Assembly (NCBI GenBank): GCA_903851365.1
Contig: CAINOB010000002.1
Location: forward strand, 12,051-76,050
Direction of reading: 5' to 3'
Length of the DNA: 64,000 nucleotides
DNA from: an uncultured Bacteroidota bacterium
GTDB taxonomy: Bacteria; Bacteroidota; Bacteroidia; Bacteroidales; UBA12481
Shown: positions 1 to 64,000 of the stretch, piece after piece
Layout of the letters: each line of letters begins with the position of its first letter
Position numbering within the stretch: the stretch's first letter is position 1
The notes under the pieces: generated by a model
Database searches by the model: none
The model's input: the letters and a program-made list of their open reading frames with translations, nothing else
What the model was told of the DNA's origin: nothing
Position numbers and translations under genes: made by a program

Positions 1-276
1 ACTACCGTTATCAGCGATAACCTGACGGACAGATTAGAGAACATCAAACAGCAGGCAGGCAATGAGATCCTGCTTTTCGGAAGCCCCACTGCAACGGATG
101 CTCTTATTCAATTGGACCTCATCGACGGGTACTGGCTGTTTGTCAATCCGATTATTCTTGGAAGGGGCATCTCCCTGTTTGCAAACATCAAGGTCAAAAC
201 AAAACTGAGCCTGTTGAGCACCCATCCGTTCAGGTGCGGTGTAGCAGAACTTAATTACATGGTTGACAGGCAATAA
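1..276 (+). CDS. RibD C-terminal domain / dihydrofolate-reductase-like family protein (5' end outside window)
   Basis: Frame 1 is open from nt 1 to TAA at 274-276. My translation ...EILLFGSPTATDALIQLDLIDGYWLFVNPIILGRGISLF... matches the conserved C-terminal half of RibD_C-type reductases. It is missing from the ORF track because it has no start in the window. The antisense ORF 34..273 is discounted. Confidence 0.65.
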   Translation, partial: TTVISDNLTDRLENIKQQAGNEILLFGSPTATDALIQLDLIDGYWLFVNPIILGRGISLFANIKVKTKLSLLSTHPFRCGVAELNYMVDRQ

Positions 277-282
277 TTTTCC

Positions 283-813
283 TTATTTCCCCAACCCATA
301 TTCCCCCAACGCCACATACGTTGCCCCTTCCGGTGCCAGGCGCGATTCAAAGAGGATCAGCCGATTGCATTGAATAGTTTCAGGGAACGTTGTTGCAGTT
401 AATTTTATCTGACGGATATCGGTATAATCCTTGAAACGGGCCAGGGTAATATGCGGCTTTACGGAGCCTTGCCCGGGAACGCCGATGAGCGACGATTCAA
501 GCTGCCGGTATATCGAGGTAAAATCAGGATGTTCTTCGTATAAGGCCCACACCATATAGGGTTTTTTAATTGGCCAGATGCAGATTTCCTTTAGGTTTAG
601 GGTTATCGGCTGAAAGCTGGCGCATATCCCGGCGGTGTCTGTTTTAAGCTTGGAGAGTTTATCGGGCGATACTTCTCCAATGAAACAGGCCGTTACATGC
701 AGATTAGCTCCTGGTACCCAGCGGAGTCCGTTGATAACGCCGTTTGAAAGGCTAAACGCAGTTGCTGCCTGGGTGAATGGCCCCCCAACTGGAAAGCCGG
801 TAAATAGTCTCAT
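283..813 (-). CDS. thpR: RNA 2',3'-cyclic phosphodiesterase (2H phosphoesterase, LigT/ThpR family)
   Basis: 176 aa with the two H-x-T/S-x motifs of the 2H superfamily (NLHVTACF and KPHITLARF) at typical spacing. Confidence 0.8.
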   Translation of the reverse strand: MRLFTGFPVGGPFTQAATAFSLSNGVINGLRWVPGANLHVTACFIGEVSPDKLSKLKTDTAGICASFQPITLNLKEICIWPIKKPYMVWALYEEHPDFTSIYRQLESSLIGVPGQGSVKPHITLARFKDYTDIRQIKLTATTFPETIQCNRLILFESRLAPEGATYVALGEYGLGK

Positions 814-827
814 CTCCTTTTTGTGAA

Positions 828-2681
828 TTATTTCCGGAAGCAGTCTACCATCAATTCGTCTTCTACGGCTTTATTCAGGTTGAGCAGATGGAAATAGGTT
901 GCTATACCCGTAGGATCGATAAATTCGGTGAAGGTGAGTGTCAGATACGGTGCACCCTTGCTCCAGGCGCCAGGAGCTTCAACCCTTGCCTTGAGTATTA
1001 CTTTTTTACCATCGGGACGGATTGAATGGTCTGGTTCCGGTTCACCTATAACAGCCGGATCAACAATGATTCCGCTGAAATTCGGATATTTCTTCAAGAT
1101 TTCCTCGTTTTGGGCAGTCCCCAAGCAGTATACCACCGGTCCGCGGGCGAGGGCAACCTTACCCTCCTGCAGCTGATGGCCCCTGATGAAACGCCACTCC
1201 ATCGGCATATCCAGGGTCACTACATCGCCAGCTTTCCATTTGCGGCGGATCTCGTACGGATTGGCACCGGACGGTACAGAAACCGGCTCCTTGTCATTGA
1301 CGTTTACCGTAGCGTTTTTGCACCATCGCGGAATGCGCAGCTGTAAGGCAAAAGTGGCCTCTTTCGATGGCGTCACCTTAAAAACAACATGGCCGGTGTT
1401 TGGATAGTCGGTTTCCTGAGAGAGTGTTACCGTGAGATCAGGGTTCAGCTCCACGGTTGTTCCGGAAGTGGTAAAAAGATTGACTGCAATGGCTAGATCT
1501 GCTGTCTGATAGTATACTTTTTGTGGCAATTCGGCCATGATGCGGCGAAAATTACCGGGACAGCAGAAACCATCCTGGTCGAAATAGACGCGCCGTCCGG
1601 TAAACGGGGTGAAATACCTGATTTTCCTGCCTTCCGGATCCTGTGCCGCAAAGAGCGCATTGTATATTGTTCGCTCCATGATATCCCCGTAACGAAGATC
1701 TCCTTCCAGACGCATCAAGCTTTCCAGCCATCGCACCAAGTAAGCCGTAACGCACGATTCGCCGATCTGCCCGGCACCATTCTGCGTGTAGGAGAACCAC
1801 TCTCCGTCAGAGGCGGAACCGACAACATTGAGGCCTCCTCCGGTGCGCAACAACTCATGGCGCATGTATTCCGACATATCCAGCAGCGACGGCTTATTCA
1901 TGGACCGGTATAACTCGGTCTGTGCGTAACATCGCGCCAGCATCACATAAACATGGGAAGCTTCCGTTTCAAAGGTCTGCTTCCAGGTAAGCAACGACGC
2001 ACACTGCACTTCGGCTTTTGAATTCCCATGTTTAACATTGGCAGCGAAATCCAGGTAGCGATTATCACCGGTTGCCTTATACAGGGCGATAAATCCCTCT
2101 GGAAGTCCGGCCGTGCATACCTCCTCGGGTTTGGGATCCTTTCCGAAGGTGGTGATCACATAATCAGCCAGATTCCGGGCATCCTCAAGCGTTGTTTTAT
2201 TTCCGGTGGCCCGAAAATTCCGGATCAGCCCGAGCAACAGATATTCCTGCTCATGCAACGCCCAGTTGAAATGGTTCTGCTTACCTCCGGGCAGGGGTTT
2301 AAACGTGCCGATATAGCCATCGGCATCACGCGTTGCTATAATTCCTTTGATCAGGTTTGCTGTTCGTTCTGCTACTTTCGGGTCGCCGGTGTAGGCGGAA
2401 AAAAGACTCCCGGCGTCAATCACCTTTCCTACCCCAACATAATGATAATTGTCGGTGAACGGCCGTACCCGGAATGGCTCGGTAAAAAAGTTATCGAGAT
2501 CGAGTACCATGTAGTTCTTATAGATGAGGTCATTGATTCTCCTCCCGATCTCACCTGACAGCTCCGTTTGTTTAAGGGTTATGGGCCGAAGCTGATCGGT
2601 ATTCTGCAGTTTCTTATTCTGCGGACTGGTTAAGGTGACCATCGCAAGGGCCGCCAGGGTAAAGAGTTTAATGTTTGTCAT
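828..2681 (-). CDS. GH127 family beta-L-arabinofuranosidase-like (DUF1680) glycoside hydrolase, secreted
   Basis: The size and the E-x-C (GESCVTAY) plus CC (GFCCPGNFRR) motifs correspond to the Zn/Cys catalytic centre of GH127. The track start at 2726 is TTG. The ATG at 2681 gives a signal-peptide-like N-terminus (MTNIKLFTLAALAMVTL), so I prefer it. Confidence 0.8.
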   Translation of the reverse strand: MTNIKLFTLAALAMVTLTSPQNKKLQNTDQLRPITLKQTELSGEIGRRINDLIYKNYMVLDLDNFFTEPFRVRPFTDNYHYVGVGKVIDAGSLFSAYTGDPKVAERTANLIKGIIATRDADGYIGTFKPLPGGKQNHFNWALHEQEYLLLGLIRNFRATGNKTTLEDARNLADYVITTFGKDPKPEEVCTAGLPEGFIALYKATGDNRYLDFAANVKHGNSKAEVQCASLLTWKQTFETEASHVYVMLARCYAQTELYRSMNKPSLLDMSEYMRHELLRTGGGLNVVGSASDGEWFSYTQNGAGQIGESCVTAYLVRWLESLMRLEGDLRYGDIMERTIYNALFAAQDPEGRKIRYFTPFTGRRVYFDQDGFCCPGNFRRIMAELPQKVYYQTADLAIAVNLFTTSGTTVELNPDLTVTLSQETDYPNTGHVVFKVTPSKEATFALQLRIPRWCKNATVNVNDKEPVSVPSGANPYEIRRKWKAGDVVTLDMPMEWRFIRGHQLQEGKVALARGPVVYCLGTAQNEEILKKYPNFSGIIVDPAVIGEPEPDHSIRPDGKKVILKARVEAPGAWSKGAPYLTLTFTEFIDPTGIATYFHLLNLNKAVEDELMVDCFRK

Positions 2682-2867
2682 GCTGTTAAGGTTGCCTAAA
2701 ATTAGGAAAGCCTGTGCTACTTTCAATATCGATTTAAAAAAACATGCTCAAAAGGCAAATGAGTATTACATTATTACCAGCACCTCGGTCGTAAAGAAAA
2801 AGAATCATCTCATTTTGAACTATTTCCCCCTTTATCGGTTCAATGATTGAATATAAAGCTTTTAACC

Positions 2868-3710
2868 ATGAGAAAGTTTAGTTATTTCTTCGGTGGATTA
2901 GTAATCGCAATCTTTTCAGTCTTTTTTACCTCCTGTGAAACCGACAGTATTTCGTATGGTGTTTATGGAGCGGGCGGTGCGAATTTTCTTACGCTGCATT
3001 CAACCTACGATAATTTCCTGGTAGGGAAAGACACTTTGCAACCTGAAATTTCTTATTTTTATAAAGGAGTCCACCTCTCGGGTGGAGATCATGTTCCTGC
3101 CGATTTTCCTGTAGCCTATGTGGATTTAAGATTTTCAGACGGTCATTCAAACTGGTCAGATCCCAGATTAAGTGCCGCGTACCTATACCAAAAAATTGTT
3201 CAAGGATCATTAAACTGGATGTATAACATTTCTCTAACGTATGATAAATACACAGATTATATAATTAACGCAAATAGTCCACCGGCACACCTGCATCTTT
3301 GCCTGAGGAGCTGGGATGAAAATACAAAGGGTAAAAGACCCGGTAGAACCTGGAAGGTGAAATCCATTGTTGATGATAAAGGAAATGACCTCACCAAGGA
3401 TCCCGACTGGGAAAACTATACCGATAATACCATGAGATTTGAAAAAACCGACCGGTTTGTGTTTACGGTAGGCGAGAAACGGTCGAAAAAGGAAGAAGAA
3501 TTATTCGGGCTTTATCCTAAAAATGATACCGTTTACGGGACGTATAATTTTGGGGGGAAGAGTGCTTCTATTTCAAGTTCAATACTATATCTGGTGTTTC
3601 CCGATTTCAAACGCCAATTAACAGTGGTCGAATCCGCCTTTGGCATGGTGAAACTTAGTGGAATTGAGGGAGGGAAAACAGGCATCTTGGTTTTGGAACC
3701 CATTGATTAA
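2868..3710 (+). CDS. hypothetical lipoprotein
   Basis: The ATG at 2868 gives MRKFSYFFGGLVIAIFSVFFTSC, a signal peptide with a lipobox Cys. No family recognised. It abuts the next gene. Confidence 0.6.
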   Translation: MRKFSYFFGGLVIAIFSVFFTSCETDSISYGVYGAGGANFLTLHSTYDNFLVGKDTLQPEISYFYKGVHLSGGDHVPADFPVAYVDLRFSDGHSNWSDPRLSAAYLYQKIVQGSLNWMYNISLTYDKYTDYIINANSPPAHLHLCLRSWDENTKGKRPGRTWKVKSIVDDKGNDLTKDPDWENYTDNTMRFEKTDRFVFTVGEKRSKKEEELFGLYPKNDTVYGTYNFGGKSASISSSILYLVFPDFKRQLTVVESAFGMVKLSGIEGGKTGILVLEPID

Positions 3711-3743
3711 TTGCATTCTACCCATAAATTAAAATATACTTAC

Positions 3744-4868
3744 ATGAGACAAAAGTCAATCTTAACCTTGATCCTGGTCACTTGTTTGGCATTTTACCAG
3801 ATTAAGGCACAGACAAATATTGCAGCCCAACTCGGCACCATCAGCCCCAACTTTTCGTCCTACGTGGATGGTTACATGAAAGACCTGACAGCTCACCAGG
3901 GATTTGCTTTCCTCAATGACCTTAATTCCACGGGAAGGGTTCTCGGTAAGTGGGAACTTGGTTTTTCCCTGAAAACCGGAACCGGCCTTCGATCGTCGGA
4001 ATACGGCTTCACTGGTTTTTCAGATAATTTCATGCTGGAAGGTGGGGTACCGACTCTGTTTGGAACGGAATCTCCGGGTAAGATGACTTTTCGTTTCCTG
4101 GATGAGGGGACGGGCCTCCCCCTGGTAAATCCAATGACCGGTAAGGATCTGGGCTTTGGTTTGCCGCTTCTGCCGGGAATGGGCACCTCACTTGGCTTTT
4201 CACCGGCTTTACTGCCAGTCTTCAGTTTAGGTGTCGGATACGGAACTGAAGTATCGGTGGGGGTGCTTCCCGGTGCTATCAGGCTGGCAACCAAAGGTCT
4301 GGTTAACGATTTTTCTGTAAAGCGTGATATCATTGCTTCATTTGGTGTAAAACATGATGTGTTTCAATGGATTCCCTGGCTGAACAAGCATAATTTCGGA
4401 TTCTCTGTTGGAGCTCAGTACAGCCTTCTCAATATAGGCGCAAACATTGGCTCTGGTTTGATCGGGAACCTGGATATTCCGAGCAGCGACAAGTTTGAAG
4501 TGTCCAATAATCTAAGCGGCCTGGAATACCGGTCGTCGAACTTTGGCTTCGAGGCACTTCTGACTAAGAAATTCGGATTTCTCGACCTTTCCTTGTTCTC
4601 CTCCTATAACCTGACTCACTACCGGGTTTACAATGATGGTTCTCTTGATGTTAAAATCGCCAAGACTTTCTATACCACAATCAGTGATGGATTCGATCTT
4701 TATCAGATTAAAGACATGATTAATGTAGACCGCAAGGTAAATCAGTTTCTGTATGGTATAGCACTCCAGTTTAACCTGGGGCGCTTTGACCTGGCCCTAA
4801 AGGCAGCACCATTCAGCGGACAAAATTATTACTCCGTGGGGTTGGGATACAAAATCATTAAAAAATAG
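3744..4868 (+). CDS. hypothetical secreted protein, probably an outer-membrane beta-barrel
   Basis: The ATG at 3744 gives the signal peptide MRQKSILTLILVTCLAFYQIKAQ. The protein is Gly/Ser/aromatic-rich with alternating patterns and has an aromatic-rich C-terminus (YYSVGLGYKIIKK). No family name assigned with confidence. Confidence 0.55.
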   Translation: MRQKSILTLILVTCLAFYQIKAQTNIAAQLGTISPNFSSYVDGYMKDLTAHQGFAFLNDLNSTGRVLGKWELGFSLKTGTGLRSSEYGFTGFSDNFMLEGGVPTLFGTESPGKMTFRFLDEGTGLPLVNPMTGKDLGFGLPLLPGMGTSLGFSPALLPVFSLGVGYGTEVSVGVLPGAIRLATKGLVNDFSVKRDIIASFGVKHDVFQWIPWLNKHNFGFSVGAQYSLLNIGANIGSGLIGNLDIPSSDKFEVSNNLSGLEYRSSNFGFEALLTKKFGFLDLSLFSSYNLTHYRVYNDGSLDVKIAKTFYTTISDGFDLYQIKDMINVDRKVNQFLYGIALQFNLGRFDLALKAAPFSGQNYYSVGLGYKIIKK

Positions 4869-5019
4869 GCATTCATTGAGTCCGAATCTCAATAAAATCG
4901 GGTGTCTTGATTCAAAATGAGCAGGTTGCATAGAAATGCAATAAATTCATCATTGAACTTATCGATCCAATTTTTGTTATCTTTCATTTAAGAAGCAAAC
5001 CCTTTTGGTTTCAATATGG

Positions 5020-6828
5020 ATGGAAAAAATGGATACTGTTGAAGCACCCTATATTAACGGAAAATTCCTTTACTACGCGTTTATCGCCGGAGGAAATCAA
5101 ATCCTGCGAAATCAGGTGGAGATCAATAAAATAAATATTTTTCCAGTAAACGATAAAGATACCGGTACCAACCTGGCTTCCACTATTCGTGCGGTTATCG
5201 ATAATATCAAACCCGATAAATCCTATAAAATCACTGCAATAAACATTGCAGATGCAGCATTGATGGGAGCCCGCGGTAATTCAGGCATCATTTTCGCTCA
5301 ATTCCTGCACGGAATGAGCCGGGAAACCATAAATAAACCTCATATCAACCTTCGGGAATTTGCTGAAAGTGTTGAAAATTCAATCCCTTACATTTATACT
5401 GCTATTGCTGAACCGGTTGAGGGAACTATGCTTACGGTTATCAAAGCCTGGTCCGATTTTCTCAATACCAAAAAGGAAGCTATCCACGATTTTAAAACGG
5501 TTATCATCGATTCTCTGGCCGTACTGGAAAAATCACTGGGCGAGACTACCCTGAAATTGAAGGCATTAAAAAAGTCGGGTTTCGTTGATGCCGGGGCCAA
5601 AGGGTTCGTGTTGTTTATCAAAGGGATTATCGAATTTTTAAAATACAGGAATATCCGGGACCTGATGGTTGCCTCCGGTGAAATCATTTCGCTGATACAT
5701 ACCGAGGAGTTTATGGATGATGAGATTTCGCATCGCTTTTGCACGGAGGCGATTTTAAAGGACCTAAAGGTCAGCAAAACTGAACTTCAGAACACCCTGG
5801 GTGACTTCGGCGACTCGGTTGTTATTGCCGGGTCTGAGAGCCTTTGCCGCTTCCACGTTCATACCAATAATCCGGCCGAGCTTTTTTATCAGTTGAAGGA
5901 TTCCGGAACGGTTACCTTTCAAAAGGTGGATGATATGGTTCGTCAGCACGAAACCGCTTTTAAAAGAAAGTGGAACATCGCACTGGTAACTGATTCAACC
6001 TGCGATCTACCTCAGGATCTGATCGATTTTTATCAGATTAATGTGGTGCCGATCAACCTGAATTTTGGGGATTACCATTATCTGGATAAGGTGACCATTC
6101 AACCCGATCAATTTTATGATTTGCTTGAATCCAATCCCGAATTCCCTAAAACATCCCAGATAAACGAGCAGGCTTTCACGAACCTTTTTTCGAATCTGGC
6201 TTCGCATTATGATGCCATTATTGCTGTTCATCTGACCGGTAAGTTCAGCGGTACCTATACCAATAGTGTAAAAGCCGGCAAACGCATTTCGAAAGAGTTT
6301 AACAAGCCGGTGTATGTTATCGATTCAAAAAATTTGTCGGGAGCGCTGGGATTACTGATGCTGAAGGCTGCCAGGAGCATTGAAGCCGGTGAGCCGGTGG
6401 AGTCGGTAGTCAGGGCCATTGAAGACGACATTGTTCAAACCAAAATATTTGTCAGCGTCAGGAACCTGAAATTTATGATCAAGGGGGGAAGGGTTTCCAG
6501 ACCAAAAGGCCTTATCGCCAGTGTTCTGGGCATAAATCCGGTTATTTCGATTGATGAAAACGGTAAATCGATCTTATTCGGTAATACTTTCAGCCAGCAA
6601 GCCAGTCTGGGAAAAATCTATGATCATATCCGTAAGATAAGCGAGGGGAAAACTGTTTGGAACTACATGATGCTGCATGCCCACAACCCTGAAGGAGCCA
6701 GGGAAGCCGGAGAGAAACTGTTTGAAATCACCGGAAAGAGAGCGGTTTCGGTGGTGGATATTTCTCCTGTTATTGGTATGCACGCCGGCAGCGGTGCCAT
6801 TGCCGTTTCGATATTATTTACCAATTAA
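5020..6828 (+). CDS. DAK2 (FakA-like N-terminal and central domains) fused to a DegV/FakB fatty-acid-binding domain
   Basis: The N-terminal half has the DhaL/DAK2 motif FPVNDKDTGTNL and FakA-central-like CTEAIL...RFHVHTNNP. The C-terminal half is canonical DegV (NIALVTDSTCDLP, PKTSQ, HLTGKFSGTYTNS, VIDSKNLSGALG). The track start 5005 is TTG; the first ATG is at 5020. Confidence 0.75.
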   Translation: MEKMDTVEAPYINGKFLYYAFIAGGNQILRNQVEINKINIFPVNDKDTGTNLASTIRAVIDNIKPDKSYKITAINIADAALMGARGNSGIIFAQFLHGMSRETINKPHINLREFAESVENSIPYIYTAIAEPVEGTMLTVIKAWSDFLNTKKEAIHDFKTVIIDSLAVLEKSLGETTLKLKALKKSGFVDAGAKGFVLFIKGIIEFLKYRNIRDLMVASGEIISLIHTEEFMDDEISHRFCTEAILKDLKVSKTELQNTLGDFGDSVVIAGSESLCRFHVHTNNPAELFYQLKDSGTVTFQKVDDMVRQHETAFKRKWNIALVTDSTCDLPQDLIDFYQINVVPINLNFGDYHYLDKVTIQPDQFYDLLESNPEFPKTSQINEQAFTNLFSNLASHYDAIIAVHLTGKFSGTYTNSVKAGKRISKEFNKPVYVIDSKNLSGALGLLMLKAARSIEAGEPVESVVRAIEDDIVQTKIFVSVRNLKFMIKGGRVSRPKGLIASVLGINPVISIDENGKSILFGNTFSQQASLGKIYDHIRKISEGKTVWNYMMLHAHNPEGAREAGEKLFEITGKRAVSVVDISPVIGMHAGSGAIAVSILFTN

Positions 6829-6839
6829 TCACACAAATC

Positions 6840-7616
6840 ATGCTTACTCTGTTTTTGCAGGCCTGCCTTTTAATTCTGGTTCTGGTAACTCTTTTATGGG
6901 TTTTGAGTGTAATTATTAAAAATGTCAGTATTGTCGACCTGTTCTGGGGATTTGGTTTTGTGGTAGTGAATGCATTCTATGTTTTGACATCCGGTGAGAT
7001 GAGTGCCAGAAAGATACTGCTGCTTGTGCTCGTATCTGCCTGGGGGCTCAGGCTTTCCATCTACCTTGCCTGGAGAAACCTTGGGAAAGGCGAGGATTTC
7101 AGATATCAGGAATTCAGGCGGAAATATGGACCAGAGCGCTATTGGTGGGTCAGCTATTTTCAAACCTTTTTATTGCAGGGCGTATTAATGATGATTATTT
7201 CCTTGCCCCTGCTGGCAGTCAGTTCGGGTACAGGTTCAAATACCCTCGGAGTCCTTGATTTCATTGGAATTTTTATATGGCTGACCGGCATTACTTTTGA
7301 AGCGGGAGGAGATTTTCAGCTGGCGGCATTTAAATCAAATCCCAAAAACAAAGGGAAGGTATTAAATACCGGTTTTTGGAAATACACGAGGCATCCGAAT
7401 TATTTTGGAGATTCGGCGGTTTGGTGGGCCTATGCCCTGTTTAGCATAGCAGCTGGGGGTTACTGGCAAATTATTGGATCTGTTCTCATGACTTTAATGA
7501 TTATCAAGGTTTCCGGTGTTGTTTTGCTGGAGAAAACCTTAGTCGATAAGAAACCTGAATACCGGGATTATATCCGGAAAACGAGTTCCTTTTTACCCTG
7601 GTTTCCCAAAAAATAG
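6840..7616 (+). CDS. DUF1295 family membrane protein (steroid 5-alpha-reductase-like fold)
   Basis: Multi-pass hydrophobic protein with the conserved GFWKYTRHPNYFGDSAVWW block typical of DUF1295. Confidence 0.75.
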   Translation: MLTLFLQACLLILVLVTLLWVLSVIIKNVSIVDLFWGFGFVVVNAFYVLTSGEMSARKILLLVLVSAWGLRLSIYLAWRNLGKGEDFRYQEFRRKYGPERYWWVSYFQTFLLQGVLMMIISLPLLAVSSGTGSNTLGVLDFIGIFIWLTGITFEAGGDFQLAAFKSNPKNKGKVLNTGFWKYTRHPNYFGDSAVWWAYALFSIAAGGYWQIIGSVLMTLMIIKVSGVVLLEKTLVDKKPEYRDYIRKTSSFLPWFPKK

Positions 7617-7622
7617 AAGACT

Positions 7623-8363
7623 ATGGATTTCCTGAAAAATAATGTCTGGCTAATACTTTTCGTTGCCTGGGGCTTGCCGCTTGGATATTACCGGAGCAAA
7701 TTCCGCAAAATAGTTTACCAGACCGATAGTTGGATCATTAATATAAAACCGGTTTTCTGGAAGGAAATCAGGGGCCTGTTTGGGAATATTTATCCCGATA
7801 ATCAGAAATATAAAAAGTTCCGGAATTTCTACCTTTTCTATCTGGCAGTTTATTTTTCTTTATTTATTGTTTATTTTATCGTTGGCGCTAAAACTGAAAA
7901 CATGAAACAACTGGCGATCGGGGATACTGTTCCCAAATTTGAATTAATGGATCAGCATGGTAAATTGTTCCAGATTGATTCTGTGCTCGGGAAAAAGAAC
8001 CTGGTTATTTACTTTTATCCCAAAGATGAAAGTCAGGGATGTACCAAGGAGGCCTGTTCGTTTCGCGATCAATTTGAAGTGTTTGCCGATGCCGATGCAG
8101 TGATTATCGGAATCAGCGCCCAATCGGTTGAAAGCCACCTGATGTTTGCCACAAAGAACCGGCTGAATTATACTTTGCTGAGCGATAAAGGAAGCAAAGT
8201 GAGGAAGTTATTTGGCGTACCCGGTAATATTTTCGGGTTGATCCCGGGCAGGGTCACCTATGTAATTGACCGCGATGGGAAGGTGGTTTATCTGTTTAAT
8301 TCACAATTACAGGCCGAAAAACATGTAGAGGAAGCGCTGCGCATTCTGCAGGAAATGAAATGA
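7623..8363 (+). CDS. bcp: Peroxiredoxin Bcp with an in-frame ~93-aa N-terminal membrane extension
   Basis: The C-terminal 153 aa (from the ATG at 7902) are a canonical Bcp (VIYFYPKDESQGCTKEACSFRD). The upstream 93 aa in the same frame contain two hydrophobic helices. The true start (7623 or 7902) cannot be decided from sequence. Confidence 0.8.
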   Translation: MDFLKNNVWLILFVAWGLPLGYYRSKFRKIVYQTDSWIINIKPVFWKEIRGLFGNIYPDNQKYKKFRNFYLFYLAVYFSLFIVYFIVGAKTENMKQLAIGDTVPKFELMDQHGKLFQIDSVLGKKNLVIYFYPKDESQGCTKEACSFRDQFEVFADADAVIIGISAQSVESHLMFATKNRLNYTLLSDKGSKVRKLFGVPGNIFGLIPGRVTYVIDRDGKVVYLFNSQLQAEKHVEEALRILQEMK

Positions 8364-8959
8364 ACCTTGCCGCTCAAATTGGCTTTGTATTCCTATCCTA
8401 CCTAATAGGATCGATACCTTTCGGCTATCTCGTGACCAGATATGCGACCAATAAAAATATTCTGGAGCTGGGCAGCGGCAATATTGGGTCAACCAATGTC
8501 GGGCGTGTTTCCGGGAAAAAGTTTTCAGTAATCACGCAGGTGCTGGATATGACCAAAGGGATTATTCCCGTAGCGGTTTTTATCTGTTTTATTAAGGGCC
8601 GGGTGGTGGTTCCCGACTATTACGTTTATCTGGTTGCCCTAGCGACTATTATCGGCCATGACTTCAGCATCTATCTGAAATTAAAAGGCGGCAAAGGGGT
8701 TAATACCACCCAGGGGGCATCCGTATTGTTAGCTCCCTATTCTGCGTTCATTGCAGCGGCTGTTTTTTATCTGGTGAAGTGGCGGTTTAAATACTCCTCG
8801 ATTGGCTCTATCTGCCTGGCGATTTCCTTGCCCGCGACTGAACTTATTATTCATGGACTCACTTTATCTTTTTACTATCTGGTGGTTTGCATGGTCCTTA
8901 TTATTGTCCGGCACCGAAAGAATATCGACAGGTTATTGAATAAGCGGGAGCTTTTATAA
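8360..8959 (+). CDS. plsY: Glycerol-3-phosphate acyltransferase PlsY (acyl-phosphate dependent)
   Basis: 199-aa multi-pass protein with the GSGNIGSTNVGR motif. Its ATG overlaps the bcp stop (ATGA). Confidence 0.9.
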   Translation: MNLAAQIGFVFLSYLIGSIPFGYLVTRYATNKNILELGSGNIGSTNVGRVSGKKFSVITQVLDMTKGIIPVAVFICFIKGRVVVPDYYVYLVALATIIGHDFSIYLKLKGGKGVNTTQGASVLLAPYSAFIAAAVFYLVKWRFKYSSIGSICLAISLPATELIIHGLTLSFYYLVVCMVLIIVRHRKNIDRLLNKRELL

Positions 8960-8964
8960 AGAAA

Positions 8965-9273
8965 GAAAATAATTTCCAGACCAATACCTTGATGTTGTAC
9001 GGTATGGTGTTATTGCTTTGCGGTTTCTCCTTTTTTATTCTTCTAAAAATAGTAGAGAAAAATTCCCATGAGATAGAAGCCCTGGAGGATGCTTTTAAGA
9101 TATTGAATAAAAAGTGAGTGGTTTCTACCCTTTGCTATACCGCGGCTGTTCCATTGTCCTACCTCCATCCATATATATCATTCGCGATTTATATAATCAC
9201 TGCTATCATGTGGCTCATCCCGGACAAGAATATTGAGAAAGCCTTGAATAGCCAGGCTAATAGTCAAAAATAG
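8965..9273 (+). pseudogene. Remnant of a TMEM175/DUF1211-family membrane protein gene (5'-truncated, internal TGA)
   Basis: My translation of one frame reads ...NNFQTNTLMLYGMVLLLCGFSFFILLKIVEKNSHEIEALEDAFKILNKK*VVSTLCYTAAVPLSYLHPYISFAIYIITAIMWLIPDKNIEKAL...*. This resembles the last ~100 aa of DUF1211 proteins (conserved ...MWLIPD+.IEK). There is an in-frame TGA at 9115-9117, and no room for the N-terminal part after plsY. Confidence 0.55.
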
Positions 9274-9278
9274 TGCGT

Positions 9279-12170
9279 TTACCTTGCCAGGCTTTTATTG
9301 AATGATTCCGGCGGACCGAGGTATGACTTCTTAACCCCACCTGTATTTATTATCAGTTTATCGATTACAATACCCGGATCAACCATCCAGATTTTCAGGG
9401 TATGAGCGCCTTCCTTATCAATATTCAGTTCGGTTTGCAGGGTCATCAGGTTCTCCATTTCACTACGGTTCCCGTTCTTGTAAGCCACCAATTGCGGCTT
9501 GTTGTCATCAAGCGCCACAGCAACCCGTAACCCATAGTCTGAGTTAATGCGGAAGGATGGAATGCAGTTGAACTGTAAAGAAGCTTTCCCCGTCGTGAAA
9601 GCAAATATGTCGTACTCAAGGCGCGGCGAACCGGCTATTATCTGGTCGGGGTCAATGATACTGGCAACTGTTGGTGGCAGTACGGTAACGGAATTTCCCG
9701 TTCTGCCCAGACCTTCAATGATGGTCCACCCGGCTCCCTGTCCGTTGATTTTCCTCGAAAAGTGTTCCGCCTCGATTGATATATATCCGTTGCTTTCTAC
9801 AAATCCTTTTACATCAATGGGAGCTGGTGAAGCGGGATTGAAAATGGTAAGATTGAACTCCCGGCCCATCCCTTCATTTTCGGCCGATGAGGACTCTTTG
9901 AAAAATATTTTACCCGGTACAGCGATTCCTTTTGGCGCTTTATTCCAATCGATCGAAACCCAAATCCTTTTTTCATCGGAAATGACACCCGATGTTACGC
10001 TTAAAACGATCCAATCAGCAGAAGACTTTGATGACCAGTAGATGACACCGGTTCCGGTATTGTACAGATCGATGAACCTCCGGTCCTTGCTGTAAACGCT
10101 GAACCCAGGTAATTTTGCCGTATCACCGCCTTCGGCAATTGCCCGCAATGAAGGTTCACCATCCCCGGAGTAACAACTTAGCGGGGGCATGTCCCACTGG
10201 TGCCACTGTGCACCCCAGGGCCCGGGCAGCGAAGCCATATGGTCCCATTTGTTTCCTACGGTAACCAGCTCTCTGTTATAATGGTAAATCAGTTGATTGA
10301 TTTCATTTTCCGCTTCCTGTGCTTTCGCGGCATAGCTTGCGGCACTGCTCCTTTTCTGTGCACCATAAACATTGCTCTTTTGAGCATTCAACACCTTAAT
10401 ATTGTGGAGGGCCGTACCCTTGACGTTGTAAACCACCATCTCGAAAAAGGCATCTTTCTGTTCTATGGGCAACGATTCATATATTTTGTCCACCTGATTA
10501 ATTAGTGATTGATAGGCATCAATCCTGATCTGTGCCTCGTCATTATAATTATCCAAGCTGAACCATTCCCAGCTAAGTTTATTATCGCGACCATTCCACA
10601 GAACCATGCTTTCCGGGCGGCGGGCATATCCCAGCTCATAATGTTTGCCCATGATTTCTGCAATTGCGGCAGCATGTTCCGGGCCAAAGTCACGGGTTGC
10701 CCATTGTTTGATAAACTGCTGTGAATTTTGATGGTCCCAGGTGGAAATGTCCCAGGCCATCTGCATGAAATATTCGATATTGATCTCTGCCGGCTTGATA
10801 TCTCCCACGTTAACCACCCAAAGTTTTTTGGCATCGAAATCATAAGCCTTTTTCATCTCTGACCACGTCAAGGCCAATGGAGTGGTGCAGGTCCAGGTGT
10901 ATGCAGATGTGGCGCCATTGAGCCACTGGAAGTGGTAATAGATGCCCGATCCGCCCGATCGCTGCTGCTCCTTCTGGTTAGGCAACTGCCTGATATTTCC
11001 AAAATTATCATCCGGCCAGCAGATGGTGACATCATCTGGCACTTTTAGGCCCTGGTTATACAGTCCCAGCACCTCGGTATAGGGTATCAGCACCTGCGGT
11101 ACTTTTGTGATATCTTTATTTACCCATTTCCGGAGGATACTTCGCTGGTCCGCAAAAATCCGTTCAAGTACCGGAAGCGTGATATCGGACCCTGCCTCAT
11201 CATCTTTACCGCGTTTACCCATGGTATACATGTTTTCATATCGTCCGTTGGCTTTTACGCGGTCTTCCCAGTATTTGTAGATATGATCCCGGTTTTTAAC
11301 GTAATCCCATGGTTGCCCGGGATACTCCTTGTCCCATTCGGCGCCGGCGATATTGTTCCTCAGCATGGGCTCGATATGCGAAGAACCCATGATTATTGCA
11401 TATTCATCGGCCACCACTTTATTTTGTTCATACTGATTAAACGGCTTGGTTTGTACCTGCATGGCGGGCCAGACAAGATTTGCCTTCAACCGAAGCAGAA
11501 GCTCAAATATCTTGCTGTATGTTGTGGGCCCGATACCTAGTCCTTCCTGAGGAGCCAGTATATTTATCGCCCATGGCCTGAGGCCCCACATTTCATCATT
11601 GATAAAGATGCCGCGGTATTTTACTGATGGGGATTTGAGAATGGTTGTTCCTGCTTTTACTATTAATTCAGAACGCTTAAGGGGGGGTACATCGGCAAAA
11701 TAATACCAGGGCGATACGCCGATCAGTTTTGATAATTCGAAGATTCCATAGGCTGTACCCCGTCGGTCGCTCCCGGCAATTACGAGTGCCTTTGAGATCC
11801 CAGGGAAGGGATTATCGACCGTTTGAGTCAGGCAGCTTTCCCACTGGCCCTTTACCCCCGATACGTCGATTTTTCGGCTTGAAATCAGTTTTTTGATGAT
11901 TCTGCTGCGATCAATGGATCCGATGATCACGCAATAGGGAATGGGTTCCGTTTGATTGGTTATCAGCAAAGGTTTATATCCGGTGACGCGTTCCACATCA
12001 TTCCGGAACAAACCCGCACAAAGTTTCACGGTAGGGTAATCCTGCTCATCGATCAGGATAATGGCAAGATTCTGTTTAGTTACCAGCTGAAAATCCTGGG
12101 CCGATGCCGGAGCGATTATCAATGTTGCAAGCACAAAAAAGACCAGGCGCGTGAATATTTGGATTTTCAT
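9279..12170 (-). CDS. GH115 family alpha-glucuronidase, secreted
   Basis: 963 aa with a signal peptide. The block GSDRRGTAYGIFELSKLIGVSPWYYFADVPP and the overall length are characteristic of GH115. Confidence 0.8.
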   Translation of the reverse strand: MKIQIFTRLVFFVLATLIIAPASAQDFQLVTKQNLAIILIDEQDYPTVKLCAGLFRNDVERVTGYKPLLITNQTEPIPYCVIIGSIDRSRIIKKLISSRKIDVSGVKGQWESCLTQTVDNPFPGISKALVIAGSDRRGTAYGIFELSKLIGVSPWYYFADVPPLKRSELIVKAGTTILKSPSVKYRGIFINDEMWGLRPWAINILAPQEGLGIGPTTYSKIFELLLRLKANLVWPAMQVQTKPFNQYEQNKVVADEYAIIMGSSHIEPMLRNNIAGAEWDKEYPGQPWDYVKNRDHIYKYWEDRVKANGRYENMYTMGKRGKDDEAGSDITLPVLERIFADQRSILRKWVNKDITKVPQVLIPYTEVLGLYNQGLKVPDDVTICWPDDNFGNIRQLPNQKEQQRSGGSGIYYHFQWLNGATSAYTWTCTTPLALTWSEMKKAYDFDAKKLWVVNVGDIKPAEINIEYFMQMAWDISTWDHQNSQQFIKQWATRDFGPEHAAAIAEIMGKHYELGYARRPESMVLWNGRDNKLSWEWFSLDNYNDEAQIRIDAYQSLINQVDKIYESLPIEQKDAFFEMVVYNVKGTALHNIKVLNAQKSNVYGAQKRSSAASYAAKAQEAENEINQLIYHYNRELVTVGNKWDHMASLPGPWGAQWHQWDMPPLSCYSGDGEPSLRAIAEGGDTAKLPGFSVYSKDRRFIDLYNTGTGVIYWSSKSSADWIVLSVTSGVISDEKRIWVSIDWNKAPKGIAVPGKIFFKESSSAENEGMGREFNLTIFNPASPAPIDVKGFVESNGYISIEAEHFSRKINGQGAGWTIIEGLGRTGNSVTVLPPTVASIIDPDQIIAGSPRLEYDIFAFTTGKASLQFNCIPSFRINSDYGLRVAVALDDNKPQLVAYKNGNRSEMENLMTLQTELNIDKEGAHTLKIWMVDPGIVIDKLIINTGGVKKSYLGPPESFNKSLAR

Positions 12171-12179
12171 GGGTTCAAA

Positions 12180-14447
12180 TTATTTGATGATAAAATCAGG
12201 TTTGGTATCGCCCTGATACAGGATAACCTCTTGATCCTTGCTGATATCGATCCTGTAGCAGCCTTTTTCGAGCTCTACTAATTTAGTATTGTATTTACTT
12301 TCGATTCGAGGTGTTCCATTCATTGCCGGACAAATTACGCAGGGTTCGCCCGCCAGGCTCCTGATTCTCACGAAGCTCGTTATTCCGTTTACGCGGCTGG
12401 CACTGATAAGAAATGCTCCTTCAGTTCTGAGATTATGAAAAGCCACCTCTTTCCAACCGTCAGGCAAAGCCGGAAACACCCGGATTTTGTTGCCCCAGCT
12501 TTGCAGAAGCATATCCTGGGCGCAGGTATTGTAACTCAGTGATGTTTCGATACATGGAGTGGAAAGGTAGTAGATGCCGTTTTTTCCCAGTTTTTCATTT
12601 TCCACCTCTTTGTACAGAATATCATTCATACGCTGAAGAGCCAGGTTACCCAGGCCCAGGGCTGCGGCTGCCGGAGAGGATTGTGATGCTCCCATTTTTG
12701 GCATGGTGAGGGGTTGGAAATATCTCACCGACCTTTCAAGCAGGTCTTTGTTTTTGTTGTTATCGATATTTTCAAGATAGAGCGGATAGATCATCATCAG
12801 GTGTGACATATGCTGATGATCTTTGGGAGCAGGGTAGCCGTTTCCAAGCATATACCCGTTTTCATCGGCCGAATAATCCACCAGTTGATTCCTGATCTTT
12901 TCCCATTCGATCAGGAGTGGATCATCAATTTCTAAAATGCGACAACTCTCGATCAGCCTCATGCATCCCCATTTCAGCAGGGCCAGATCGAAATTACAAT
13001 CGCTGTAAATTCCTGATTCAGGCGAAAAGGTTGGAGGGAGATGCAGTTTGCCGTCATCGCCGGTAAACAGCAGGTGTCGATAAAGATTGACACTCCGTCG
13101 GAGCAAAGGGAAAACAGTGGCCTTCAGCATTTCCTTGTCCATTGAATACCGGTAATGTAGCCAGCAATTATTCAGCAGCCAGGGAAGGCAACCCACCATT
13201 TCGCGATACCTACCGTCGCCATCCCTTTTCCCTTTCAGGTCGAAGGCTGTGGCCAGTGGGAGCAGCGCAGAATCGCTTTGCCACTCACTGGGAACAACGT
13301 TTTTGGTCAGGTTCTCCTGGTTGCGTTGAAGGCACTCAACGAGGGCCTCACCGAGATGCAGCCTGTTTGCTGTGTAAACCGGGAAATGAGCCGTTTGGGT
13401 ATTAAAATCATGCGTACTGTAAGGCCAGGGCCCGCCGGAGTTCCACATGCCGGGGGTATCAATGTATTGTGCACCGGGACGGGTGCAACAGGCCAATCGG
13501 TATACATTATTCCAATAGAACGTTTGCCCGACAGGATCCGGGAAGGTGATAAAACTTTCAGGGTAATAATTGTGCCACCAGGCCCGGTGCTGGTCTCGCC
13601 ATTTCTTCAGGCTTGTTTTGGTTTTTTCCGTTGCCAGCAAAATGGCACTAACTGCCTCACCAGCTGATTTTTTATCGGGGAAACTATTTTTAATCGTAAT
13701 CAGCAGGGTAGTTGAGTTTTTTGCCGTTTGCTCCACTTTCCAGGCTGTGGTATAATCGCCACCTGCAGTCAGGTCCTGAACGCCAGCAATTATCTCCTCC
13801 TGTTTTTCCACTCTATGCTCCGGATTTTTCATCTCCTTATAGGGTGCATAAGCTTGACCGTAGGTTTTATCGCCGGGTTTTCCACCCCTCGACCCTTTGG
13901 CTTCAAACGGGTGCCATTCCCAGTCCGTAAGCTCTTCTCCACCAGAGGCTTCCATGCTGGTATAGATAACATCATCGTGCCTGTGGACAAAATGTGCTAT
14001 AATCAGGCTTCCGTGGCTGGTATTTATTTGGCCGGTCAGTTCGGCATTAAAGAGGTCGAGTCTGAGGTCGCAGTCCATGATTTCGCCTTTGGATTTCATC
14101 AGGAAATATCCGATCTGATAACGGGGGCGGCTATAAGCGGTCCATCCGTAAGTGTCATCGGCATGGTCGTGCACATCAGTTCTGAAAACCTGCAGCCGGA
14201 TCTTGTATTGTTCCATCCAGATCATTGATCCTATCAGCCCGTTTCCAAGATGGGGAGCTTCTGTCATGCCTGAAGGGATCTTTTTCCAAAGGAGATCATG
14301 GTTTTTCATCATCTCCTTCCAGTTTACATGTGCGAGGACCTGGCTGGCGCCTTCCGGCATTAAAAATGAAGCAGGAAAAACCATTGCCCCGGCTGCTGCG
14401 CCTGCTGATTTCTTAAGAAAAACCCGTCTGTTGATAGGTCTTTTCAT
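12180..14447 (-). CDS. GH95-like six-hairpin glycoside hydrolase with a twin-arginine (TAT) signal
   Basis: The N-terminus INRRVFLKKSAGAAAGAMV is TAT-like. HLGNGLIGSMIW resembles the GH95 N-domain motif. The C-terminal block IRVFPALPDGWKEVAFHNLRTEGAFLISA resembles the GH95 C-terminal pattern. It is more divergent than the canonical GH95 at 32155..34491. Confidence 0.5.
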   Translation of the reverse strand: MKRPINRRVFLKKSAGAAAGAMVFPASFLMPEGASQVLAHVNWKEMMKNHDLLWKKIPSGMTEAPHLGNGLIGSMIWMEQYKIRLQVFRTDVHDHADDTYGWTAYSRPRYQIGYFLMKSKGEIMDCDLRLDLFNAELTGQINTSHGSLIIAHFVHRHDDVIYTSMEASGGEELTDWEWHPFEAKGSRGGKPGDKTYGQAYAPYKEMKNPEHRVEKQEEIIAGVQDLTAGGDYTTAWKVEQTAKNSTTLLITIKNSFPDKKSAGEAVSAILLATEKTKTSLKKWRDQHRAWWHNYYPESFITFPDPVGQTFYWNNVYRLACCTRPGAQYIDTPGMWNSGGPWPYSTHDFNTQTAHFPVYTANRLHLGEALVECLQRNQENLTKNVVPSEWQSDSALLPLATAFDLKGKRDGDGRYREMVGCLPWLLNNCWLHYRYSMDKEMLKATVFPLLRRSVNLYRHLLFTGDDGKLHLPPTFSPESGIYSDCNFDLALLKWGCMRLIESCRILEIDDPLLIEWEKIRNQLVDYSADENGYMLGNGYPAPKDHQHMSHLMMIYPLYLENIDNNKNKDLLERSVRYFQPLTMPKMGASQSSPAAAALGLGNLALQRMNDILYKEVENEKLGKNGIYYLSTPCIETSLSYNTCAQDMLLQSWGNKIRVFPALPDGWKEVAFHNLRTEGAFLISASRVNGITSFVRIRSLAGEPCVICPAMNGTPRIESKYNTKLVELEKGCYRIDISKDQEVILYQGDTKPDFIIK

Positions 14448-14476
14448 AATTTCTACAGCCGCAATTTGAAGATTAC

Positions 14477-16360
14477 TTATTCGGCCTTAACAAACTTAAT
14501 CTTTTCGGAAAAAACTCCATCGGTATAATTCAGAATGTAAATGCCTGTTGAAAGTGAGCTGGTATTCAGAACCTCACTCATTTTTCGCAGGTTGATTGTC
14601 TGAAGTATTTTCCCGGTCAGATCCATCAGCTGAAGTTTAGAATTGGGGTTGGGATTTGATTTCAGCAAAATGTTTAAAGAATGAGACGCGGGATTTGGAT
14701 AGACTTCAATGGCCGGATAATCAGCAGGGGTATTATCTGCATGATTAGCCTCTCCCTTTTCCTGGGCCACAACAATCGGAACATATCCTATGGAATATTC
14801 GGGTGGCGGAGTGACAAAAAGTGCAGTGTCGAATGCCACCAGACTGCCACTTGACGGGGCCTTCATATAGGTTTGTTCGATGGTCCAGTTTTTATGCATG
14901 GATTCAACCAACAGCTGCAGACTGTCTTTTTTTCCTTGGGTCCAGTTAAACTGCTGAAAGACAGGTTGATCTATGAATCGATACCAAAAATAGGTAACCA
15001 TTGAATGATCACTCAGATAGGCAAAGAACGGGCCTGCCATCGGACCGGGATTTCTCCAGGAACCCTTTAACTCTGCATGATAAGGTGTGGGATTTTCGGA
15101 TGGGGCATTGAAATGCTTATCCAGAAGCCCGGTTGAAACCGGCACTTTGGAGGCTGGAATGGCGACTCTGAAATTTGCTGAGTCTTTGAAATACTCAGGA
15201 AAATTTCCCATTCCATCAGAAATATTGCCGGTCCATTTAAGGCCGAATGCATTACTCTGGAAAATTGCCGGAGTAGCAACTTCGTTTATTCCCACCACAG
15301 TTTTTCCATTCTGATCATAGGTCACCGGGTAGGTGCGCATCACAGGCTTGTAGGTTCCTGTTGCCAGAAAAGAACCGGAAGGGGCCTGTCCGCCGTTTCT
15401 CCAGGCGAGAACTGCATTATAAATTGCGCTCTTGCTGTAAAACGTCACATCTTTGGATAGAATGGTTCTGTTTAAGCTATCGACCGGAAATTGCAGTCTG
15501 GGAATTTTGTAGTAGTGGTTTTGGCTGGCATCAGTGGCGCTCAAGATTGGCACCGTATTGAACTCCATGGTACCGCCCGACAGGTTTTTGACTGAGGGAC
15601 GCGAATCCAGTCCCCGGCCATGATCGAAGGGATAATCCTTTGAGATTTTAGCCCAGGTTTCCGGCAAATAATAGGCCAGCGGGCCCTTGAAATTCTGAGC
15701 ATTCAAAAAGCAGGTCCAGCTTTTTTCGCCTACCGGATATTGTTCGGTACAGGCAGGGGTAAGAGGCAATGACATATAGCTGATCCCCAGAAGCTCTCCA
15801 TTGGGATTTCCCTGAAATGTCATTCCATCCGGAGGAATAAGTATGCGGTTTGATATTTGGGCGATGCCTAAAATACTGTCTGGCAATGGAGTGTCGCTCC
15901 AAAAGAATTGCCAGCCGGGGGTGGAAATTTCCTTAGTATAGCAGTTTGGGGTGGAATTCATTTTGAATTTTGGCGGACCGTAATGGAACTTATTGCCTGC
16001 CCAGTAGCCGGGGCCTCCTTCAACTGTCTGAAATACATCACCATAAGTGGGACCTCTTTCCGGCCAGTTATCTCTTGCGACTGTTCCAACGGGGCAGAGA
16101 GCAATAGTGGTGTTATCTGAATTATCAGGAATTATCCAACTTGAGGGCAACCCAATCTGGAATCCATCAACAGGCGTGCTTATCAGGGGCCAGATGGCCG
16201 AATAAAATCCGAATCCTTCACCATAGCTGGCAGGGGCCTGAGCGGGATAGCTGGCAATATATCCGTGAAGACCATTCTGACCAATTACAGGTGAATAACC
16301 GATCGAAATCAGGACAGTACAGAGAAGTATATATCTGGTTAACGTGCTTTTTTTGTTCAT
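14477..16360 (-). CDS. Uncharacterised secreted protein (family X, divergent member) with T9SS C-terminal sorting domain
   Basis: Signal peptide present. It shares blocks with 47330..48973 and 49008..50957 (SWTCFLNAQNFKGPLAYYLPETW; GPMAGPF..TYFWYRFIDQP; VTPPPEYSIGYVPIV). The last 77 aa (14477..14710: IEVYPNPASHSLNILL...GIYILNY...KFVKAE) are a Por-secretion-tail type CTD. Confidence 0.7.
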   Translation of the reverse strand: MNKKSTLTRYILLCTVLISIGYSPVIGQNGLHGYIASYPAQAPASYGEGFGFYSAIWPLISTPVDGFQIGLPSSWIIPDNSDNTTIALCPVGTVARDNWPERGPTYGDVFQTVEGGPGYWAGNKFHYGPPKFKMNSTPNCYTKEISTPGWQFFWSDTPLPDSILGIAQISNRILIPPDGMTFQGNPNGELLGISYMSLPLTPACTEQYPVGEKSWTCFLNAQNFKGPLAYYLPETWAKISKDYPFDHGRGLDSRPSVKNLSGGTMEFNTVPILSATDASQNHYYKIPRLQFPVDSLNRTILSKDVTFYSKSAIYNAVLAWRNGGQAPSGSFLATGTYKPVMRTYPVTYDQNGKTVVGINEVATPAIFQSNAFGLKWTGNISDGMGNFPEYFKDSANFRVAIPASKVPVSTGLLDKHFNAPSENPTPYHAELKGSWRNPGPMAGPFFAYLSDHSMVTYFWYRFIDQPVFQQFNWTQGKKDSLQLLVESMHKNWTIEQTYMKAPSSGSLVAFDTALFVTPPPEYSIGYVPIVVAQEKGEANHADNTPADYPAIEVYPNPASHSLNILLKSNPNPNSKLQLMDLTGKILQTINLRKMSEVLNTSSLSTGIYILNYTDGVFSEKIKFVKAE

Positions 16361-16361
16361 T

Positions 16362-18266
16362 TTATCTGATGACCAGCTGCCGTGTTTTAAGGAAATTTCC
16401 GGCTTTCATGGTGTAGAAATAGACGCCGGCTCCAAGGGTGCCAGTTTCCAGGGTAATAGTATGTTTTCCGGCGGGCATGGTGCCTTTGTTCAGTTCGATG
16501 ACCTTACGCCCGGTGATGTCCGTTACCTCGAAAGTCACATCAGATCCGGCAGCAAGTTCAAAGTCGATTTGGGTGCTCCCGTTGAAAGGGTTCGGGTAGT
16601 TCTGACCAAGTAATGACTGTTCTGAAATAGCCCCTGTACCGTCCTTGATATTAGCGTGATCATTCAGGTTCAGGCGGATCATCAAGTTTCTTTTTCCGAT
16701 ATAATCGCCCAGGCCGGTCTCCCAGTTTCCATTGTAAAATCCCATCGATGTTGACTCGACAAGCTTAACCGAGTTATCAGTACCGATTTCCAGACCCTTA
16801 TTACGCCGGACCATATATTCCGGATTCATGTTGTCGAAAGTTAAACCTGCATAAACCAGATCTCCCTTGTGAAGGAATTCCGATTCACCGTCCTTATCGA
16901 ATTGCAGGGTCACCCACTTGTTGAAGTCGGCCGAATCAAGCTGGATGGTTTCCGTTGACAGCAGCTCAAAAGGTGTGGGGTCAGTCTGCCCAACCGGGAC
17001 AAAATAGAGCGAGTAGCGGTAGTTGATCAGTGCATCGGCCTTTCCTCCGGCAATAAACACGGAGACCGAGCTCACTTCGCAATCATTATATATCGGGAAG
17101 ATCGATCCGGTAAAGAATCCGACGTTCGCAACGGCGGCGGCATCATACCGTTCCTTCGTGAATGACCAGCCAAGTTTGTTGATATCACCGGCTCGTGAAT
17201 AGATGCTGTCGGTCACATTAAAAAATACTTCCTTATTATTATCCGTCGGATTTTCGTCCCCGGCTTTAGCTTTGAAATTCATGGCCAGTTTGTAATGTCC
17301 GTATTCTGTTGGTGAATATCGGTCTGCAACCCTGACTGTATCGATAACCAGTGAGGAAAGATCCTTTTTCGGCGATGTCCGGTGAAACACATTGTTTCCG
17401 TTTTTGGTGATATCCAGATCCATTTGAACCTCTTCCTGGTCATATTCACCAAAATTCAGCACGGTAGTTTCGAAATTATAGAACCCGTTGTTGCCGGTCA
17501 ACTGTGATTTCGGGATGCTGGCAATCCAGGGTACTTTGGTGTTCGCGTCATTGTCATCCCATTCCGTTTTTACATAGCTTATTTTCAGATCATTGTTGTA
17601 TGCTTCTGATAAGGTAAAATCGTCGATTGCCCAATAGTATAAAGCGGAATGGAGCCAGTGCAATCTCATTTGAACGTTTGAAGCACCCGCTGCGACATCA
17701 GATATATTTACTTCCATGATGGCCGGCACTCCTGCCGGGTAGTCCAGTGGCCTGTCTTTGTGGCCGCAACCGAAATTGACGCTGTAGGAGGCTGAATGGA
17801 CCCAGTTATCCACTGAAACCTCCAGGAACATATCCACCGGGGAGGAGCCCATGAAGTGGGTTTGATACCTGACCACAACAGAGGAGTGTGCACTGCAGTT
17901 CATGGTCGGAAAGCCCACCGAGTTATCCACCGTAATCTCCGGAGCACCCGCGACCTGGAATATCTCCATGAACAGGGCGATACAGCCATTATCCTTTGTG
18001 GTAGACTGAAGCATCGGATCGTGTGTTCCTGTCCCGTCGAACCGACCTTTCCACCATACAAAATTGGTTCCCTGGTCCTTTGGATCCAGAAAATAATATC
18101 CGGCCGGCGCTGTCCAGCCTTTGGGATCGGCCGGATTTTCCCAGCCGAAGGTTTCCGAGTAGAATACTTTCCCGTCACCCTTTGTGTTGGGGGCCTGGGC
18201 TTGTGTTTCTGTAACTGCCAGCATACCTGCAAGCAATAGTAAAAAGTATAAGTTCCGCATATTCAT
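16362..18266 (-). CDS. Secreted beta-sandwich (MAM / choice-of-anchor-J-like, tentative) protein with T9SS C-terminal sorting domain
   Basis: Signal peptide present. The N-terminal region (SETFGWENPADPKGWT...YWAIDDFTLSE) resembles choice-of-anchor-J/MAM-type jellyrolls. The last ~82 aa (16362..16610: NYPNPFNGSTQIDFEL...GVYFYTMKAG...) are a T9SS CTD. There is a 1-nt gap to the next gene. Confidence 0.55.
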   Translation of the reverse strand: MNMRNLYFLLLLAGMLAVTETQAQAPNTKGDGKVFYSETFGWENPADPKGWTAPAGYYFLDPKDQGTNFVWWKGRFDGTGTHDPMLQSTTKDNGCIALFMEIFQVAGAPEITVDNSVGFPTMNCSAHSSVVVRYQTHFMGSSPVDMFLEVSVDNWVHSASYSVNFGCGHKDRPLDYPAGVPAIMEVNISDVAAGASNVQMRLHWLHSALYYWAIDDFTLSEAYNNDLKISYVKTEWDDNDANTKVPWIASIPKSQLTGNNGFYNFETTVLNFGEYDQEEVQMDLDITKNGNNVFHRTSPKKDLSSLVIDTVRVADRYSPTEYGHYKLAMNFKAKAGDENPTDNNKEVFFNVTDSIYSRAGDINKLGWSFTKERYDAAAVANVGFFTGSIFPIYNDCEVSSVSVFIAGGKADALINYRYSLYFVPVGQTDPTPFELLSTETIQLDSADFNKWVTLQFDKDGESEFLHKGDLVYAGLTFDNMNPEYMVRRNKGLEIGTDNSVKLVESTSMGFYNGNWETGLGDYIGKRNLMIRLNLNDHANIKDGTGAISEQSLLGQNYPNPFNGSTQIDFELAAGSDVTFEVTDITGRKVIELNKGTMPAGKHTITLETGTLGAGVYFYTMKAGNFLKTRQLVIR

Positions 18267-18363
18267 GAGATTTGGTCATGGAAAGGTAATCCTATTTGGA
18301 CTGCGGTAAGTTTATCCAATTGGCAGGTTTGGATATCATCTTGCAGGGGGATGGGCTGCTTTT

Positions 18364-21300
18364 TTATCTTTCTCCCAGGGTAATTGAAATTACTTTGGCT
18401 TTACCCTCTCTCAAAATGCCTAATTTAATGGTGTCACCAGGATGGAACTTTTTGAGTGCATCAGAATATTCCGCTAATTTTTTCACGGATTCACCGTCCA
18501 CAGAGTTTATAATATCCCCCGCAAGCAGACCGGCTTTTTCACCGCAGGAGCCCTGGATGACAGAGGCAATTTTAACGCCTTCACCGGTATAGGCAAAATC
18601 AGGAACAGAGCCTGTTGAAGCCTTTCTCTCTGTTTTAGGTTTCTCTATCAAATGAGGAGCTCCCGACGGTATTGTGCCGGTAAATTCGAACGGAATGTCT
18701 CGATCAGCAAGGTATTCCGCCACCTCTTTGGCCACTGCGGCCACTTTAACCAAACCTTTGCCGTCGATCTTATCCCAGGTATCGGAAGGGCGGTGGTAAT
18801 TTTCAGTAGCTCCGGTAAACAATTGTATGGCAGGTATCCCTTTTTCGATGAAGGCTACCTGGTCGCTGGCGTCGAGTTCCTGCTGCATCACCTCACTTTT
18901 TATGCCTGTGGTGTAATCGGTTCCCATAAATACAAACTTCCACTCTTTGGCTGTATTCCCGTTCAGCACCAGCAGTTTTTTATCGAGCAGACTCCCGTCG
19001 GTATCCAGGTTAACATTGGCTATGGTAGTTCCTGAAAAATACTTCTTTGCCTGGCTCACAAAATATCGGGACCCGATCAATCCGGCCTCTTCGCCTGTGA
19101 AAGCCACAAAAATGATGGTCCTTTTCGGCTGGATGGTTTTGGCCATCGATTTGGCTATTTCAAGCAGGATGGAAACTCCGCTGGCATTATCATCGGCTCC
19201 ATGATGGATTTTACCCTCATCACCTTTGTGCACATCGGGCCAGCCCAAACCCAGGTGGTCGTAATGCGCTGAGATCACTACCGGTGAATCTTTTAGCTTT
19301 TCATCGGTGCCCTTTATTATGGCGACCACATTTTTCATTTTCACCTCGCCTTTGCCAGGTAAATTTTGGGAGAATGGCTGGAACCAGGAGTTCCCCATGG
19401 TCTCTAAACCATACTCTTTAAATTTTTCGGCGATATAGTTTGCGGCGGAATCCAGTTCAGGGGTACCCAACCCGCGACCTTTCAACTTGTCGGATGCCAA
19501 ATATTTAATGTGATCCATCATGCGCTGCTCCGAAAAAATGGGAGCCAGAGTACCCAACGGCGCTCTTTTCTGTACCATATTTACGTTTTGGGCTTTGCTG
19601 TCAAAAATTCTAATCAGCGGAGAATTCAGTACCGGCCATTCCCCTTTTGCAACATTTACCGGTTCGTCGCCTTCGAATCCCAGGTAGCTATATTTACCGT
19701 AATGCGGCAATTTTGTAATGAGGCCTGGAATAGCTGCCTTATTATCCAAAGCGATGAATGCCTGGTTTAAGTCAGCGTTTTGTGCATTATAAACAGTTAA
19801 TACAAAACTGTGATTTTCCTTTGCGGTCGCATGATTTTCATACCTAACCGAATCGCCGGTGAGTGATGAGTGGGAGCTCGCAATGGCACTGTTAATCTGG
19901 GCTGCATACTTGTTTTCAAAACCGATGATCCAGGTCGTTCTATTGGCTGGCAAGCTGGTTATTTCGTTGTCATATACAACCTCAAACTTATCATTGTCGG
20001 CAGCTTTCCACTGGCTGACAAATTCCTGATACAATTTCTTCTTGTTTTCATCAGCCTTGAAAGGCAAAACGACCAGGTTATCCTTGCTGGCCAGGATTTT
20101 CGACCAGGTAGGCGGCACCTCCATCGGATCGAGAATTCTGAAAACATCGTATTGCGGATCAACCGCCAGCTTGAGCGGTTCATTATTCAGATCAAATTCA
20201 AAAGCCTGCTTCCGCTCTTTCATGTTCACCATAAACGTTTTGGGTTCCTTCTCCGTGGCAATGACAATGGGAATATCGACCGTAAAGACATCTGCCTTCT
20301 GTTTTTGCTCGAGTATCAGTGTAACATGAAATTTATCGCCGGATTTGGCGACCCTGGCGTCATTGATGGCGATCTCCGGCGCCCCGGTGCGGGTGAGCCA
20401 TTGATTGAAGAATGGTTTTAAATCCCTGCCTGTAACCGTTTCAAATGAAATCCGGATATCATCGAACGAAGCGGTTTTAAATCTGAAGTTTTGATAAAAC
20501 AGGGCAAACCCTTTCTTGAAATTCTCCTCGCCAACGGCACGTCTCAGCATGTGCATCAGCATCATCGATTTTCCATATCCAATGGCTTCGCTGGCTGCAT
20601 CATGGCGGGATATGAATTTGTTGAGTGGAAAATCGTTGGTTGCGTCCACGACATTCGAAAATTTCTGCAGGGTGGAGCGGCGGTAGTCGTCACCCTGTTC
20701 CCGTTGTTCACTGATCAGGTGATCAGCTTCATACGCGGTTATTCCTTCGCACCAGTTTCCATTGCTGAAATCCACATAAACGCTGTTTCCCCACCAGTTA
20801 TGCAGTAATTCATGCGGATAGGAGGAATGCAAAATAAATGGGAAGCGGATAATTTTTTCGCCCAGGAGGGTGAACGAGGGCATTCCGTAGCCTGTTTCCC
20901 AAAAATTCTCGACCAATGCAAATTTCGTGTATGGATAAGGCCCGGTCAGCTTCTGGTACATATCCATGTATTGTTCGGTCACATCCAGATATTTGCCTGC
21001 CAGCGCCTCGTCGGGCGTGCGTAAGAATGCCATGGCGTCAATGCCGCAGTTCATTTTGTGCGAATACTCAGTGAATCGGGCGCCGATCAGAAAAACCTCC
21101 TCCTGCGGAGTATTGCATTTCCACGAATCGATATGCTGGTCGCCTTTTGTTATTTCGTTGGTTCGTTCGCCCTGCGAAACGGTTTTCCAGCCCGCGGGTA
21201 AAGAAGTGGTTAAACTATAAGTGACATCTTTATCAGGAAAAGAAGGAACCCAGAAGGTTGAGCCTGCGAGATATATTCCTGTTTCGCCAATAATTCCCGG

Positions 21301-21723
21301 CGATTCACTGAATCCTCTGGCATAATCTTCCGCGCTGCCGGAAAAGGCGAAATCAATTTTCCCTTCGTACCGGACAACGAAACCCACCGATCCCTTCTGC
21401 AGTTTTACTTTCCATCTATTCACCTTAATGGTGCTGCCGGTGCCGCCGCTGTCGTCGCGGTCCATGCCCACATCTTTCGCTTTTTCACCGGATGCCATTT
21501 TCTCTGCCTTGGCATTCTTCGAAAACGAAGTAGGCGTGAGCGATGCATTGAGACTGAACTCTGTTTCAAGCGACTGCAGGTTGATTATGGAATCGATTAC
21601 CGCGATATGGGCAGTCGTCGGGTTGATTTGAACGGTTAAAGTATGCTGTACCGTTTTATTTTGTTGCGTAAACCCGGCTAAAGTGGTCATTAACAGCAGG
21701 CCTGCTGCAAGGAATTTGTTCAT
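18364..21723 (-). CDS. Tri-domain secreted peptidase: M1-like gluzincin + M28 aminopeptidase + C-terminal PDZ
   Basis: HELLHNWWGN followed by E at +18 (NWCEG) is the HEXXH-X18-E gluzincin signature. Later SAHYDHLG, GADDNASGVSILLE and FVAFTGEEAGLIGSRYF are M28 motifs. The final ~85 aa (GVKIASVIQGSCGEKAGLLAGDIINSVDG...) look like a PDZ domain. Confidence 0.7.
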   Translation of the reverse strand: MNKFLAAGLLLMTTLAGFTQQNKTVQHTLTVQINPTTAHIAVIDSIINLQSLETEFSLNASLTPTSFSKNAKAEKMASGEKAKDVGMDRDDSGGTGSTIKVNRWKVKLQKGSVGFVVRYEGKIDFAFSGSAEDYARGFSESPGIIGETGIYLAGSTFWVPSFPDKDVTYSLTTSLPAGWKTVSQGERTNEITKGDQHIDSWKCNTPQEEVFLIGARFTEYSHKMNCGIDAMAFLRTPDEALAGKYLDVTEQYMDMYQKLTGPYPYTKFALVENFWETGYGMPSFTLLGEKIIRFPFILHSSYPHELLHNWWGNSVYVDFSNGNWCEGITAYEADHLISEQREQGDDYRRSTLQKFSNVVDATNDFPLNKFISRHDAASEAIGYGKSMMLMHMLRRAVGEENFKKGFALFYQNFRFKTASFDDIRISFETVTGRDLKPFFNQWLTRTGAPEIAINDARVAKSGDKFHVTLILEQKQKADVFTVDIPIVIATEKEPKTFMVNMKERKQAFEFDLNNEPLKLAVDPQYDVFRILDPMEVPPTWSKILASKDNLVVLPFKADENKKKLYQEFVSQWKAADNDKFEVVYDNEITSLPANRTTWIIGFENKYAAQINSAIASSHSSLTGDSVRYENHATAKENHSFVLTVYNAQNADLNQAFIALDNKAAIPGLITKLPHYGKYSYLGFEGDEPVNVAKGEWPVLNSPLIRIFDSKAQNVNMVQKRAPLGTLAPIFSEQRMMDHIKYLASDKLKGRGLGTPELDSAANYIAEKFKEYGLETMGNSWFQPFSQNLPGKGEVKMKNVVAIIKGTDEKLKDSPVVISAHYDHLGLGWPDVHKGDEGKIHHGADDNASGVSILLEIAKSMAKTIQPKRTIIFVAFTGEEAGLIGSRYFVSQAKKYFSGTTIANVNLDTDGSLLDKKLLVLNGNTAKEWKFVFMGTDYTTGIKSEVMQQELDASDQVAFIEKGIPAIQLFTGATENYHRPSDTWDKIDGKGLVKVAAVAKEVAEYLADRDIPFEFTGTIPSGAPHLIEKPKTERKASTGSVPDFAYTGEGVKIASVIQGSCGEKAGLLAGDIINSVDGESVKKLAEYSDALKKFHPGDTIKLGILREGKAKVISITLGER

Positions 21724-21743
21724 TCGATTATTATTTTAGTTCA

Positions 21744-21863
21744 TTACCGGTTGGCAAGATCGGAATAAACGCCGTATTCCCCGAACATCAATTTGGCGCT
21801 GATCTCGCCGGCATGATGTATCTGGTCTAAAACAAATTCGAGAAAGTTTTTAGTTGATGCCAT
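21744..21863 (-). pseudogene. Truncated TfoX N-terminal-domain gene fragment (39 codons)
   Basis: My translation of the minus strand is MASTKNFLEFVLDQIHHAGEISAKLMFGEYGVYSDLANR*. It matches the start of TfoX_N-domain proteins (..F.e.v.dql...g.v..+.MFGeygly) but stops after 39 aa, whereas these proteins usually run to ~100+ aa. Confidence 0.5.
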
Positions 21864-21948
21864 GATGCTCACTATTTTGTCAATTATTTAGTCCTCGATT
21901 GCCTCAATACCTTGTTGCTTAAGTCGCTCCAGGTTATCCTTCATGGCT

Positions 21949-22368
21949 TTATAGTTCCAGGGTTTTAATAAATTCACTTGCTGTCATAACAGGAATCTTT
22001 GAAGTTTTAAAGTCTTTCAAATTCCGTGTAATTAATATTTCTTGACTATTCTCGATTGCTGAGTAATATTGAATTGCATCTTCGAAATCCCCAAATCCAT
22101 TATCATTTAACGCCAAGTCAATAATTTTGTCGTTTAACGACAAAACTGCAGTAAGTATTTTAAACTTTCGAAGAATCTCTTTTGCTGTCGAGGCAGAGTT
22201 AGTCTTTTGCAATAAGTAATTTGTATTGGCAAAAGTCAATGACGAAACACTAAGCTTTACCTTATTTTTATCGGAAAGAGAAAATAATTTTGCTGCATCT
22301 TCGTAAAAAGGATCTCTTTCAGCAAGCAAATCGATTACAATATTTGTATCAATGAATAACTTTCTCAT
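21949..22368 (-). CDS. PIN-domain toxin (VapC-like) of a type II toxin-antitoxin pair
   Basis: 139 aa with an N-terminal LFIDTNIVIDLL acidic motif typical of PIN nucleases. It overlaps the upstream small gene by 4 nt. Confidence 0.75.
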   Translation of the reverse strand: MRKLFIDTNIVIDLLAERDPFYEDAAKLFSLSDKNKVKLSVSSLTFANTNYLLQKTNSASTAKEILRKFKILTAVLSLNDKIIDLALNDNGFGDFEDAIQYYSAIENSQEILITRNLKDFKTSKIPVMTASEFIKTLEL

Positions 22369-22610
22369 TTGTACTTGTCAGATAAGTAATTACCATAATC
22401 CTTTTTGAAATCATAATCTGCGGTAAGCTTAACCACTCCACTTAAACTCCTCACCAATGGCGTAATTTCAATATCCTTTGATTTTTGCTGTGTGACAGAA
22501 TCCAAATAGGACTCTATCATACGAGAAACGCTGATATTGTGATTTCGAGCATATGATTTCGCTCTGGAAATCACATTACTGTCCAATCGGACTGTTAATT
22601 TCGAATCCAT
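22365..22610 (-). CDS. Antitoxin partner of the PIN toxin (DUF6364-like)
   Basis: 81-aa ORF overlapping the PIN gene. The N-terminus KLTVRLDSNVISRAKSYARNHNISVSRMIESYL resembles the small antitoxins paired with PIN genes in Bacteroidota. Confidence 0.6.
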   Translation of the reverse strand: MDSKLTVRLDSNVISRAKSYARNHNISVSRMIESYLDSVTQQKSKDIEITPLVRSLSGVVKLTADYDFKKDYGNYLSDKYK

Positions 22611-22739
22611 AGTTTTATATTTTTGACGTACAAATATATATTATTCATACGTCAATTTCAAATTTATTAGCTGGCATTGTTTGTTGCATATATGGAGATT
22701 TTAGACTAATTTTTGGCTATTAAATCTAAACTAAAAACC

Positions 22740-23588
22740 ATGTCAATAAAAGTAGGATGTTTTGCGTTGGTCAACCCGTTCAGCCTGCTCGAAGCACAGC
22801 TGGACCAGATCAAACAATGGGGTTTCAGCTGCGGCGACCTCACCGACAACTCGGATGGCGCCTGCCTGGGCGTTGAATACGGTTTCACCGCACTCGCCAG
22901 CCTTGATGCAAACCCATTCGATATCAAGCGACTGTTTGAAAGCCGTGGACTGATACTTTCCAGTGTTTGCGCTCACGCTAACCTTCTTGATCCGTCGGCG
23001 CCCTCTCGTTACGGAACTGCTCAGATCATCAAGGCGGTAAAACTGGCCGGTGCCATCGGGGTAAAACATGTGATCACGGCCGAAGGGGATCCCAGAACGC
23101 CTTTCGGGAAAAGTCTGACCATCGATGAAGCCATTTTCTCCATTGCCGAGAAATTGTATGAACCACTCAGGTTTGCTGAAGATTATGGCGTAAAGATCCT
23201 GATCGAACCGCATGGTCATATTTCGGACTCGGTGGAACTCATGGGCCGGTTGCTCAACAAGTGCAATTCCAAAGCCCTGGCTATAAACCTCGATACCGGA
23301 AATCTTTGGCTGGGGGGCGGTGATTCACTGGAAATGATTGAAAAATTCGGACCCTTGATCGAGCATGTTCACTGGAAGGATCTGCCAGCCGAAATGATTG
23401 AAAAAAGGGGCATCCAGTTTGGCTGCGGCATGTCGCTCACCGCCCTTGGTGAGGGTGTTATCGGCATTGAAGCCATATACAAGGCTCTGGTAAAATCGGG
23501 TTTCGACGGCTATTCGACCTTGGAAATTGCCGGGGAAGAGGCCGTTTTGAAGAGCTTTGAATATCTGAAAAAATTGGGTGCGAAATAG
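22740..23588 (+). CDS. Sugar phosphate isomerase/epimerase (xylose-isomerase-like TIM barrel) family protein
   Basis: About 280 aa with blocks typical of the AP-endonuclease-2/xylose-isomerase-like TIM barrel (KILIEPHG, NLDTGNLWLGG, HVHWKD, STLEI). The track start 22713 is TTG; the ATG is at 22740. No signal peptide. Confidence 0.7.
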   Translation: MSIKVGCFALVNPFSLLEAQLDQIKQWGFSCGDLTDNSDGACLGVEYGFTALASLDANPFDIKRLFESRGLILSSVCAHANLLDPSAPSRYGTAQIIKAVKLAGAIGVKHVITAEGDPRTPFGKSLTIDEAIFSIAEKLYEPLRFAEDYGVKILIEPHGHISDSVELMGRLLNKCNSKALAINLDTGNLWLGGGDSLEMIEKFGPLIEHVHWKDLPAEMIEKRGIQFGCGMSLTALGEGVIGIEAIYKALVKSGFDGYSTLEIAGEEAVLKSFEYLKKLGAK

Positions 23589-23600
23589 AAAGATTTACAA

Positions 23601-26459
23601 ATGAAACTGTCCTATATCCGATTCGCTAAGATCCTTGCATTTTCGTTATTGACATCGTTTCTGCTGGTACAGTGTACCCATAAAATGCCATCAGTTGGGA
23701 AACTGGAGGAAGGTTTCAAAAATCCTTCCATCGAGAACAGGCCACTCGCCTTTTATGACTGGTTAAACGGATATGTCGATACCACAAAGATGGTTTTCGA
23801 GCTGAATGAGATGAAGAGGCAAGGCATGCGGGGAGCATTCATCTGGGATGTGGGAGCACTTTCAGATCCGGGTAAGATGATTCCGGCAGGTCCGGCCTTT
23901 CTGGGTAAAGAATCGCTGAAAACCATATGGCTGGCGTTGAAAACCGCAGGCCGACTTGGTCTGGAAATGGGGATGATCGCTTCGAGCAGCTGGAACGCCG
24001 GGGGCGACTGGATTGGTGCAGCTGATGCCAGCAAGCAGCTGCTTAGTACCACCCGCGTGGTTATCGGGCCATCAAAACAGAGGATAATGATCGGGAAACC
24101 TGAAAGTGAAGTTGGTAAAGCCAATGCCAGCTCAGTGATAAGCTCCATCGCCATACCGCATTCCGACTCAAAGAAAATCGATTATGCCAGCCTTAAGACG
24201 ATTTCCCTGGATGAGTTCAGGACATCGGATAAGTATATAGACTGGCAGGTACCCGAAGGGAAATGGGATGTCATCTCTTTTTTTATGTACAATACCGGCC
24301 AGCCTTTGGAGTGCCCGAGTCCGAATTCCAACGGACCGATGATCGACCATCTGAGTAAAAGGGCAACGCAGATTCATTTTGATACCATCCTTTCCCGGCT
24401 GGCCAGCATCAGTACGCCGGAAAGCCGGTTAAAGTTCCTGGAGGTCGACAGCTATGAGGTTTGGCCCGCGAAAGACTGGACGCCCGGTTTCATTCAGGAA
24501 TTCACCACCCGTTATGGATATGATCCCAAACCCTTTCTTCCTCTTCTGCAGGGGTATAAGAGTAAAGACAGCATTGTCGGGGAAAGGTTTCTGGGTGATT
24601 ACAACCGAATGGTCGGCGACATGATCATTGAAAATCATTTTAAGCAAGCTTCCGATCTGGTAAATGCCAAAGGAATGAAGTTGTTCGCCGAGGCCGGCCA
24701 TGGAGGTTATCCGCGCGTAGAACCGTTGAAAGGACTTGGAAATGCTGATGTGCCTATGGGGGAATTCTGGAACCGGCAGCGATTCTGGGTTACCAAGGAG
24801 GCAGCCAGCGCGGCGCATATTTACGGGAAACAGGTGGTGGCGGCTGAATCGCTTACGGGCTGGAACCATTGGCAGCACGGTCCGGCCGATTATAAGCAAT
24901 TGATTGATATCGCCTTCTGCGAGGGTCTCAATCAGATTGTATTCCACACTTTCGCGCATAATCCCGCAATCGCAGGTAAGCCTGGGTTTGCCTATCATGC
25001 CGGTGAACACCTCAATGTTAATACCACCTGGTGGAATATGGTGCGGCCATTCATGGATTATCTCAGCAGGTGCTCTTATTTGTTAAGACAGGGTAATTTT
25101 GTGGGAGATGCCTGCCTTTATTATGGTGACCAGCAACCCAATCTGATACCGCCCAAACGGATCGATCCGAATATCAAGCCCATATACAATGACGACCAGT
25201 GCTTGCATTGCGGCCAGCCCAAGCCAGTGAATGTGGGGCCATTGGAAGGCTATGATTTTGACTATATCAATGCCGATATTATCACAAGCACATTAAGGGT
25301 GGAAGATGGAAAACTGGTGCTGCCCTCCGGCATATCCTACCGGGTGATGCTGCTGCCGAACAGGGTGGATATCTCTTTTGAAGTATTAAAAAGCCTGGAG
25401 AAACTGGTATCTGATGGAGCTACCGTGATTGGACCAAAGCCGGAAAGAAGCACCTCGCTAAAAAATTATCCGGATTGCGACAATGAGATAAAAACCATTG
25501 CCGGGAAGTTATGGGGTCAGGCGGATGGCAAAAGTGTATTTTCAAACACCTTCGGAAAAGGAAAAGTATATTGGGGCAAAACGGTGAAAGAGGTTTTGGA
25601 GGAGATGAAAGTAAAGCAGGATCTTGAGGTAAAAGGCATCGATAATAGTCAATATGTGATCGATTATATCCATCACCGGACAGCAGGTGAGGACATCTAT
25701 TTTGTTTCAAACAGCAGTCCTGCAGAGCAACACGTGACCTGTACCTTCCGGGTGGACTCCAACAGGGTTCCGGAATTGTGGGACGCTGAATCGGGTCTTA
25801 TACAACGATCGGTGAAGTACTCAAAAGTGGACGGTGGGATCAGCATCGAACTGATCATGGATCCATTGGCATCCAGGTTTGTCGTTTTTAAAGATAAATC
25901 CTCCGGGAAAAATGACAAGGACCTTTCGGCAGATCTGCAGTTTGGTTTTTCCGGTCATTCCACTGCCACTGCTCCGATCGATCTGACGGACAGGTGGACG
26001 GTAAGCTTTGATCAGTCCATGGGTGGACCATCGACCTTTAAAATGGAAAAATTGATAGATTGGACGGCAGCAGATTCAGCAGGGGTAAAGTTCTATTCAG
26101 GCACCGCAAATTATACCAGGCAGTTTACCATTGAAAAGGAAATGCTTGCAAAGGGAACACACGCTTATGTAACTTTTGAGAATATTCAGAAGGTCGCGCG
26201 GGTAATCATTAATGGCACCGATTGTGGAATTATCTGGACTCCCCCATACCAGGCTGATATTACGGAACATATCAAACCGGGAATCAATGAGATTCAGGTT
26301 CAGGTCACGAATACCTGGAACAACAGGATTGTAGGAGATTGGAGAAATCCGGATAAACCTCCCTACACCCACACGAATGCAAAAGGCCATTTTAGTGCGA
26401 AAAGCGCGTTGTTGCCTTCGGGGTTAATTGGAAAGGCGGGAATATTCTTTGTTAAGTGA
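23601..26459 (+). CDS. Large secreted glycoside hydrolase, GH106-like (alpha-L-rhamnosidase type), with a C-terminal galactose-binding-like domain
   Basis: Lipoprotein-like signal (LLVQC). The N-terminal pattern FKNPSIENRPLAFYDWLNGYVDTTKMVFELNEMKRQGMRG and the C-terminal ARVIINGTDCGIIWTPPYQADIT...VTNTWNNRIVGD resemble GH106-type proteins, which are often annotated as GH2 sugar-binding. The family assignment is from memory only. Confidence 0.5.
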   Translation: MKLSYIRFAKILAFSLLTSFLLVQCTHKMPSVGKLEEGFKNPSIENRPLAFYDWLNGYVDTTKMVFELNEMKRQGMRGAFIWDVGALSDPGKMIPAGPAFLGKESLKTIWLALKTAGRLGLEMGMIASSSWNAGGDWIGAADASKQLLSTTRVVIGPSKQRIMIGKPESEVGKANASSVISSIAIPHSDSKKIDYASLKTISLDEFRTSDKYIDWQVPEGKWDVISFFMYNTGQPLECPSPNSNGPMIDHLSKRATQIHFDTILSRLASISTPESRLKFLEVDSYEVWPAKDWTPGFIQEFTTRYGYDPKPFLPLLQGYKSKDSIVGERFLGDYNRMVGDMIIENHFKQASDLVNAKGMKLFAEAGHGGYPRVEPLKGLGNADVPMGEFWNRQRFWVTKEAASAAHIYGKQVVAAESLTGWNHWQHGPADYKQLIDIAFCEGLNQIVFHTFAHNPAIAGKPGFAYHAGEHLNVNTTWWNMVRPFMDYLSRCSYLLRQGNFVGDACLYYGDQQPNLIPPKRIDPNIKPIYNDDQCLHCGQPKPVNVGPLEGYDFDYINADIITSTLRVEDGKLVLPSGISYRVMLLPNRVDISFEVLKSLEKLVSDGATVIGPKPERSTSLKNYPDCDNEIKTIAGKLWGQADGKSVFSNTFGKGKVYWGKTVKEVLEEMKVKQDLEVKGIDNSQYVIDYIHHRTAGEDIYFVSNSSPAEQHVTCTFRVDSNRVPELWDAESGLIQRSVKYSKVDGGISIELIMDPLASRFVVFKDKSSGKNDKDLSADLQFGFSGHSTATAPIDLTDRWTVSFDQSMGGPSTFKMEKLIDWTAADSAGVKFYSGTANYTRQFTIEKEMLAKGTHAYVTFENIQKVARVIINGTDCGIIWTPPYQADITEHIKPGINEIQVQVTNTWNNRIVGDWRNPDKPPYTHTNAKGHFSAKSALLPSGLIGKAGIFFVK

Positions 26460-26485
26460 TTTTTCTATTGGAAACAGGTAAGTTT

Positions 26486-29400
26486 TTATTGCTTTATCGC
26501 TCTTCCAGGATCAACAACCTTTAAATCCAATTGCTTCACTGCATCATTGAATGCTGGAATCTGTTTGTCAAAAACAACTTGTAACCGCCTTAATTCAGGA
26601 GTTAATCTCGCATTCAGTTCTTCAAAAACCTTGTTTTCCTGCTCTGTTGGTTTAGCATCAGCCGTGCGTATGAAATCCTGCAATGAATTGTATCGCTCAA
26701 ATAATTGCATTGGATAGCGAAGAGCATCTTCGTTTGCCTTGATCCTGGAATTGATGAGTGTGTCGCCAATGATTTTCAATGAATCAAGTAATGGCTTTGC
26801 TACTTTTTTCAGGGATATAATTTTTGTTGAGTCGCTGAAACTGTTGATGAAATTGTTCACCTGGCTTTGTACACCACGGATCTGCAGGATTGTTTTAATA
26901 ATTTCATTTTGCTTCTTATTCAGTGCCATCATTAAATCGAACTGCGATTTTAAATCTTCCTGAGACGTTTTTATTTTCGGATTTAGCACGACTGAAAAAT
27001 TTCTTTTCATCAAAAGGGAATCACCTTTCATCAACTTTACGATGTAATTTCCGGGTAGTGCTTTAGCGCCTGCCAATGAACCTGCTGACCAGTATTCTTC
27101 TTCAAAGTGTTTTGCATCAGGGTAAACTAAATTCCAAACAAATCGATTCATGCCACTGTCGGTTGGCAAAATATCGTCCTGGTGTTTTGGGTCTTCATAA
27201 AGATTTATAACCTTCTTAAGTGGTTTTCCATACTTATCAAACTTGTTGGAGAATGTAATTATACTATCGCCATCTGATGAATAGAAGACCAATTTAATTT
27301 CCCCTTTTGGCTTTTCTTTCAGATAATAATCTATGATGACTCCATTTGGCGCATTGGTGCCGGCTTGTTTTTTTATCGTCTCGTCTTTTTCAGGATCAAG
27401 CTGCTTTCCATCCATGCGAATTGCAACATTGGGCTGATACAGCCAATAATCAGCATTTGAAACTGAATCGCTGATCTGATAGAATGGAGTTAAATCATCC
27501 AGCACCCAAAATCCTCTGCCATGTGTAGCTATTACCAGATCCTTTAGATCTTTTTTTACCTGCATATCATGCACAGGGGTAACCGGAAGATTCAGTTGCA
27601 GGGATTGCCAGTTATCACCATTGTTAAATGAAATATATGCCGATGTTTCTGTTCCTGCATACAACAGATTCTTTCTGTTGGGATCTTCACGAACACAACG
27701 GGAATACACATTCACGGCTAAGCCATTCGTGATCAGTGTCCATGTTTTTCCATAATTGGTAGTACGATAAATATATGGACGTGTATCGTCGAGACGATAA
27801 CGATGCGCTGCAAAAAAACAGGTACCCGCTTCAAAATGTGATGGCTCGATAATACTCACCGTCAACCATGCAGGTAAATCTTTTGGTGTCACATCACTCC
27901 ATGTTTTTCCATCATCGGTACTCAGGTGAATAAGTCCATCATCACTGCCTGCCCATAGTTCGCCAATTTTAACCGGTGATTCTGCGAATGCATAAACAGT
28001 GCAGAAAATTTCGGCACCGGTGTTGTCGGGTGTAATCGGCCCTCCACTTTGTAATTGCTTTGAAGGATCATTACGTGTGAGATCGGGAGAAATGGTTTCC
28101 CAGCTCATTCCACCATTTTTAGTGCGGTGCACAAATTGCGAAGTGCAGTACATTACCTGGTTGTTCCAAGGGGAGAATGAAATCGGATAGGTCCATGCAA
28201 AACGATTCTTCAAGAAGTTAGCACCCCATCCATCATTGATAAGCGGATAAACAGAAACACTTTGATACTGCTCATTTTTTTTATCATGACGACTCATGAT
28301 GCCATCATATTCGCCGCCATAGGAAACCGCAGGATCAGCGGGGTCGGGAACAATGTATCCGGCTTCGCCTCCTGCAGGAACATACCAATCATTTCTTGAG
28401 ATTGATTCTCCATAAGATCTGGTTGCTATCCGAACGGGTCCCAAGTCCTGCTGACCGCCGTATGCGTGATATGGAAAATCGTTATCAAGGTTCACATGAT
28501 AAAACTGCCCTGTGGGTAAATCTTCACTTGTCCAGGTTCTTCCACCATTAAAAGTGACTGAAGCACTTCCATCATCAGAGATAATAAAATTGTCAGAGTT
28601 GTTTGGATTAATCCACATGTCGTGATTGTCTCCATGCTCCTGAAGGATTTTTGTGAACGTAATTCCACCATCAATTGATTTCCAAAAATCAACATTGCTC
28701 ACATAAAGAACATTCTCATTATTCGGGTCACAAAAAATTTCAGAGAAATACCATGGACGCTGGGAAAGATCGTTTTTTACAGAAGCGATGCTCCATGTTT
28801 TTCCGGCATTATCACTTTTGTATAAACCGGGATGAGCTTTGTTTTCAATCATGGCATACACCCGTTGTGGATTGGTTGCTGAAACGGCAACACATATTTT
28901 TCCTAACAATCCCTTTGGCATTCCGGGATTTTGGGAAAGTGAATTCCATGTGTCTCCTCCATCAGTGCTTTTATACAAACCACTTCCCATTCCGCCACTT
29001 GCAAGTGCCCAGGGTTTCCGGTTCACCTGCCACAAGGAAGCGTAAATAATATTGGGATTAGTGGGATCAAAATCAATATCAATTGCGCCGGTACTGTCGT
29101 TCTTATAGAGTACCTGCTGCCAAGTTTTTCCTCCATCCTTTGTCCGGTATATGCCTCGCTCTTTGTTCACTCCGAACATTTTACCTGTTATAGCCGCAAA
29201 AGCGATATCGGAATTTTTTTGGTGAACAATTATTTTTCCTATTGCAGATGCATCAAGCGTCAGCACATGCTTCCATGTTTTACCTTCATCGATGCTTTTA
29301 TAAATGCCATCACCCATAATTGCGGTGTTGCGAATGGCAGCTTCGCCCATTCCTGCATAAATCACATTCGGATCATTTGGAGCAACAGCCAGGGCACCCA

Positions 29401-29668
29401 CTGATGCAGAATGAAAAGTTGAATCTGAAACAGGGAACCAGGTAATTCCACCATCAATGGTTTTCCAAACTCCACCTCCGGTTGCACCCATATAATAAGT
29501 TAACGGGATGCCAACCACACCACTTGCTGTAAGAGATCTGCCGCCCTGGTAGGGACCGATACTGCGCCATTTCATTCCAGAAAAAAGTTGTTTGCTGAAT
29601 GTTTCAGCAGTACCAGAATACTGACTTAAGCAGATAACGATTGCCAGTGATAGGGAATAGATTTTCAT
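26486..29668 (-). CDS. BNR/sortilin (VPS10)-type double beta-propeller protein, secreted
   Basis: At least 10 S/T-x-D-x-G-x-T-W type repeats (TIDGGITW, SIDEGKTW, TKDGGKTW, STDGGDTW, SDNAGKTW, TKNGGMSW, STDDGKTW, TTNYGKTW ...) followed by a helical C-terminal region. ATG at 29668 (the track start 29674 is TTG). Confidence 0.65.
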   Translation of the reverse strand: MKIYSLSLAIVICLSQYSGTAETFSKQLFSGMKWRSIGPYQGGRSLTASGVVGIPLTYYMGATGGGVWKTIDGGITWFPVSDSTFHSASVGALAVAPNDPNVIYAGMGEAAIRNTAIMGDGIYKSIDEGKTWKHVLTLDASAIGKIIVHQKNSDIAFAAITGKMFGVNKERGIYRTKDGGKTWQQVLYKNDSTGAIDIDFDPTNPNIIYASLWQVNRKPWALASGGMGSGLYKSTDGGDTWNSLSQNPGMPKGLLGKICVAVSATNPQRVYAMIENKAHPGLYKSDNAGKTWSIASVKNDLSQRPWYFSEIFCDPNNENVLYVSNVDFWKSIDGGITFTKILQEHGDNHDMWINPNNSDNFIISDDGSASVTFNGGRTWTSEDLPTGQFYHVNLDNDFPYHAYGGQQDLGPVRIATRSYGESISRNDWYVPAGGEAGYIVPDPADPAVSYGGEYDGIMSRHDKKNEQYQSVSVYPLINDGWGANFLKNRFAWTYPISFSPWNNQVMYCTSQFVHRTKNGGMSWETISPDLTRNDPSKQLQSGGPITPDNTGAEIFCTVYAFAESPVKIGELWAGSDDGLIHLSTDDGKTWSDVTPKDLPAWLTVSIIEPSHFEAGTCFFAAHRYRLDDTRPYIYRTTNYGKTWTLITNGLAVNVYSRCVREDPNRKNLLYAGTETSAYISFNNGDNWQSLQLNLPVTPVHDMQVKKDLKDLVIATHGRGFWVLDDLTPFYQISDSVSNADYWLYQPNVAIRMDGKQLDPEKDETIKKQAGTNAPNGVIIDYYLKEKPKGEIKLVFYSSDGDSIITFSNKFDKYGKPLKKVINLYEDPKHQDDILPTDSGMNRFVWNLVYPDAKHFEEEYWSAGSLAGAKALPGNYIVKLMKGDSLLMKRNFSVVLNPKIKTSQEDLKSQFDLMMALNKKQNEIIKTILQIRGVQSQVNNFINSFSDSTKIISLKKVAKPLLDSLKIIGDTLINSRIKANEDALRYPMQLFERYNSLQDFIRTADAKPTEQENKVFEELNARLTPELRRLQVVFDKQIPAFNDAVKQLDLKVVDPGRAIKQ

Positions 29669-29808
29669 AATCAAAGTTTCTTACGGATGTTCTTTTCTAT
29701 CAGTCAATTTCAAATTGCTACTATCGCCTGAATAGGACGCATTAGGCATAGAAAAGTTTATCCAAAGGCACCCCGCCTTAATCTGTTTAGCCCGTCGGAA
29801 TCCGTTCC

Positions 29809-30186
29809 CTATAACATCTGCTTGGCTTTATTCACTGTGATTTCTAATACCCTGGTGAGCCAGGAAAATTTGCTTTTCATTAGATCAAATTCATCGCCCG
29901 ATTCGATATAGCTGGCAGTGCCATCTATCAAAAAGCCCGTTCCCGGATTATCTTTGTATCCCAAAACATCTTTGCTGCCCAAGGTTAATTTGACCTTATT
30001 GTTTACATCAACATTTTTCTCAGTTTTCCGAAAGCCGTAGGCAGGAATTAAAATACGCTCATCTTCAGTAATTACCAGGTAGGAATTCCAGGTGTTTACT
30101 AAGTGAGGTTCTACTCCCCATGACATGATAGATACAACGCCTTCATGCTTAAGTACTTCTAATAATTTCTCGTTTAATTTGCTCAC
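29809..30186 (-). CDS. Pyridoxamine 5'-phosphate oxidase-like FMN-binding split-barrel family protein
   Basis: The core LEVLKHEGVVSIMSWGVEPHLVNTWNSYLVITEDERILIPAYGF...GTGFLIDGTASY is typical of small PNPOx-family proteins. The track ORF starts at a TTG (30273) and its first 29 codons contain a promoter-like box, so I prefer the GTG at 30186. The start remains uncertain. Confidence 0.6.
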   Translation of the reverse strand: MSKLNEKLLEVLKHEGVVSIMSWGVEPHLVNTWNSYLVITEDERILIPAYGFRKTEKNVDVNNKVKLTLGSKDVLGYKDNPGTGFLIDGTASYIESGDEFDLMKSKFSWLTRVLEITVNKAKQML

Positions 30187-30214
30187 GGTATTTGTTATAT
30201 TTCGTTTAACGAAG

Positions 30215-30222
30215 CAAACATA
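30215..30222 (-). promoter_or_regulatory. Candidate Bacteroidota -7 promoter box (TAnnTTTG)
   Basis: The minus strand reads TATGTTTG, 28 nt upstream of the preferred GTG start of the PNPOx-like gene. It is a single short motif match only. Confidence 0.3.
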
Positions 30223-30458
30223 CCCTATAAAGGGCTGATAAAAATTTAACAGGATTAAGAAATTGTGCTCCAATTAAAAGCTACCACCTCGTTTTCATTT
30301 AAATCAATGAATCTTCTTATATGTTGGATTATATTCATTTTTTTAAAAAGTCTTTCATCGCTTCCAAGTAATATTGGTTCCAGCCCTCCAACACCGCATT
30401 GATATTTTACCCAAATTTGGCTGAAATATAATTAATAAAGTAAATCAAACCAGACACC

Positions 30459-32150
30459 ATGAAATCAAACCGAATACTTGCCTTGTTGGCTGCCGCCCTC
30501 ATTTTCGGCAATACTGCAATAGCCCAACATGATCCTGTTGCGATGGGGTTACATGCCATTACTAAGGAAGCAATAAAGGGCCAGCTGGATTTTCTGGCTT
30601 CTGACTGGATGGAGGGACGCGAAACATCAACCAGGGGCGAATTTATGGCAGGCGATTATATCTCTTCTGTTTTTCAAATCTATGGACTTCAACCAGCCGG
30701 TGATATGGTGGGTGGCGGGTACAATTTCAGCATGGATCAGGCCTATCTGTTCATGTCGGGCAGCCGGCCCAAAATGAATCCGCCCAGTAGGGGTTATTTC
30801 CAGAATATCCCTTTCGTTCAGACGCTCAAGAGTGAATCTTCCATGGAACTGATTTCTCAGGAAGGAAATCAACAGCGTAAATTTGTTTTGACCAAGGGAA
30901 GTGACTATTCGGTCCAGGCCACAGGAACTGGTCAGGAGATTACCGCATCGATTGTTTTTATCGGATACGGATATAAGAATGATTCACTGGGATATGACGA
31001 TTTTAAGGGCCTCGACCTGAAGGGGAAAATCGTTCTCAGAATCAATGGACTGCCGGGAAATCGGGATACTACATCCATGGCTTATAAAAAACTGAATTTG
31101 AAAGACAGAAACACCTTATATCAGTCATACCAGGTTAAAGACAATCTGCTCAGGAAATATGAGGTGGCCGGCGTGATCGATTACCCTGGCTTCAGAATGG
31201 GAAATCCCGTCAATATTCCCTTCCGATATAACACCAGGATATACGAGGGCGAGAAACCATTGAATTCAAACTTATTGAACATAAGTCTTCCTGTCGACAC
31301 CCTTGCCGCTTCGGTGATTATTATTTCCCTGGCACCAAAGGTGGTAACGGAAATCATGAACGGATCGGGAATCAATATCAAAGAATTTGAGGAAAATGCC
31401 GCAACAAAACTCAAGACGGGCTCCAGAGAGATTAAGGGTAAATCAATCCATCTGACCGCTTCCACGACTACTCAGACTGTTCGCGGGCGCAATGTTCTGG
31501 CCATGATAGAAGGAGAAAATCCCAATGAGATTGTCGTAGTGGGTGCTCATTATGATCACCTTGGAACCTACAATGGCTATATCTGGAACGGTTCTGATGA
31601 TAATGCTTCCGGAACAGTGGGTGTCATGACACTTGCAAAAGCTTTTGTAGCAACAGGAGTTAAACCCAAAAAGACGATCATTTTTGCCGCCTGGACAGGA
31701 GAGGAAAAAGGCTTGCTGGGTTCACAATATTTTGTTGACAAGTACCCTCACCAGGAGAATCTTGTTCTCGACCTGAACTTCGATATGATTTCCCGTCGGC
31801 CGGAAAAGGACACTTCCGGATTCAAAGCGGGCATGGATTATACGGAAGCCTTTCCGGTATTGAAGGATTTGGTGGAAAAGGCCAATACCCAGTATGAACT
31901 TGGACTGGACATTAAGTTCAGGCCCGCCAAACAACCGACCGGAGGCACTGATTTTGAGGCGTTTGCACAGAAGAAAGTTCCGGTTTACGGATTTGACGCC
32001 GCATTTACAACTGATTATCATGGTCCTATGGATCATTCAGACAAGGCCAACCTCGATTTGATGCAAAAAATCATCAAAGCCGGTTTTATCAGCCTGTATG
32101 AACTGGCCAACACAGAAGGGAAGATCAGAACAAACGAATTGAAAAAATAG
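30459..32150 (+). CDS. M28 family metallopeptidase with PA-type insert, secreted
   Basis: Signal peptide present. M28 motifs GAHYDHLG, GSDDNASGTVGVMTLAKAF and FAAWTGEEKGLLGSQYF. Confidence 0.8.
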   Translation: MKSNRILALLAAALIFGNTAIAQHDPVAMGLHAITKEAIKGQLDFLASDWMEGRETSTRGEFMAGDYISSVFQIYGLQPAGDMVGGGYNFSMDQAYLFMSGSRPKMNPPSRGYFQNIPFVQTLKSESSMELISQEGNQQRKFVLTKGSDYSVQATGTGQEITASIVFIGYGYKNDSLGYDDFKGLDLKGKIVLRINGLPGNRDTTSMAYKKLNLKDRNTLYQSYQVKDNLLRKYEVAGVIDYPGFRMGNPVNIPFRYNTRIYEGEKPLNSNLLNISLPVDTLAASVIIISLAPKVVTEIMNGSGINIKEFEENAATKLKTGSREIKGKSIHLTASTTTQTVRGRNVLAMIEGENPNEIVVVGAHYDHLGTYNGYIWNGSDDNASGTVGVMTLAKAFVATGVKPKKTIIFAAWTGEEKGLLGSQYFVDKYPHQENLVLDLNFDMISRRPEKDTSGFKAGMDYTEAFPVLKDLVEKANTQYELGLDIKFRPAKQPTGGTDFEAFAQKKVPVYGFDAAFTTDYHGPMDHSDKANLDLMQKIIKAGFISLYELANTEGKIRTNELKK

Positions 32151-32154
32151 AGAA

Positions 32155-34491
32155 TCAGCTGAGTGGATAGGTCTTACCGGCTGCGGTGTCCAATGTCCAG
32201 CTCTTGTCGCCATAAATGACTTTGCACGGGAGGCCTGCCCCGGAATGGATCACTGCCCGGGTGAGTTGACCATTGTTCCAGCTCAGATCAACCTCGAATC
32301 CACCGCGTGCACAGAGGCCGGTAACTTTTCCGGATGGCCATGCCTTGGGCAGTGCGGGGAGCAGATGAATGCCTCCCGTGTGACTTTGCACCAGCATCTC
32401 GCAGATTCCAGCTGTCGCACCAAAATTGCCGTCGATCTGGAAGGGCGGATGGGCGTCGAACAGGTTTGGATAAACACCTGCGCCACTCTCCCCGTAAATG
32501 GTTTTCGTCCCGTGGACAACGTTCAGCAAGCTTCGCAGCATGGTGTAGGCGTGATCGCCGTCCCACAGCCGCGACCAGAAATTGATCTTCCAGGCGCGGC
32601 TCCAGCCGGTGCTTTTGTCGCCGCGGGCTTGTAAGGAAACGCGGGCAGCTTCGGCAAGTGCGGGTGTGTTTGCCCGGGTAATCTGGTGCCCGGGGTACAA
32701 CGCGAACAGATGGGAAACGTGCCGATGGTCATCTTTGGGATCGTCCTTATCGGCTTCCCACTCCTGCAGTTGTCCCCAGCGTCCGATCTTCGGCTTGAGC
32801 AGTTTGTCGCGCAGGCCAGCGATGTGATCCCGGAATTCCTTATCATCGCCGAGGACATCGGCGGCTTCAATCGTGTTGGTGAACAGGTCGTAAATGATCT
32901 CCTGATCGTAGGTCACACCTTCTTCGGCGGGGCCATGCTCGGGCGACCAGCCGTCGGGTGTGACGAGCGTGCCGTCGGGTCTCCGCTTCAGGTGATCGTC
33001 CCAGAACTGGCAAACTTCCTTTAGAACGGGATAGGCGGAGTTTCGGAGATAGTCCTGATCCCGGCCAAAGGCGAAATGTTCCCACAAATGCTGCGCATAC
33101 CAGGCGCTGGCGGGCGGGTTCCATTTCCAATACGAAACACCGCAGGCGTTGTTCATTGTCTGGACAGTCCAGCCCCTGACCTTACCGTAGTTTCTTTGCG
33201 TATTCTTCGCGCTCACCTCGCGGATACTGGTGACATAGTCGATAAGCGGTTGGTGGCATTCCGCGAGATTGGTTGGCTCGGCCGGCCAGTAGTTCATTTC
33301 CAGGTTGATGTTCGAGTGGTAGTCGCCGGCCCAGGCGGGCTCGTTGCTGTCGTTCCAGACTCCCTGGAGATTGGCTGGCAAAGATCCCGGGCGCGAACAA
33401 CTGATTAGCAGATAGCGGCCGTACTGACAGAGCAGGGCTTCAAGATTGGGATCGACCGTCGTATTTTTTACGTAGTCCTCCAGCCGCGCCAGCGTGGTCC
33501 TGTCCAGCAGGTCAGGTGCAGTGGTTCCCACATCGAGGGAAAAACGATGGAAGAGGGATTGATAATCTTTTACATGACGCGACAGTAACTCCTTCACGCT
33601 CTGACTGGCAGCGGAATCCACCCGCTTCTTGACGGCAGCATGCGGATGTTCACCCAGCCACTGCTTGTTGTGATCCTGGAGGAAGTTCGTGCCCGCCCCG
33701 AGTATCAGTGTAAGGCTGTCGCATTGGTCGAAGGCCAGATTGGTGGTGGGCACGGCAATGTCCCATTGGTTTTTGGCCGATGCCCCGTCATCTTTCGCTG
33801 CGATGGCGCCTTTTTTATTCAGCACGAGCAATTGGGCTTCATATTCAAAACCGTTCTCCAATTTGCCCACCGAGCTGATCCTATTGCCATCGGCGGCAAT
33901 CCGGGCCTGGTGCATGTCGGCAAGCTGAACGCGGCCACTATAGGCAGCGGGCTTGTTCGCAGTCAGGTGGATCACCATGACCCCGTCGGGATGACTGGCG
34001 AAGGCTGTGCGTTGATAGCGCACGCCGTTGTATTCGTAGGTCACCTGATGAACGGCGCGATCAATATCGAGCTCCTGCCGGTAATCGGTCACCTTGGAGA
34101 AATCATGCCCGAGATGGATGAAGATATCGCCAAACGCCTGATAGGAGCCCATGTTTTGGCCTTCATCACCCAGACCGTCAACGGCCATTCGATCTCCGCC
34201 CCAGAGACTGATCTCATTGAACTGGATCCGCTCGATCGCGGTGCCGCCGAAGAGCATCGCCCCCATGGGTCCATTGCCGATCGGAAAGGCTTCAGTCATC
34301 CAGGCTTCTGCCGGACGGTCAGACCATAAGCATAATTTCCCCGTTGAGTCAGCCCGGTCAGTTTTGTCCCGCATCGGGGCAGCCAGGCCAGTTAGTGGGC
34401 TAAGGCCAATAGCGGCAGTAGCCAGCGAGGATGAATACAAGAAGTGACGCCGCGAAATGGCATTCTCCGGTGTTTGTGATTTTTTAGCCAT
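32155..34491 (-). CDS. GH95 family alpha-L-fucosidase/alpha-L-galactosidase with TAT signal
   Basis: [17 protein letters not shown] is a TAT-type signal. Canonical GH95 blocks: [38 protein letters not shown] and [27 protein letters not shown]. It is markedly GC-rich, which explains the many spurious ORFs on both strands. Confidence 0.85.
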
Positions 34492-34615
34492 ATAATATTT
34501 TATTTTTCGCTGATCAGGATTTGCACTGGCCCCAGCAGACCGGAAGGAAGGAGTTTACTACCGGTCTACCAAGGCTGATGATGAAAATCGGGCGTTTTTT
34601 CATAGCTGGTCAATT

Positions 34616-35611
34616 TTAAATTTCTTTGATCAGCCAGGAATGAGTATCGGTTCCAATTCTTTCTCCCATTTTAACAGAAGTTTCATAGCCCTTTGCCGTA
34701 TTGACTAATAAATTCTCATCAATGTGAATTTTATTTTTTTCAAAAAGGAGTACTACCGTTGAGCCTCCAAATTTGAAGTAGCCCTTCTCTTCGCCTTTAT
34801 TTGCAGAACTTCCTTTAAAAGTTTGTTCGATGCTTCCTACCATGGTGGCACCAACTTCGACCATAATAACATCACCAAACAAAGGATTTGAAATGATGGC
34901 ATATTCCCGTTTGTTCAGACAGAATATTTCAGCCTTTTTTCGTAAAGCAAAGGGGTTGACTGAATAATAGACACCATTAATCTTTTTGTTTGGAGACAAA
35001 TCTCCACTCACCGGAAAATGAAAACGATGGTAATCGACCGGAGCCAGCCGGATGATGAGCAGTGCGCCATCATGGTACTTTTGTGCGAGATCAGGATTAT
35101 CCAAAAAAGAGGATATATTAAAGCGATATCCCTTTATAATAAAATCGGAGTTACTAATATCGGAATAAGCCAAAATCTTTCCATCTGCAGGTGATACAAC
35201 AATATTGGAGCAGGTATCAACCGGTCTTGCGCCATCCTTCAGTTTTCGCGTAAAAAAATCGTTGAAATTTTTGAACTCCTGTTCTTGAGCAACGCTCATA
35301 TCAATATCAAAATCTTCAATAAAGGGTTTTATCTTTTTCGCTGAAGAAGTACGATCCATCATATTACCGTAAATCGATGAAACCAGCTTTCTATTCGCCA
35401 ACGCCCACAAGGTTGCTTCTCCTATTGGATTGTAATACAACCATACCAACCACTTTTCGCCGGCCACCTTTTCGGTTTTTAGCTGCCCGCTTTCTCTTTC
35501 AAAATATTGAATGGGATTCTGATGCGGCAGAGGATAAATGGCCAGGCTGATGATTGCTGCAAGCAACAACACAATGATGCCCCACCTCTTTTTAGCTTTT
35601 GATATTTTCAT
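34616..35611 (-). CDS. psd: Phosphatidylserine decarboxylase proenzyme, long GGST-type
   Basis: N-terminal TM helix. The autocleavage motif sits in YFKFGGSTVVLLF near the C-terminus. Blocks SPADGKI and LAPVDYHRFHFP are typical of Psd. Confidence 0.75.
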   Translation of the reverse strand: MKISKAKKRWGIIVLLLAAIISLAIYPLPHQNPIQYFERESGQLKTEKVAGEKWLVWLYYNPIGEATLWALANRKLVSSIYGNMMDRTSSAKKIKPFIEDFDIDMSVAQEQEFKNFNDFFTRKLKDGARPVDTCSNIVVSPADGKILAYSDISNSDFIIKGYRFNISSFLDNPDLAQKYHDGALLIIRLAPVDYHRFHFPVSGDLSPNKKINGVYYSVNPFALRKKAEIFCLNKREYAIISNPLFGDVIMVEVGATMVGSIEQTFKGSSANKGEEKGYFKFGGSTVVLLFEKNKIHIDENLLVNTAKGYETSVKMGERIGTDTHSWLIKEI

Positions 35612-35665
35612 GTTTGTGTTGTTTGTGTGCTTACTCTACCCGGGTTTACTATAGTTTGAAATTAT

Positions 35666-35707
35666 CATTAGTCATTTTCTTCGTAGTAACAGGAATAGTC
35701 AATACCT
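35666..35707. repeat. Direct repeat copy A (42 bp) flanking the hipBA cassette
   Basis: cattagtcattttcttcgtagtaacaggaatagtcaatacct matches 37309..37350 at 39 of 42 positions (hand alignment). It contains the hipA stop codon. Confidence 0.85.
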
Positions 35708-36949
35708 GAACGCTGAACTCATGATTTCTATTTCATTGCGCGATATTCCGGTTTGTCTGGCAATTTTTTCCCAATTGATAACAGACTTCTTAACCGTGGA
35801 TAGGATAGCTTCCGCCTCATTTTTGTTTAGTCTGAAATACTCAGAAACCTGGAGGGCAATACCAAAATCAAGCACTCCGCTGGTTTCGTCAATGGTAAGT
35901 GATAATTCTTCCTTGTCAATGGACGGGTTGAGGTCGAATGCGGGACTCAGCCTCCAGTTACCCTGATCAATGATGAATCCATGATTGCGTAAATGATCGT
36001 CGGTATTGGATATGGCGATATTAAAAATGATTCTTTTCCAAAGTTCATGGAGATCATCTTTGGGGTTCCCACTATGATTCTGAATAAATAGTGCAATATC
36101 AAGATATCCGGCAGGATTGTCACGGATAGTATCTTCGTTATTACCAGTAAGTGTCATAGCCGAAGCAAAGTGAATCCTCTCACCGTCCTGCCTGTCGAAT
36201 CTTTTTGTAAAGAATGTATGGAAGGCACCTGAAACTTTTTCAATTCTCGATTCAGCCATATGGATTCCTGCGGATAGAGCAAGCCGGTAAGCCAGATACT
36301 CCCACTTTGCTTTATCAATGCGATCGTTCCTTGAGGGGAACTTAGCTATCCAGGGATGACCATTTTTATCCAGGATATTGGCTTTGGGTCTGGCACCTCC
36401 CAGCGAAGATCCCGGAGCCATTAACAAAACAAGCCACTTGTTAAGGTTTTTAGTTGATTTATCAGATTCCACCAGGCCTGCAATACGCTGCAACTCGCCA
36501 ACTGAAGTCCAGGGTGGAACCGGGGAGTTCTGGTCATCACTCAAAAAGGGGCCGAGAGGATCAATTTTGTATCGTAAGGCACCCATCCTGCAGGTATCGG
36601 AAACACCAAGCAAAAAGTCAATGTCGTACAGCAAGGGAGCGATTTTACCATCTTTACTGGCTTGCAAGGCCGCCTTTCTTTTCATGAGATTTTTTCCCCA
36701 GGAATCAGGCATTGAATCGAGAAATACTCCAAAGTTTTCTTTTTTATCCGGAAACTGCGGGCCCGAAAAGAAGCCTATATCCGGATCCAAAAGACGCAGT
36801 TCCTTTCCTTTAAGCCAGCGCTTATCATATTCAAAGCTGAATGATTTACGGCCTTTGCCCTGGTGAGCCGACAATATGCCAATAAGAACCGGTTCCGGCA
36901 TCCCTAACCAATGTGCATAAACAAACAGTTCTGTTTTATCTGCTGACAT
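35699..36949 (-). CDS. hipA: HipA-family serine/threonine kinase toxin
   Basis: 416 aa with the HipA N-terminal coupling region, SLGGARPKANI and the catalytic-loop block ISNTDDHLRNHGF. It lies 2 nt downstream of an XRE-HTH gene. Confidence 0.85.
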   Translation of the reverse strand: MSADKTELFVYAHWLGMPEPVLIGILSAHQGKGRKSFSFEYDKRWLKGKELRLLDPDIGFFSGPQFPDKKENFGVFLDSMPDSWGKNLMKRKAALQASKDGKIAPLLYDIDFLLGVSDTCRMGALRYKIDPLGPFLSDDQNSPVPPWTSVGELQRIAGLVESDKSTKNLNKWLVLLMAPGSSLGGARPKANILDKNGHPWIAKFPSRNDRIDKAKWEYLAYRLALSAGIHMAESRIEKVSGAFHTFFTKRFDRQDGERIHFASAMTLTGNNEDTIRDNPAGYLDIALFIQNHSGNPKDDLHELWKRIIFNIAISNTDDHLRNHGFIIDQGNWRLSPAFDLNPSIDKEELSLTIDETSGVLDFGIALQVSEYFRLNKNEAEAILSTVKKSVINWEKIARQTGISRNEIEIMSSAFRY

Positions 36950-36951
36950 GA

Positions 36952-37248
36952 TTATTTTTTACCAAGGAGTTCAATATCCCGGAGCTTTTTTCCGAGTTCA
37001 TCATCGGCAGCCAGTTTCAGGAAATCGTCCTGTAAACCGAGTACACGCATTACATTAAATACAGCACCTACAGATACCCCCGGATTTCCTTTTTCAATCA
37101 GGTAAAGGGTATTTCTGGAGATATCGGCGCGTTCGGCAACCTGGATGGTTGTCAGTTTGCGACGTTTTCTTGCGAGCTTAATATTTTCACCAAATACTTC
37201 GAATATTCTCTGGTGTTTTGGAAATAGAACCTGTTTCTTCGAATTCAT
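36952..37248 (-). CDS. hipB: XRE-family helix-turn-helix antitoxin (HipB-like)
   Basis: HTH LTTIQVAERADISRNTLYLIEKGNPGVS. The ATG at 37248 (MNSKKQ...) is preferred over the track start 37311, which would read through the promoter-like region and repeat copy B. Confidence 0.75.
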   Translation of the reverse strand: MNSKKQVLFPKHQRIFEVFGENIKLARKRRKLTTIQVAERADISRNTLYLIEKGNPGVSVGAVFNVMRVLGLQDDFLKLAADDELGKKLRDIELLGKK

Positions 37249-37253
37249 TTTTA

Positions 37254-37302
37254 TACTATATTCTGAGCAAAAATAATGAATATGTTTGTAATATAGTACA
37301 AA
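37254..37302 (-). promoter_or_regulatory. Candidate hipBA promoter with flanking inverted repeat (possible HipB operator)
   Basis: The minus strand has TTTG (37299-37302) and TATTTTTG (37268-37275, which fits TAnnTTTG) 19 nt upstream of the hipB ATG. A 9-bp inverted repeat, TACTATATT (37254-37262) / AATATAGTA (37290-37298), brackets the -7 box. The region is AT-rich, so chance matches are possible. Confidence 0.35.
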
Positions 37303-37308
37303 ATTTTT

Positions 37309-37350
37309 CATTAGTCATTTCCTTCGTAGTAATAGGAGTAGTCAATACCT
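37309..37350. repeat. Direct repeat copy B (42 bp) flanking the hipBA cassette
   Basis: cattagtcatttccttcgtagtaataggagtagtcaatacct matches copy A (35666..35707) at 39/42. Confidence 0.85.
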
Positions 37351-37406
37351 TCCATAAACACTTCGCGGTCGTCAAAGAAACGTATGGATATTTTTGCGTT
37401 ACTCAT
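37311..37406 (-). other. 31-codon ORF whose 3' end is repeat copy B (possible remnant of a disrupted gene)
   Basis: My translation is MSNAKISIRFFDDREVFMEGIDYSYYYEGND*. The last 12 codons plus the stop lie in the repeat. Copy A would encode GIDYSCYYEEND* in the same relative frame. Whether it is expressed is unknown. Confidence 0.2.
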
Positions 37407-37517
37407 AATTTTAATGTCTTTTATTCTGTCTCTCTGTGCGCTGGCCCCAAGGATTGCGCGAACGATCCAAATAGGTAAGCATAGGGAATAGCGGTAGTTT
37501 GCTTTGTTTCTTGAGTT

Positions 37518-38717
37518 CTATCTCAACGTAAAGATCCGGACAATAGGATTATCCTCAGGATCCATATTTCTAACCAATTCAATCAATTGTTCTCTTTTCT
37601 CTGGATGAGTAATCTCAATTTCAAGCTGCTCTTTTTCAATAGCTTCCTGTAGATCGATGATATTCAATACCTCTGCTATTTTACCGTCCCAAGTATCGAC
37701 AATTATCACTTCACCAAGTCCATCAATATCATTGTTTATTCCTTGTAAGTCTTCATTAGAAAGAAACTTTGTTTTGGGTTTTTTTGGTCGAAATAGTTGA
37801 TTTGATTTTATGTTGTATACCAATGGAATACGTTCTTCTCCAAACTTAGGAAGGTGTGCATAAAGCAAAAAATAATCCCCAATACTTCTTAAATAAAGGA
37901 TAGAGTTGTATGCCCATACTCCGGGATTATTAGCTATGTAGAAGGTCGGTGAATGATTTTCCCCTAAGTTGATTTTAAATAGGGCCGAGAGTCCGTCTTC
38001 ATGATTCTTATAGACTGTATCATAACAGAATTCTTGCATAAATAACTCACCATTGTCGATCCAGTAATTTGAGAATCCGGTTCGATTTCCTTTTGCAATA
38101 CTCTCGTTGGTAATGTAATGGTATTGTTTTTTCTCTTGAAACGTACTATCGAGAATTCTAACCAACGGAAAGTCTGCAACTTGTTGATCAGGTCTTCTAA
38201 GTACCACCTGAATATCACCCTCTCTATTGAAGAAAACTTTTTGGAATGCACGTTTGTAATGTGAAGAATAATTGAATTCATCCAGATATTTACCTTCAAT
38301 CGAGTAGATCAGGATTTTTTTTGAGGTCTCATCGTGAACTAGGATTTTAGGATCTTTGGGGTGAAAATAGACATCCTGAAAACCTAGAAATTCACCAGGC
38401 CCTTTACCTTGTCTTCCAATAATTCGGATAAATTTACCATTGGATTCAAACAGTATCAAGCGGTTCTCTCGGACAGCTTTTATCAAAATATATTTGTTAT
38501 GGATAATGGGTATGCCAAGTGAAAAATGCGCGTTTGGAAGGTTTTCTAACTTAACATAGCTAACATCAGACACAATTTCACTGAGTTTAAAATCTCTAAC
38601 ATTTTGATAACCTTCCAAAATGTCTATTTCAACAATTTCATTTTTTGTGTCCGATAAAGTTGTGCATGTAGCTGTAAAAAAGCAGAGCACAATAACAAGG
38701 ATGATTTTTGATTTCAT
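37518..38717 (-). CDS. Lipoprotein, probably a 6-bladed beta-propeller (BF3164-like family)
   Basis: Lipobox (VLCFFTATC). Its length, repetitive beta-strand-like pattern and very AT-rich composition resemble the paralogous 6-bladed beta-propeller lipoproteins of Bacteroidales. Assigned from memory only. Confidence 0.45.
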   Translation of the reverse strand: MKSKIILVIVLCFFTATCTTLSDTKNEIVEIDILEGYQNVRDFKLSEIVSDVSYVKLENLPNAHFSLGIPIIHNKYILIKAVRENRLILFESNGKFIRIIGRQGKGPGEFLGFQDVYFHPKDPKILVHDETSKKILIYSIEGKYLDEFNYSSHYKRAFQKVFFNREGDIQVVLRRPDQQVADFPLVRILDSTFQEKKQYHYITNESIAKGNRTGFSNYWIDNGELFMQEFCYDTVYKNHEDGLSALFKINLGENHSPTFYIANNPGVWAYNSILYLRSIGDYFLLYAHLPKFGEERIPLVYNIKSNQLFRPKKPKTKFLSNEDLQGINNDIDGLGEVIIVDTWDGKIAEVLNIIDLQEAIEKEQLEIEITHPEKREQLIELVRNMDPEDNPIVRIFTLR

Positions 38718-38906
38718 ATTTCTAATATTACCACTAACGAGTCAATACTCGAAAACTTTCGGGTATCTGATATATAGTAGTCCTGTTTATCATATTGAAA
38801 ATCAATGTGAAATACTCAAAACCAAATTTACTTATTCTTCTGAAACAATAGGAAGTGCAAATCTGAGTGGTTTTGGCTCATTCTGCCATTTATGCGGAGG
38901 CAGCTA

Positions 38907-40436
38907 TTATTTCAATGCGCTGCGCCCCTCAACTTTACTCTTTTCCAGCAGCGCCTTCAATTCGGCAACGATCTCCGGGTGTTTGAAATAGAGATTCACT
39001 GTTTCCCCTGGATCGGTTTCGAGGTTGTAAAGCTGGCCCGGTGCATCGGGCGAATTGTCAGGAAGGGCGAAGGGTTTGAGCTCGGGATTGTTGTAGTTAT
39101 TCCCGCCCGAGCCGCGATGATCGAGGTATTTCCAGGGGCCCTTGCGGATGGCGAGCGCCAGACTGATGGTCTGATGCAGGGTGTATGGGCGGATACTGTT
39201 ATCACTCTTTTTGCCGAGCAGTAAGGGAAGAATATCAAAGCTGTCCTGGGCGGCGCTATCAGGCAGAACGGTGCCGGTAATAGCAGCACATGTCGCCATG
39301 ATATCGGTGAGGCAGACTGTTTCATCGCTCGTTGTGCCGGATGCGATTTTACCTGGCCAGCGAACGATGAAGGGAACCCGGTGGCCCCCTTCCCACTGAT
39401 CGCGTTTCATCCCGCGCCAGGGCCGTGCCCCGTCATGGTCATAGTCGGCACGCATGTGAACCACTGCTGTAGTTTCCGGACCGTTGTCGCTGGAAAACAT
39501 AACTATCGTGTTGTCTGCCAACGCAAGCTGCTCGAGAGTTTTCATCAACTCACCCACGATGTAATCGAGTTCATGGATGAAATCCCCGTGGGGTCCGGCC
39601 TTTGTGCTGCCCTGAAACTGCTTTGAGGCGAAAGAGGGCAGATGCACCGCATTCATTGCGTGGTATAGGAAAAATGGTTTATCCGGCTGATTTTTTGCGT
39701 GTTGTTCCAGGAACTCCCGGCTCTTTTTCAGGAAAACCATATCCAATTCTTCCAGGTCATAGTTTGGGGCGATCATGCCCTCGCGGTTGTCGTTGGCATA
39801 CGGGTGTTTGGGCAGCTTCGATTTGTCGAGCATCCCGGTGGGAGGTACCGGAATGCGATCACCATCAATGAAGGCATAAAGAAAATCAGTGGCCGGGCAG
39901 CATGCAGTACCGAAAAACTGGTCGAAACCCCGATTAATCGGCCCGTCCGGAATTGCCCGTGAATAATCGATCATCTTCACGCCTTCAACGTCTTGTTTCG
40001 TGATGCGCTGCCCATCCTTGTCAAAGAAACTCAGTCCGACATGCCACTTGCCTGTCATCGCGGTGGCATATCCCTGGTTGCGGAGCATCTGCGGCAATGT
40101 CAGCTGATCTTCAGTGATGAGGCAAGGCCCACCTACACCGGCAAATACCCCTTTATAGGGGATACGGAAGGCCATCCGGCCTGTCAGCAGGCCATACCGG
40201 CTGGGTGTAGAAACGGTGGACGGAGAATGCGCATCGGTGAACCGGATACCTTGCTTTGCAAGTCGATCGAGGTTTGGTGTGGCGACTTTGGATTCCGAAT
40301 TGTAGCAACCGATATCACCATAGCCAAGGTCGTCGGCGAGAATAATTATGATGTTGGGTTTCGCCTGCTTTGGCGTATCAGCAGCCTGAGAAGCCAATGG
40401 GGTGAGCAGGAGAGTGGTGAGAAGGGTTGATTTCAT
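38907..40436 (-). CDS. Sulfatase family protein, apparent Ser-type (S-T-P-S-R) formylglycine motif, secreted
   Basis: Signal peptide present. Sulfatase blocks NIIIILADDLGYGD, AHSPSTVSTPSRYGLLTGR, GKWHVG and SDNGPE. The codon at 40209-40211 is TCT (Ser) where Cys is usual. Confidence 0.85.
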   Translation of the reverse strand: MKSTLLTTLLLTPLASQAADTPKQAKPNIIIILADDLGYGDIGCYNSESKVATPNLDRLAKQGIRFTDAHSPSTVSTPSRYGLLTGRMAFRIPYKGVFAGVGGPCLITEDQLTLPQMLRNQGYATAMTGKWHVGLSFFDKDGQRITKQDVEGVKMIDYSRAIPDGPINRGFDQFFGTACCPATDFLYAFIDGDRIPVPPTGMLDKSKLPKHPYANDNREGMIAPNYDLEELDMVFLKKSREFLEQHAKNQPDKPFFLYHAMNAVHLPSFASKQFQGSTKAGPHGDFIHELDYIVGELMKTLEQLALADNTIVMFSSDNGPETTAVVHMRADYDHDGARPWRGMKRDQWEGGHRVPFIVRWPGKIASGTTSDETVCLTDIMATCAAITGTVLPDSAAQDSFDILPLLLGKKSDNSIRPYTLHQTISLALAIRKGPWKYLDHRGSGGNNYNNPELKPFALPDNSPDAPGQLYNLETDPGETVNLYFKHPEIVAELKALLEKSKVEGRSALK

Positions 40437-42445
40437 CGAAGTAAATTAATCTCCTGTTTATCAGTCGGTTTTGTAATGCCGGGCCAGTCATCGGTACGGA
40501 ACGGCACAGCAGGCAGGTTTTCCTTGTTGTAAAGGTTGCATACCGGATTATCAGCCCACCCATATCGGACAGCTACAGGGGCGGGAACCTGAGGTGAAGA
40601 AAGCAATACGGCTGATCCGTCAATTACTGCATTTGCCCAGACGAACTTCCTATCGGCACCGGCAATCGCAAATCCGGTTAATTTATCTCCTTTGGCGATG
40701 AGCCCGCTTTGGGCGTGATCAAAAGTGAGCCTGATACCTTTGGGAGTAATTTCCATGGATTTGTACCATGGTCCCGACCATTCGATATTCTTTCCGTACG
40801 TGTTGGCCAGAGCGCTTAATGCCAGCCGGCGTCCAACTTCCAGTTTGTTTCGAGGATGGATGTTCGCTGCATCACCGATATCGATGGCCATGGCGATACC
40901 GCATCCGGGCATCGCTTTTGCGGCTACAGCCTGTGCTTCACGCAGTTCTGCCCAAGCGCTTTCTTGCGGCACATCAGATGTTTTCATGAAATTGGCCAGT
41001 GAAACGATATGGAATCCGAAGTCGCCGACACCGAAGCGGGCGCGCCAGTCGGAGATCATCGTTTGGAGCAAAGTGCTGTATTGATAGGCCCTGTCGGCGT
41101 TACTCTCGCCTTGGTACCAGATGGCTCCCTTAATGGCAAAAGGTAAAAGGGGCGCGATCATTCCGTTGTACAGCACCGAGCAGACGTTTGGGTTACCGAT
41201 CAGCGGGGCTCCGGTGGCAGCGCGGGCGGCAGTTTCCTGAACCCGCCACAGACCAGCAAGTGTGATGGCAGAGGATTCATCTCCGGATGGGTAGGCCTTC
41301 ATTTGTTCAGCCGGGCCGAAAAAACCGCCGCCTCCGGAATTCACCACTCTCATGGAAATTATGTTTGTGCCTGGTTTAATCACCGTGGCCGGCACTTTGT
41401 AGATTCGCGGCTTATCAAAGTTATCTGTGTGACCCACAGGGATTCCGTTAACCCAGGTAATATCGCAGTCGCCGATTGTACCAAAGCTGAGGACGACCTC
41501 TTTGCCGCTCCAATTGGAAGGCACTTCAAATGTGTGATGCACCCAGACAACGCCTTCATAACCGGGTATTCCGCACTTTTGCCAGTCAGCGGGCATGTTT
41601 GCCGTTTTCCAGGAGGATACATCGGTTTCCGTTTTGAACCAGGCATTTGTGGTCCCAGGGTCATGGGTTTGGTACCATTTATCCATTACTGCACCGAGCT
41701 GATCTTTTTCGGGAGAGGCTGTCACCTCTTTCACCCGTTCCAGGTCGGATGCGAAATCTGACAGCGGAGCCAGCGCTCCGGCACTGGTCCACGCCTCGCA
41801 GACTGTACCACCCCAGCAAGTTTCAATAAGGCCGATCGGAACATTAAGTTCGCTGTGAAGGTCCCGGCCGAAGAAATAGGCCGCGGCTGAGAATCCTCCC
41901 GAGGGGCCTTTTATGATGGTTGCCGGACTGCATAGCTGCCAGCTGCAACTGAGCGTGGCTTCCGGCGTGTAGGCAATCTTCTGGGGCACGGTCAACAAGC
42001 GGATCCCTGGATAATTAGCAGCAGCGATCTCGTCGGGTACCCTGCACAATCCGATGCCCATCTCCATGTTCGACTGGCCGGAACAAATCCATACATCACC
42101 GACGAGAATGTCGGAGATTTGAGATTTCAATTTGCGATCGGTCGATTGCACATTGAGTACCCGGCCTTTTCTGCTTGCCGCCATGGGATCGAGGCGGGCC
42201 ATCCATTTACCGTCGGCTGCCGCGGTGGCATTTTTCTTTTGTCCCGCAAAGCTGACTGTGACCGTTGCACCGGGCTGAGCCCATCCCCAGACAGGCACCC
42301 TGAAATCGCGCTGCAGAACAGCATGATCGGCGAAAAGAGGATGCAGCAGTGGTTTTTCATCAACAACGGAGGCGCTAACCATGATGGTAAAAGCGAAGAG
42401 CAGAAGGCTAGTAAGACAAAAAGCGGAAAAATATTTTGAAATCAT
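40433..42445 (-). CDS. Sialate O-acetylesterase-like (SASA/DUF303) carbohydrate esterase with inserted beta-sandwich domain
   Basis: Signal peptide present. The GDVWICSGQSNME motif and length are typical of Bacteroidota 9-O-acetylesterase-like enzymes. Its stop overlaps the sulfatase start by 4 nt. Confidence 0.75.
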   Translation of the reverse strand: MISKYFSAFCLTSLLLFAFTIMVSASVVDEKPLLHPLFADHAVLQRDFRVPVWGWAQPGATVTVSFAGQKKNATAAADGKWMARLDPMAASRKGRVLNVQSTDRKLKSQISDILVGDVWICSGQSNMEMGIGLCRVPDEIAAANYPGIRLLTVPQKIAYTPEATLSCSWQLCSPATIIKGPSGGFSAAAYFFGRDLHSELNVPIGLIETCWGGTVCEAWTSAGALAPLSDFASDLERVKEVTASPEKDQLGAVMDKWYQTHDPGTTNAWFKTETDVSSWKTANMPADWQKCGIPGYEGVVWVHHTFEVPSNWSGKEVVLSFGTIGDCDITWVNGIPVGHTDNFDKPRIYKVPATVIKPGTNIISMRVVNSGGGGFFGPAEQMKAYPSGDESSAITLAGLWRVQETAARAATGAPLIGNPNVCSVLYNGMIAPLLPFAIKGAIWYQGESNADRAYQYSTLLQTMISDWRARFGVGDFGFHIVSLANFMKTSDVPQESAWAELREAQAVAAKAMPGCGIAMAIDIGDAANIHPRNKLEVGRRLALSALANTYGKNIEWSGPWYKSMEITPKGIRLTFDHAQSGLIAKGDKLTGFAIAGADRKFVWANAVIDGSAVLLSSPQVPAPVAVRYGWADNPVCNLYNKENLPAVPFRTDDWPGITKPTDKQEINLLR

Positions 42446-42447
42446 AC

Positions 42448-44838
42448 TCAGGGTTTATTAAAGTTGATTTGCCAGGAGACCTCCCCATTATCCGGGCGCT
42501 CAAGGATGATTTGTACCAGCCCATCGGCGGGGTGTTTTTGAAGTTTTGCCTTTGCCCCGGAAGCTGTTACGCGGGTTGCTTTGCTGCCATTGCCGGCCAC
42601 AACGATTTTGAAAGGTTCGCCGCCGATCACCTTGGCTACGCCTGACAAACTATTTCCTTTGGCGTCCCACTTAACATTGGCCAGATCCACCCAGCCTTGA
42701 AGCACATGGCGGTTAGTGGATAAAACCTGCGGATTCGATTGAACCTTTCGGATGGAGAGCATGGCGCAATGGGTAGGCCCTAAAAGTTTCTCAATTTTTG
42801 CGGTACCGGAATACTTGCCGACTAACGAGTCCGACCAGAATTCATAAACATAATAGGATGCAGCGGGATCGAGTCCGATGGCTCCGGCAACATGTTCACC
42901 GCTGAGTGCCGCCGAAATCATATCAGTTCTGGCCGTGTCGGGATTGAACAATGCCACCTGATGCCACTCGGGCGTCAATTCGAGATCGTACACACGCGGA
43001 TTGGCAATGCCGGTAAAGGCATCCAGGGGACGTGCGCTGTGCGGCTCACGATACAGCGGATAGATGCGTGTGACATCATGGAGGATCTCCGGCGTGAACA
43101 AACGGAAAGACGTTGCGAGTTCCAGTCGCCCGCTGGTTAGAAAAATCATGGTGAGGAGCGATTGGCGTACTTTGGGCGTGCGGTTATGTACCGCTTTGCT
43201 GTCGGGGTAGTAGTTGAACACCACGCGGTTTTTATACCAGCGCAGGCCGCATGTGGTCACCATGCCGGGTACATACTCGTTCGAGTCTCCCCAAACCCGC
43301 TGCATGTCCACCAAGCCCGCGGTAACGTCCAGCATAGGCCGGCCGGTTTCCCCCAGATTACGCTCGTGTATGAAAGCATCCGGGCCCAACCCTTCGCGGC
43401 ACAGACGGAACACTTCGCGGTAGGCAAAAGCAGTAGTGGCATATTTGTTTTCGAAACCTCCCTCCGGCCGCCAGCCGGTCTCGGGGTAGTCGAATTTGAT
43501 GCCGGTCATACCGTCGTTCTTAAGCCGTTGCCAGGTCGACAGAACGTGTTTCTGAAAATCCGGATCGGTATAGTCGTAGGTTACTAACGGCTGATGATGC
43601 GGATGTTTGACTTGCAGCCGGGAAATATCGTTGAACAGCATGTGGCCGGGGAAGGCCCGGGCGTAATCGTCTGACGGCAGGCCAACCTGGAAGTAAGTGA
43701 ATGGGATGCCGCCACGCGCTTTTAGTGCTGCACACCACTTGGCAAATGTTTCATACGGGGCGACCAAATGTCCATATTTCGACCAGTGCGCATCATCCCA
43801 CCACCCCTGTTCCGTATTGCCGTCCTTATAGCAATAGGTATCCGGCTCCAGGCGGATGGCAACTTTGGTATATTTGGTAATGCCCGCCTTTTGCCCCATC
43901 TCCAGCTCTGAAATCAACGCCACGCTGTTATTGATGTCGCCGAGTCCGCTCAGCGCTCCCACCGCCCAGCCACATAATGTTGGGAAATCATAAATGTTAG
44001 GTCGTGCATTGTTTGCCACCCGCATGGCAAGGCCATAGGTTTCAAGAGCAATAAAAGGATCAGGCTGCGTGACATCAAGATAAAAGTTGTCTTCTGAAAA
44101 ATAGGTTTCCCCCGGATTCACTAAACGACCCACAGGGTCCTCAGCCCTCATATCAATTTTACCGTCACGCAGGGCAACCCATTTCCCAAACTCTTTGTTA
44201 GCCAGACCACCCCACACCAGCGACAACCGTTTCCCATCGGCAAAACACGTTAATAGCAGGCTGTTTGGACAAGCCCGGTTCAGCCCCTTCTCGATACGCG
44301 GGACATCGGCACCCGCAGCCCCGTTGAGCGTTTGCGGCACCTCCAGCAACTTTCCGGACAACACCCGTCCATGCATCATCGGCGAAGCCTTCATCAATCG
44401 GGCTCCCTGCGGCATGATATTCCGTATGCCAAAACCCATGACTACACCCCCCCTTCCATCATACACCGCAAAACTGAAGATATATACCGGGATCGACCGG
44501 GTCCCCGGATGCTCCATCTCAACTACCAAACGGTGTCCGTGGCCAAGCGCATCATTGACCTCCTCCTGTTTCCCTGTGAATCTCATACCATCGGTATTGC
44601 CCCATGAATCCGCTGACACTCCAGCCTGGTCAATAATCAATTGCCCGGTTGCCTTGTCGGTAATCGTATACATGCCATTGGACATATCGAATGCCAGGGA
44701 AACAATTTCATTGGAAAGGACTACCTGACCAGACGTTTCATCCTGATTCAATTCAATGGCAGCCATCTTTGCGGGAGCAAAAACCAAACCTATTGACAGT
44801 ATAACTGATAAAGAGAGAATTCGCCTGATGTTGATCAT
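42448..44838 (-). CDS. Putative glycoside hydrolase, alpha-galactosidase-like (clan GH-D TIM barrel), family uncertain
   Basis: The start at the ATG 44836-44838 (MINIRRILSLSVIL, signal peptide) overlaps the upstream stop by 1 nt (TAATG). The blocks FPTLCGWAV, MTGIKFDYPETGW and MQRVWGDSNE resemble the strand-end motifs carrying the nucleophile and acid/base in GH27/31/36-type barrels. Confidence 0.45.
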   Translation of the reverse strand: MINIRRILSLSVILSIGLVFAPAKMAAIELNQDETSGQVVLSNEIVSLAFDMSNGMYTITDKATGQLIIDQAGVSADSWGNTDGMRFTGKQEEVNDALGHGHRLVVEMEHPGTRSIPVYIFSFAVYDGRGGVVMGFGIRNIMPQGARLMKASPMMHGRVLSGKLLEVPQTLNGAAGADVPRIEKGLNRACPNSLLLTCFADGKRLSLVWGGLANKEFGKWVALRDGKIDMRAEDPVGRLVNPGETYFSEDNFYLDVTQPDPFIALETYGLAMRVANNARPNIYDFPTLCGWAVGALSGLGDINNSVALISELEMGQKAGITKYTKVAIRLEPDTYCYKDGNTEQGWWDDAHWSKYGHLVAPYETFAKWCAALKARGGIPFTYFQVGLPSDDYARAFPGHMLFNDISRLQVKHPHHQPLVTYDYTDPDFQKHVLSTWQRLKNDGMTGIKFDYPETGWRPEGGFENKYATTAFAYREVFRLCREGLGPDAFIHERNLGETGRPMLDVTAGLVDMQRVWGDSNEYVPGMVTTCGLRWYKNRVVFNYYPDSKAVHNRTPKVRQSLLTMIFLTSGRLELATSFRLFTPEILHDVTRIYPLYREPHSARPLDAFTGIANPRVYDLELTPEWHQVALFNPDTARTDMISAALSGEHVAGAIGLDPAASYYVYEFWSDSLVGKYSGTAKIEKLLGPTHCAMLSIRKVQSNPQVLSTNRHVLQGWVDLANVKWDAKGNSLSGVAKVIGGEPFKIVVAGNGSKATRVTASGAKAKLQKHPADGLVQIILERPDNGEVSWQINFNKP

Positions 44839-47318
44839 TATTGCTCTATGTTTTGAATATTGATAGTACCTGATTGTAAATCCTTTGCCCGGCATTGAAC
44901 GGATATCGTTCCTTTCCCTTTCGGACGGATAGTCAGCAGCAATCTTCCTTCGTAAGCTTCGCGTTTGTTTTGTTTGTACAATTCATGACTGAACTGGTTT
45001 CCCGAATCCAATCCGATCAATTCACCCGCGCCAGCTACATCAACAGTTATCTCGTTTTTTGCTAATGGACAGCGTGTGCCCTTTTCATCCTGGATCTCAA
45101 GGGTAAGAAAAACAAGTCGTTCGCTTTCCGGGCCATCGGATTTCCATTCCTCTTTTAAACCCAGTTTTTTTGGTTCACCCGCCGTTTTTAATGTATGGGT
45201 GGCGACTATCTGGTTTTTGTTAAAGGCTTTTGCAATCAGTTCACCCTGTTTATAATTAACAAGATAGATGGCCTGATAGGTATTTGGATTCACTGCCTTT
45301 TTCCCAAGGCTTTTACCGTTTTGATATAACTCAACTTTTTCAGTGTTGCTGTATACAAAAACCGTATCCACCTCCCCCGGATTAAAATTCCAGTGCGAGG
45401 CAACGTTGTAGCTGCGCCACTCGAAGTCGTCTTTTACTTTCAGGTTTACTGCGATGTGAACCATCGGTTTTTCCGACCAAAATGCCTGCCAGTAGTAATA
45501 CAAGGGTTTTTCGAAACCGGCGATATCAATCAGTCCCCATTCCCAGCCTCGACGGGGCCAGCCGAGCGCTTCTCCTAAATAATCTATCCCCACCCACAGG
45601 AACAGGCCGACAACATTTGGATTATCGCGCACAGCAAGCCAGTTTTCGAGAGTCAGGTAGTTCTCAGCGCCAAGCAGAATCCGGTTTGGATAGCGGGCAT
45701 GTTCTTCGCGATAATGCTCCTTAAAATACCGATCGGGATAATTATATCCGGCGACATCCATGGTGTCGAAAAATCCATTAGCATTTGCCCAGGGCGACCA
45801 ATCGCAAGTGGCTGTTATCATGCGGGTATTATCCTCCTCTTTTGCCCAATCGATAAGCTTTTTCAGGGTTTTGGGCCCATCAGGATATCGCTGGTCAGGC
45901 ACTTCATTTCCCACCGAATACATAAATACGGAGGGATGATTCCGATCACGCCTGACCATATCCTTCAAATCGGTTTCTGCCCATTGGTTGAAGAAAATGT
46001 GATAGGTGTATTTGTTCTTACCTGCCGGATCTTCCGTCTGGCCATAGTGCCAGGTATGGTTCCATTCATCAAAAGCTTCCGCCATCATATACATACCCTT
46101 TTCATCGCACACCTCAATAAAGGCAGGGTCAACCGGTCCGTGTGTGCGGATGGCATTGCAGCCCTGCGCCTTCAGCTTGTCAAGCCGGTATCGCCAAACG
46201 TCCTTGGGGACTGCGGTTCCAAAAGAACCGGCATCTTTGTGGAGGCATACCCCTTTAATAATCACTTTCTCTCCGTTTACAACCAGTCCCTGATCTTTAT
46301 TGAAAACAATAGTACGAATTCCCACTTTCTGCTGCTCAGTATCGACCAGGCGGTTCTCAATCCACAACTGAAGCTCCAGCGTGTAGAGATATGGGTTTTT
46401 ATCCGACCAAAGCACTGGATTTTTAGCTTCAATATTCAGGGTGGATTTTACCGATGTGTAATCGCTAAGGTCACAGCTATCGATGGCTTTAGTAAAAATG
46501 CCACCATCCCTGCCTTTCAGAAGTGCAACTATCCGGGCTTTTTTCAGCACTTTTTTCCATTCTTCAGGAAACCGCTGGAAATTAACTTTCATGCTCTCGG
46601 TATAATTGTTGGAAATTACCTCGCAATCTACCTTGAGCCTGGCAACGTTGCCATTTGCTGAAATGGTCCTGAAAAAGGTGCCGAAGGATTTAAAATGCTG
46701 CTGCCCGGTAATAAAAAGACGGACGTTCCGGTTAATTCCGGAACCGGTGTACCATCTGCAATTATTAATCAATGAATTATCCACCTTAACGGCAATCACG
46801 TTGGTTTTCCCATCATATTTTAAAAAGGGTGTTAAATCGTATTCAAAAGTGCTGAATCCATACGGACGGTTTCCCAGGTATATGCCATTCAGATATACCG
46901 ATGAGTTCATATAAACCCCATCAAACCTGATTTTAATCCGTTTCCCTTTTGAACCCTCCGGTACTACAAAATGCTTACGATAACAACCGATCCCATAAGG
47001 CAGATAGCCGCCTGATGCACCGCTTGGGTTTGCCTCCGCAAATTGTCCTTCTACCGACCAATCGTGAGGAACATCCAAACGACGCCATCCGGAATCATCA
47101 AACTCAGGGACGTAAAAACCAGGGGATTCGCCTAAATAAAATAGCCAGTCTGCATTAAAGTTCAGCTGCACATCCATCACGGGTTCAGCAATCACCTCTT
47201 TACCAGCAATTTTATTGCTCTTATCACGGAAAACATTTTCATCAACCTGTGAAAAAGCACCCTGGCAGATAAAAGACAGAAGTCCGAACAGCAAAATTAA
47301 TTTACGTGACCAGTTCAT
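44838..47318 (-). CDS. GH2 family glycoside hydrolase (beta-galactosidase/beta-glucuronidase type), secreted
   Basis: Signal peptide present. GH2 blocks WRRLDVPHDWS, VYLNG, IRTHGP and NHPSVFMYSVGNEV (acid/base Glu context). Confidence 0.85.
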   Translation of the reverse strand: MNWSRKLILLFGLLSFICQGAFSQVDENVFRDKSNKIAGKEVIAEPVMDVQLNFNADWLFYLGESPGFYVPEFDDSGWRRLDVPHDWSVEGQFAEANPSGASGGYLPYGIGCYRKHFVVPEGSKGKRIKIRFDGVYMNSSVYLNGIYLGNRPYGFSTFEYDLTPFLKYDGKTNVIAVKVDNSLINNCRWYTGSGINRNVRLFITGQQHFKSFGTFFRTISANGNVARLKVDCEVISNNYTESMKVNFQRFPEEWKKVLKKARIVALLKGRDGGIFTKAIDSCDLSDYTSVKSTLNIEAKNPVLWSDKNPYLYTLELQLWIENRLVDTEQQKVGIRTIVFNKDQGLVVNGEKVIIKGVCLHKDAGSFGTAVPKDVWRYRLDKLKAQGCNAIRTHGPVDPAFIEVCDEKGMYMMAEAFDEWNHTWHYGQTEDPAGKNKYTYHIFFNQWAETDLKDMVRRDRNHPSVFMYSVGNEVPDQRYPDGPKTLKKLIDWAKEEDNTRMITATCDWSPWANANGFFDTMDVAGYNYPDRYFKEHYREEHARYPNRILLGAENYLTLENWLAVRDNPNVVGLFLWVGIDYLGEALGWPRRGWEWGLIDIAGFEKPLYYYWQAFWSEKPMVHIAVNLKVKDDFEWRSYNVASHWNFNPGEVDTVFVYSNTEKVELYQNGKSLGKKAVNPNTYQAIYLVNYKQGELIAKAFNKNQIVATHTLKTAGEPKKLGLKEEWKSDGPESERLVFLTLEIQDEKGTRCPLAKNEITVDVAGAGELIGLDSGNQFSHELYKQNKREAYEGRLLLTIRPKGKGTISVQCRAKDLQSGTINIQNIEQ

Positions 47319-47329
47319 TTGGATTTGTA

Positions 47330-48973
47330 TTATTTCTCTAATCCCTGCTGGGTAACAATGGGAACATAACCTATCTCCAGCCCTTTTGGCGGGGTGACTA
47401 GCAGAGCCGGGTCAATTTCGGCCAATTTCCCAACCAAGGGTTTAGGAAGGTATTCCCGGTTCTTAGTCCAGTTCCGGTGAAGCAGTTCCACCCGCCTTTG
47501 CATTTCTTCACGCTCCGCTTTGGTCAGATCGGCGTTGAGCAAGGCAGGCTGGTCAGCGAACCGATACCAGTAGTAGGTTAACGTGCTGCCGTCTCCAAGT
47601 TTCACTTTGAACGGACCGGCTGCGGGGCCGGGGGTTTTCCAGCAACTCGTTTTTTCATCAGGAGTCACATAAGCCACAGGAGTGCGTGGTTCAGTATTGT
47701 TAAAGGTAACATTCTGAAGTCCGGTTTCAACCGGCACCTCTTTGGGCGACACGGCTATCCACTTACCAATGGTATCATTACCTTCTTTTACCAATTTATA
47801 ATATTCAGGAAGGGTTACAACAGAGCCGTTATCTGTTTTTCTCGTTGTGATAAGCTCACCTGACCAGCGGACCCTGAGGGTTGCCGAATCAGTGACATTA
47901 GCATCCATATAGGAAGTAATATTCAGTAAGGCACGTTTATTCTTGGGAATATGATCGCCATAAAGACTCCAGTTCGACCGGACCCCTTTTTGAAATTTCT
48001 GCATGGTAGCTCCTGCCAGATCAATGGTGCCATCAGCCTGTGCACCTCCTTTAAACCAGGCTTCCACTTTGTCCCAGAGCGCCTTCTTGTTGTATACCAT
48101 CAGACGGTGCAACAGATCTGAATTGCCATCGGCACCCAGGGGGTACTGTGTCGTAGCGATACGGACATAAATCTGGCCTTTAGAGTCGGTAGCTTCAGCC
48201 GAACGTATATGCTGTGTTTCCATCTGAAATGCCTTGTTGGCTTGTGTGGGGCGCTGATCGAGAAACATCCCGCTTAATTTGGGATTTTCAACGGTTGCCT
48301 GGGACCAAAAATAAGGGGTAAAGAAGGCAACCGGGCCCTTGAAATTCGCGGTATTTATAAACAGGGTCCAGCACTGATTCCCGGTAGGAACGTCGGTCCC
48401 GGCAGTGGTGGATTTAGGCTCCGTGAGCGGCAATGGGAGGTAACCGCTGCCAAACAATTCACCGCAAGTGCCCTGCTTCAGGTTTAAGCCATCGGGAGGC
48501 CATAGAAGCCAGGGACTCAGCTGAGCTGCTCCATATTTTCCTTTATCATTGCTCCAGTCTCTGCCTTGTCCGGCGCCAGGTCCATTAGCCCAACCGGCAA
48601 AGTTCAGCTGCACTCCGCCCATGATGAATTTTGGTGTTGCCGTGGCGTACTCTGTGTCGTTCCACCAGCCCAGACCTCCTTCAACATCGGTATAAAAATC
48701 CTTTTTTGTCAGAGGACTGTTATTCTGAGGAAACATCCACGAACCGAATAAGCCTGATTGAAAACTCCGGCCAGGATACTCTTTTACTAATGGAAAGGCG
48801 GCTGCATACATTGAGTAACCCGCATTGAAAGTGGTGTCAACTTTATCCACCTTCAAGATCATATACCCGCCGATATTGGCTTCGCGGATCTTGTTTTTTG
48901 TGGAGGCTTTATCCTGTGCCGAAACCATAGTGGTCAGCAGTAAGGCGATGATAATGTTAAGTAGGTATTTCAT
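47330..48973 (-). CDS. Uncharacterised secreted protein (family X), no T9SS CTD
   Basis: The ATG at 48973 gives the signal peptide MKYLLNIIIALLLTTMVSAQ; the track start 49051 would overlap the upstream gene. It is a close paralogue of 49008..50957 and ends ...GYVPIVTQQGLEK directly after the shared core. Confidence 0.7.
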   Translation of the reverse strand: MKYLLNIIIALLLTTMVSAQDKASTKNKIREANIGGYMILKVDKVDTTFNAGYSMYAAAFPLVKEYPGRSFQSGLFGSWMFPQNNSPLTKKDFYTDVEGGLGWWNDTEYATATPKFIMGGVQLNFAGWANGPGAGQGRDWSNDKGKYGAAQLSPWLLWPPDGLNLKQGTCGELFGSGYLPLPLTEPKSTTAGTDVPTGNQCWTLFINTANFKGPVAFFTPYFWSQATVENPKLSGMFLDQRPTQANKAFQMETQHIRSAEATDSKGQIYVRIATTQYPLGADGNSDLLHRLMVYNKKALWDKVEAWFKGGAQADGTIDLAGATMQKFQKGVRSNWSLYGDHIPKNKRALLNITSYMDANVTDSATLRVRWSGELITTRKTDNGSVVTLPEYYKLVKEGNDTIGKWIAVSPKEVPVETGLQNVTFNNTEPRTPVAYVTPDEKTSCWKTPGPAAGPFKVKLGDGSTLTYYWYRFADQPALLNADLTKAEREEMQRRVELLHRNWTKNREYLPKPLVGKLAEIDPALLVTPPKGLEIGYVPIVTQQGLEK

Positions 48974-49007
48974 TCGTAAATAATTTATTGTTTCAAGTGT
49001 AATTGGC

Positions 49008-50957
49008 TTATTCCGATTTAATAAACTTAATGAACTTTGAATAAACTCCATTGGTGAAATTCAGAAAATACAGACCATCTGAAAGAAACCTGATATCAAG
49101 CACTTCCCTGGTGTTGTACAATTTTACAGTCTGAATTATTTTCCCCGTTATATCCATTAATTGAAGTTTCGTATTGGTGTCGGGAACGGTCTGCAGTAAA
49201 ATGTTTAAGTAATGCGATGTCGGATTTGGATACACTTCAATTACCGGGGACTTGTTGAAGGCACTACGATCTGTAGAATTTACCTCCGATAATTCCTGAC
49301 GTATAACAATCGGAACATATCCAACTTCCAAACCTTCTGGTGGCGTGACTATCAGGGCGGGGTCAATATCCGCCAGTTTTCCAATCGTGGGTGGAGGCAG
49401 GTATTCACGATCCTTGGTCCAGTTCCGGTGCAGCAATTCCACCCTCCTTTGCATTTCTTCACGCTCCTCCTTGCTCAGGTCGGCATTGAGCAATGCAGGC
49501 TGGTCGGCAAACCGATACCAGAAGTAGGTTACCGTACTGCCATCCCCCAGATTCGCCTCAAACGGTCCGGCTACCGGACCCGGGGTATTCCAGCAACTTT
49601 CTCTGTTTGCCGGAGTAATGTACGCCACAGGGGTTCTTGCGGCAGTATTGCTAAAACTAACATTCTGGAGTCCGGTTTCTGCCGGCACCTCTCCGGGTGC
49701 CACTGCAATCCACTCACCAATGGAGTCATTCCCGGTTTTTACCAGTTTATAATATTCGGGAAGAGTCACCACACTACCGTTGCCTGTTTCTCTCCGTGTG
49801 ATAAGGTCACCTTCCCAACGAACCCTCAAAGTTGAATTATCGGTGACATTTGCATTCATATAAGAAGTAATATTCAGATAAGCACGTTTATCCGCAGGGA
49901 TATCATCAGCATACAAACTCCAGTTTGACCATACTCCTTTATTGAATTTCTGATTATAAGCCCCGGTGAGATCAATGGATCCATCAGCCGGTGCACCTCC
50001 CTTAAACCAGGCATCGACCTTGTCCCACAGCGCCTTCTTTTTATAGACCATCAGGCGGTGCAACAGATCCGAATTTCCATCGGAATCCACAGGATACTGT
50101 GTCGGAGCGACACGTGCATAGGTCTGTCCCTTGGAATCAATAGCTTTAGCGGAACGGATATTTTGCGTTTCCATCTGAAATGCTTTGTTGGCTTGAGAGG
50201 GACGCTGATCAAGAAATAACCCGCCCACTCGTGGATCCTTTGCGGATGCCTCGGTCCAGAAGTAAGGGGTGAAGAATGCAACCGGGCCCTTGAAATTCCC
50301 GGTGTTAAGGAACAGCGTCCAGCATTGGTTTCCGGTAGGAACGGCAATACCTGCCGTAGTGGTTTTCGGCTCAGTAAGCGGCAAAGGCAGATAGCCACTG
50401 CCAAACAATTCACCGCAAGTGCCCTGCTTGAGGTTTAAGCCATCGGGAGGCCACAATATCCATGGACTCAGCTGAGCCACACCATATTTCCCATTTGGAT
50501 TGCTCCAGTCTCTGCCCTGTCCGGCACCAGGCCCGTTTGCCCATCCGACAAAGTTCAGCTGTACTCCACCCATAATAAATTTTGGTGTTTCTGTGGCATA
50601 TTCTGTATCGTTCCAGCAGCCAAGACCTCCTTCAATATCCGTATAAAAATCCGTCACCGGTAATGGGCCATCGTTTTGCGGAAACATCCAGGTACCAAAC
50701 AATCCCGATTGAAAGCTCTTGCCCGGATACTCCTTTACCAAAGGCCATGCTGCAGCATACATCGAGTAACCCGCATTGAATGTTGTGTTCACGCTCGCTA
50801 CCTGCGCAACCATATACCCGCCAATATGGGCATCGCGAATCGATACCACTCCGGAGGTTTTCTCCTGTGCCGTTACAAAGGGGGCTGTCAGAAGGCAAAG
50901 GATAATGGCGAATAAAGATTTCAGAATGTTTTTTTTCGTCATAGGGTTCAGGTTCAT
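49008..50957 (-). CDS. Uncharacterised secreted protein (family X) with T9SS C-terminal sorting domain
   Basis: Signal peptide present. The core is collinear with 47330..48973. The last 77 aa (49008..49241: IEVYPNPTSHYLNILL...GLYFLNF...KFIKSE) are a T9SS CTD. The start overlaps the upstream stop by 4 nt. Confidence 0.7.
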   Translation of the reverse strand: MNLNPMTKKNILKSLFAIILCLLTAPFVTAQEKTSGVVSIRDAHIGGYMVAQVASVNTTFNAGYSMYAAAWPLVKEYPGKSFQSGLFGTWMFPQNDGPLPVTDFYTDIEGGLGCWNDTEYATETPKFIMGGVQLNFVGWANGPGAGQGRDWSNPNGKYGVAQLSPWILWPPDGLNLKQGTCGELFGSGYLPLPLTEPKTTTAGIAVPTGNQCWTLFLNTGNFKGPVAFFTPYFWTEASAKDPRVGGLFLDQRPSQANKAFQMETQNIRSAKAIDSKGQTYARVAPTQYPVDSDGNSDLLHRLMVYKKKALWDKVDAWFKGGAPADGSIDLTGAYNQKFNKGVWSNWSLYADDIPADKRAYLNITSYMNANVTDNSTLRVRWEGDLITRRETGNGSVVTLPEYYKLVKTGNDSIGEWIAVAPGEVPAETGLQNVSFSNTAARTPVAYITPANRESCWNTPGPVAGPFEANLGDGSTVTYFWYRFADQPALLNADLSKEEREEMQRRVELLHRNWTKDREYLPPPTIGKLADIDPALIVTPPEGLEVGYVPIVIRQELSEVNSTDRSAFNKSPVIEVYPNPTSHYLNILLQTVPDTNTKLQLMDITGKIIQTVKLYNTREVLDIRFLSDGLYFLNFTNGVYSKFIKFIKSE

Positions 50958-52981
50958 TTTCTTATGGTAATTTTTACCGGAACCTCTTCATTTAACGAAA
51001 CATACAAAATCAGGTCGTCTCCATCAAGCTGATGGTTAATGCCCACTTTACTATTACTGTTTTCTTTTCCGTTTACCAGGATTTTAGCTCCCTCAGAATT
51101 CCAGTTTTTTACCCTGATGGCCGGATTAATGACCGGTGAATCCTTGCTTCCCTTAAGCGTTAACTCAAGGGTACCGCCTTTGGAATTATTGCTTTCCAGC
51201 TGGTAACATCTCTGGGTTTTATCATATCCATTTGAAATATATCCATCAGCGGTCATGGAGAGTTCAGGGGCATAGGCCCACGACCGGCCGAAACTGACCA
51301 GATCATGGATGTTCAATCCATTCATTCCATACAGTCCCATCCAATACATGCGATTTCCGCTCTCATGAATTACAGGATCAGAGCATGGCGAACTGCTAAT
51401 ATGGGCAGGGCGATCCAGTGTTTTGGCCCATCGTCCGTCGCTACGGGCCTGGTTTACGGGATAATGGTTGTATCCAACATCAATCCATCTCACCCACATA
51501 TCGTTACCTGGTTCAAAACAGATGAAAGGTTTGTTTTGCGACTTGAAATTGAATTGCTGAACGGTATATTTTCCTGGCCAGTCGGCAGGCTGCTTTTTAA
51601 GGTCTACTGATACAGTTCTTGTATTGTAATTGTAATCTGCTACCGACACATAATTGTTTTCAAGGAGGTCTTCGTTACGCTGCCCGGGTTGTGTGAAGGG
51701 CAATGATTCCTGATATTGTATGGCGTCGCCTGTAGTCCCTTTATTCCAGGAAACTTTCCGGATAGCTGATCCATCGGGATAAATGTAGTAGTATTCATCC
51801 ACCCAACATTCCCATCCGGTTTTGGGATCGGGCATCCAGGTGTGATCGTGGGAACTGACCAAAGCATAACGCCAGTGGACCACCGCTCTGGCAGCAGTGT
51901 TTTCAATGATTCTGACATGTGAGAAGCGGCAATGGCGATCCTGCATATGTTCGAAACAACCCTCTATATCATCTTTTCCGTTGCCCCAGGTTTCCAGGCT
52001 TTGATCAGCCATCCAGTTTTCATTTTCAGACACCCAGGCTGGACCATAACGGGAACCCCTCCAGAATATCATCTTAGAAGGATTATTGTCGAAGCAAACC
52101 ACGATATCAGGATCCTGGTCCACAGGCCATAGATTATCCCATCCGGGGTAGTAATTCAGCTTGGTATAATAAGCACCAAAATGACCCGGATTCTTTTCAA
52201 TTGTTGGCAGCCTGCGCGGTTGAATATCCGGCACTGATGGTTTGACTTTTAAATAATCGCCTTTGATCTGGTCAACAGTCAGGGCAGTATCAAACACCTT
52301 TACTTCATCAATAATTCCATCCAATCCGAAGTAAGCTTCAACGGTTCCCCAGGTCCGGATTGTATTGCTTGGCCTACCGGGCACAGTCACCATTCCGAGA
52401 ATGCAGCTGTTTTTTGAAGGGTAGGTCAGTGAGCCTTTGATCGGCACCGAGGCGGCCAGTTCACCGTTTACATAGAGCACCATTTCCTTTTGTGCTGTAT
52501 ATACCCCTGCAATATGCATCCATTTCCGGAGCGGCATGGTTTCGTTGACACTGGTACAGGCTATCCACTGTTCACCGATGGCTGTTTCCAGGGAGACCTG
52601 TCCGTAAGGGCCGATGAGGAGGCGGTATCCCTTTACCTCATCAGATTCCGTGGTGATTACGGGGCACCAGTTCTCGGGATATTCGCCCAAAGCTACCCAG
52701 GCTTCGATAGTAAAAGACGTCCCTGGTTTCTTAATATCATTCCCGGTTCGGATCACCCTGGTAGTAAATCCATCCAGGCGCAAGCCTTTTCCGGCTACAC
52801 CAGCCACCGATTCAAAATTACCTTCAATGGTATCTGCGATTTTGGTGGATTCTTCAATCACAGTCCGTTTAATGATCGTTTCAAAATTCCAGGTCATGAC
52901 GGGGGTCTGAGCCATTGCCGTCTGTTGTGCAGCCAGCGAGGTCAATAACAGGGTGAGGATGAGGTTACCGATATATTTCAT
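50954..52981 (-). CDS. Secreted LamG/concanavalin-A-like jellyroll domain protein with ~440-aa unrecognised C-terminal region
   Basis: Signal peptide MKYIGNLILTLLLTSLAAQQTAMAQ. Residues ~40-240 (KGLRLDG..., WVALGEYP..., WMHIAGVY..., MVLYVNGELAA) fit LamG-type lectin folds. I do not recognise the remainder (Trp/Tyr-rich, HMQDRHCRF, WECWVDEYYYIYPDG). Confidence 0.6.
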   Translation of the reverse strand: MKYIGNLILTLLLTSLAAQQTAMAQTPVMTWNFETIIKRTVIEESTKIADTIEGNFESVAGVAGKGLRLDGFTTRVIRTGNDIKKPGTSFTIEAWVALGEYPENWCPVITTESDEVKGYRLLIGPYGQVSLETAIGEQWIACTSVNETMPLRKWMHIAGVYTAQKEMVLYVNGELAASVPIKGSLTYPSKNSCILGMVTVPGRPSNTIRTWGTVEAYFGLDGIIDEVKVFDTALTVDQIKGDYLKVKPSVPDIQPRRLPTIEKNPGHFGAYYTKLNYYPGWDNLWPVDQDPDIVVCFDNNPSKMIFWRGSRYGPAWVSENENWMADQSLETWGNGKDDIEGCFEHMQDRHCRFSHVRIIENTAARAVVHWRYALVSSHDHTWMPDPKTGWECWVDEYYYIYPDGSAIRKVSWNKGTTGDAIQYQESLPFTQPGQRNEDLLENNYVSVADYNYNTRTVSVDLKKQPADWPGKYTVQQFNFKSQNKPFICFEPGNDMWVRWIDVGYNHYPVNQARSDGRWAKTLDRPAHISSSPCSDPVIHESGNRMYWMGLYGMNGLNIHDLVSFGRSWAYAPELSMTADGYISNGYDKTQRCYQLESNNSKGGTLELTLKGSKDSPVINPAIRVKNWNSEGAKILVNGKENSNSKVGINHQLDGDDLILYVSLNEEVPVKITIRK

Positions 52982-53152
52982 AATTGGTTGATTACCGTGC
53001 TAAAGGTAGCAGGCAAATTGGAAATAGATGTGTATCTGATTGTCAGGACCAGGCACTAACTTGGCAGGTCTATTTGTCAAGACCCGCTTAGGCTGCATGT
53101 TTTTGTATATCCGGTCTTTAGTTATATTTAATACTTGAATCAGACAGATAAA

Positions 53153-55656
53153 ATGAACCACCGAATCTCCAAATGGTACTACTTCACGCTTCTTATAATC
53201 GCTGTTTTTTTTGTTACATGCAGTGTTGAGGAATATTCAGATATTACTATTTATGGGGCAAAATTGAACGCTAAGGCCGATCCGATCGGGGTTGATACGG
53301 AGAAGCCGGTTTTTTCCTGGAAGCTGAAGTCTGATAAACGAAATCGTTGGCAGTCAGCTTATCAGATAATTGTATTGGATGCAAATACCAGGGATACGTG
53401 CTGGAATTCAGGCGAAATCCATTCAGATAACAACATCATGGTACCATATGCCGGTACCCCGTTAAAGGGGGTCAGCCGGTACCTGTGGAAGGTCAGGATC
53501 CGGGACCAGAGAGGGAAAGTCAGCCGCTGGTCGGGAGAAAACCATTTTGCTACGGGCTTGATGGAGGAAACTGACTGGAAGGGGGTTTGGATCAGTTCCC
53601 GGGATCCTGCATATTCTCCGTTTTTTACCAAGGAAATAAACATGGAGAAGGTTCCAGATGAGGCGACCGTTTTTGTGAATTGCCAGGGATATTTTGAGTT
53701 ATACATCAATGGAGAGAAAATCGGGAAGGATCTCCTTTCGCCTGCAGTCGCATCTGATTTCCGGAACTAGCTCGGTCATCGTTCTTACAGATACTACCTG
53801 GCAAACCGGCAACAGTAATATCAGCCAGATAGGAAGCTGGCGTTGGAATCAGATGGGCGGAGAACTGATCGATGACCGGATTCCTATGCATGAATGGTAT
53901 AATCCGAATTCCGGCAGGGATCTTAAAAACGCCATTCGGATTACAAAACCGCCGGCATCTACCCGGTCGCAGGTTTGCGGAACCAATATCATTTCCGACT
54001 CTATTCAGGTAAAAACCATCACAGCAATCAGCGACAATACCTGGCTGATCGATTTTGGCGAGAATTTCACCGGCTGGATGAGGATGAAAATCAGCAACCA
54101 GGCAGCGGGAGATACGATCGATTTTATCTATTCGGATTTTTGCAATAAAAAACCGAATAAAAAATCAAGATATAACTGGGATTTCGGGAATGCATCCATT
54201 GATCAGCGTGACGCTTACGTTTGTTCTGATTCTAAAAGCGGAGTGTTCTGTCCGAAATTCAATTATCATGCTTTCCGGTATGTGATCGTCCAGGGATTGA
54301 AAAGAGAGCCCCGGGCCGGTGACATTTCCGGGTATATGATTGAACCGGATCTGGACAAATCGGGTTTCTTTACGTGTTCCGACCCCGACCTGAATGCCAT
54401 TTTTGAACTCAACAGATATACCTTTCGTTGACTGTCAGCTGGCGGATATTATGTGGATTGCCCCCACCGTGAGCGCCTGGGGTACGGCGACGGACAGGTG
54501 GCAGTTGAAACAGGCATTTACAATTTTAACCTGCTGAATTTCTATAAAAAATGGGCCGGAAACTGGAGATCCGCGCAGGACACTACCGGTGAATTTCCCA
54601 ATACCGCCCCATCGCCCTACAGTGCTGGCGGAGGGCCCGGCTGGGGTGGCACTGGCGTTGTCCTTCCCTGGAAGATATTCAGATATTATGGAGATACGGC
54701 CTTTTTGCGCTCCTCCTATCCGTCCATGGCAAGGTATATCGGCTTTCTGGAAATGAAAAGTAAAGATGGCGTTCTGCAATATTATGGAGATGAAACCTGG
54801 GGATTCATCGGGGATTGGGTCCCTCCCGGCAGGGGAATGGATTCGAACGACAAGGTGGGTAAGACCGAAAAGGAACTGTTCAACAATTGCTACAAGGTAT
54901 ATCTGTATAAGATTCTGGGCGAATGTGCCGGGGTTCTGGGTATGGCCGCCGACAGCATTAAATATGAAGACCTGGCTGAAACGCTTAAGGGAAAAATCAA
55001 CTCGGGTTATTTCGATGCTGCCAAAGGTACCTATGCCAACGGGGAACAGCCCTATCTGACGTTTCCCCTGTTGATGGATATACCCGGGGGAAAATGACAG
55101 AGACCATGTTCTGGCTAACCTGGAGAATGAAATACGGGTCACCAACACCGGGCACCTGAATACGGGCATGCTGGGGACTTATTTCATGCTGCAATATCTG
55201 GCCGGAGCGGGTCGTTCCGACCTGGTTTACCTGATGATGAAACAAAAAACGTATCCGGGCTGGGGGTATATGATTGCCAGTGGAGCAAATACCTGCTGGG
55301 AACAATGGATTGGATACTGGTCAAACATTCATTCAGTGGCATTCCGGCATTTGCTTATTTCTCCGCAGCTCACTGACCTGATTGATGCCCAGAGAACCGA
55401 ATTTGATTCCCCGAATGGGAAATTGGTCGTTGCCTGGAATCATCAAAAAGGCGGAGGCCTCGAAATGGAGATCGGGATTCCGGTAAACACAAAGGTTGAC
55501 ATTATTTTACCTGTTTCCGCAGACGAAACGGTTTGGGAATCTGATCAACCAGTGACCGGAAATGGCGAAATCAGCATCATTTCAAGTCAACCCGGCAAGT
55601 TGGGATTGCGCCTTGCATCAGGTAGTTACTTGTTTAAAATCAGGAAAACAAGATAA
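53153..55656 (+). pseudogene. Decayed GH78 alpha-L-rhamnosidase gene (frameshifts, internal deletion, in-frame stop)
   Basis: Four consecutive track ORFs (53135.., 53694.., 54453.., 55168..) carry GH78 pieces in order. These are the N-domain KADPIGVDTEKPVFSWKL...SAYQIIV, YFELYINGEKIG, the catalytic-domain MDCPHRERLGYGDGQ and the C-terminal CWEQW. The frame changes near 53700-53770 and 55097-55168. There is an in-frame TGA at 54429-54431, and roughly 80 aa expected after LSPAV appear to be missing. Confidence 0.8.
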
Positions 55657-55733
55657 GACTGATCCTTTTGAGGTATTTGGCGGCTTGAAAATTTAAGCTT
55701 CGAAATTCTGAACATAACATCACCAAAACTGTT

Positions 55734-56354
55734 ATGTTAGAAAAACTGAAAAGCATGAAAGCAATTATCATATTGATTATTGTTACCATTTCAACAATCG
55801 TTTTATTTCAATCTTTTATTATCATGCCAAGGAACAAAACGGAGGAACAAAAATATTCTCTCGTTCGTAAGTACAAGGATTTTGAAATCAGATATTATCC
55901 TTCCGCCACTATCGCAACAATTAATTCGAATGCAAAAACTTACAGGGATCTTAGTGGCCCCGGATTTCAGAAACTTGCAGGCTATATTTTTGGTGGCAAT
56001 GAGGCCAATACAAAAATTTCAATGACCGCACCTGTTCGAATGGATATCAATGATTCTGTTTCCACGATGAGTTTTGTAATGCCGTCTGCCTATAAAAAAG
56101 AAAACCTGCCAAAGCCTAATGACCCCGCTATCGATATTCATAACACAGATAATGAATATGTTGCATCAATTCGATTTGGTGGATATGCTTCGGATGAAGA
56201 CCTGAAATTCTATTCTGACAAACTTCAAAATCTTTTGAAAGAAAATGGGATCACCTCTTTCGGAAATTATAGATTTTTGGGGTACAATCCCCCATTCCAA
56301 CCTATTGGCAGAAGAAATGAAATTATTGTTTCAGTCGGATGGGATGGTAAATGA
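55734..56354 (+). CDS. SOUL heme-binding family protein, membrane-anchored or secreted
   Basis: N-terminal hydrophobic segment, then EEQKYSLVRKYKDFEIRYYPSATIATI...GFQKLAGYIFGGNEANTKISMTAPV, which is typical of the SOUL/HBP family. Confidence 0.7.
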   Translation: MLEKLKSMKAIIILIIVTISTIVLFQSFIIMPRNKTEEQKYSLVRKYKDFEIRYYPSATIATINSNAKTYRDLSGPGFQKLAGYIFGGNEANTKISMTAPVRMDINDSVSTMSFVMPSAYKKENLPKPNDPAIDIHNTDNEYVASIRFGGYASDEDLKFYSDKLQNLLKENGITSFGNYRFLGYNPPFQPIGRRNEIIVSVGWDGK

Positions 56355-56376
56355 TTCCCTTTAAATGAGGTTTCGG

Positions 56377-59300
56377 TCAGAGTTTTCTTATCCAGATATT
56401 CCTGTAGCTGACTGCACTATTATGATCCTGCAGCATTAAGGGCAGTTCAGTTTCTGAAAGACTAAATTCCCGATTACTTGAAGTCGTAGGCTCTTTTACC
56501 TCAACATGGTTTTGCACCAATACTCCGTTATGGAACACTGTGAAGGAACCCGGTTCAATCAGTTCTTTATTTTCATTGAATTTCGGGGCCATGAATATTA
56601 TATCATAAACCTGCCATTGATCTGGTTCAAGTGAAGCATTAACGAGGGGTGGGAAATTACCGTAAAATGCTGCAGCCTGACCGGTAGGATATGTTTTATT
56701 ATGGTATGAATTCAAAACCTGAATTTCATATTTACTCATGAGGTATATGCCCGAATTGCTGCAACTCTGACCTGTTTTCCCTTTCAAAACATCTTCCATA
56801 GCTGCTTTCCACTCGACATGCAACTGACAATCGCGGAATTTCTGTTTTGTTATGATATCCTTGGTCCCGGGTTTTACCGTAAAACTATCACCTGAAGCAA
56901 TCCATTCTGGGGCACCACCCGTCTTTGCACTAACAAAATTGATAAGGGTATCCTTGTCAAACAAAATGATCGCATCTGAAGGTGGAGCTCCATTTTTGCC
57001 CGGAGTTACTATCGACGGCTCAATCAAGTCGGGATACCACTTGCTGATCAGAGTCTTTTCCTCTTTGTTTAACAGGTTGATATCAATAGGTTTATCCTGT
57101 TCGCGGATTCCTTTTTGGTTCAGGCGGTTCATCAAACTCCAGTTACGGCTGTGCTTACCAGGTTCAGGATCAGCAGGTTCCTGGGCTTTAAGATCATAAC
57201 GGGTAAAGTCGATTACCTTCCCGGGTGTATTATTTTGCCAATCCTGCAATATTGCAAGTCGGAAATCCTTATTCATAAACCATTGGATCTCCAGCTCAGG
57301 CTCTGATCCGCAAACTCCTGTGCCACGCTGGACGAATTGATAGTTGAGGTTATTATTATTCTTGTATTGCTCACGCCAGAGCATTCCAAATTCCCCCATT
57401 GTGATACATTGCGCATCAGGCCAGCGTCGTCTCATTTCACTGAACCAGATCAGCATGCCTTCCATGCCGTTCCGACCTTTATAGCCATAAATTTTGTGTG
57501 CTTCAACCAGACCTAATTCCCAGGTGCAGGTTACCCACGCAAAATTATTTATTTCGAAGCCCTTGTCGAAATGGGCCGCTGTAACGGCAAGCATTTCTTG
57601 AGTGCCCCTCTCGGTCCCCAATCTGATGACCGTTTCTATCGGACCAACGCCTTGCCGGCTGCCGCACCATTCGCCATCAATAGTTCTTCCGCCAGGGTAT
57701 CTTGCACTCAGGAAATCCATGGTCCAGCCATCCAGGTTAACGCAATCGATTAAGTCATCCTTACCCTGGGCAGGTTTTAAAAAATGTTCTTTTGATGGGT
57801 AATAAGGATAGGATATCGAGCCGTCGCCATCACCGTTGTCAATTGCATACTGACTCCAGATATTGCCCTGGCAAACATGAATCCCTTCCACATCGGCAAG
57901 ATATCTGAGATTTTCCGCGGATAGAAAACCTGCTATCACACTCAGGGGACGGTATCCACCTCCAACCATCTCCGAAACCATTTGTAACCCATCATGCAGG
58001 TCGCGGTTAACCTGTTCACGGGTATTATACATGTTGGCAAAATACCCGCCTGGTATAAATGTAATTTCATCGCCAAACTTTTCATGATAGGAAACTATCA
58101 GCTTCTTCAGATCACGATAGGCAGGGTGTTCATCCTTGAGCGCCAACCAGCTGAAGGCCCAGGTAATCCGGGCACCCGGCCAGCCTTTTTCCACGGTTTC
58201 CCTGAAAATACGAGCTCCCTCTGATGAGTGAATACTCGATTCATCTTCGCCAGCGGTTACCTCGCGTGAGGTTTCAATCTGGTTAACACGCACAACTGTA
58301 TTAAAAGTAAAATAGCGGTGCCCTAAAAATTGGTTTTCAGTTTCCTTCTCCATTCCGAGCATCGTTTCTGCAAAGGCCTTTCCAAGGCGAACAAAGGTTT
58401 TACCACTGCCCAGATAGTGGTATTCAGCGTTAGATGCGCCTCTTTTCCAGATCGCCTTTTCTTTTCTTGTTAGTCCATTCTTTGTAAAACCATACTTTTC
58501 GCGCTGCTTTCTGGCCTCTTCCTGTGTCATTTTGCCCTGCTTAACCTGCCATTTCCATTCGTTTGTCAGCCGTTGCTTCCAGTAAATATCGCTAAGCGCG
58601 AGTTCATAAAAGGGGCCACTATCGACCGCTTTCACATTTCCACGATAGGGTTCCGCTACCTTGCTATCATATTGCTCTACCGCAGCGAATTGTGTCTTGC
58701 GAAAATCAGAGACAGGCAGAGTTTTGTCGAATTTCCGACTATCCGGATCCGTACCATAGACACCCAGAATACCTACAATAAATGGCAGATGTGGCTTATC
58801 AAATTCTTTGCGCACATCGCTGATAAAATGGATCATATTCTCGGTATACTGATTGATATAGTATCGGTTACACATATCATTCCAGCCCTGAAACCAGACG
58901 AATCCTGCCAGTTCATAGCCCTGGGCCGGATCGTAGCCTGGAACGATTTTACTTATGCTCTTTGCGCTATTCAGTGTGGCCCTGATGTCGCGGATCATTT
59001 CGCGGTAATAATGTCCCACCGCCTCCTTTGAAGGAGCATTTCCCTGGGCCTTCTCTTTCGGACTGGGCTCATAAGGTCCGGCGCTGGGCGGGCGAAAGTC
59101 CACCGCCAGTGATTTTCCGCCCCAGGCGGTTTTGATAATCAGGACAGGCTCATCGTGCGCTTTATCCATATAGAGACCAAAAGCATATTCCGGCCCAATT
59201 TTCTCATGGTCAAAACCATAGCCCACCTTGACCTTACCCTGCAGAACGGTATCACGCTCATCTTGTTGAGTGAAGTAGGTTATCCAGGAATGGTCACAGA

Positions 59301-59517
59301 CAACAGGATGGCCTTTCTGGTCCAGTACCATGCTTAAAAGTGAAGCAGTCTTTGGATCGTCACCAATAGCCTTAAATGTGCTGAGGTGGGCTGAGCCCTG
59401 CATGTTCGACTGTCCGGCCATGATATACACTTTCAGGGGCTTCCCGACAGCCATCGCCGTGTTGCAAACTACCATTGCCATGACCGCAGTCATCATTATT
59501 CTTGCTATTGATTTCAT
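56377..59517 (-). CDS. Tri-domain secreted protein: SASA-type esterase + unrecognised ~400-aa central domain + DUF1080 (3-keto-disaccharide-hydrolase-like) domain
   Basis: aa ~25-390 are SASA-like (VYIMAGQSNMQG, VWFQGWND). I do not recognise aa ~395-800. aa ~835-1046 fit DUF1080 (WIASGDSFTVKPG..., NSGIYL..YEIQVL, ...VSYRNIWIRKL). Confidence 0.7.
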   Translation of the reverse strand: MKSIARIMMTAVMAMVVCNTAMAVGKPLKVYIMAGQSNMQGSAHLSTFKAIGDDPKTASLLSMVLDQKGHPVVCDHSWITYFTQQDERDTVLQGKVKVGYGFDHEKIGPEYAFGLYMDKAHDEPVLIIKTAWGGKSLAVDFRPPSAGPYEPSPKEKAQGNAPSKEAVGHYYREMIRDIRATLNSAKSISKIVPGYDPAQGYELAGFVWFQGWNDMCNRYYINQYTENMIHFISDVRKEFDKPHLPFIVGILGVYGTDPDSRKFDKTLPVSDFRKTQFAAVEQYDSKVAEPYRGNVKAVDSGPFYELALSDIYWKQRLTNEWKWQVKQGKMTQEEARKQREKYGFTKNGLTRKEKAIWKRGASNAEYHYLGSGKTFVRLGKAFAETMLGMEKETENQFLGHRYFTFNTVVRVNQIETSREVTAGEDESSIHSSEGARIFRETVEKGWPGARITWAFSWLALKDEHPAYRDLKKLIVSYHEKFGDEITFIPGGYFANMYNTREQVNRDLHDGLQMVSEMVGGGYRPLSVIAGFLSAENLRYLADVEGIHVCQGNIWSQYAIDNGDGDGSISYPYYPSKEHFLKPAQGKDDLIDCVNLDGWTMDFLSARYPGGRTIDGEWCGSRQGVGPIETVIRLGTERGTQEMLAVTAAHFDKGFEINNFAWVTCTWELGLVEAHKIYGYKGRNGMEGMLIWFSEMRRRWPDAQCITMGEFGMLWREQYKNNNNLNYQFVQRGTGVCGSEPELEIQWFMNKDFRLAILQDWQNNTPGKVIDFTRYDLKAQEPADPEPGKHSRNWSLMNRLNQKGIREQDKPIDINLLNKEEKTLISKWYPDLIEPSIVTPGKNGAPPSDAIILFDKDTLINFVSAKTGGAPEWIASGDSFTVKPGTKDIITKQKFRDCQLHVEWKAAMEDVLKGKTGQSCSNSGIYLMSKYEIQVLNSYHNKTYPTGQAAAFYGNFPPLVNASLEPDQWQVYDIIFMAPKFNENKELIEPGSFTVFHNGVLVQNHVEVKEPTTSSNREFSLSETELPLMLQDHNSAVSYRNIWIRKL

Positions 59518-59521
59518 CTTT

Positions 59522-61252
59522 TTATTGGCTTATTGTGAACCATACCCTGATGTTACACGGAGGTTGCCAGGTGGTTTCACTGATTGGTCTCATAACCACC
59601 GGATATTTCCCGAACATATCAGAATGAATATGCTGCATAACCAGATAGGTGTTTTTTAAGTTTGAACCCGACGGTGCCAGCTCAGGAGTGAATTTCTGGG
59701 GATCCCGCAATTCAATATAATTACTGTAGTTTGGTTCAGAATCAAAGAATGGTTGAAAGATACCATCCACCGACATCAGGTAAGGACCATAAAAAAGTGC
59801 TGCCTGCATTTTGCCGGAAATTGGAAATGCAATCTCCTTCTTGTCCTTATTAGCCCATTTCATTACATAGTCCAATGCAATATCGATCTGGTCGCCAACT
59901 CGCAGGTCTTGATCAATAATCAGGTAATCACCTTCCTGCTTTATTCGAAGCTTTTTCCCTGCGAAAGTTAAGTCAACTTGCCTGGCCCAGCTGGGTTTTC
60001 GCACCGCCAAACGTGAACTTATCCCGGCTTTTATAACACGAATCTTAAATTGGTTGGAGTGGTCTTTTACTTGTTCCGCTGTTAAACGGAGCTCGTTATC
60101 GGTATAATCTCCGTCGAAAAAGAGGTTGAATTGAACCGTGTTTTCCTTCCGTGTAAAAACATTTTCTTTCGTTTCATGCAGGGCGCGCAAGGCATGGAAA
60201 TTGCAACACCACCACGACCGGGCAATATTATTATCATTGACGAAGCCCATTTCCGGATCAAGGCTCCTGTGACCGAAATCGCCGGTTTCATACTGGTTTG
60301 CAAACAAGTGGTTAATGAGACAATGCTCTGATTTTTCCAGGTATTTTGTTTCGCCGGTTGTTTTCCATAAGCGAAGAGACAGCATGATAAAATCAGCTTC
60401 AGCACAACCTTCATCGCGTGCCTCTTTTGAAACTCCCATGGTTCCGAAATATTCAGGAACGCCGCCAAAAATCAGATATTCCGGCGAACGAACCAGCTCC
60501 TCGTAACGGTCCGTCACAAATTTTAGCTGTTCTGTTTTACCTGTCCGATCGTAAAGCATCAGGGTGCCCAACAACGTATTCAGGTATCCATGGCTGTGTT
60601 GTTGCCCTGGTGGAGGAAGCAAGGGGAATACAGAGGAGGCGGTTTGCAGGTATTTTCCATCTTTGGTTTCATCCCAAAGCAACACCAATCCTTCCATCAG
60701 CTGGGTGAAACAAATGTAACCCATGTAATCTTTATTCTTCAGTCGCTCCACCACTTGCGGGCTCATACAGTTATCAGCAATTCCAATGATGAAATCCCCC
60801 AGTTTTCTCGCTGCAGCAAGTACTTTGGGCTGATGATCCATTTGATAATATCTCATTAGGCCAACCAGCAATCGACCGTTTCCCCAAAGCAAAGCCATAT
60901 GCGGTCCAGCCAGTTTTTCAGCATCAAACACAAGATCAGGATTTCCAAAACGACCGTCCTGATGCTGGTATTGAAGAGCTTCATCCATCAGTTTATGAAT
61001 GTCGATCGGATTGTTTTCCACCGGGTAGGAGGAAAAAACATCGAAATAGCGCCCTGAAATATCCCCGCTGAAATCGGTAAACCGACGTTTGAATTCTGGC
61101 TTAAGCGAGAGGTCTGCCAGAATAAAATCAGAAGACATTTGAGGTGTATTTCCAAACATTATCCGGTCGGTCACCATTTTGATCCGCTTATTGATTTGTC
61201 CAACGGCAGGTAATACCATAAAAACGGCGAGTAGGAAAAAGATCTTTTTCAT
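59522..61252 (-). CDS. GH127/GH146-like (DUF1680) six-hairpin protein, secreted
   Basis: Signal peptide present. E-x-C (DEGCAEADF), the TGETKYLEKSEHCLINHLFANQ block and the CC motif (SWWCCNFHALRAL) parallel the GH127 catalytic-centre arrangement. It is shorter and more divergent than 828..2681. Confidence 0.55.
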   Translation of the reverse strand: MKKIFFLLAVFMVLPAVGQINKRIKMVTDRIMFGNTPQMSSDFILADLSLKPEFKRRFTDFSGDISGRYFDVFSSYPVENNPIDIHKLMDEALQYQHQDGRFGNPDLVFDAEKLAGPHMALLWGNGRLLVGLMRYYQMDHQPKVLAAARKLGDFIIGIADNCMSPQVVERLKNKDYMGYICFTQLMEGLVLLWDETKDGKYLQTASSVFPLLPPPGQQHSHGYLNTLLGTLMLYDRTGKTEQLKFVTDRYEELVRSPEYLIFGGVPEYFGTMGVSKEARDEGCAEADFIMLSLRLWKTTGETKYLEKSEHCLINHLFANQYETGDFGHRSLDPEMGFVNDNNIARSWWCCNFHALRALHETKENVFTRKENTVQFNLFFDGDYTDNELRLTAEQVKDHSNQFKIRVIKAGISSRLAVRKPSWARQVDLTFAGKKLRIKQEGDYLIIDQDLRVGDQIDIALDYVMKWANKDKKEIAFPISGKMQAALFYGPYLMSVDGIFQPFFDSEPNYSNYIELRDPQKFTPELAPSGSNLKNTYLVMQHIHSDMFGKYPVVMRPISETTWQPPCNIRVWFTISQ

Positions 61253-61258
61253 GACTAT

Positions 61259-62623
61259 TTATCCGATATTCCAACCTGCCCTGAATTCGGGCTTTATTAA
61301 TGAATTTGCCTGTTCGAGGTTTGTTATTTTCATGCTGTCTTTATCCCACTTCAATTCCTGGTTTCGGTACAATGAAGCGGCTGTTCCCAATAATACGGTT
61401 TCGGTGAGTGGCCCGCCGTAATTGAAATTCGCGCTGGCTGGTTTCCCTGTTTTTATGGCTTCCAGCCAGTCGGCATGATGGCCCTTGCTTCGTTCAATCA
61501 GTTGCGGAGGTGTTCCGGCCTGCTGGTTTTTATCATTGAGCAGGACTTTAAATCCAGTGGCACCGTGAGAACCGTGGATGATGATGCCCTTTTCGCCGAT
61601 CAGCAGAGCTCCGCAGGTGTCCTCATATTTTAAATCCCTGAGCCTGTCGTCGTTCAGGGGAAGCAAGCCTCCGTCGTACCAGGTGAGTTTCACGGGCGGC
61701 TGATTCTCCCTTGCCGGGAACTTATAGGTGATGATTGATGCGGTAGCGTAGGTATCGTATTTGACATCAGGAAGCAGGTTTGAAGTGCTGGCGATCACAC
61801 TGTCAGGACTTCCCAGATCCAATGCCCAAAATGCCGGATCAAGGGTATGGCACCCAAAATCGCCCAATGCACCGCAGCCAAAATCGATAAACCCACGCCA
61901 TTTCATCGGAAGATAATCAGGCTGGTAGGGCCTGTTCTGCGCCGGACCGAGCCATAGGTCCCAGTTCAGCTGCCGTGGGATTTTATAATCTCCGGTTGGC
62001 CGGGCGATGCCATGGGGAAATGAAACGGAGCCGCCTCCGGCTGGCCGGTCGCACCAGGCATGAACCTCGGTGACCTTGCCAATGGTTCCTGCCTTGATAT
62101 GCTCATAAAACTGGCGGATGCTATCCCACGAATGCCCCTGATTTCCCATCTGTGTTTGTACCTTGTATTCCTTTGCCAGCCTGGTGATTTCCCTGACTTC
62201 AAAAACAGAGTGTGCCAGCGGCTTTTCACAATAGACATGCTTGCCCATTTTTATGGCCATTGTGGCTATCACCGCATGATTGTGGTCGGGAGTGGAAATA
62301 ACGACCGCATCGATATCCTTCTGCTTTTCGAGCATCTCCCTGAAATCCTTGTATCGCTTGGCTTTGGGATAAGCATCGAACGATTTTTGCTGGCGCTCTC
62401 TCCAGTCCACATCACACAAGGCAACGACATTCTGGTCTTGCAACGCCTTTAAATTACTGCCTCCTCTCCCTGCAATCCCTACAAATGCAATATTCAGTTT
62501 ATCAGATGGCCATACCACTTTTTCATTTTTCTTTTCACCGGGCGTACAGGAAGCTGATCCGAGTACCAGGGCTCCTACGGATCCTATGGAAATCGTTTTT
62601 GTAAATTCTCTTCGGGAGGTCAT
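61259..62623 (-). CDS. Gfo/Idh/MocA family oxidoreductase with TAT signal (periplasmic)
   Basis: MTSRREFTKTISIGSVGALVLGSASC is a TAT-type signal. Rossmann motif NIAFVGIAGRGGSN. The EKPLA block is typical of the family. Confidence 0.8.
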   Translation of the reverse strand: MTSRREFTKTISIGSVGALVLGSASCTPGEKKNEKVVWPSDKLNIAFVGIAGRGGSNLKALQDQNVVALCDVDWRERQQKSFDAYPKAKRYKDFREMLEKQKDIDAVVISTPDHNHAVIATMAIKMGKHVYCEKPLAHSVFEVREITRLAKEYKVQTQMGNQGHSWDSIRQFYEHIKAGTIGKVTEVHAWCDRPAGGGSVSFPHGIARPTGDYKIPRQLNWDLWLGPAQNRPYQPDYLPMKWRGFIDFGCGALGDFGCHTLDPAFWALDLGSPDSVIASTSNLLPDVKYDTYATASIITYKFPARENQPPVKLTWYDGGLLPLNDDRLRDLKYEDTCGALLIGEKGIIIHGSHGATGFKVLLNDKNQQAGTPPQLIERSKGHHADWLEAIKTGKPASANFNYGGPLTETVLLGTAASLYRNQELKWDKDSMKITNLEQANSLIKPEFRAGWNIG

Positions 62624-62765
62624 GGTTAGAGTTTTAGTTTATCGGGTTCAAGATAGTACACGTATCGGATATCTGTATGTATCCAATTGGTTGGATTGGG
62701 TACTAACTTGTTTTACTTTGGAAGTAATTGCCAAAATCCGAACTTCGATGTAAAAATATCTTAAT

Positions 62766-64000
62766 ATGCGTGATTCGAAATTCAGCAGCAACCTGCTATT
62801 CCTGTTCCCGATGATATTTCTGGGAGCCTGCACGGGGAAAATTGTTAAAAGGCCGAATTTCCTTATTCTGATTGCAGATGATCAGCGATGGGACCAGTTG
62901 AGCTGTGCCGACCAACCGATTATCCCGGAATTGAAAACCCCGAATATCGACAAGTTGGCAGGCAGGGGAGTCTACTTCAGGAATGCTTTTGTAACCTCTC
63001 CCGTCTGTGCCGTTTCGAGGGCAAGCATCATGACCGGAAGATATGCCAGTACGCATAAGATGAACCATTTTAACACCCCGTTTGCTCCGGATGTCATCGC
63101 AAAAACTTTTCCTGCCTTATTACACGACAATGGATACACGACTGCGATACTCGGAAAATGGGGCATAGGCACGGAAGGCACCGCAGGGATTTTCGACCTT
63201 TTCAATGCCTGGGCTGACCAGGGAAGCTACTTTCATGACACCGACAGCGGGAAGGTCCATAATGAGGAATGGCTGGCCATCAAAGCCCGGGAGTTCCTCA
63301 AATCCAGCACCACCGATAAACCGTTCTGCCTCACCGTCTGCTTTAAATCGCCACACCATCCCTATCAGCCTGACCCGCGCGACAAGGATCTTTTCAAAGA
63401 CGTGATCATTCCCAAAAGAGCGATGGATACTCCTGAAAGCTACCAGGCACTTTCGCCGGCCGTGATGGAAAAATCATTGAACCGCTGGTGTTATTTTGAT
63501 GAGAGAAAGGATTCTGCAACCAAAGAAAATTTCGAAAAGAATTTCCTGAGATGTGTTGCAAGTTTGGACCGCGCGGTAGGAAATGTCGTGCAAAGCCTTC
63601 AGGATCTGAAGCTTGATAAGAATACCGTAATCATATACCTGTCAGATAACGGCTATATGTGGGGTGAGCATGGTTTAGGCGGAAAGTGGTTATTATATGA
63701 AGAATCAATCCGTGTGCCGTTGATTATTTACGAGCCTGGTATCCCCGCTAAATTGAACGGTGTGAAGCTTGACGAACTTGCATTGAATATTGATATTGCC
63801 CCCACAATACTGGATTTGGCAGGCATTCCTGTTCCGGATGTCATGGATGGGATGAGCTTATCCCCCTTTCTCAGAGGAAAGGATGCTCCAGGCAGGACAG
63901 ATTTTTTCATGGAGCATGTTGAGGTTATTAAGGTCGAAACTCCGATCCCCGACAGCAGGGGGGTGCGCTCGAAGGAATGGAAATATTTACGCTACGTTAA
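62766..64000 (+). CDS. Sulfatase family lipoprotein (3' end outside window) with unusual C-A-V-S-R active-site motif
   Basis: It is missing from the ORF track because it has no stop in the window. My translation from the ATG at 62766 is MRDSKFSSNLLFLFPMIFLGACTGK...NFLILIADDQRWDQ...VTSPVCAVSRASIMTGRYA...YLSDNGYMWGEHGLGGKW.... The frame is open to nt 64000. The minus-strand track ORFs here are antisense artefacts. Confidence 0.8.
   Translation, partial: MRDSKFSSNLLFLFPMIFLGACTGKIVKRPNFLILIADDQRWDQLSCADQPIIPELKTPNIDKLAGRGVYFRNAFVTSPVCAVSRASIMTGRYASTHKMNHFNTPFAPDVIAKTFPALLHDNGYTTAILGKWGIGTEGTAGIFDLFNAWADQGSYFHDTDSGKVHNEEWLAIKAREFLKSSTTDKPFCLTVCFKSPHHPYQPDPRDKDLFKDVIIPKRAMDTPESYQALSPAVMEKSLNRWCYFDERKDSATKENFEKNFLRCVASLDRAVGNVVQSLQDLKLDKNTVIIYLSDNGYMWGEHGLGGKWLLYEESIRVPLIIYEPGIPAKLNGVKLDELALNIDIAPTILDLAGIPVPDVMDGMSLSPFLRGKDAPGRTDFFMEHVEVIKVETPIPDSRGVRSKEWKYLRYV

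Follow-up and report, generated by a model that had tools for sequence, protein, structure and literature searches.

A widespread, conserved secreted protein family and its two unrelated upstream partners beside carbohydrate-degradation genes of a Bacteroidota bacterium

Gene clusters A and B

The window, 64 kb of DNA from an uncultured Bacteroidota bacterium, contains two gene clusters (A and B), and all genes of both clusters lie on the minus strand. Cluster A starts with the gene for Y (18266–16362; 634 aa), a secreted protein that ends in a T9SS type-A domain (residues 557–633; Por_Secre_tail only). One nucleotide (TAAaATG) separates it from the gene for XA (16360–14477; 627 aa), a member of a protein family that we call X. 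In XA, a core of ~520 aa lies between a signal peptide and a T9SS tail (residues 550–627; nt 14477–14713). After a gap of 29 nt comes the gene for a 755-aa GH95-like protein (14447–12180), and after a further 9 nt the gene for a GH115 alpha-glucuronidase-family protein (12170–9279; 963 aa), which closes the cluster. The match of the GH95-like protein to its family is weak and partial (Glyco_hydro_95_cat, E 9.8e-25, 87.8 bits, positions 61–330 of 408 only; Glyco_hydro_95_C, E 1.2e-6), and its TAT-like signal is also a weak match. A bona fide GH95 elsewhere in the window (32155–34491) scores 537 bits and is 22% identical to the GH95-like protein, which has an orthologue with 82% identity in locus L169. 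The GH115 protein matches both models of its family (Glyco_hydro_115, E 1.9e-126, 422.5 bits; GH115_C, E 7e-48, 163.1 bits). On the other side of Y, 97 nt upstream, a minus-strand gene encodes an M1 + M28 + PDZ peptidase (18364–21723; 1119 aa; Pfam matches), which may or may not be part of the Y transcript.

Cluster B starts with the gene for LamG675 (52981–50954), a secreted protein of 675 aa with a Laminin_G_3 domain at residues 83–240 (PF13385; 73 bits, cut-off 27.6). The rest of LamG675, ~400–430 aa, is an unannotated, highly conserved region. The gene overlaps that of XB1 (50957–49008; 649 aa), a family X protein with a T9SS tail, by ATGA. With the second ATG, the choice of the homologues, the junction becomes an 11-nt gap, and judging from the sequence the true start of XB1 may be the ATG at 50942. 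XB2 (48973–47330) is a family X protein of 547 aa from its likely start; the ORF opens at 49051, and M27 corresponds to the start Met of homologues. The genes that follow encode a GH2 glycosidase (47318–44838; 826 aa; Pfam match), an 815-aa protein without a family match (44895–42448), a SASA-type carbohydrate esterase with a GH2_N-like domain (42445–40433; 670 aa), and a sulfatase (40436–38907; 509 aa), the last clear member of the cluster. Homologues of the 815-aa protein recur beside X, within three genes in 8 of 99 cases and again in loci L170–L172. A third minus-strand cluster (56377–62623; Pfam matches) encodes families that travel with X elsewhere, namely a SASA–DUF3863–DUF3864–3keto-disaccharide-hydrolase protein, a GH127-like protein, and a GFO/IDH/MocA oxidoreductase.

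The gene order, coordinates, and spacings of both clusters are as originally predicted. The tight spacing (1, 29, and 9 nt; the ATGA overlap) makes co-transcription likely, though spacing alone is not proof. In addition, no large ORF of the window matches the SusC/SusD models, in agreement with the predicted absence of a SusC/SusD pair. No component of the T9SS machinery is seen within the window.

Conservation and secretion signals of family X

The three family X paralogues of the window are 31–36% identical. XA aligns with XB1 at 35% identity (E 9e-120) and with XB2 at 31% (E 3e-76), indicating that the proposed homology is real. Homologue searches return 1965 and 3431 matches. The family makes up 1451 clusters at 50% identity with a threshold of E ≤ 1e-3 and 475 with E ≤ 1e-30. 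The family is encoded at no fewer than 593 genomic loci spanning many phyla, and is abundant in Planctomycetota and Verrucomicrobiota besides Bacteroidota and other phyla. No Pfam or NCBIfam model matches X, the cores having no Pfam match at E ≤ 5, and a profile search of PDB sequences matches the T9SS tail alone. No sequence or profile link was found between X and the CAZy-type Pfam families.

X is 70–80% identical between Bacteroidota orders and 50–60% identical from phylum to phylum. Invariant residues include E114, K131, D178, D252, E266, D451, Q465, and several tryptophans (W215 and W459 among them), and they persist in divergent fusion proteins. This conservation pattern is enzyme-like. 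Family X, whose members are secreted, is large, unnamed, and very conserved, and lies beside sugar-degrading enzymes in many phyla.

By inspection, XA, XB1, and the homologues of both begin with a hydrophobic segment ending in ...GQ or ...AQ, as in signal peptides of the ordinary cleaved type, not the lipoprotein type. The T9SS tail is clear in Y (41.1 bits), XA (45.1 bits), and XB1 (47.3 bits; Por_Secre_tail, Pfam cut-off 27), and TIGR04183 is matched as well; XB2 and LamG675 have no T9SS C-terminal domain. With an ordinary signal peptide and no tail, XB2 is predicted to be periplasmic. Most X genes likewise encode an ordinary signal peptide without a T9SS tail, which is present in 8 of the best 120 matches of B-type X. 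The tails of XA and XB1 are 60% identical, as compared with 36% for the cores, and XB1 appears to have gained its tail by copying from XA-type tails within the clade. T9SS is a system of Bacteroidota; X is also commonly encoded in phyla that are not known to have this system. T9SS export of XA, XB1, and Y is plausible in this lineage, but as a local add-on.

The upstream partners Y and LamG675

Y and LamG675 are unrelated, as had been proposed (BLASTP E 0.86; hhalign aligns the signal peptide only). Y was originally described as a beta-sandwich, choice-of-anchor-J-like protein. Scans of its 555-aa body gave no match in Pfam (E ≤ 5) or NCBIfam (E ≤ 10). Since nothing beyond the T9SS tail matches a model, a choice-of-anchor J or MAM-like identity is unsupported. 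Those of the 268 Y homologues that carry a name all come from MAGs of Bacteroidales, Bacteroidia, Bacteroidota, or Porphyromonadaceae. The Y family is multi-copy: genome OW818688.1 encodes four paralogues, one alone of which adjoins X, and paralogues also occur in unrelated contexts without X, in one of which (L003) the paralogue comes after M1 and M24 peptidases.

The Y–XA pair is found in five other contigs (L006, L007, L169, L170, and L171), all from one narrow Bacteroidales clade. Together with the window these make six contigs, in which the spacing stays within 1–38 nt although flanking and downstream genes are reshuffled. Among dereplicated X clusters, Y precedes X in 2 of 125. Homologues of LamG675 lie near X in several phyla, and the LamG675–X pair itself extends across Bacteroidota orders, from Bacteroidales-like MAGs to Ginsengibacter (Chitinophagaceae). 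LamG675 is within three genes on either side of B-type X in 30 of 99 cases; in the dereplicated set it is directly upstream of X in 12 of 125 clusters and downstream in 5 of 122. Neither partner is present beside most X genes.

Two occurrences inside one window are no proof of a module, and comparison with other loci gives a mixed picture. Synteny of each pair is kept in some relatives, as the original prediction required, and LamG675 is directly upstream of X about twice as often as random placement within the same loci would give (18 observed, 9.6 expected); the fraction of X clusters with either partner is low. A single conserved architecture is not borne out either: the two upstream proteins are unrelated, the T9SS tail is on Y alone, and Y has paralogues without X. 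Nor does the pair always head the glycosidase genes. In contig Ga0265292_1000158 the GH95-like and GH115 genes lie upstream of Y–XA, and in Ginsengibacter the LamG675–X pair sits in the middle of a locus, downstream of SusC–SusD–GH127–GH106.

One explanation for these data is that the repetition is coincidental, X sitting in CAZyme clusters rich in beta-sandwich proteins and neither Y nor LamG675 working with X. The lack of relationship between the two partners, the Y paralogues without X, the XA orthologues without Y (L005 and L008), and the small numbers of X clusters with LamG675 on either side are all consistent with coincidence. However, the tight Y–XA spacing kept amid reshuffled flanks, the excess of LamG675 directly upstream of X and its frequency within three genes, and the existence of Laminin_G_3–X fusion proteins argue against it, and we consider pure coincidence improbable. 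The proposed two-gene module is instead two unrelated pairings, each kept in only some lineages: Y–XA is the pair of one narrow Bacteroidales clade, and LamG675–X is more widespread and optional.

Predicted structure, genomic context, and candidate role of X

The AlphaFold model of XA (pLDDT 90.9; pTM 0.92) predicts a single domain of ~520 aa, a large concanavalin-type two-sheet beta-sandwich with long insertions. Concanavalin-like enzymes of the GH16, GH7, GH12, and PL7 type are beta-sandwiches whose concave sheet bears the catalytic carboxylates on its strands, and are often fused to carbohydrate-binding modules. None of them is among the 50 Foldseek matches listed for X or in the Pfam scans; membership of X in these families is therefore unsupported, and the general kind alone is shared. 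The closest solved folds are beta-sandwich enzymes, with glutamic peptidases nearest: among the 50 matches listed, probability reaches ~1.0 only for neprosin (7zvb, 7zva, and 9qr8) and scytalidoglutamic peptidase (2ifr and 1s2b). These matches are weak (E 2e-5 to 4e-4; TM-score 0.46–0.55 by target and 0.21–0.30 by query; rmsd 9–13 Å). Weaker matches include laminin LG domains, botulinum-toxin binding domains, and the NanC lectin domain.

The genomic context of X is dominated, on both sides, by sulfatases, SASA esterases, GH27+NPCBM, GH95, GH106, GH127, GH2, lambda-carrageenase, RGL11, GH88, and DUF3863/4 proteins. Homologues of the DUF3863/4 protein lie within three genes of B-type X in 26 of 99 cases, and those of the GH127-like protein in 7 of 99. 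Peptidase genes also recur (M24, DPP-IV/S9, M60, M64, M66, and M1/M28). Among 48 long proteins scanned, X is fused to a SASA esterase in six, a ricin-type lectin in five, Laminin_G_3 in four, F5/8 type C in two, and a GH29 fucosidase in one.

The catalytic dyad of eqolisins and neprosin, both of them beta-sandwich enzymes, is Glu-Glu or Gln-Glu (PMC9343461). In its predicted fold class, an antiparallel two-sheet beta-sandwich, X appears to resemble these glutamic peptidases (G1 eqolisin, 2ifr and 1s2b; neprosin, 7zvb and 7zva), and it carries in its alignment the invariant residues E114, E266, and Q465; in the model, the invariant Glu and Gln fall on predicted strands. X might be a glutamic-class endopeptidase-like enzyme that cuts the heavily glycosylated, Pro/Hyp-rich backbone of plant or algal wall glycoproteins while neighbouring glycosidases strip the glycans. 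Genes for proline-specific peptidases adjoin X in some loci: in L008 an M24 Xaa-Pro aminopeptidase gene precedes X by 15 nt, L171 also has M24, and DPP-IV/S9 is found in L087 and accounts for 3 of 30 upstream neighbours. GH127 and GH27, by the known activities of their families, would fit removal of Hyp-arabinosides and Ser-galactosides. However, the Pfam models of both peptidase families are unmatched, no sequence or profile similarity connects them with X, the TM-scores are low, and X, with its large insertions, is twice the size of the peptidases (~520 aa versus ~200–260 aa). Unlike the peptidases, X has no visible pro-domain. Its fusion partners are carbohydrate-binding modules and a carbohydrate esterase instead of peptidase-associated domains, and sulfatases and esterases prevail in its context. 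We regard a peptidase role as quite unlikely.

A different role follows the original prediction of a T9SS-displayed substitute: X and an upstream jellyroll partner would form a non-catalytic unit that binds and presents glycans, is displayed by T9SS, and replaces SusD/SGBP-type components where SusC/SusD is absent. The tails of XA, XB1, and Y, the lack of a SusC/SusD pair in the window, the lectin-like beta-sandwich predicted for X with lectin-type domains among its weaker structural matches, and the synteny of both pairs in some relatives are consistent with such a unit. Among the closest known systems are T9SS-exported CAZymes of Bacteroidota that work without SusC/SusD loci, such as those of 'Candidatus Paraporphyromonas polyenzymogenes' (PMC5831590). 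The window resembles this system in having type-A-tailed secreted proteins beside glycoside hydrolases and no SusC/SusD pair. The cargo there, however, consists of recognisable multi-modular glycoside hydrolases (PMC5831590), whereas the tails in the window are only on X and Y, which belong to no known family, and relatives of the window's genes lie in or next to SusC/SusD loci.

The clusters also share the logic of Sus-like polysaccharide utilization loci, in which a secreted or surface protein precedes the exo-glycosidases, esterases, and sulfatases, but differ from them in lacking SusC/SusD and in the cleaved, non-lipoprotein signal peptide of X. Surface glycan-binding proteins rarely reach the 70–80% identity that X shows between orders, and X is far more conserved than these usually are. 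In addition, X occurs inside a canonical SusC–SusD locus (Ginsengibacter) or flanked by SusC/SusD-like genes, few X proteins carry the tail, most X genes lack an upstream partner, and the family is abundant outside Bacteroidota. Finally, ricin-type modules, F5/8C modules, and an esterase are found fused to X itself, which points more to an enzyme than to a surface glycan-binding protein; as far as sequence can tell, the fusion pattern is that of a putative catalytic module decorated with binding modules. A T9SS-displayed binding unit is therefore unlikely as the role of X. With most X genes having neither partner nor tail and with the abundance in Planctomycetota and Verrucomicrobiota, a T9SS substitute for Sus is at most a local adaptation, not a general replacement.

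The best reading, at about even odds, is that conservation lies in family X rather than in a module of X plus a partner, and that X acts as a catalytic carbohydrate-active module. The best structural matches are weak and are to peptidases rather than glycosidases, peptidase genes recur nearby, and no sequence or profile link to CAZy-type Pfam families was found, all of which count against a catalytic role on carbohydrate; X may instead be a strongly conserved binding protein. As such a module, X would be a glycoside hydrolase or lyase of an undescribed family, acting on an acetylated, often sulfated glycan that contains rhamnose, fucose, arabinose, or uronate. Judging from their signals, XA and XB1 would cross the inner membrane via Sec and the outer membrane via T9SS and attack the polymer on the cell surface or outside it, and Y would be exported together with XA. 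The tail-less XB2 would remain in the periplasm alongside the exo-acting GH95-like, GH115, and GH2 proteins, the SASA esterase, and the sulfatase, and these periplasmic enzymes would complete the breakdown of the fragments.

We tentatively propose, at slightly less than even confidence, that X founds a widespread new carbohydrate-active family. The family would be built on an enlarged beta-sandwich scaffold, with glutamic peptidases as the closest solved relatives, would act in partnership with SASA-type deacetylases and sulfatases, and would have complex algal or plant glycans or glycoproteins as substrates. One Bacteroidales clade would have retargeted X to the cell surface by adding a T9SS tail and copying it between paralogues.

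Organization of clusters A and B

Cluster A is composed of Y (18266–16362, 634 aa), XA (16360–14477, 627 aa), a GH95-like gene (14447–12180, 755 aa), and a GH115 gene (12170–9279, 963 aa), all on the minus strand. The only Pfam match of Y and of XA is the T9SS C-terminal sorting domain (T9SS tail). The GH95-like protein matches the GH95 catalytic domain in part (9.8e-25, profile positions 61–330 of 408), and the GH115 protein gives a clear Pfam match. The gaps are 1 nt between Y and XA (TAAaATG), 29 nt between XA and the GH95-like gene, and 9 nt between the latter and GH115. Counts from a scan of cluster A for sigma-70 promoters and terminators are at chance level.

Cluster B, also on the minus strand, starts with LamG675 (52981–50954, 675 aa; Laminin_G_3 at residues 83–240), followed by XB1 (50957–49008, 649 aa) with a T9SS tail, XB2 (49051–47330) without one, and GH2 (47318–44838; Pfam). 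An 815-aa protein without Pfam or NCBIfam match (42448–44895), a SASA esterase, and a sulfatase (both Pfam) come next. Judging from its homologues, XB1 may start at the second ATG, which would turn the ATGA overlap into an 11-nt gap; for XB2 the probable start is Met 27 of the ORF (nt 48973), 34 nt past XB1. Gene order and coordinates agree with the original prediction for all genes that it covers.

XA is similar to XB1 (35% identity, E 9e-120) and to XB2 (31%, E 3e-76), indicating that the proposed family X is real. The upstream partners Y and LamG675 are unrelated in BLASTP and in profile–profile comparison (hhalign), as had been proposed. Hidden homology among Y, LamG675, and X was ruled out by hhalign; Y and LamG675 are unrelated to X save for the tail. 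The description of Y as a choice-of-anchor-J-like beta-sandwich was not borne out, as its 555-aa body has no match in Pfam (E≤5) or NCBIfam (E≤10). Searches of X, Y, LamG675, and the 815-aa protein against both databases, at lax thresholds too, return only T9SS tails and the LamG domain.

A TAT-type signal is hinted at in the GH95-like protein, which shares 22% identity with the true GH95 (32155–34491); it is probably a member of a distinct (alpha/alpha)6 subfamily. Directly upstream of cluster B and divergent from it, a GH78 alpha-L-rhamnosidase gene (53135–54431, plus strand) is split over two frames. Residues 1–203 and 247–477 of the GH78 orthologue in L085, a locus of a relative, align in frames 2 and 3 of this region, suggesting either an assembly error or a pseudogene with a frameshift.

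A stretch of ~20 kb with peptidase, GH106, BNR/sortilin, GH95, and housekeeping genes lies between the two clusters. In two relatives, A- and B-type clusters share one contiguous ~35-kb stretch (L089 and L169 in Ga0265292_1000158; L001 and L086 in OW818688.1). An HTH (hipB-like) and HipA toxin–antitoxin pair also lies between the two clusters (35699–37311, minus). Its orthologues (95% and 82% identical) are directly upstream of Y-XA in OW818688.1 (L001), indicating that the clusters have been rearranged around the HTH/HipA pair.

Conservation, fold, and neighbors of family X

Homologue searches with X give 1965 and 3431 hits. A tail-free profile collects 1451 clusters at 50% identity (E≤1e-3), 475 of which reach 1e-30. 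The members occupy at least 593 loci in Bacteroidota, Planctomycetota/Phycisphaerae, Verrucomicrobiota, Lentisphaerae, Myxococcota, Aminicenantes, and others. Their source names are all "hypothetical protein" or refer to the tail only; members from cultured strains are all "hypothetical protein". Identity is 70–80% across Bacteroidota orders and 50–60% between phyla. Residues E114, K131, D178, D252, E266, D451, Q465, and several Trp (W215 and W459 among them) are invariant, divergent fusions included.

An AlphaFold model of XA residues 24–545 from a 123-sequence alignment (pLDDT 90.9, pTM 0.92) is nearly all beta. An earlier model from 24 sequences (pLDDT 65.6), whose fold search gave tail-like matches only, was discarded. 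The sole high-probability matches in the PDB are neprosin and scytalidoglutamic peptidase (E 2e-5 to 4e-4, probability ~1.0); weak matches comprise laminin LG domains, botulinum-toxin binding domains, and the NanC lectin domain. When the PDB was searched by sequence or profile, tail matches alone came up. The fold matches indicate that X is, as modeled, an enlarged concanavalin-type sandwich without a close solved relative.

Both neprosin and the eqolisins have a beta-sandwich fold (7+8 and 7+7 strands) and a Glu-Glu or Gln-Glu dyad (PMC9343461). The matches to them, together with the proline-specific peptidase genes that recur beside X, favor a reading of X as a glutamic-type peptidase acting on glycoprotein backbones. 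The X core has no sequence match to glutamic peptidases, or to any Pfam CAZyme family, and the fold match combines high probability with low TM (0.46–0.55 on target). We consider a peptidase quite unlikely. A literature search on DUF3863, on glutamic peptidases in polysaccharide loci, and on similar loci found nothing on family X.

To describe the neighbors, ORFs were called by a simple longest-ORF heuristic in 160 loci, namely the best-scoring 80 species-genome loci ranked by XA similarity and the best-scoring 80 metagenome loci ranked by XB1 similarity. Some metagenome loci are near-duplicates, so the set was dereplicated at 90% identity, and genes were classified by BLAST against the window proteins. 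The main Pfam families next to X on the same strand in the XA-ranked loci are sulfatase (7), GH27+NPCBM (5), SASA (4), GH95 (2), and RGL11 (2) among 45 upstream genes scanned, and Laminin_G_3 (3), lambda-carrageenase (2), sulfatase (2), SASA (2), and GH88 (1) among 27 downstream. In the dereplicated XB1-ranked loci, they are Laminin_G_3 (9), SASA (7), DPP-IV/S9 (3), and GH2 (2) among 30 upstream, and sulfatase (6), SASA (6), Laminin_G_3 (4), GH27+NPCBM (3), and GH127 (3) among 39 downstream. By BLAST, the three genes on either side of 99 B-type X genes (those resembling XB1) include another X in 28 cases, DUF3863/4 in 26, sulfatases in 22, and GH106 in 14.

Homologues of the 815-aa protein lie within three genes of X in 8 of the 99, and also occur in L170, L171, and L172; this protein represents a further family of these loci that has no name. 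The minus-strand protein at 56377–59517 has four domains (SASA esterase, DUF3863, DUF3864, and a 3-keto-disaccharide-hydrolase-like domain), and its DUF3863/4 relatives are among the commonest neighbors of X.

In 48 long members, X is fused to SASA (6), T9SS tail (6), ricin-type lectin (5), Laminin_G_3 (4), F5/8 type C (2), and GH29 (1) domains, many with Ig, fn3, or PKD spacers. The fused SASA domain resembles the N-terminal SASA of the 56377–59517 protein. Joined in this way to carbohydrate-binding modules and a carbohydrate esterase, X behaves like a catalytic CAZyme module. That X is a displayed binding protein, a role in which the weak lectin and LG-domain matches could be read, seems unlikely to us. 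We rate X as a candidate CAZyme family, so far unclassified, of polysaccharide-degradation clusters.

Partners of family X

The Y family has ~270 detected members, all with a T9SS tail; the named ones are exclusively from Bacteroidota MAGs (Bacteroidales, Bacteroidia, Porphyromonadaceae). Of four Y copies in OW818688.1, only the orthologue (80% identical) adjoins the XA orthologue, 28 nt upstream; the others follow GH127 and phosphoesterase genes, follow M1/M24 peptidases, or stand alone. Three of the four Y orthologues examined (78–82% identity) precede XA by 28–38 nt (L169, L170, L171), the exception being L172, and the pair is also present in L007. XA orthologues occur without Y in L005 (82% identical) and L008 (67%), the latter with an M24 Xaa-Pro aminopeptidase 15 nt upstream.

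The genes around Y-XA are a 664/665-aa protein without Pfam match, SASA, and GH106 in L001, the 664-aa protein and GH95 in L170, and a Y-like protein and M24 in L171. In Ga0265292_1000158, Y-XA is preceded by the GH95-like and GH115 orthologues and followed by a SusC-like gene, so the pair, contrary to the prediction, does not always head these glycosidase genes. Y-XA is kept tight while its flanks reshuffle, indicating a real gene pair confined to one narrow clade. The 664/665-aa protein directly follows XA in two relatives (L001/L006, 11910–13907; L170, 11645–13639); it has no counterpart in the window.

An unusual fused M1+M28+PDZ peptidase (1119 aa, 18364–21723, minus) lies 97 nt upstream of Y, and peptidases, in this case M1 and M24, likewise precede a Y paralogue in OW818688.1 (L003). 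The association of Y may therefore be with peptidases no less than with X.

LamG675 homologues (77–83% identity) are directly upstream of B-type X in L085/L089, L071, and Ginsengibacter hankyongi. The order is LamG675-XB1-XB2-GH127-like in L085/L089, a close relative, and SusC-SusD-GH127-GH106-LamG675-X-DUF3863/4-GH20-GH63-like-sulfatase in the cultured G. hankyongi. LamG675 also accompanies X in Aminicenantes, Planctomycetota, and other MAGs. Past its LamG domain, ~400 aa (residues ~260–600) contain many invariant W, D, E, H, R, and C and match no family model. A 1653-aa protein in OW818688.1 fuses a LamG675-like part to GH63-like and DUF3863/4 domains.

A first Pfam tally, in which LamG was never seen upstream, was overturned by BLAST with LamG675 (e.g., L071), and the partners were recounted. 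The 160 loci contain 179 X genes in 135 clusters at 90% identity. LamG675 is directly upstream on the same strand in 12 of 125 clusters and directly downstream in 5 of 122; Y is directly upstream in 2 of 125. The raw upstream count of LamG675 is 18, with 9.6 expected for random placement within the same loci, and LamG675 lies within three genes of X in 30 of 99 genes of the XB1-ranked set. LamG675 is thus a frequent, preferentially upstream, optional companion of X.

The proposed recurring two-gene module is therefore upheld in that each pairing recurs, and fails as a single architecture, the two being separate and lineage-limited. Coincidental pairing would account for the optional partners; set against the tight Y-XA spacing and the upstream excess of LamG675, we regard it as unlikely. 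As first framed, the module is of lesser importance.

Localization and significance

X proteins start with ordinary cleaved signal peptides (...AQ). That tail-less X are lipoproteins was rejected, as lipoboxes are rare (4 of 120 B-type, 19 of 120 A-type). A T9SS tail is present on 8 of the 120 best B-type hits, and tailed A-type X (resembling XA) occur in Bacteroidota only. Within the window, tails are restricted to Y, XA, and XB1. The window thus encodes two X copies predicted to be exported (XA, XB1) and one predicted to be periplasmic (XB2).

The tails of XA (14477–14713) and XB1 (49008–49244) are 60% identical (71% in DNA), and the cores 36%. The rare tails of XB1 type share 51–81% identity with the XA-type tails of their own clade, matching the similarity among XA tails, whereas XA tails from other lineages are only ~25% identical. 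This likeness suggests that the tail was copied between X paralogues within the clade.

Taken together, we give roughly even chances to a reading in which X is a CAZyme family not yet described. XA and XB1, with Y, would act outside the cell after Sec and then T9SS export, and XB2 and the GH95-like, GH115, GH2, SASA, and sulfatase enzymes would complete the breakdown of the fragments in the periplasm. The tight intergenic gaps would imply co-transcription. A SusC/SusD-like gene is absent among the large ORFs of the 64-kb window, as predicted. T9SS-exported CAZymes in Bacteroidota lacking Sus-type loci are a known strategy (PMC5831590), so the general idea of a T9SS-displayed Sus substitute is not new. 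The new element is family X, a large and conserved family that has neither a name nor a solved relative and whose genomic setting ties it to steps of deacetylation, desulfation, and exo-glycosidase action.

The driving force in turnover of plant and algal polysaccharides is the glycan-degradation loci of Bacteroidota and the Planctomycetota–Verrucomicrobiota group, many of whose conserved genes are still blank. With thousands of members, enzyme-like conservation, a confident model, clear ties by genome context and fusion to esterases, sulfatases, and exo-glycosidases, and no database name, X is a strong candidate for characterization. The tailed and tail-less paralogues of the window offer a natural pair for studying the division of labor between surface and periplasm in Bacteroidota. 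If X is a new glycosidase, lyase, or glycoprotein-specific peptidase, it would supply a step now missing from the degradation of glycans that are acetylated and sulfated, and open many loci to re-annotation.

Follow-up and report, generated by a model that had tools for sequence, protein, structure and literature searches.

Do seven tightly packed minus-strand genes (38907-52981), more than half of whose products have no assigned function, constitute one machinery for digesting a polysaccharide, and if so, what kind of polysaccharide is digested? This question was examined using the 64-kb stretch of DNA of a Bacteroidales bacterium, hereafter called the window.

Organization of the Operon

The seven genes form a real operon of this bacterium (Table 1). 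Their number, order, and junctions agreed exactly with the original prediction when compared with both the open reading frames and the sequence. The start positions adopted for g3 and g5 agree with those annotated publicly in three other assemblies, and they fit the homologue lengths of 546–551 aa and 790–797 aa, respectively. Signal peptides were found on 7/7 products, each of which has between 833 and more than 3500 homologues in the databases. The intergenic region 5′ of g1, which is presumed to hold the operon promoter, is the sole non-coding gap longer than 34 nt within 38907-53134. Terminator-like sites were not enriched, as 20 were found against 22.2 expected in shuffled sequence. The GC content is 0.53 for g5–g7, 0.45–0.49 for g1–g4, and 0.35–0.39 for four nearby non-CAZyme genes, so that the operon is a compositional mosaic. 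Because of this mosaic, the g1–g4 and g5–g7 halves may have been joined recently, perhaps without a common substrate, which counts against reading them as a single system.

Table 1. Features of the window. Gene boundaries are those of the open reading frames, and junctions of g1–g7 were read in the sequence.
Feature	Positions	Strand	Length	Content	Junction to next gene
g1, LamG675	50954-52981	minus	675 aa	signal peptide; Laminin_G_3, residues 83-240; C-terminal region, ~430 aa	ATGA, 4-nt overlap
g2, famX copy 1	49008-50957	minus	649 aa	signal peptide; famX domain, ~520 aa; T9SS type-A C-terminal sorting domain, residues 575-647	34-nt gap
g3, famX copy 2	47330-48973	minus	547 aa	signal peptide; famX domain without sorting domain; maximal ORF reaches 49051	11-nt gap
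g4, GH2	44838-47318	minus	826 aa	GH2 glycosidase, beta-galactosidase type	TAATG, 1-nt overlap
g5	42448-44838	minus	796 aa	secreted protein, unannotated family; maximal ORF reaches 44895	2-nt gap
g6, CE20 (SASA)	40433-42445	minus	670 aa	O-acetylesterase with inserted ancillary domain	ATGA, 4-nt overlap
g7, sulfatase	38907-40436	minus	509 aa	S1 formylglycine sulfatase, Ser-type	
Divergent intergenic region 5′ of g1	52982-53134		153 nt	presumed operon promoter region	
Upstream operon	56377-62623	minus		GFO/IDH/MocA oxidoreductase; GH127-like; SASA + DUF3863 + DUF3864 + 3-keto-disaccharide hydrolase gene, 1046 aa (Pfam)	
Second famX operon	9279-18266	minus		T9SS protein, 634 aa; famX paralogue; GH95-like, 755 aa; GH115	gaps of 1, 29, and 9 nt, by coordinates

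Enzymes of Recognized Families

Pfam, NCBIfam, and PDB searches upheld the family labels given earlier, with a qualification for g5, and g4, g6, and g7 belong to known enzyme families. The g4 product has the full GH2 architecture of five domains (Pfam). It scored 6.5e-158 and 1.7e-154 against the NCBIfam models GalB and GalA, neither of which reaches the equivalog cut-off, and the PDB entries closest to it are beta-galactosidases (5t9a, 8q2h, 4ypj, 7cwd, and 9bey). In g6, Pfam detected SASA (1.6e-16) and a GH2_N-like domain (3.3e-10) at residues 277-371, and the full length was matched by Fl8CE20_II (9h4u, 4.6e-136) and 7kmm (1.5e-121). The GQSNM motif is present in g6. A by-eye reading of its translation, made without an alignment, places N-I-H at the apparent catalytic DxH block, where Asp/Asn variation has been reported for CE20 esterases (PMC12313940). 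The Sulfatase domain of g7 (8.4e-53, Pfam) carries the motif S-T-P-S-R-x-x-L-L-T-G-R, as read in the translation. Its PDB matches are 6s20 (2.5e-76), 7p26, 7oze, and the S1_15A enzyme 9bas (1.3e-69), and g7 is closest to the S1_15 galactose/GalNAc 6-O-sulfatases.

The label "clan GH-D-like" proposed for g5 stands only in part. Sub-threshold Melibiase_C matches were obtained for 26/30 members of the g5 family (best 1.9e-5), some of which carry NPCBM. However, g5 itself has no match in Pfam, NCBIfam, or PDB by sequence, and its PDB profile search was also empty. It is hence possibly an alpha-galactosidase-like glycosidase, an assignment we consider unproven. The family comprises 833 homologues of g5, including one of 80% identity in a Verrucomicrobia MAG, and the pairing of g5 with a SASA esterase gene was seen again in four loci (L004, L005, L027, and L028). 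Since g5 has no such match, the products without assigned function amount to four (g1, g2, g3, and g5; ~2670 aa), and not the three (over 1800 aa) counted originally.

The famX and LamG675 Families

The C-terminal sorting domain of g2 was recognized by both Por_Secre_tail (2.7e-12, Pfam) and TIGR04183 (3.8e-10), and the predicted destination of g2 is the cell surface or medium. No Pfam domain was called for g3, which is predicted to be periplasmic. The two proteins are 78% identical with dN/dS of 0.14 at dS of 0.95, indicating that famX is under purifying selection. Such a tandem of one copy with and one without the sorting domain also occurs in relatives. The third paralogue, located in the second famX operon, is a 627-aa protein with a T9SS domain that is 35% identical to g2.

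The famX family occurs, at 55–89% identity, in 589 or more species genomes that cover at least five phyla (Bacteroidota, Planctomycetota, Verrucomicrobiota, Lentisphaerae, and Sumerlaeota), and it forms 1339 clusters at 50% identity. None of the more than 3557 homologues of g2 gave a Pfam domain beyond the sorting domain, and neither sequence nor profile searches of PDB gave a match to famX. The AF2 model is poor (pLDDT 49.9) with a beta-rich confident part, and Foldseek found no meaningful match to it. Four acidic residues, E98, D239, E252, and D461 (g3 numbering), are invariant in 44/44 long members. These 44 include fusions to SASA (7), the T9SS sorting domain (6), ricin-type lectin (4), F5/8-C (2), LamG (2), and GDSL (1); fusions to adhesin-like repeats (PATR, SdrD_B, Ig, LRR, and DUF4214) also occur. 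The SASA–famX fusion is encoded by three uninterrupted reading frames of Planctomycetota (L047, L069, and L082).

The positional profile of famX neighbors over 74 loci placed a SASA esterase at −1 in 12/69 and at −2 in 5/59 loci, against 2/304 for ±3 to 6, and a sulfatase at +1 in 10/67. Pfam counts for immediate neighbors were 14+5 for SASA, 7+11 for Sulfatase, and 6+4 for Laminin_G_3. SASA esterases, sulfatases, and LamG675 are thus the preferred neighbors of famX, though the linkage to sulfatases is weakened because they are common in these genomes (~8% of flank genes). Linkage or fusion of famX with these three and with carbohydrate-binding modules spans phyla. This fusion pattern is expected of a catalytic CAZyme module, and together with the neighbors and wide occurrence it suggests that famX is probably such a module, possibly a surface depolymerase.

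Laminin_G_3 was detected in g1 at 3.9e-20, and the C-terminal region carries the invariant motif GCFEHMQDRHC. The 1991 homologues, at 67–95% identity, include those of Planctomycetota. PDB matches were limited to the LamG part, leaving the C-terminal ~430 aa unmatched, and the AF2 model of this region, likewise poor (pLDDT 58.7), gave Foldseek TM-scores of 0.25 or less. In 22 metagenome loci, famX occurs at +1 (12/66) or +2 (10/50) of LamG675 homologues, often with a SASA gene between the two; GH95 and GH106 are also frequent neighbors. We infer that LamG675 may be catalytic as well. The g1, g2, g3, and g5 proteins represent three widespread, highly conserved families that lack an explanation in domain libraries and solved structures and are hence candidates for new carbohydrate-active enzyme families.

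Genomic Surroundings

The GH127-like and SASA-DUF3863 genes directly follow famX in relatives, while here they lie in the separate upstream operon, so that the seven genes are part of a larger unit. As predicted originally, SusC/D, a sensor, and a regulator are absent, and this holds across the window for SusC/D, hybrid two-component or other sensors, an ECF/anti-sigma pair, and a glycan-type regulator; the single HTH protein is paired with HipA. No transporter is linked to the operon in the window, which counts against the explanation favored below. In Ginsengibacter hankyongi (L002), however, the LamG675–famX core lies directly downstream of SusC/SusD within a one-strand PUL, and a SusD gene is located near the core in Cyclobacterium (L003). 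M60-like and GH20 genes also occur near famX in these two loci. The gene families of the operon recur in relatives in shuffled order and within a SusC/D PUL. The gene set itself is therefore not unusual, only its arrangement in this genome, and "non-canonical" overstated the case.

Proposed Substrate and Division of Labor

The proposed sulfated, O-acetylated glycan is a reasonable reading, because the operon combines the CE20 esterase, the S1_15-like sulfatase, and a GH2 enzyme of beta-galactosidase type. With a probability of roughly 0.55, we consider that the seven genes are one translationally coupled operon whose products act jointly on a sulfated, O-acetylated heteropolysaccharide with divided labor. 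In this scheme, the T9SS-exported g2 would probably cleave the backbone or branches at the cell surface, and g3 and LamG675 would process the imported fragments. The g6 esterase would take off O-acetyl groups and g7 the 6-O-sulfate, and g4 and the glycosidase-like g5 could then trim the exposed sugars. A precedent exists in which S1_15 sulfatases, a GH2 exo-beta-galactosidase, and an alpha-galactosidase act behind a secreted endo-enzyme (PMC12549532). Another is given by Verrucomicrobial loci that hold GH29, S1_15, and PF03629 together (PMC8857213). The likeliest substrate would be a fucose/rhamnose/galactose-rich algal or microbial exopolymer, judging from the neighboring families (GH95, GH106, GH115, GH127-like, and a GH78 pseudogene or remnant), though this set fits pectic RG-II or other glycans as well.

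It seems improbable, though conceivable, that famX, LamG675, or both have no catalytic role and instead bind glycans or serve as scaffolds at the surface (SGBP- or lectin-adaptor-like), presenting the substrate to the esterase, sulfatase, and glycosidases. The lectin-type LamG domain of g1, the fusions to adhesin-like repeats, and the predicted T9SS export of g2, a route of many adhesins, would suit such a role, as would the failure of Pfam, NCBIfam, and PDB searches to find a known catalytic domain or solved relative. However, an identity of 55–60% between phyla over ~520 residues with invariant Glu/Asp is unusual for binders, fusions to an esterase and CBM-type modules (ricin, F5/8-C) typify catalytic modules, and g3 is kept under purifying selection as a copy predicted to be periplasmic. 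Equally doubtful is that famX represents a recent CAZy family that lacks both a Pfam model and a solved structure, such as the endo-1,3-fucanase family GH187, making the operon a variant fucoidan or sulfated-fucan locus. Fucoidans bear both sulfate and O-acetyl groups, and endo-fucanase families occur chiefly in Bacteroidota, Planctomycetota, Verrucomicrobiota, and Proteobacteria (PMC12534559). GH174 and GH187 are described as beta-sheet-dominated (PMC12534559), and the famX model is beta-rich where it is confident. According to PMC11685898, these two families are not reliably detected by dbCAN v3, and planctomycete fucoidan loci pair fucanases with GH95, GH115, and S1 sulfatases; the latter three are present in this window. 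GH29, GH107, GH141, and GH168 are nevertheless absent from the window, and record names of relatives often indicate lake, river, or other non-marine samples, where brown-algal fucoidan is absent. GH174 is itself unlikely, since a structural study of a GH174 fucanase is mentioned in PMC12534559 and PDB searches with famX were empty, although the PDB copy may lack that entry.

A plant cell-wall or host-type substrate, such as acetylated glucuronoxylan, pectic RG-II, arabinogalactan, sulfated O-acetyl-sialylated mucin, or a keratan-type glycan, also appears unlikely. Among solved structures, the one nearest to g6 is of a xylan deacetylase from a glucuronoxylan PUL with GH95, GH115, and GH27 (PMC12313940). 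SASA esterases, S1_15 6-O-sulfatases, and beta-galactosidases work on mucin and keratan glycans too, for which the M60-like and GH20 genes of L003 and L002 could also speak. The neighboring families listed above, which the window holds, resemble those of RG-II loci. Against such substrates, the window holds no xylanase, xylosidase, pectate lyase, GH28, sialidase-family (GH33), or GH20 gene, and plant wall glycans are unsulfated, although sulfatases rank second among the neighbors of famX. Mucin does not suit the rhamnosidase, GH127, and GH115 genes, and the record names of many related loci again indicate lake, river, or other environmental samples.

Comparison with Known Systems

The operon resembles a SusC/SusD-type PUL in that its secreted enzymes (glycosidases, an esterase, and a sulfatase) are clustered on one strand, one probable enzyme family is present in copies predicted to be at the surface and in the periplasm, and the LamG675–famX core lies inside a true PUL of G. 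hankyongi. It differs in its absence of SusC/D, a hybrid two-component sensor, and an ECF/anti-sigma pair within 64 kb, and in its predicted use of a T9SS sorting domain for surface delivery, with no evident lipoprotein signal. The lambda-carrageenan cascade of Pseudoalteromonas distincta employs GH150, GH110, GH2, S1_15, and S1_8 (PMC12549532). Its GH2 exo-beta-galactosidase (9bey) matches g4 at 1.8e-114 and one of its S1_15 6-O-sulfatases (9bas) matches g7, and a secreted endo-enzyme and an alpha-glycosidase step come first. In contrast, GH150, GH110, and S1_8 are absent here, famX and g5, the candidates for the endo-enzyme and the alpha-glycosidase, are of unassigned families, the neighbors are of fucosidase and rhamnosidase types, and an acetylesterase is present, whereas carrageenan has no acetyl groups. 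Along its full length, g6 is similar to the CE20 enzymes Fl8CE20_II, PpCE20_II, and XacXaeA (PMC12313940), including the GQSNM block and the beta-sandwich inserted in the SGNH domain, though it differs in N-I-H at the apparent DxH block and in a genomic context that is neither xylan nor xyloglucan.

Loci of Verrucomicrobia and planctomycetes for sulfated fucose/rhamnose polymers likewise combine S1_15, PF03629 (SASA), GH95, GH106, GH78, GH2, and GH115 (PMC8857213 and PMC11685898); the examined passages on them do not discuss the famX, LamG675, and g5 families. The g5 and famX families are nevertheless common to those phyla at 57–80% identity. The endo-fucanases GH107 and GH168, as well as GH29 and GH141, are absent here, and the present host is a member of Bacteroidales with T9SS export. 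In T9SS-dependent digestion by Flavobacterium johnsoniae, the extracellular chitinase ChiA, for example, is exported through its type-A C-terminal sorting domain and periplasmic enzymes finish the degradation, and the locus of this exported chitinase still has SusC/D-like genes. Although g2, which is predicted to be exported, is of an unassigned family and has no linked transporter, it bears the same type-A C-terminal sorting domain.

Operon Architecture

The seven minus-strand open reading frames of the original prediction, g1 (first gene) to g7 (last), were all present in the sequence at 38907-52981. The junction spacings that had been claimed for them were identical when read from the DNA with starts at 48973 for g3 and 44838 for g5. 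Three other assemblies of this sequence have public gene calls with these starts, and the homologue lengths are consistent with them. Signal-peptide-like N-termini were read from the translations of all seven products. The count of terminator-like sites was not above shuffled-sequence expectation, and a sigma-70 promoter scan also remained at shuffle level, though the promoter consensus of Bacteroidota differs from the sigma-70 type. The seven genes lie on one strand with short or overlapping junctions and without an internal terminator signal, and are predicted to form a real operon.

Features of the operon, its surroundings and the related fusion genes (window coordinates unless a locus in another genome is named)
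Feature	Position	Strand	Detail
g1/g2 junction			ATGA, 4-nt overlap
g2/g3 junction			34-nt gap
g3/g4 junction			11-nt gap
g4/g5 junction			TAATG, 1-nt overlap
g5/g6 junction			2-nt gap
g6/g7 junction			ATGA, 4-nt overlap
Region upstream of g1			divergent intergenic, 153 nt
Region downstream of g7			189-nt gap, then low-GC DUF5128 gene
Conserved g1 motif	51929-51961	-	g1 residues 341-351
Decayed GH78 gene	53135-55656	+	divergent, directly upstream of operon
Separate upstream operon	56377-62623	-	contains the GH127-like and SASA-DUF3863 genes of the window
1046-aa protein	56377-59517	-	DUF3863/DUF3864 core
3-keto-disaccharide hydrolase (DUF1080) domain	56377-56970	-	C-terminal in the 1046-aa protein
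GFO/IDH/MocA oxidoreductase	61259-62623	-	
Second minus-strand cluster	9279-21723	-	tightly spaced; M1+M28+PDZ peptidase (1119 aa), T9SS protein (634 aa, sorting domain its sole domain), famX paralogue with sorting domain, GH95-like (755 aa), GH115
PIN-domain + DUF6364 pair	21949-22610	-	toxin-antitoxin-like
Xylose-isomerase-like TIM-barrel protein	22713-23588	+	
HipA + XRE-type HTH pair	35699-37311	-	toxin-antitoxin-like
SASA-famX fusion frames	L047:8804-11581; L069:4913-7915; L082:9059-11620		

Recognised Enzymes

The product of g4 contains PF02837, PF00703 and PF02836 in GH2 order together with DUF4982 and GH2_C5, all above their Pfam gathering scores, so that the sugar-binding N-terminal, Ig-like and TIM-barrel catalytic domains follow one another as expected for this family. 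Its full-length PDB matches extend down to 8.4e-131, and the nearest relatives are GalA/GalB-type and other exo-beta-galactosidases, including the GH2 enzyme of the lambda-carrageenan cascade. The g6 product has a SASA domain with an inserted GH2_N-like domain at residues 277-371 (Pfam), which agrees with the CE20 architecture, in which an SGNH/SASA fold is split by a beta-sandwich ancillary insert (PMC12313940). It matched Fl8CE20_II (9h4u, 4.6e-136) and XacXaeA (7kmm) over its full length, its translation carries the GQSNM nucleophile block, and it belongs to the CE20 O-acetylesterases.

For g7, the Pfam Sulfatase match was 8.4e-53, and the formylglycine motif STPSRYGLLTGR and a metal-binding-type ADDLGYGD were read in the translation. 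The motif is of the Ser type (STPSR...LTGR), and (C/S)-x-P-x-R, LTG(R/K) and the N-terminal DD of S1 sulfatases are all present. Its best informatively named PDB matches were the GalNAc-6-O-sulfatase 6s20 (2.5e-76) and the S1_15A and S1_15B sulfatases (9bas, 9bau), with arylsulfatase A next at 1.8e-62 in this comparison with the PDB. The g7 product belongs to the S1 sulfatases, having S1_15 types among its closest solved relatives.

Distribution, Neighbours and Fusions of famX

Three of the seven products had been counted as having no function, and the count is now four: g1 beyond its LamG domain, g2, g3 and g5. The g2 and g3 products constitute one unannotated family, famX, of which g2 alone ends in a type-A T9SS sorting domain (residues 575-647; PF18962, 2.7e-12; TIGR04183, 3.8e-10; 0.0015 against the sorting domain of PDB 8glj). 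More than 3557 famX homologues were found, none with a Pfam domain in the famX part, and the family falls into 1339 clusters at 50% identity. The species genomes that carry it number at least 589 and represent at least five phyla (Bacteroidota, Planctomycetota, Verrucomicrobiota, Lentisphaerae and Sumerlaeota), with identities of 55-89%. Comparison of g2 with g3 gave a dS of 0.95 and a dN/dS of 0.14, indicating old paralogues under purifying selection; such a pair, one with and one without the sorting domain, is also found in relatives. Four acidic residues (E98, D239, E252 and D461 in g3 numbering) are invariant over 44 long, diverse members.

The gene neighbourhood was examined at 74 famX loci from species genomes, whose genes were called and annotated with the window proteins and Pfam (loci of other genomes bear L-numbers here). 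The characteristic upstream neighbour of famX is an SASA-type esterase, which stands at position -1 in 12/69 loci and at -2 in 5/59, as against 2/304 at positions 3 to 6 on either side. Sulfatase is the commonest gene downstream (+1 in 10/67 loci), and the third-ranking neighbour is LamG675, the family of g1. Pfam counts for the immediate neighbours were 14+5 for SASA, 7+11 for Sulfatase and 6+4 for Laminin_G_3. Moreover, three Planctomycetota MAGs have uninterrupted frames of 854-1001 codons that join an N-terminal SASA domain to a full famX. Among the 44 long members the fusion partners were SASA (7), T9SS sorting domain (6), ricin-type lectin (4), F5/8-C (2), LamG (2) and GDSL (1). LamG675, famX, the g5 family, an SASA/CE20 esterase and an S1 sulfatase constitute a recurrent module whose order is shuffled across phyla, and this neighbour and fusion evidence from relatives indicates that the window operon unites it. 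A GFO gene adjoins famX in L039, L041 and L001. A 555-aa protein of the Verrucomicrobia locus L004 was considered as a famX member and discarded, as it gave no phmmer match.

LamG675 and g5

LamG675 comprises a Laminin_G_3 domain and a C-terminal region of about 430 aa. Its 1991 homologues, Planctomycetota included, are 67-95% identical. In 78 metagenome loci famX was located at +1 (12/66) or +2 (10/50) of LamG675, in many cases separated from it by an SASA gene, and GH95 and GH106 genes also frequently lie nearby. The segment G-C-F-E-H-M-Q-D-R-H-C of g1 is invariant or nearly so in 37 homologues from different phyla, and its Cys-x2-His...His-Cys spacing could represent a metal site or a disulfide.

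The 796-aa g5 protein matched neither Pfam nor NCBIfam. Its 833 homologues include an 80% identical one in a Verrucomicrobia MAG and some NPCBM fusions, and an SASA/CE20 gene follows the g5 homologue in L004, L005, L027 and L028. The original prediction placed g5 near clan GH-D, of which the only hint lies at the C-terminal side: Melibiase_C was matched by 26/30 family members below the gathering score (best 1.9e-5; g5 itself 0.046), but homology to the central catalytic domain of GH27/GH31/GH36 was undetected. When, as a blind check for GH27 similarity, the g5 profile was compared by hhalign with famX-flanking proteins of at least 250 aa, including a strong Melibiase_2 (GH27-type) one, none exceeded 25% probability. 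The best match was a DUF3863/DUF3864 protein (L014:3407-5017; 25%, E 7.6e-4, 136 columns, g5 residues ~459-604), which is too weak to claim, and both this family and the g5 family co-occur with famX. Against the PDB, the g5 profile gave nothing beyond a chance-level 5opq (E 0.81). The I-K-F-D-Y-P motif of g5 is one that we take to be like the K-x-D nucleophile motif.

Family Assignment of famX

PDB sequence and profile searches found no solved relatives of famX, LamG675 or g5; those with g1, g2/famX and g5 gave just the LamG domain, the T9SS sorting domain and chance matches. Profile-profile comparison showed the three families to be mutually unrelated. AlphaFold2 models had a mean pLDDT of 49.9 for famX (36-sequence alignment) and 58.7 for the C-terminal 431 aa of g1 (37 sequences), since the alignments were too shallow, with a mean column identity of 64-73%. 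When these low-confidence models were compared with the PDB by Foldseek, no TM-score exceeded 0.25 and no usable fold emerged. A vague Foldseek resemblance of g1 to a beta-supersandwich/galactose-mutarotase-like fold was not relied on.

Two assignments of famX to families already described were weighed. PMC12534559 cites a paper on a GH174 structure, yet the famX searches of the PDB were empty; membership in GH174 is hence unlikely, as far as the PDB copy searched covers that structure. The novelty of famX was judged against Pfam, NCBIfam and the PDB, and famX may belong to a CAZy family that has neither a Pfam model nor a structure, notably GH187. With a probability of roughly 0.35, famX, perhaps together with LamG675 and g5, would found undescribed CAZyme families; famX would act on a sulfated, O-acetylated glycan, by cleavage or modification, with an SASA deacetylase as its obligate partner, and its T9SS copy would be the extracellular depolymerase of a PUL-like system that has no linked SusC/D pair.

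Surrounding Clusters and Composition

The locus had been described as a non-canonical polysaccharide utilisation system. Plug, TonB_dep_Rec and SusD_RagB domains were absent from the window in a Pfam search of all open reading frames of at least 150 aa and several smaller ones, and no HTCS, ECF sigma/anti-sigma, SusR, GntR or AraC-type regulator was found in it, the only HTH protein being the HipA partner at 36952-37311. However, SusC/D-type genes lie next to famX in L002 and L003, and in the Ginsengibacter locus L002 the LamG675-famX core comes directly after SusC/SusD, accompanied by GH127, GH106, DUF3863/4, GH20 and sulfatase. The gene set is therefore PUL-associated, and what is atypical in this genome is solely how the genes are arranged.

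Directly after famX, relatives have a GH127-like gene and an SASA-DUF3863(-GH2) gene, which in the window belong to the separate upstream operon; an SOUL gene and a decayed GH78 gene intervene between that operon and g1. The functional unit is predicted to extend beyond the seven genes. Two frameshifts and one in-frame stop have left the GH78 alpha-L-rhamnosidase gene in four pieces, and identical fragmented gene calls on two other assemblies argue against a single-assembly error. The core of the 1046-aa protein matched the uncharacterised structural-genomics entry 3lm3 at 1.1e-143, and a literature search on DUF3863 found no mention of it, though the family recurs beside famX. On a JGI contig (sample 3300059473), SASA, DUF3863, DUF3864 and a complete GH2 are united in one product of 1665 aa. 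Its gene is flanked by a GH127-like gene and a g5 homologue and has a famX tandem upstream; the functions fused in it are split over two operons in the window. The GFO/IDH/MocA, DUF1080 and xylose-isomerase-like proteins form a set similar to parts of the oxidative (3-keto) glycoside-cleavage route.

The third famX paralogue of the window (35% identical to g2) carries a T9SS domain and stands at the head of a second operon with the GH95-like and GH115 genes, and such genes recur near famX in L011, L026 and L030 among the genes checked. The 634-aa T9SS protein of this cluster was rejected as a famX/LamG675 relative because only its sorting domain matches. The stretches between the CAZyme clusters hold two toxin-antitoxin-like pairs.

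The GC content was 0.53 for g5-g7 (38907-44838), 0.45-0.49 for g1-g4, 0.57 for the GH95 gene (32155-34491) and 0.35-0.39 for four nearby non-CAZyme genes (34616-38717, 55734-56354). This mosaic points to horizontal acquisition and piecemeal assembly of the operon. The same is indicated by the verrucomicrobial protein with which g5 shares 80% identity, and both observations suggest that CAZyme genes were transferred across phyla.

Proposed Mechanism and Comparison with Known Systems

The coupled operon encodes a secreted set in which deacetylase, sulfatase and beta-galactosidase functions stand beside three conserved families without an assigned function, one famX being T9SS-tagged. We infer that g2 would attack the polymer extracellularly, probably by depolymerising it, and that g3, g1, g5, g4, g6 and g7 would process the oligosaccharides in the periplasm, where deacetylation and 6-O-desulfation would precede exo-glycosidase action. 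The likeliest substrate may be a sulfated, acetylated heteropolysaccharide containing fucose, rhamnose and galactose, as tentatively suggested by the GH95, GH106, GH115 and GH127-like genes of the window, and the GH78 remnant, and by similar gene sets in Verrucomicrobiota/Planctomycetota (PMC8857213, PMC11685898). A literature search on esterase and sulfatase combinations in Planctomycetes returned nothing specific.

Algal and microbial polysaccharides that carry sulfate and acetyl groups make up a large pool of carbon that is degraded slowly, and few of the enzymes able to open them up are known. The famX, LamG675 and g5 families are abundant and strongly conserved in Bacteroidota, Planctomycetota and Verrucomicrobiota, and gene order, with gene fusion in addition for famX, ties them to deacetylases and sulfatases. 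A catalytic famX would be a new, ecologically widespread enzyme family and would fill in a step that is lacking for glycans left unexplained by current CAZyme annotation. If famX instead belongs to a recent family such as GH187, the range of that family would be extended well beyond marine flavobacteria and a defined set of partner enzymes would be gained.

The proposed order of steps mirrors the lambda-carrageenan cascade, for which the sulfatase-before-glycosidase logic was shown (PMC12549532). At the system level, the locus is a variation on a known kind, namely CAZyme operons or PUL-like clusters that export by T9SS. What is new is the trio of unannotated cross-phylum families, especially the Rosetta-stone link between the esterase and famX, and as a starting point for enzyme discovery the operon is solid and testable, but it is not a surprising new kind of system.

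Follow-up and report, generated by a model that had tools for sequence, protein, structure and literature searches.

A widespread family of secreted "hypothetical" proteins partnered by O-acetylesterases and sulfatases is a candidate for a new carbohydrate-degrading enzyme

Glycan-degradation operons still hold many genes annotated as "hypothetical", and new enzyme families usually unlock linkages that known enzymes cannot cut. The 64,000 nt of Bacteroidota DNA analysed here (the window) raises the question of what such a gene does when it occurs three times, as a tandem pair (A and B) and a more distant copy (C), among genes for polysaccharide breakdown (Table 1). A first-pass annotation had proposed that these proteins form a new hydrolase, lyase or glycan-capture family taking part in that breakdown.

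Table 1. Coordinates of the family members and neighbouring genes in the window.
Feature	Position	Strand	Description
GH115 alpha-glucuronidase-family protein	9279..12170	minus	final gene of C operon
GH95-like glycoside hydrolase	12180..14447	minus	29 nt downstream of C
Family member C	14477..16360	minus	627 aa; divergent subfamily; T9SS sorting domain
T9SS-634 cargo protein, no assigned function	16362..18266	minus	634 aa; 1 nt upstream of C
Sulfatase	38907..40436	minus	final gene of seven-gene same-strand run
CE20-family carbohydrate O-acetylesterase	40433..42445	minus	SASA/SGNH fold with inserted GH2_N-like domain
815-aa protein	42448..44895	minus	no Pfam, NCBIfam or PDB match
GH2 glycoside hydrolase	44838..47318	minus	11 nt downstream of A
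Family member A	47330..48973	minus	547 aa; signal peptide; no T9SS domain
Family member B	49008..50957	minus	649 aa; C-terminal T9SS type-A sorting domain
Laminin_G_3 (LamG, ConA-like) protein	50954..52981	minus	675 aa; N-terminal LamG domain; ~430-aa C-terminal part without assignment
Four-domain protein	56377..59517	minus	SASA esterase, DUF3863, DUF3864 and 3-keto-disaccharide-hydrolase-like (DUF1080) domains

Open reading frames are present at the coordinates of all three members, each on the minus strand. The mechanical ORF of A extends to position 49051; its start was set at Met-27 (48973), since a typical signal peptide opens there and a length of 547 aa is common to homologues (e.g. P0001, which is 94% identical to A and likewise 547 aa long). 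A and B are 77% identical across 547 aa without a gap, in keeping with their earlier description as tandem paralogues. C had been called a third, much more divergent member, and it aligns with B over its full length at 35% identity (E = 9e-120), a similarity which, judged from the alignment, is far above chance expectation. Each of the shared blocks quoted in that description was found in both B and C.

All three proteins had been credited with signal peptides and two of them with T9SS domains. The N-termini of A, B and C, read by eye, have the appearance of signal-peptidase-I signals and carry no lipobox Cys, and profile searches located both tails: residues 575-647 of B (about 49017-49235) and 553-625 of C match the PF18962/TIGR04183 sorting domain (E = 2.7e-12 and 1.3e-11 respectively). 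No T9SS C-terminal sorting domain was found in A with the Pfam and NCBIfam profiles, suggesting that A is not T9SS cargo, and with a signal peptide as its only sorting signal it is predicted to be periplasmic. For B, the prediction is export to the cell surface or into the medium. Locus L009 provides a second case of a signal-peptide-only copy beside a T9SS-tailed one.

The genes around these copies are tightly packed. The stop of the LamG gene overlaps the start of B by 4 nt, B and A are separated by 34 nt and A and the GH2 gene by 11 nt; in the other operon the gaps are 1 nt (T9SS-634 to C), 29 nt (C to GH95) and 9 nt (GH95 to GH115), which confirms the gaps of 35 nt or less noted previously. 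The SASA part of the four-domain protein is a homologue of the ~405-aa esterases adjoining family members in Planctomycetota and Verrucomicrobiota. Alignment with hhalign of the family against the window's DUF1080 domain, LamG partner, T9SS-634 protein and 815-aa protein found only the T9SS tail in common, and no mutual relationship was detected between the LamG and T9SS-634 proteins, the two upstream partners. SusC/SusD were not found among the scanned window ORFs of at least 180 aa, nor GH88/GH105 among the window ORFs scanned or the recurrent neighbours elsewhere. M1/M28 and M28 peptidases share the CAZyme island of the window, with homologues in loci L013 and L026. A scan for operon promoters and terminators gave counts equal to the shuffled expectation and was uninformative.

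The ~520-aa core of A, B and C had been left unplaced among Pfam and DUF families, and searches of Pfam-A and NCBIfam likewise found no match to it at E≤1 apart from noise. When 55 members were scanned at E≤10, YgjK_N appeared in six (best E = 0.039) and was judged to be noise; Pfam Neprosin (PF03080) was matched by none of the 55, even at this threshold. Against PDB sequences, both phmmer with one query and a profile of 55 sequences matched the T9SS tails but not the core, and no confident match to a characterised family emerged from Pfam-A, NCBIfam or PDB sequences. With these three sets standing as proxies for dbCAN, the core lies outside their families and could conceivably belong to a recently created CAZy family for which there is no structure. 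Literature searches on DUF3863, on glycosidases resembling neprosin, on CAZyme families newly described from PULs or Planctomycetota and on related topics found no description of the family.

Structure prediction, one of the checks proposed at the outset, gave a confident AlphaFold model (pLDDT 88.7, pTM 0.88) in which the ~520-residue core forms a single integrated, mostly beta unit. Residues 27-300 of A modelled alone gave a poor result (pLDDT 40.8, pTM 0.33), suggesting that the N-terminal half is not an autonomous domain; the C-terminal half is integrated in the core and contributes its own invariant block of WYRFxDQP, Q492 and H499. A Foldseek search of the model against the PDB found no full-length match (TM 0.20-0.23 on the query, 0.36-0.44 on the target), and the matches returned were weak, covering part of the core and resembling a ConA-like jelly roll. 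The best of them are cleft-forming beta-sandwich enzymes, with peptidases rather than glycosidases at the top: the glutamic peptidase neprosin (7zvb; E = 9e-5, probability 1.00, TM 0.44 on target and 0.23 on query, rmsd 10), the GH16 Fibrobacter lichenase (3axd; E = 5e-4, probability 0.93, TM 0.36 on target, rmsd 11.7) and the di-glutamate mucinase HC7 (8pn5; E = 0.02-0.05). Matches to the PL36 lyase Aly36B (6kcw; E = 0.09) and the PL28 ulvan lyase (6d3u; E = 0.2) were not significant, and ConA (6xt6), CBM40 (4c1w) and BoNT binding domains were matched weakly. Nothing below E = 1e-3 was found in the viral structures of BFVD.

The family to which the core belongs is large, widespread, secreted and previously undescribed. 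Clustering at 90% identity gives 3,544 clusters or more, and at 50% identity about 1,000 (1,032). Species-representative genomes, from Bacteroidota, Planctomycetota, Verrucomicrobiota and other groups, contain no fewer than 579 loci, and every member seen is annotated "hypothetical". Many relatives are stand-alone genes. Among 46 long relatives, the core is fused to a SASA esterase (6), GDSL (1), ricin-B (5, with a second ricin-B model in 2), LamG (3) and F5/8-C (2), and CBM6/35 is attached to it in one relative, whereas a GH or PL catalytic domain of known type was never seen fused to it. In domain architecture, the fusions that do occur are typical of a catalytic CAZyme module.

The density of neighbouring genes was surveyed at 80 species-representative loci. 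SASA-type O-acetylesterases are the most specific partner of the family: 26 such genes lie within 1 kb of a member in 24 of the 80 loci, all on the same strand, at a density of 0.181/kb compared with 0.010-0.014/kb at 2.5-10 kb (~15-fold). Sulfatases (15 genes within 1 kb; 0.104/kb against 0.03-0.05/kb farther out) and GFO oxidoreductases (six genes; 0.042/kb against 0.005-0.011/kb) are also enriched, as are LamG proteins. The LamG partnership is conserved, with such genes adjoining members in loci L002, L011, L015, L059 and L061 and LamG-core fusions known; the pair of T9SS-634 and a C-type gene is kept in L005, and homologues of the 815-aa protein recur close to members at other loci. DHDPS (NanA-like) aldolases are occasional partners, and peptidases were absent from the recurrent neighbours in unbiased clustering. 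Bacteroidota members occur in SusC/SusD loci with GH95, GH106, GH127, GH20 and sulfatase, and on further contigs of this phylum GH106, GH127, GH29, GH31, GH140 and sulfatase lie near them. An HTH+HipA pair was seen directly upstream of members in loci L005-L008; a link to HipBA toxin-antitoxin systems was set aside as coincidence, the contexts being only two independent ones.

The association with glycan-processing genes is found beyond the window: along with the SASA enrichment, 42 of 57 well-flanked species-representative loci have one or more genes homologous to the glycan genes of the window within 10 kb. It is not universal. The first-pass statement that the family is always inside glycan-degradation operons applies to all three copies in the window but fails for some homologues elsewhere, since around 25% of well-flanked A-type loci, and most of the C-type loci examined outside this lineage, have unrelated neighbours and are not CAZyme loci. 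The proposed role in polysaccharide breakdown itself is supported by the glycan-gene neighbours and by the fusions to SASA, GDSL, ricin-B, F5/8-C, CBM6/35 and LamG domains. Neither of the two outcomes named at the outset as counting against it, a confident profile match to a characterised family or homologues with no link to CAZyme loci, was observed.

Conservation was measured over 109 diverse cores. Some 45 positions keep a conservation of 93% or more from phylum to phylum, a pattern that, as far as sequences can tell, is typical of an enzyme. E98 (100%), D239 (99%) and E252 (98%) stand out, together with Q475 (100%), Q492 (100%) and Q543 (99%); K115, Q151, D161, D461 and H499 are 95-97% conserved, Y467 is near-invariant and many aromatic residues are invariant. 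The near-invariant acids of the family are therefore E98, D161, D239, E252 and D461. Of these E98, D239 and E252 (codons 48680-48682, 48257-48259 and 48218-48220 in A) are candidate catalytic residues, spaced 141 and 13 residues apart, with E98 and E252 on separate predicted strands. The GH16-type ExDxxE motif was not found at conserved positions.

Because the core adjoins, or is fused to, enzymes that deacetylate and desulfate sugars, it is a good candidate for a new carbohydrate-degrading enzyme. We give an even chance to the proposal that it is a new catalytic glycan-cleaving module acting together with deacetylation and desulfation. A glycoside hydrolase would be favoured, with E98 and E252 as putative catalytic carboxylates and D239 assisting. 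The substrate might be an acetylated, sulfated heteroglycan containing rhamnose, fucose and uronic acid, which O-acetylesterases and sulfatases would unmask for the core. B and C would be exported by the T9SS and act at the cell surface, while A, the tail-less tandem copy, would stay periplasmic and act on imported fragments. A bolder version, in which the family is a new structural class, falls a little short of an even chance. It would then be a GH or PL family of its own, built on an integrated beta fold of 520 residues around a Glu/Asp/Glu centre, and its action would be tied obligately to O-deacetylation and desulfation. The partners SASA (NanS-like), GFO (NanOx-like) and, occasionally, DHDPS (NanA-like) could even mean that the core uses a non-propeller mechanism to release an acidic sugar that is acetylated, for instance a nonulosonic acid.

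The present evidence is compatible with a hydrolase, a lyase or a binder, and the alternatives differ in how well they account for it. A non-catalytic module, in effect a large lectin-like beta-sandwich presenting acetylated or sulfated glycan to neighbouring esterases, sulfatases and glycosidases, is the strongest of these alternatives, though still unlikely. Such a role would suit the weak Foldseek resemblance to ConA-like lectins and CBMs (6xt6, 4c1w, BoNT binding domains), the plentiful invariant aromatic residues, the predicted surface export of B and C, and the joining of the core to a catalytic esterase, as a CBM would be, and never to a GH or PL domain. However, 98-100% conservation of Glu, Asp and Gln among the ~45 conserved positions would be out of the ordinary in binding modules, whose sequences change quickly, and the core itself carries bona fide CBMs (ricin-B, F5/8-C, CBM6/35). 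Many relatives, moreover, stand alone, A, B and C have no lipoprotein signal and the window no SusC/D adjacency, and a tail-less, predicted periplasmic paralogue adjoins the surface copy; this recurring pair, seen again at L009, is easier to reconcile with enzymes at work in separate compartments, two in number, than with a protein that binds glycan at the surface.

A lyase of the beta-jelly-roll type (like PL7, PL28 or PL36), cleaving beside uronic acids in an acetylated, sulfated polymer of rhamnose and glucuronic acid, seems improbable. Jelly-roll lyases use His, Tyr, Gln and Lys, and the near-invariant H499, Y467, Q475, Q492 and K115 are of these types; GH115, GH2, rhamnosidases and sulfatases are among the neighbours, and Aly36B and the ulvan lyase among the Foldseek matches. 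Those matches, however, are not significant, the unsaturated-uronyl hydrolases GH88/GH105 were not found among the scanned window ORFs or the recurrent neighbours, and carboxylates make up the three polar residues of highest conservation, a point in favour of hydrolysis. We attach just as low a probability to a di-glutamate peptidase like neprosin or HC7, cutting the backbone of heavily glycosylated and possibly sulfated glycoproteins (algal or plant hydroxyproline-rich proteins, AGPs) whose glycans the glycosidases would trim. Here the best Foldseek match (neprosin, with HC7 also matched) and the near-invariant E98 and E252 on separate predicted strands point the same way; GH127, GH106, GH95, GH115 and GH2 match the sugars carried by extensins and AGPs, and the CAZyme island also holds M1/M28 and M28 peptidases. 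The TM-scores nevertheless stay below 0.5, the protein is twice the size of neprosin and its sequence matches neither Pfam Neprosin nor another peptidase family, peptidases are not recurrent neighbours, and the partners of highest specificity are an esterase acting on carbohydrates and a sulfatase.

With three candidate catalytic residues and a predicted periplasmic copy that has no tail to remove, the family is directly testable. It is notable for being abundant, conserved in three glycan-specialist phyla, structurally unlike solved proteins and closely tied to acetylesterases and sulfatases. If catalytic, it would constitute a new CAZy family and would help to account for how acetylated, sulfated polysaccharides of algae, cyanobacteria and plants are turned over in lakes, soils and wastewater. 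Were the new structural class to prove true, Planctomycetota, Verrucomicrobiota and Bacteroidota of fresh water and soil could owe to it a major, so far unseen, means of opening heteroglycans from algae or cyanobacteria that bear acetyl and sulfate groups.

Among known systems, neprosin (MEROPS G3, 7zvb) and HC7 (8pn5) come closest to the predicted beta-sandwich architecture of the family, which for its part offers two near-invariant Glu on separate predicted strands as a possible catalytic pair; HC7 is a Bacillus cereus mucinase whose substrates are glycosylated and which employs a CBM (PMC13003899). It differs from both in showing no sequence or profile similarity, in a core about twice as long whose N-terminal half does not fold alone, and in genomic partners that are carbohydrate esterases and sulfatases, not peptidase systems. 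GH16 and clan GH-B (3axd), the second-best fold match, are likewise secreted, found among glycoside hydrolases and built on a carboxylate-rich conserved core, but the family has neither ExDxxE nor a profile match and is considerably bigger, its C-terminal half being integrated in the core and bearing an invariant block of its own. PL36 Aly36B and the PL28 ulvan lyase resemble it in general fold class, in the sulfated, uronic-acid and rhamnose context and in the His, Tyr, Gln and Lys residues, yet their fold matches are not significant, sequence similarity is absent and GH88/GH105 partners are lacking. SusE/F-like surface glycan-binding lipoproteins differ from A, B and C in their lipobox Cys and their position beside SusC/SusD. 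Multi-modular esterases of the CE20/SASA type (7kmm, 9h4u) adjoin the family or are fused to it; the core has no SGNH/SASA signature and is their partner rather than an esterase, an arrangement that mirrors esterase-glycosidase pairs, where removal of acetyl groups opens the glycan to the cleaving partner.

Members A, B and C of the family, whose shared core is about 520 aa long, lie on the minus strand exactly where the first-pass annotation had drawn them. The mechanical ORF of A extends to 49051. A canonical signal peptide begins at Met-27 (48973), and from there A has the same length, 547 aa, as its close homologue P0001 (94% identity); the start originally chosen is therefore right. A and B had been called tandem paralogues, and they share 77% identity across 547 residues with zero gaps. 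C is indeed a more divergent third member, aligning end to end with B at 35% identity (E = 9e-120), and every motif block quoted for the family was present. T9SS type-A sorting domains are carried by B (residues 575-647) and C (553-625), i.e. by two of the three as proposed, with A having a signal peptide only and no T9SS tail.

The core had also been said to fit no known family, and nothing in Pfam-A or NCBIfam matched it. A diverse alignment scanned down to E = 10 yielded only YgjK_N, weakly and in 6 of 55 members. Searches of PDB sequences, by single sequence and by profile, matched the T9SS tail alone. All of the 240 listed homologues are named either hypothetical protein or after a tail or accessory domain, and no description of the family was found in the literature. 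The family is nonetheless abundant. At 90% identity, at least 3,544 clusters match A and 1,976 match C, and an exhaustive HMMER scan of 1.84 billion 50%-identity cluster representatives recovered 1,032 with E<=1e-3, of which 310 reach E<=1e-30. Contigs from one genome per species contain at least 579 stretches encoding relatives, and the best 80 of these were used for taxonomy and neighbourhood. Many of the 80 originate from lakes, rivers or sludge. They comprise Bacteroidota (Bacteroidales and Porphyromonadaceae MAGs, Ginsengibacter, Cyclobacterium, Lunatimonas, Marinoscillum, Draconibacterium), Planctomycetota (Pirellulales, Gemmatales, Isosphaerales, Phycisphaerae), Verrucomicrobiota, Kiritimatiellota (Pontiella) and Poribacteria.

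Within the window, A and B belong to a seven-gene operon on one strand, encoding a LamG protein (LamG675), B, A, GH2, an 815-aa unknown, a CE20 acetylesterase and a sulfatase. The LamG gene and B overlap by 4 nt, and the gaps are 34 nt (B to A) and 11 nt (A to GH2). The operon of C encodes a T9SS cargo protein (T9SS-634), C, a GH95-like protein and GH115, with gaps of 1, 29 and 9 nt respectively, so that spacing is as tight as had been claimed. The remainder of the window is a CAZyme island with two GH127 genes, GH106, a second GH95, a broken GH78 and a BNR/sortilin protein. In total there are at least 14 glycan-processing genes, and three neighbouring genes carry T9SS tails. Neither GH88 nor GH105 was seen in the window, and SusC/SusD were absent from its scanned ORFs of at least 180 aa; both Sus genes are present in related loci of Ginsengibacter and a lake Bacteroidia MAG.

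Coordinates of the family members and other features in the window.
Feature	Position	Strand	Remarks
A	47330-48973	minus	547 aa ORF
B	49008-50957	minus	649 aa ORF
C	14477-16360	minus	627 aa ORF
LamG675	50954-52981	minus	675 aa; Laminin_G_3 at residues 83-240; C-terminal ~430 aa without assignment
815-aa protein	42448-44895	minus	A/B operon; no Pfam, NCBIfam or PDB match
CE20 acetylesterase	40433-42445	minus	A/B operon
Sulfatase	38907-40436	minus	A/B operon
T9SS-634	16362-18266	minus	634-aa T9SS cargo; no other recognisable domain
GH78 alpha-L-rhamnosidase	53135-55656	plus	split over three frames: frame 2 53243-53743, frame 3 53769-55082, frame 1 55093-55653
1,046-aa protein	56377-59517	minus	four domains: SASA esterase, DUF3863, DUF3864, DUF1080
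DUF1080/3-keto-disaccharide-hydrolase domain	56377-56985	minus	
GFO/IDH/MocA oxidoreductase	61259-62623	minus	
Xylose-isomerase-like TIM-barrel protein	22713-23588	plus	
M28-type peptidases (two)	18364-21723; 30459-32150	minus; plus	inside CAZyme island; one is a 1,119-aa M1+M28+PDZ fusion
HipA	35699-36949	minus	

Several of these neighbours merit separate mention. The split GH78 diverges from the promoter region of the A/B operon; two or more frameshifts have made it a pseudogene, or else the breaks come from indel errors in the assembly. About six other loci (L009, L023, L024, L025, L055, L063) have a homologue of the 815-aa protein no more than 7 kb from a family member, and this protein is a second uncharacterised family of these operons. 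LamG675 is possibly a third functional module of uncharacterised kind; several Bacteroidota keep its gene paired with that of a family member, and fusions of LamG with the core occur. The T9SS-634 and C pair recurs in genome GCA_942493265 (L005). DUF3863/4 genes are recurrent in Bacteroidota loci, and the sole match to this part of the 1,046-aa protein is an 'uncharacterized protein' structure, 3lm3 (E 1e-143). L013 and L026 have homologues of the M28-type peptidases close to family members, and the presence of these peptidases could hint at a glycoprotein substrate. Finally, a HipA-type kinase toxin gene with an HTH partner lies directly upstream of members in L005 (6386-7935), L006 (8261-9966), L007 and L008. 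These represent two unrelated lineages and only about two independent contexts, and the adjacency is probably coincidence.

Other loci were searched by tblastn with the window proteins, and all neighbouring ORFs were clustered without bias. The first-pass annotation had the three copies always inside glycan-degradation operons. Of the 57 loci flanked by 8 kb or more, 42 carry at least one homologue of a window glycan gene; the others, mostly planctomycetal, have unrelated neighbours. A distance-decay control inside the 80 species-representative loci revealed that SASA esterases are concentrated within 1 kb of the family (26 genes in 24 loci, all on the same strand; 0.181/kb versus 0.010-0.014/kb at 2.5-10 kb). 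Sulfatases (15 genes, 14 on the same strand; 0.104/kb versus 0.03-0.05/kb further out) and GFO oxidoreductases (6 genes; 0.042/kb versus 0.005-0.011/kb) behave similarly. As in the window, a LamG675 homologue directly adjoins a member in L002, L011, L015, L059 and L061. GH78 is a neighbour in L014, L028 and L045. Pfam-annotated contigs show two arrangements with SusC/SusD, one in the order SusC, SusD, GH127, GH106, LamG, family member, DUF3863/4, GH20, two GH63-like genes and sulfatase, the other SusC, SusD, GH95, LamG, two family members, LamG and then GH106. On a further contig GH29, sulfatase, GH31 and GH140 are near a member, and one genome holds both subfamilies inside a single 40-kb CAZyme island. 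In Gemmatales, the genes around members encode, among others, an AraC/PBP regulator, an enolase-superfamily dehydratase and a DHDPS-family aldolase. Outside the window lineage, C-type genes often stand alone, with no CAZyme operon at L001, L003, L006, L090, L091 or the P0193 locus; at L092, GH76, FGE-sulfatase and GFO lie in the vicinity. Tandem copies occur in 6 of 74 loci, and the pairing of tailed and tail-less copies recurs in L009.

Oxidative (3-keto) glycoside cleavage routes draw on GFO/IDH/MocA oxidoreductases, xylose-isomerase-like TIM-barrels and DUF1080/3-keto-disaccharide-hydrolase domains. Beside family members, GFO genes are enriched 4-8-fold (L032, L033, L069, L074, L075, L085), and a connection of the family to this chemistry is possible.

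Conservation was assessed on 109 cores taken from 50%-identity representatives. Three acids are near-invariant (E98 100%, D239 99%, E252 98%), as are Q475 and Q492 (100%) and Q543 and W469 (99%); K115, Q151, D161, D461, Y467 and H499 reach 95-97%. All are kept in A, B and C alike. Both the degree and the kind of this cross-phylum conservation argue for catalysis, and a non-catalytic module that captures glycans is the less likely reading. Across 46 long relatives, the fusion partners of the core are esterases (SASA acetylesterase in 6, GDSL in 1), binding modules (ricin-B lectin in 5, a second ricin-B model being matched in 2; Laminin_G_3 in 3; F5/8-type-C in 2; CBM6/35 in 1), PATR repeats (5), DUF4214 (5), T9SS tails and Ig-like spacers, and in no case a known GH or PL catalytic domain. 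L072, L081 and L085 hold further SASA-core fusions. Bearing CBMs and being paired with an esterase is what usually marks a catalytic CAZyme module.

The first-pass annotation had called for structure prediction and a Foldseek search. The AlphaFold2 model of A, built from a 55-sequence alignment, is confident (pLDDT 88.7, pTM 0.88), with about 27 strands and few helices. Modelled alone, the N-terminal half does not fold (pLDDT 40.8), which is consistent with a core that forms one integrated unit and not a chain of separate domains. No full-length neighbour was found among 350,542 PDB chains, a BFVD search with the model returned nothing below E 1e-3, and hhalign of the family against the nearby DUF1080, LamG, T9SS-634 and 815-aa proteins gave no link. 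Only neprosin 7zvb (E 9e-5; TM 0.44 on target, 0.23 on query) and GH16 lichenase 3axd (E 5e-4) fell below E 1e-3. Weaker matches were YncM, HC7, PL36, PL28, ConA and CBM40, and every one of those listed has a ConA-like jelly-roll fold. PMC13003899 describes HC7 as a di-glutamate mucinase. The top fold matches support a di-glutamate glycoprotein peptidase, but the genomic context does not, and we give this reading a slim chance. A jelly-roll lyase appears similarly improbable. Hydrolysis by the core is favoured, since carboxylates occupy the top three places among its conserved polar residues and no GH88 or GH105 was found with the family, either in the window or among recurrent neighbours; E98, E252 and D239 are the candidate residues. 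E98 and E252 would act as acid/base and nucleophile/base, with D239 assisting. Overall, a catalytic glycan-cleaving module is the best reading, at roughly an even chance, and a small share of the probability goes to none of the readings named.

Under such a scheme, surface copies B and C would start the breakdown of an acetylated, sulfated heteroglycan by cutting it outside the cell, and periplasmic copy A would further cleave imported fragments. CE20/SASA esterases and the sulfatase may take off blocking groups before or after cleavage, leaving final breakdown to the exo-glycosidases GH2, GH95, GH106, GH115 and GH127. The known specificities of the nearby GH families point to a polymer with rhamnose, fucose, arabinose and glucuronic acid, whether RG-II-like, AGP-like or an algal/cyanobacterial exopolysaccharide.

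Unknown proteins are common in glycan loci, and the function of this family is a predicted one. Set against this, it is abundant, structurally orphan, closely tied to deacetylation and desulfation, and directly testable. The family behaves like the CAZyme modules encoded in PULs or bearing T9SS tails, yet searches of Pfam-A, NCBIfam and PDB placed it in no known family. Therefore, it is best described as a new family inside a known kind of system.
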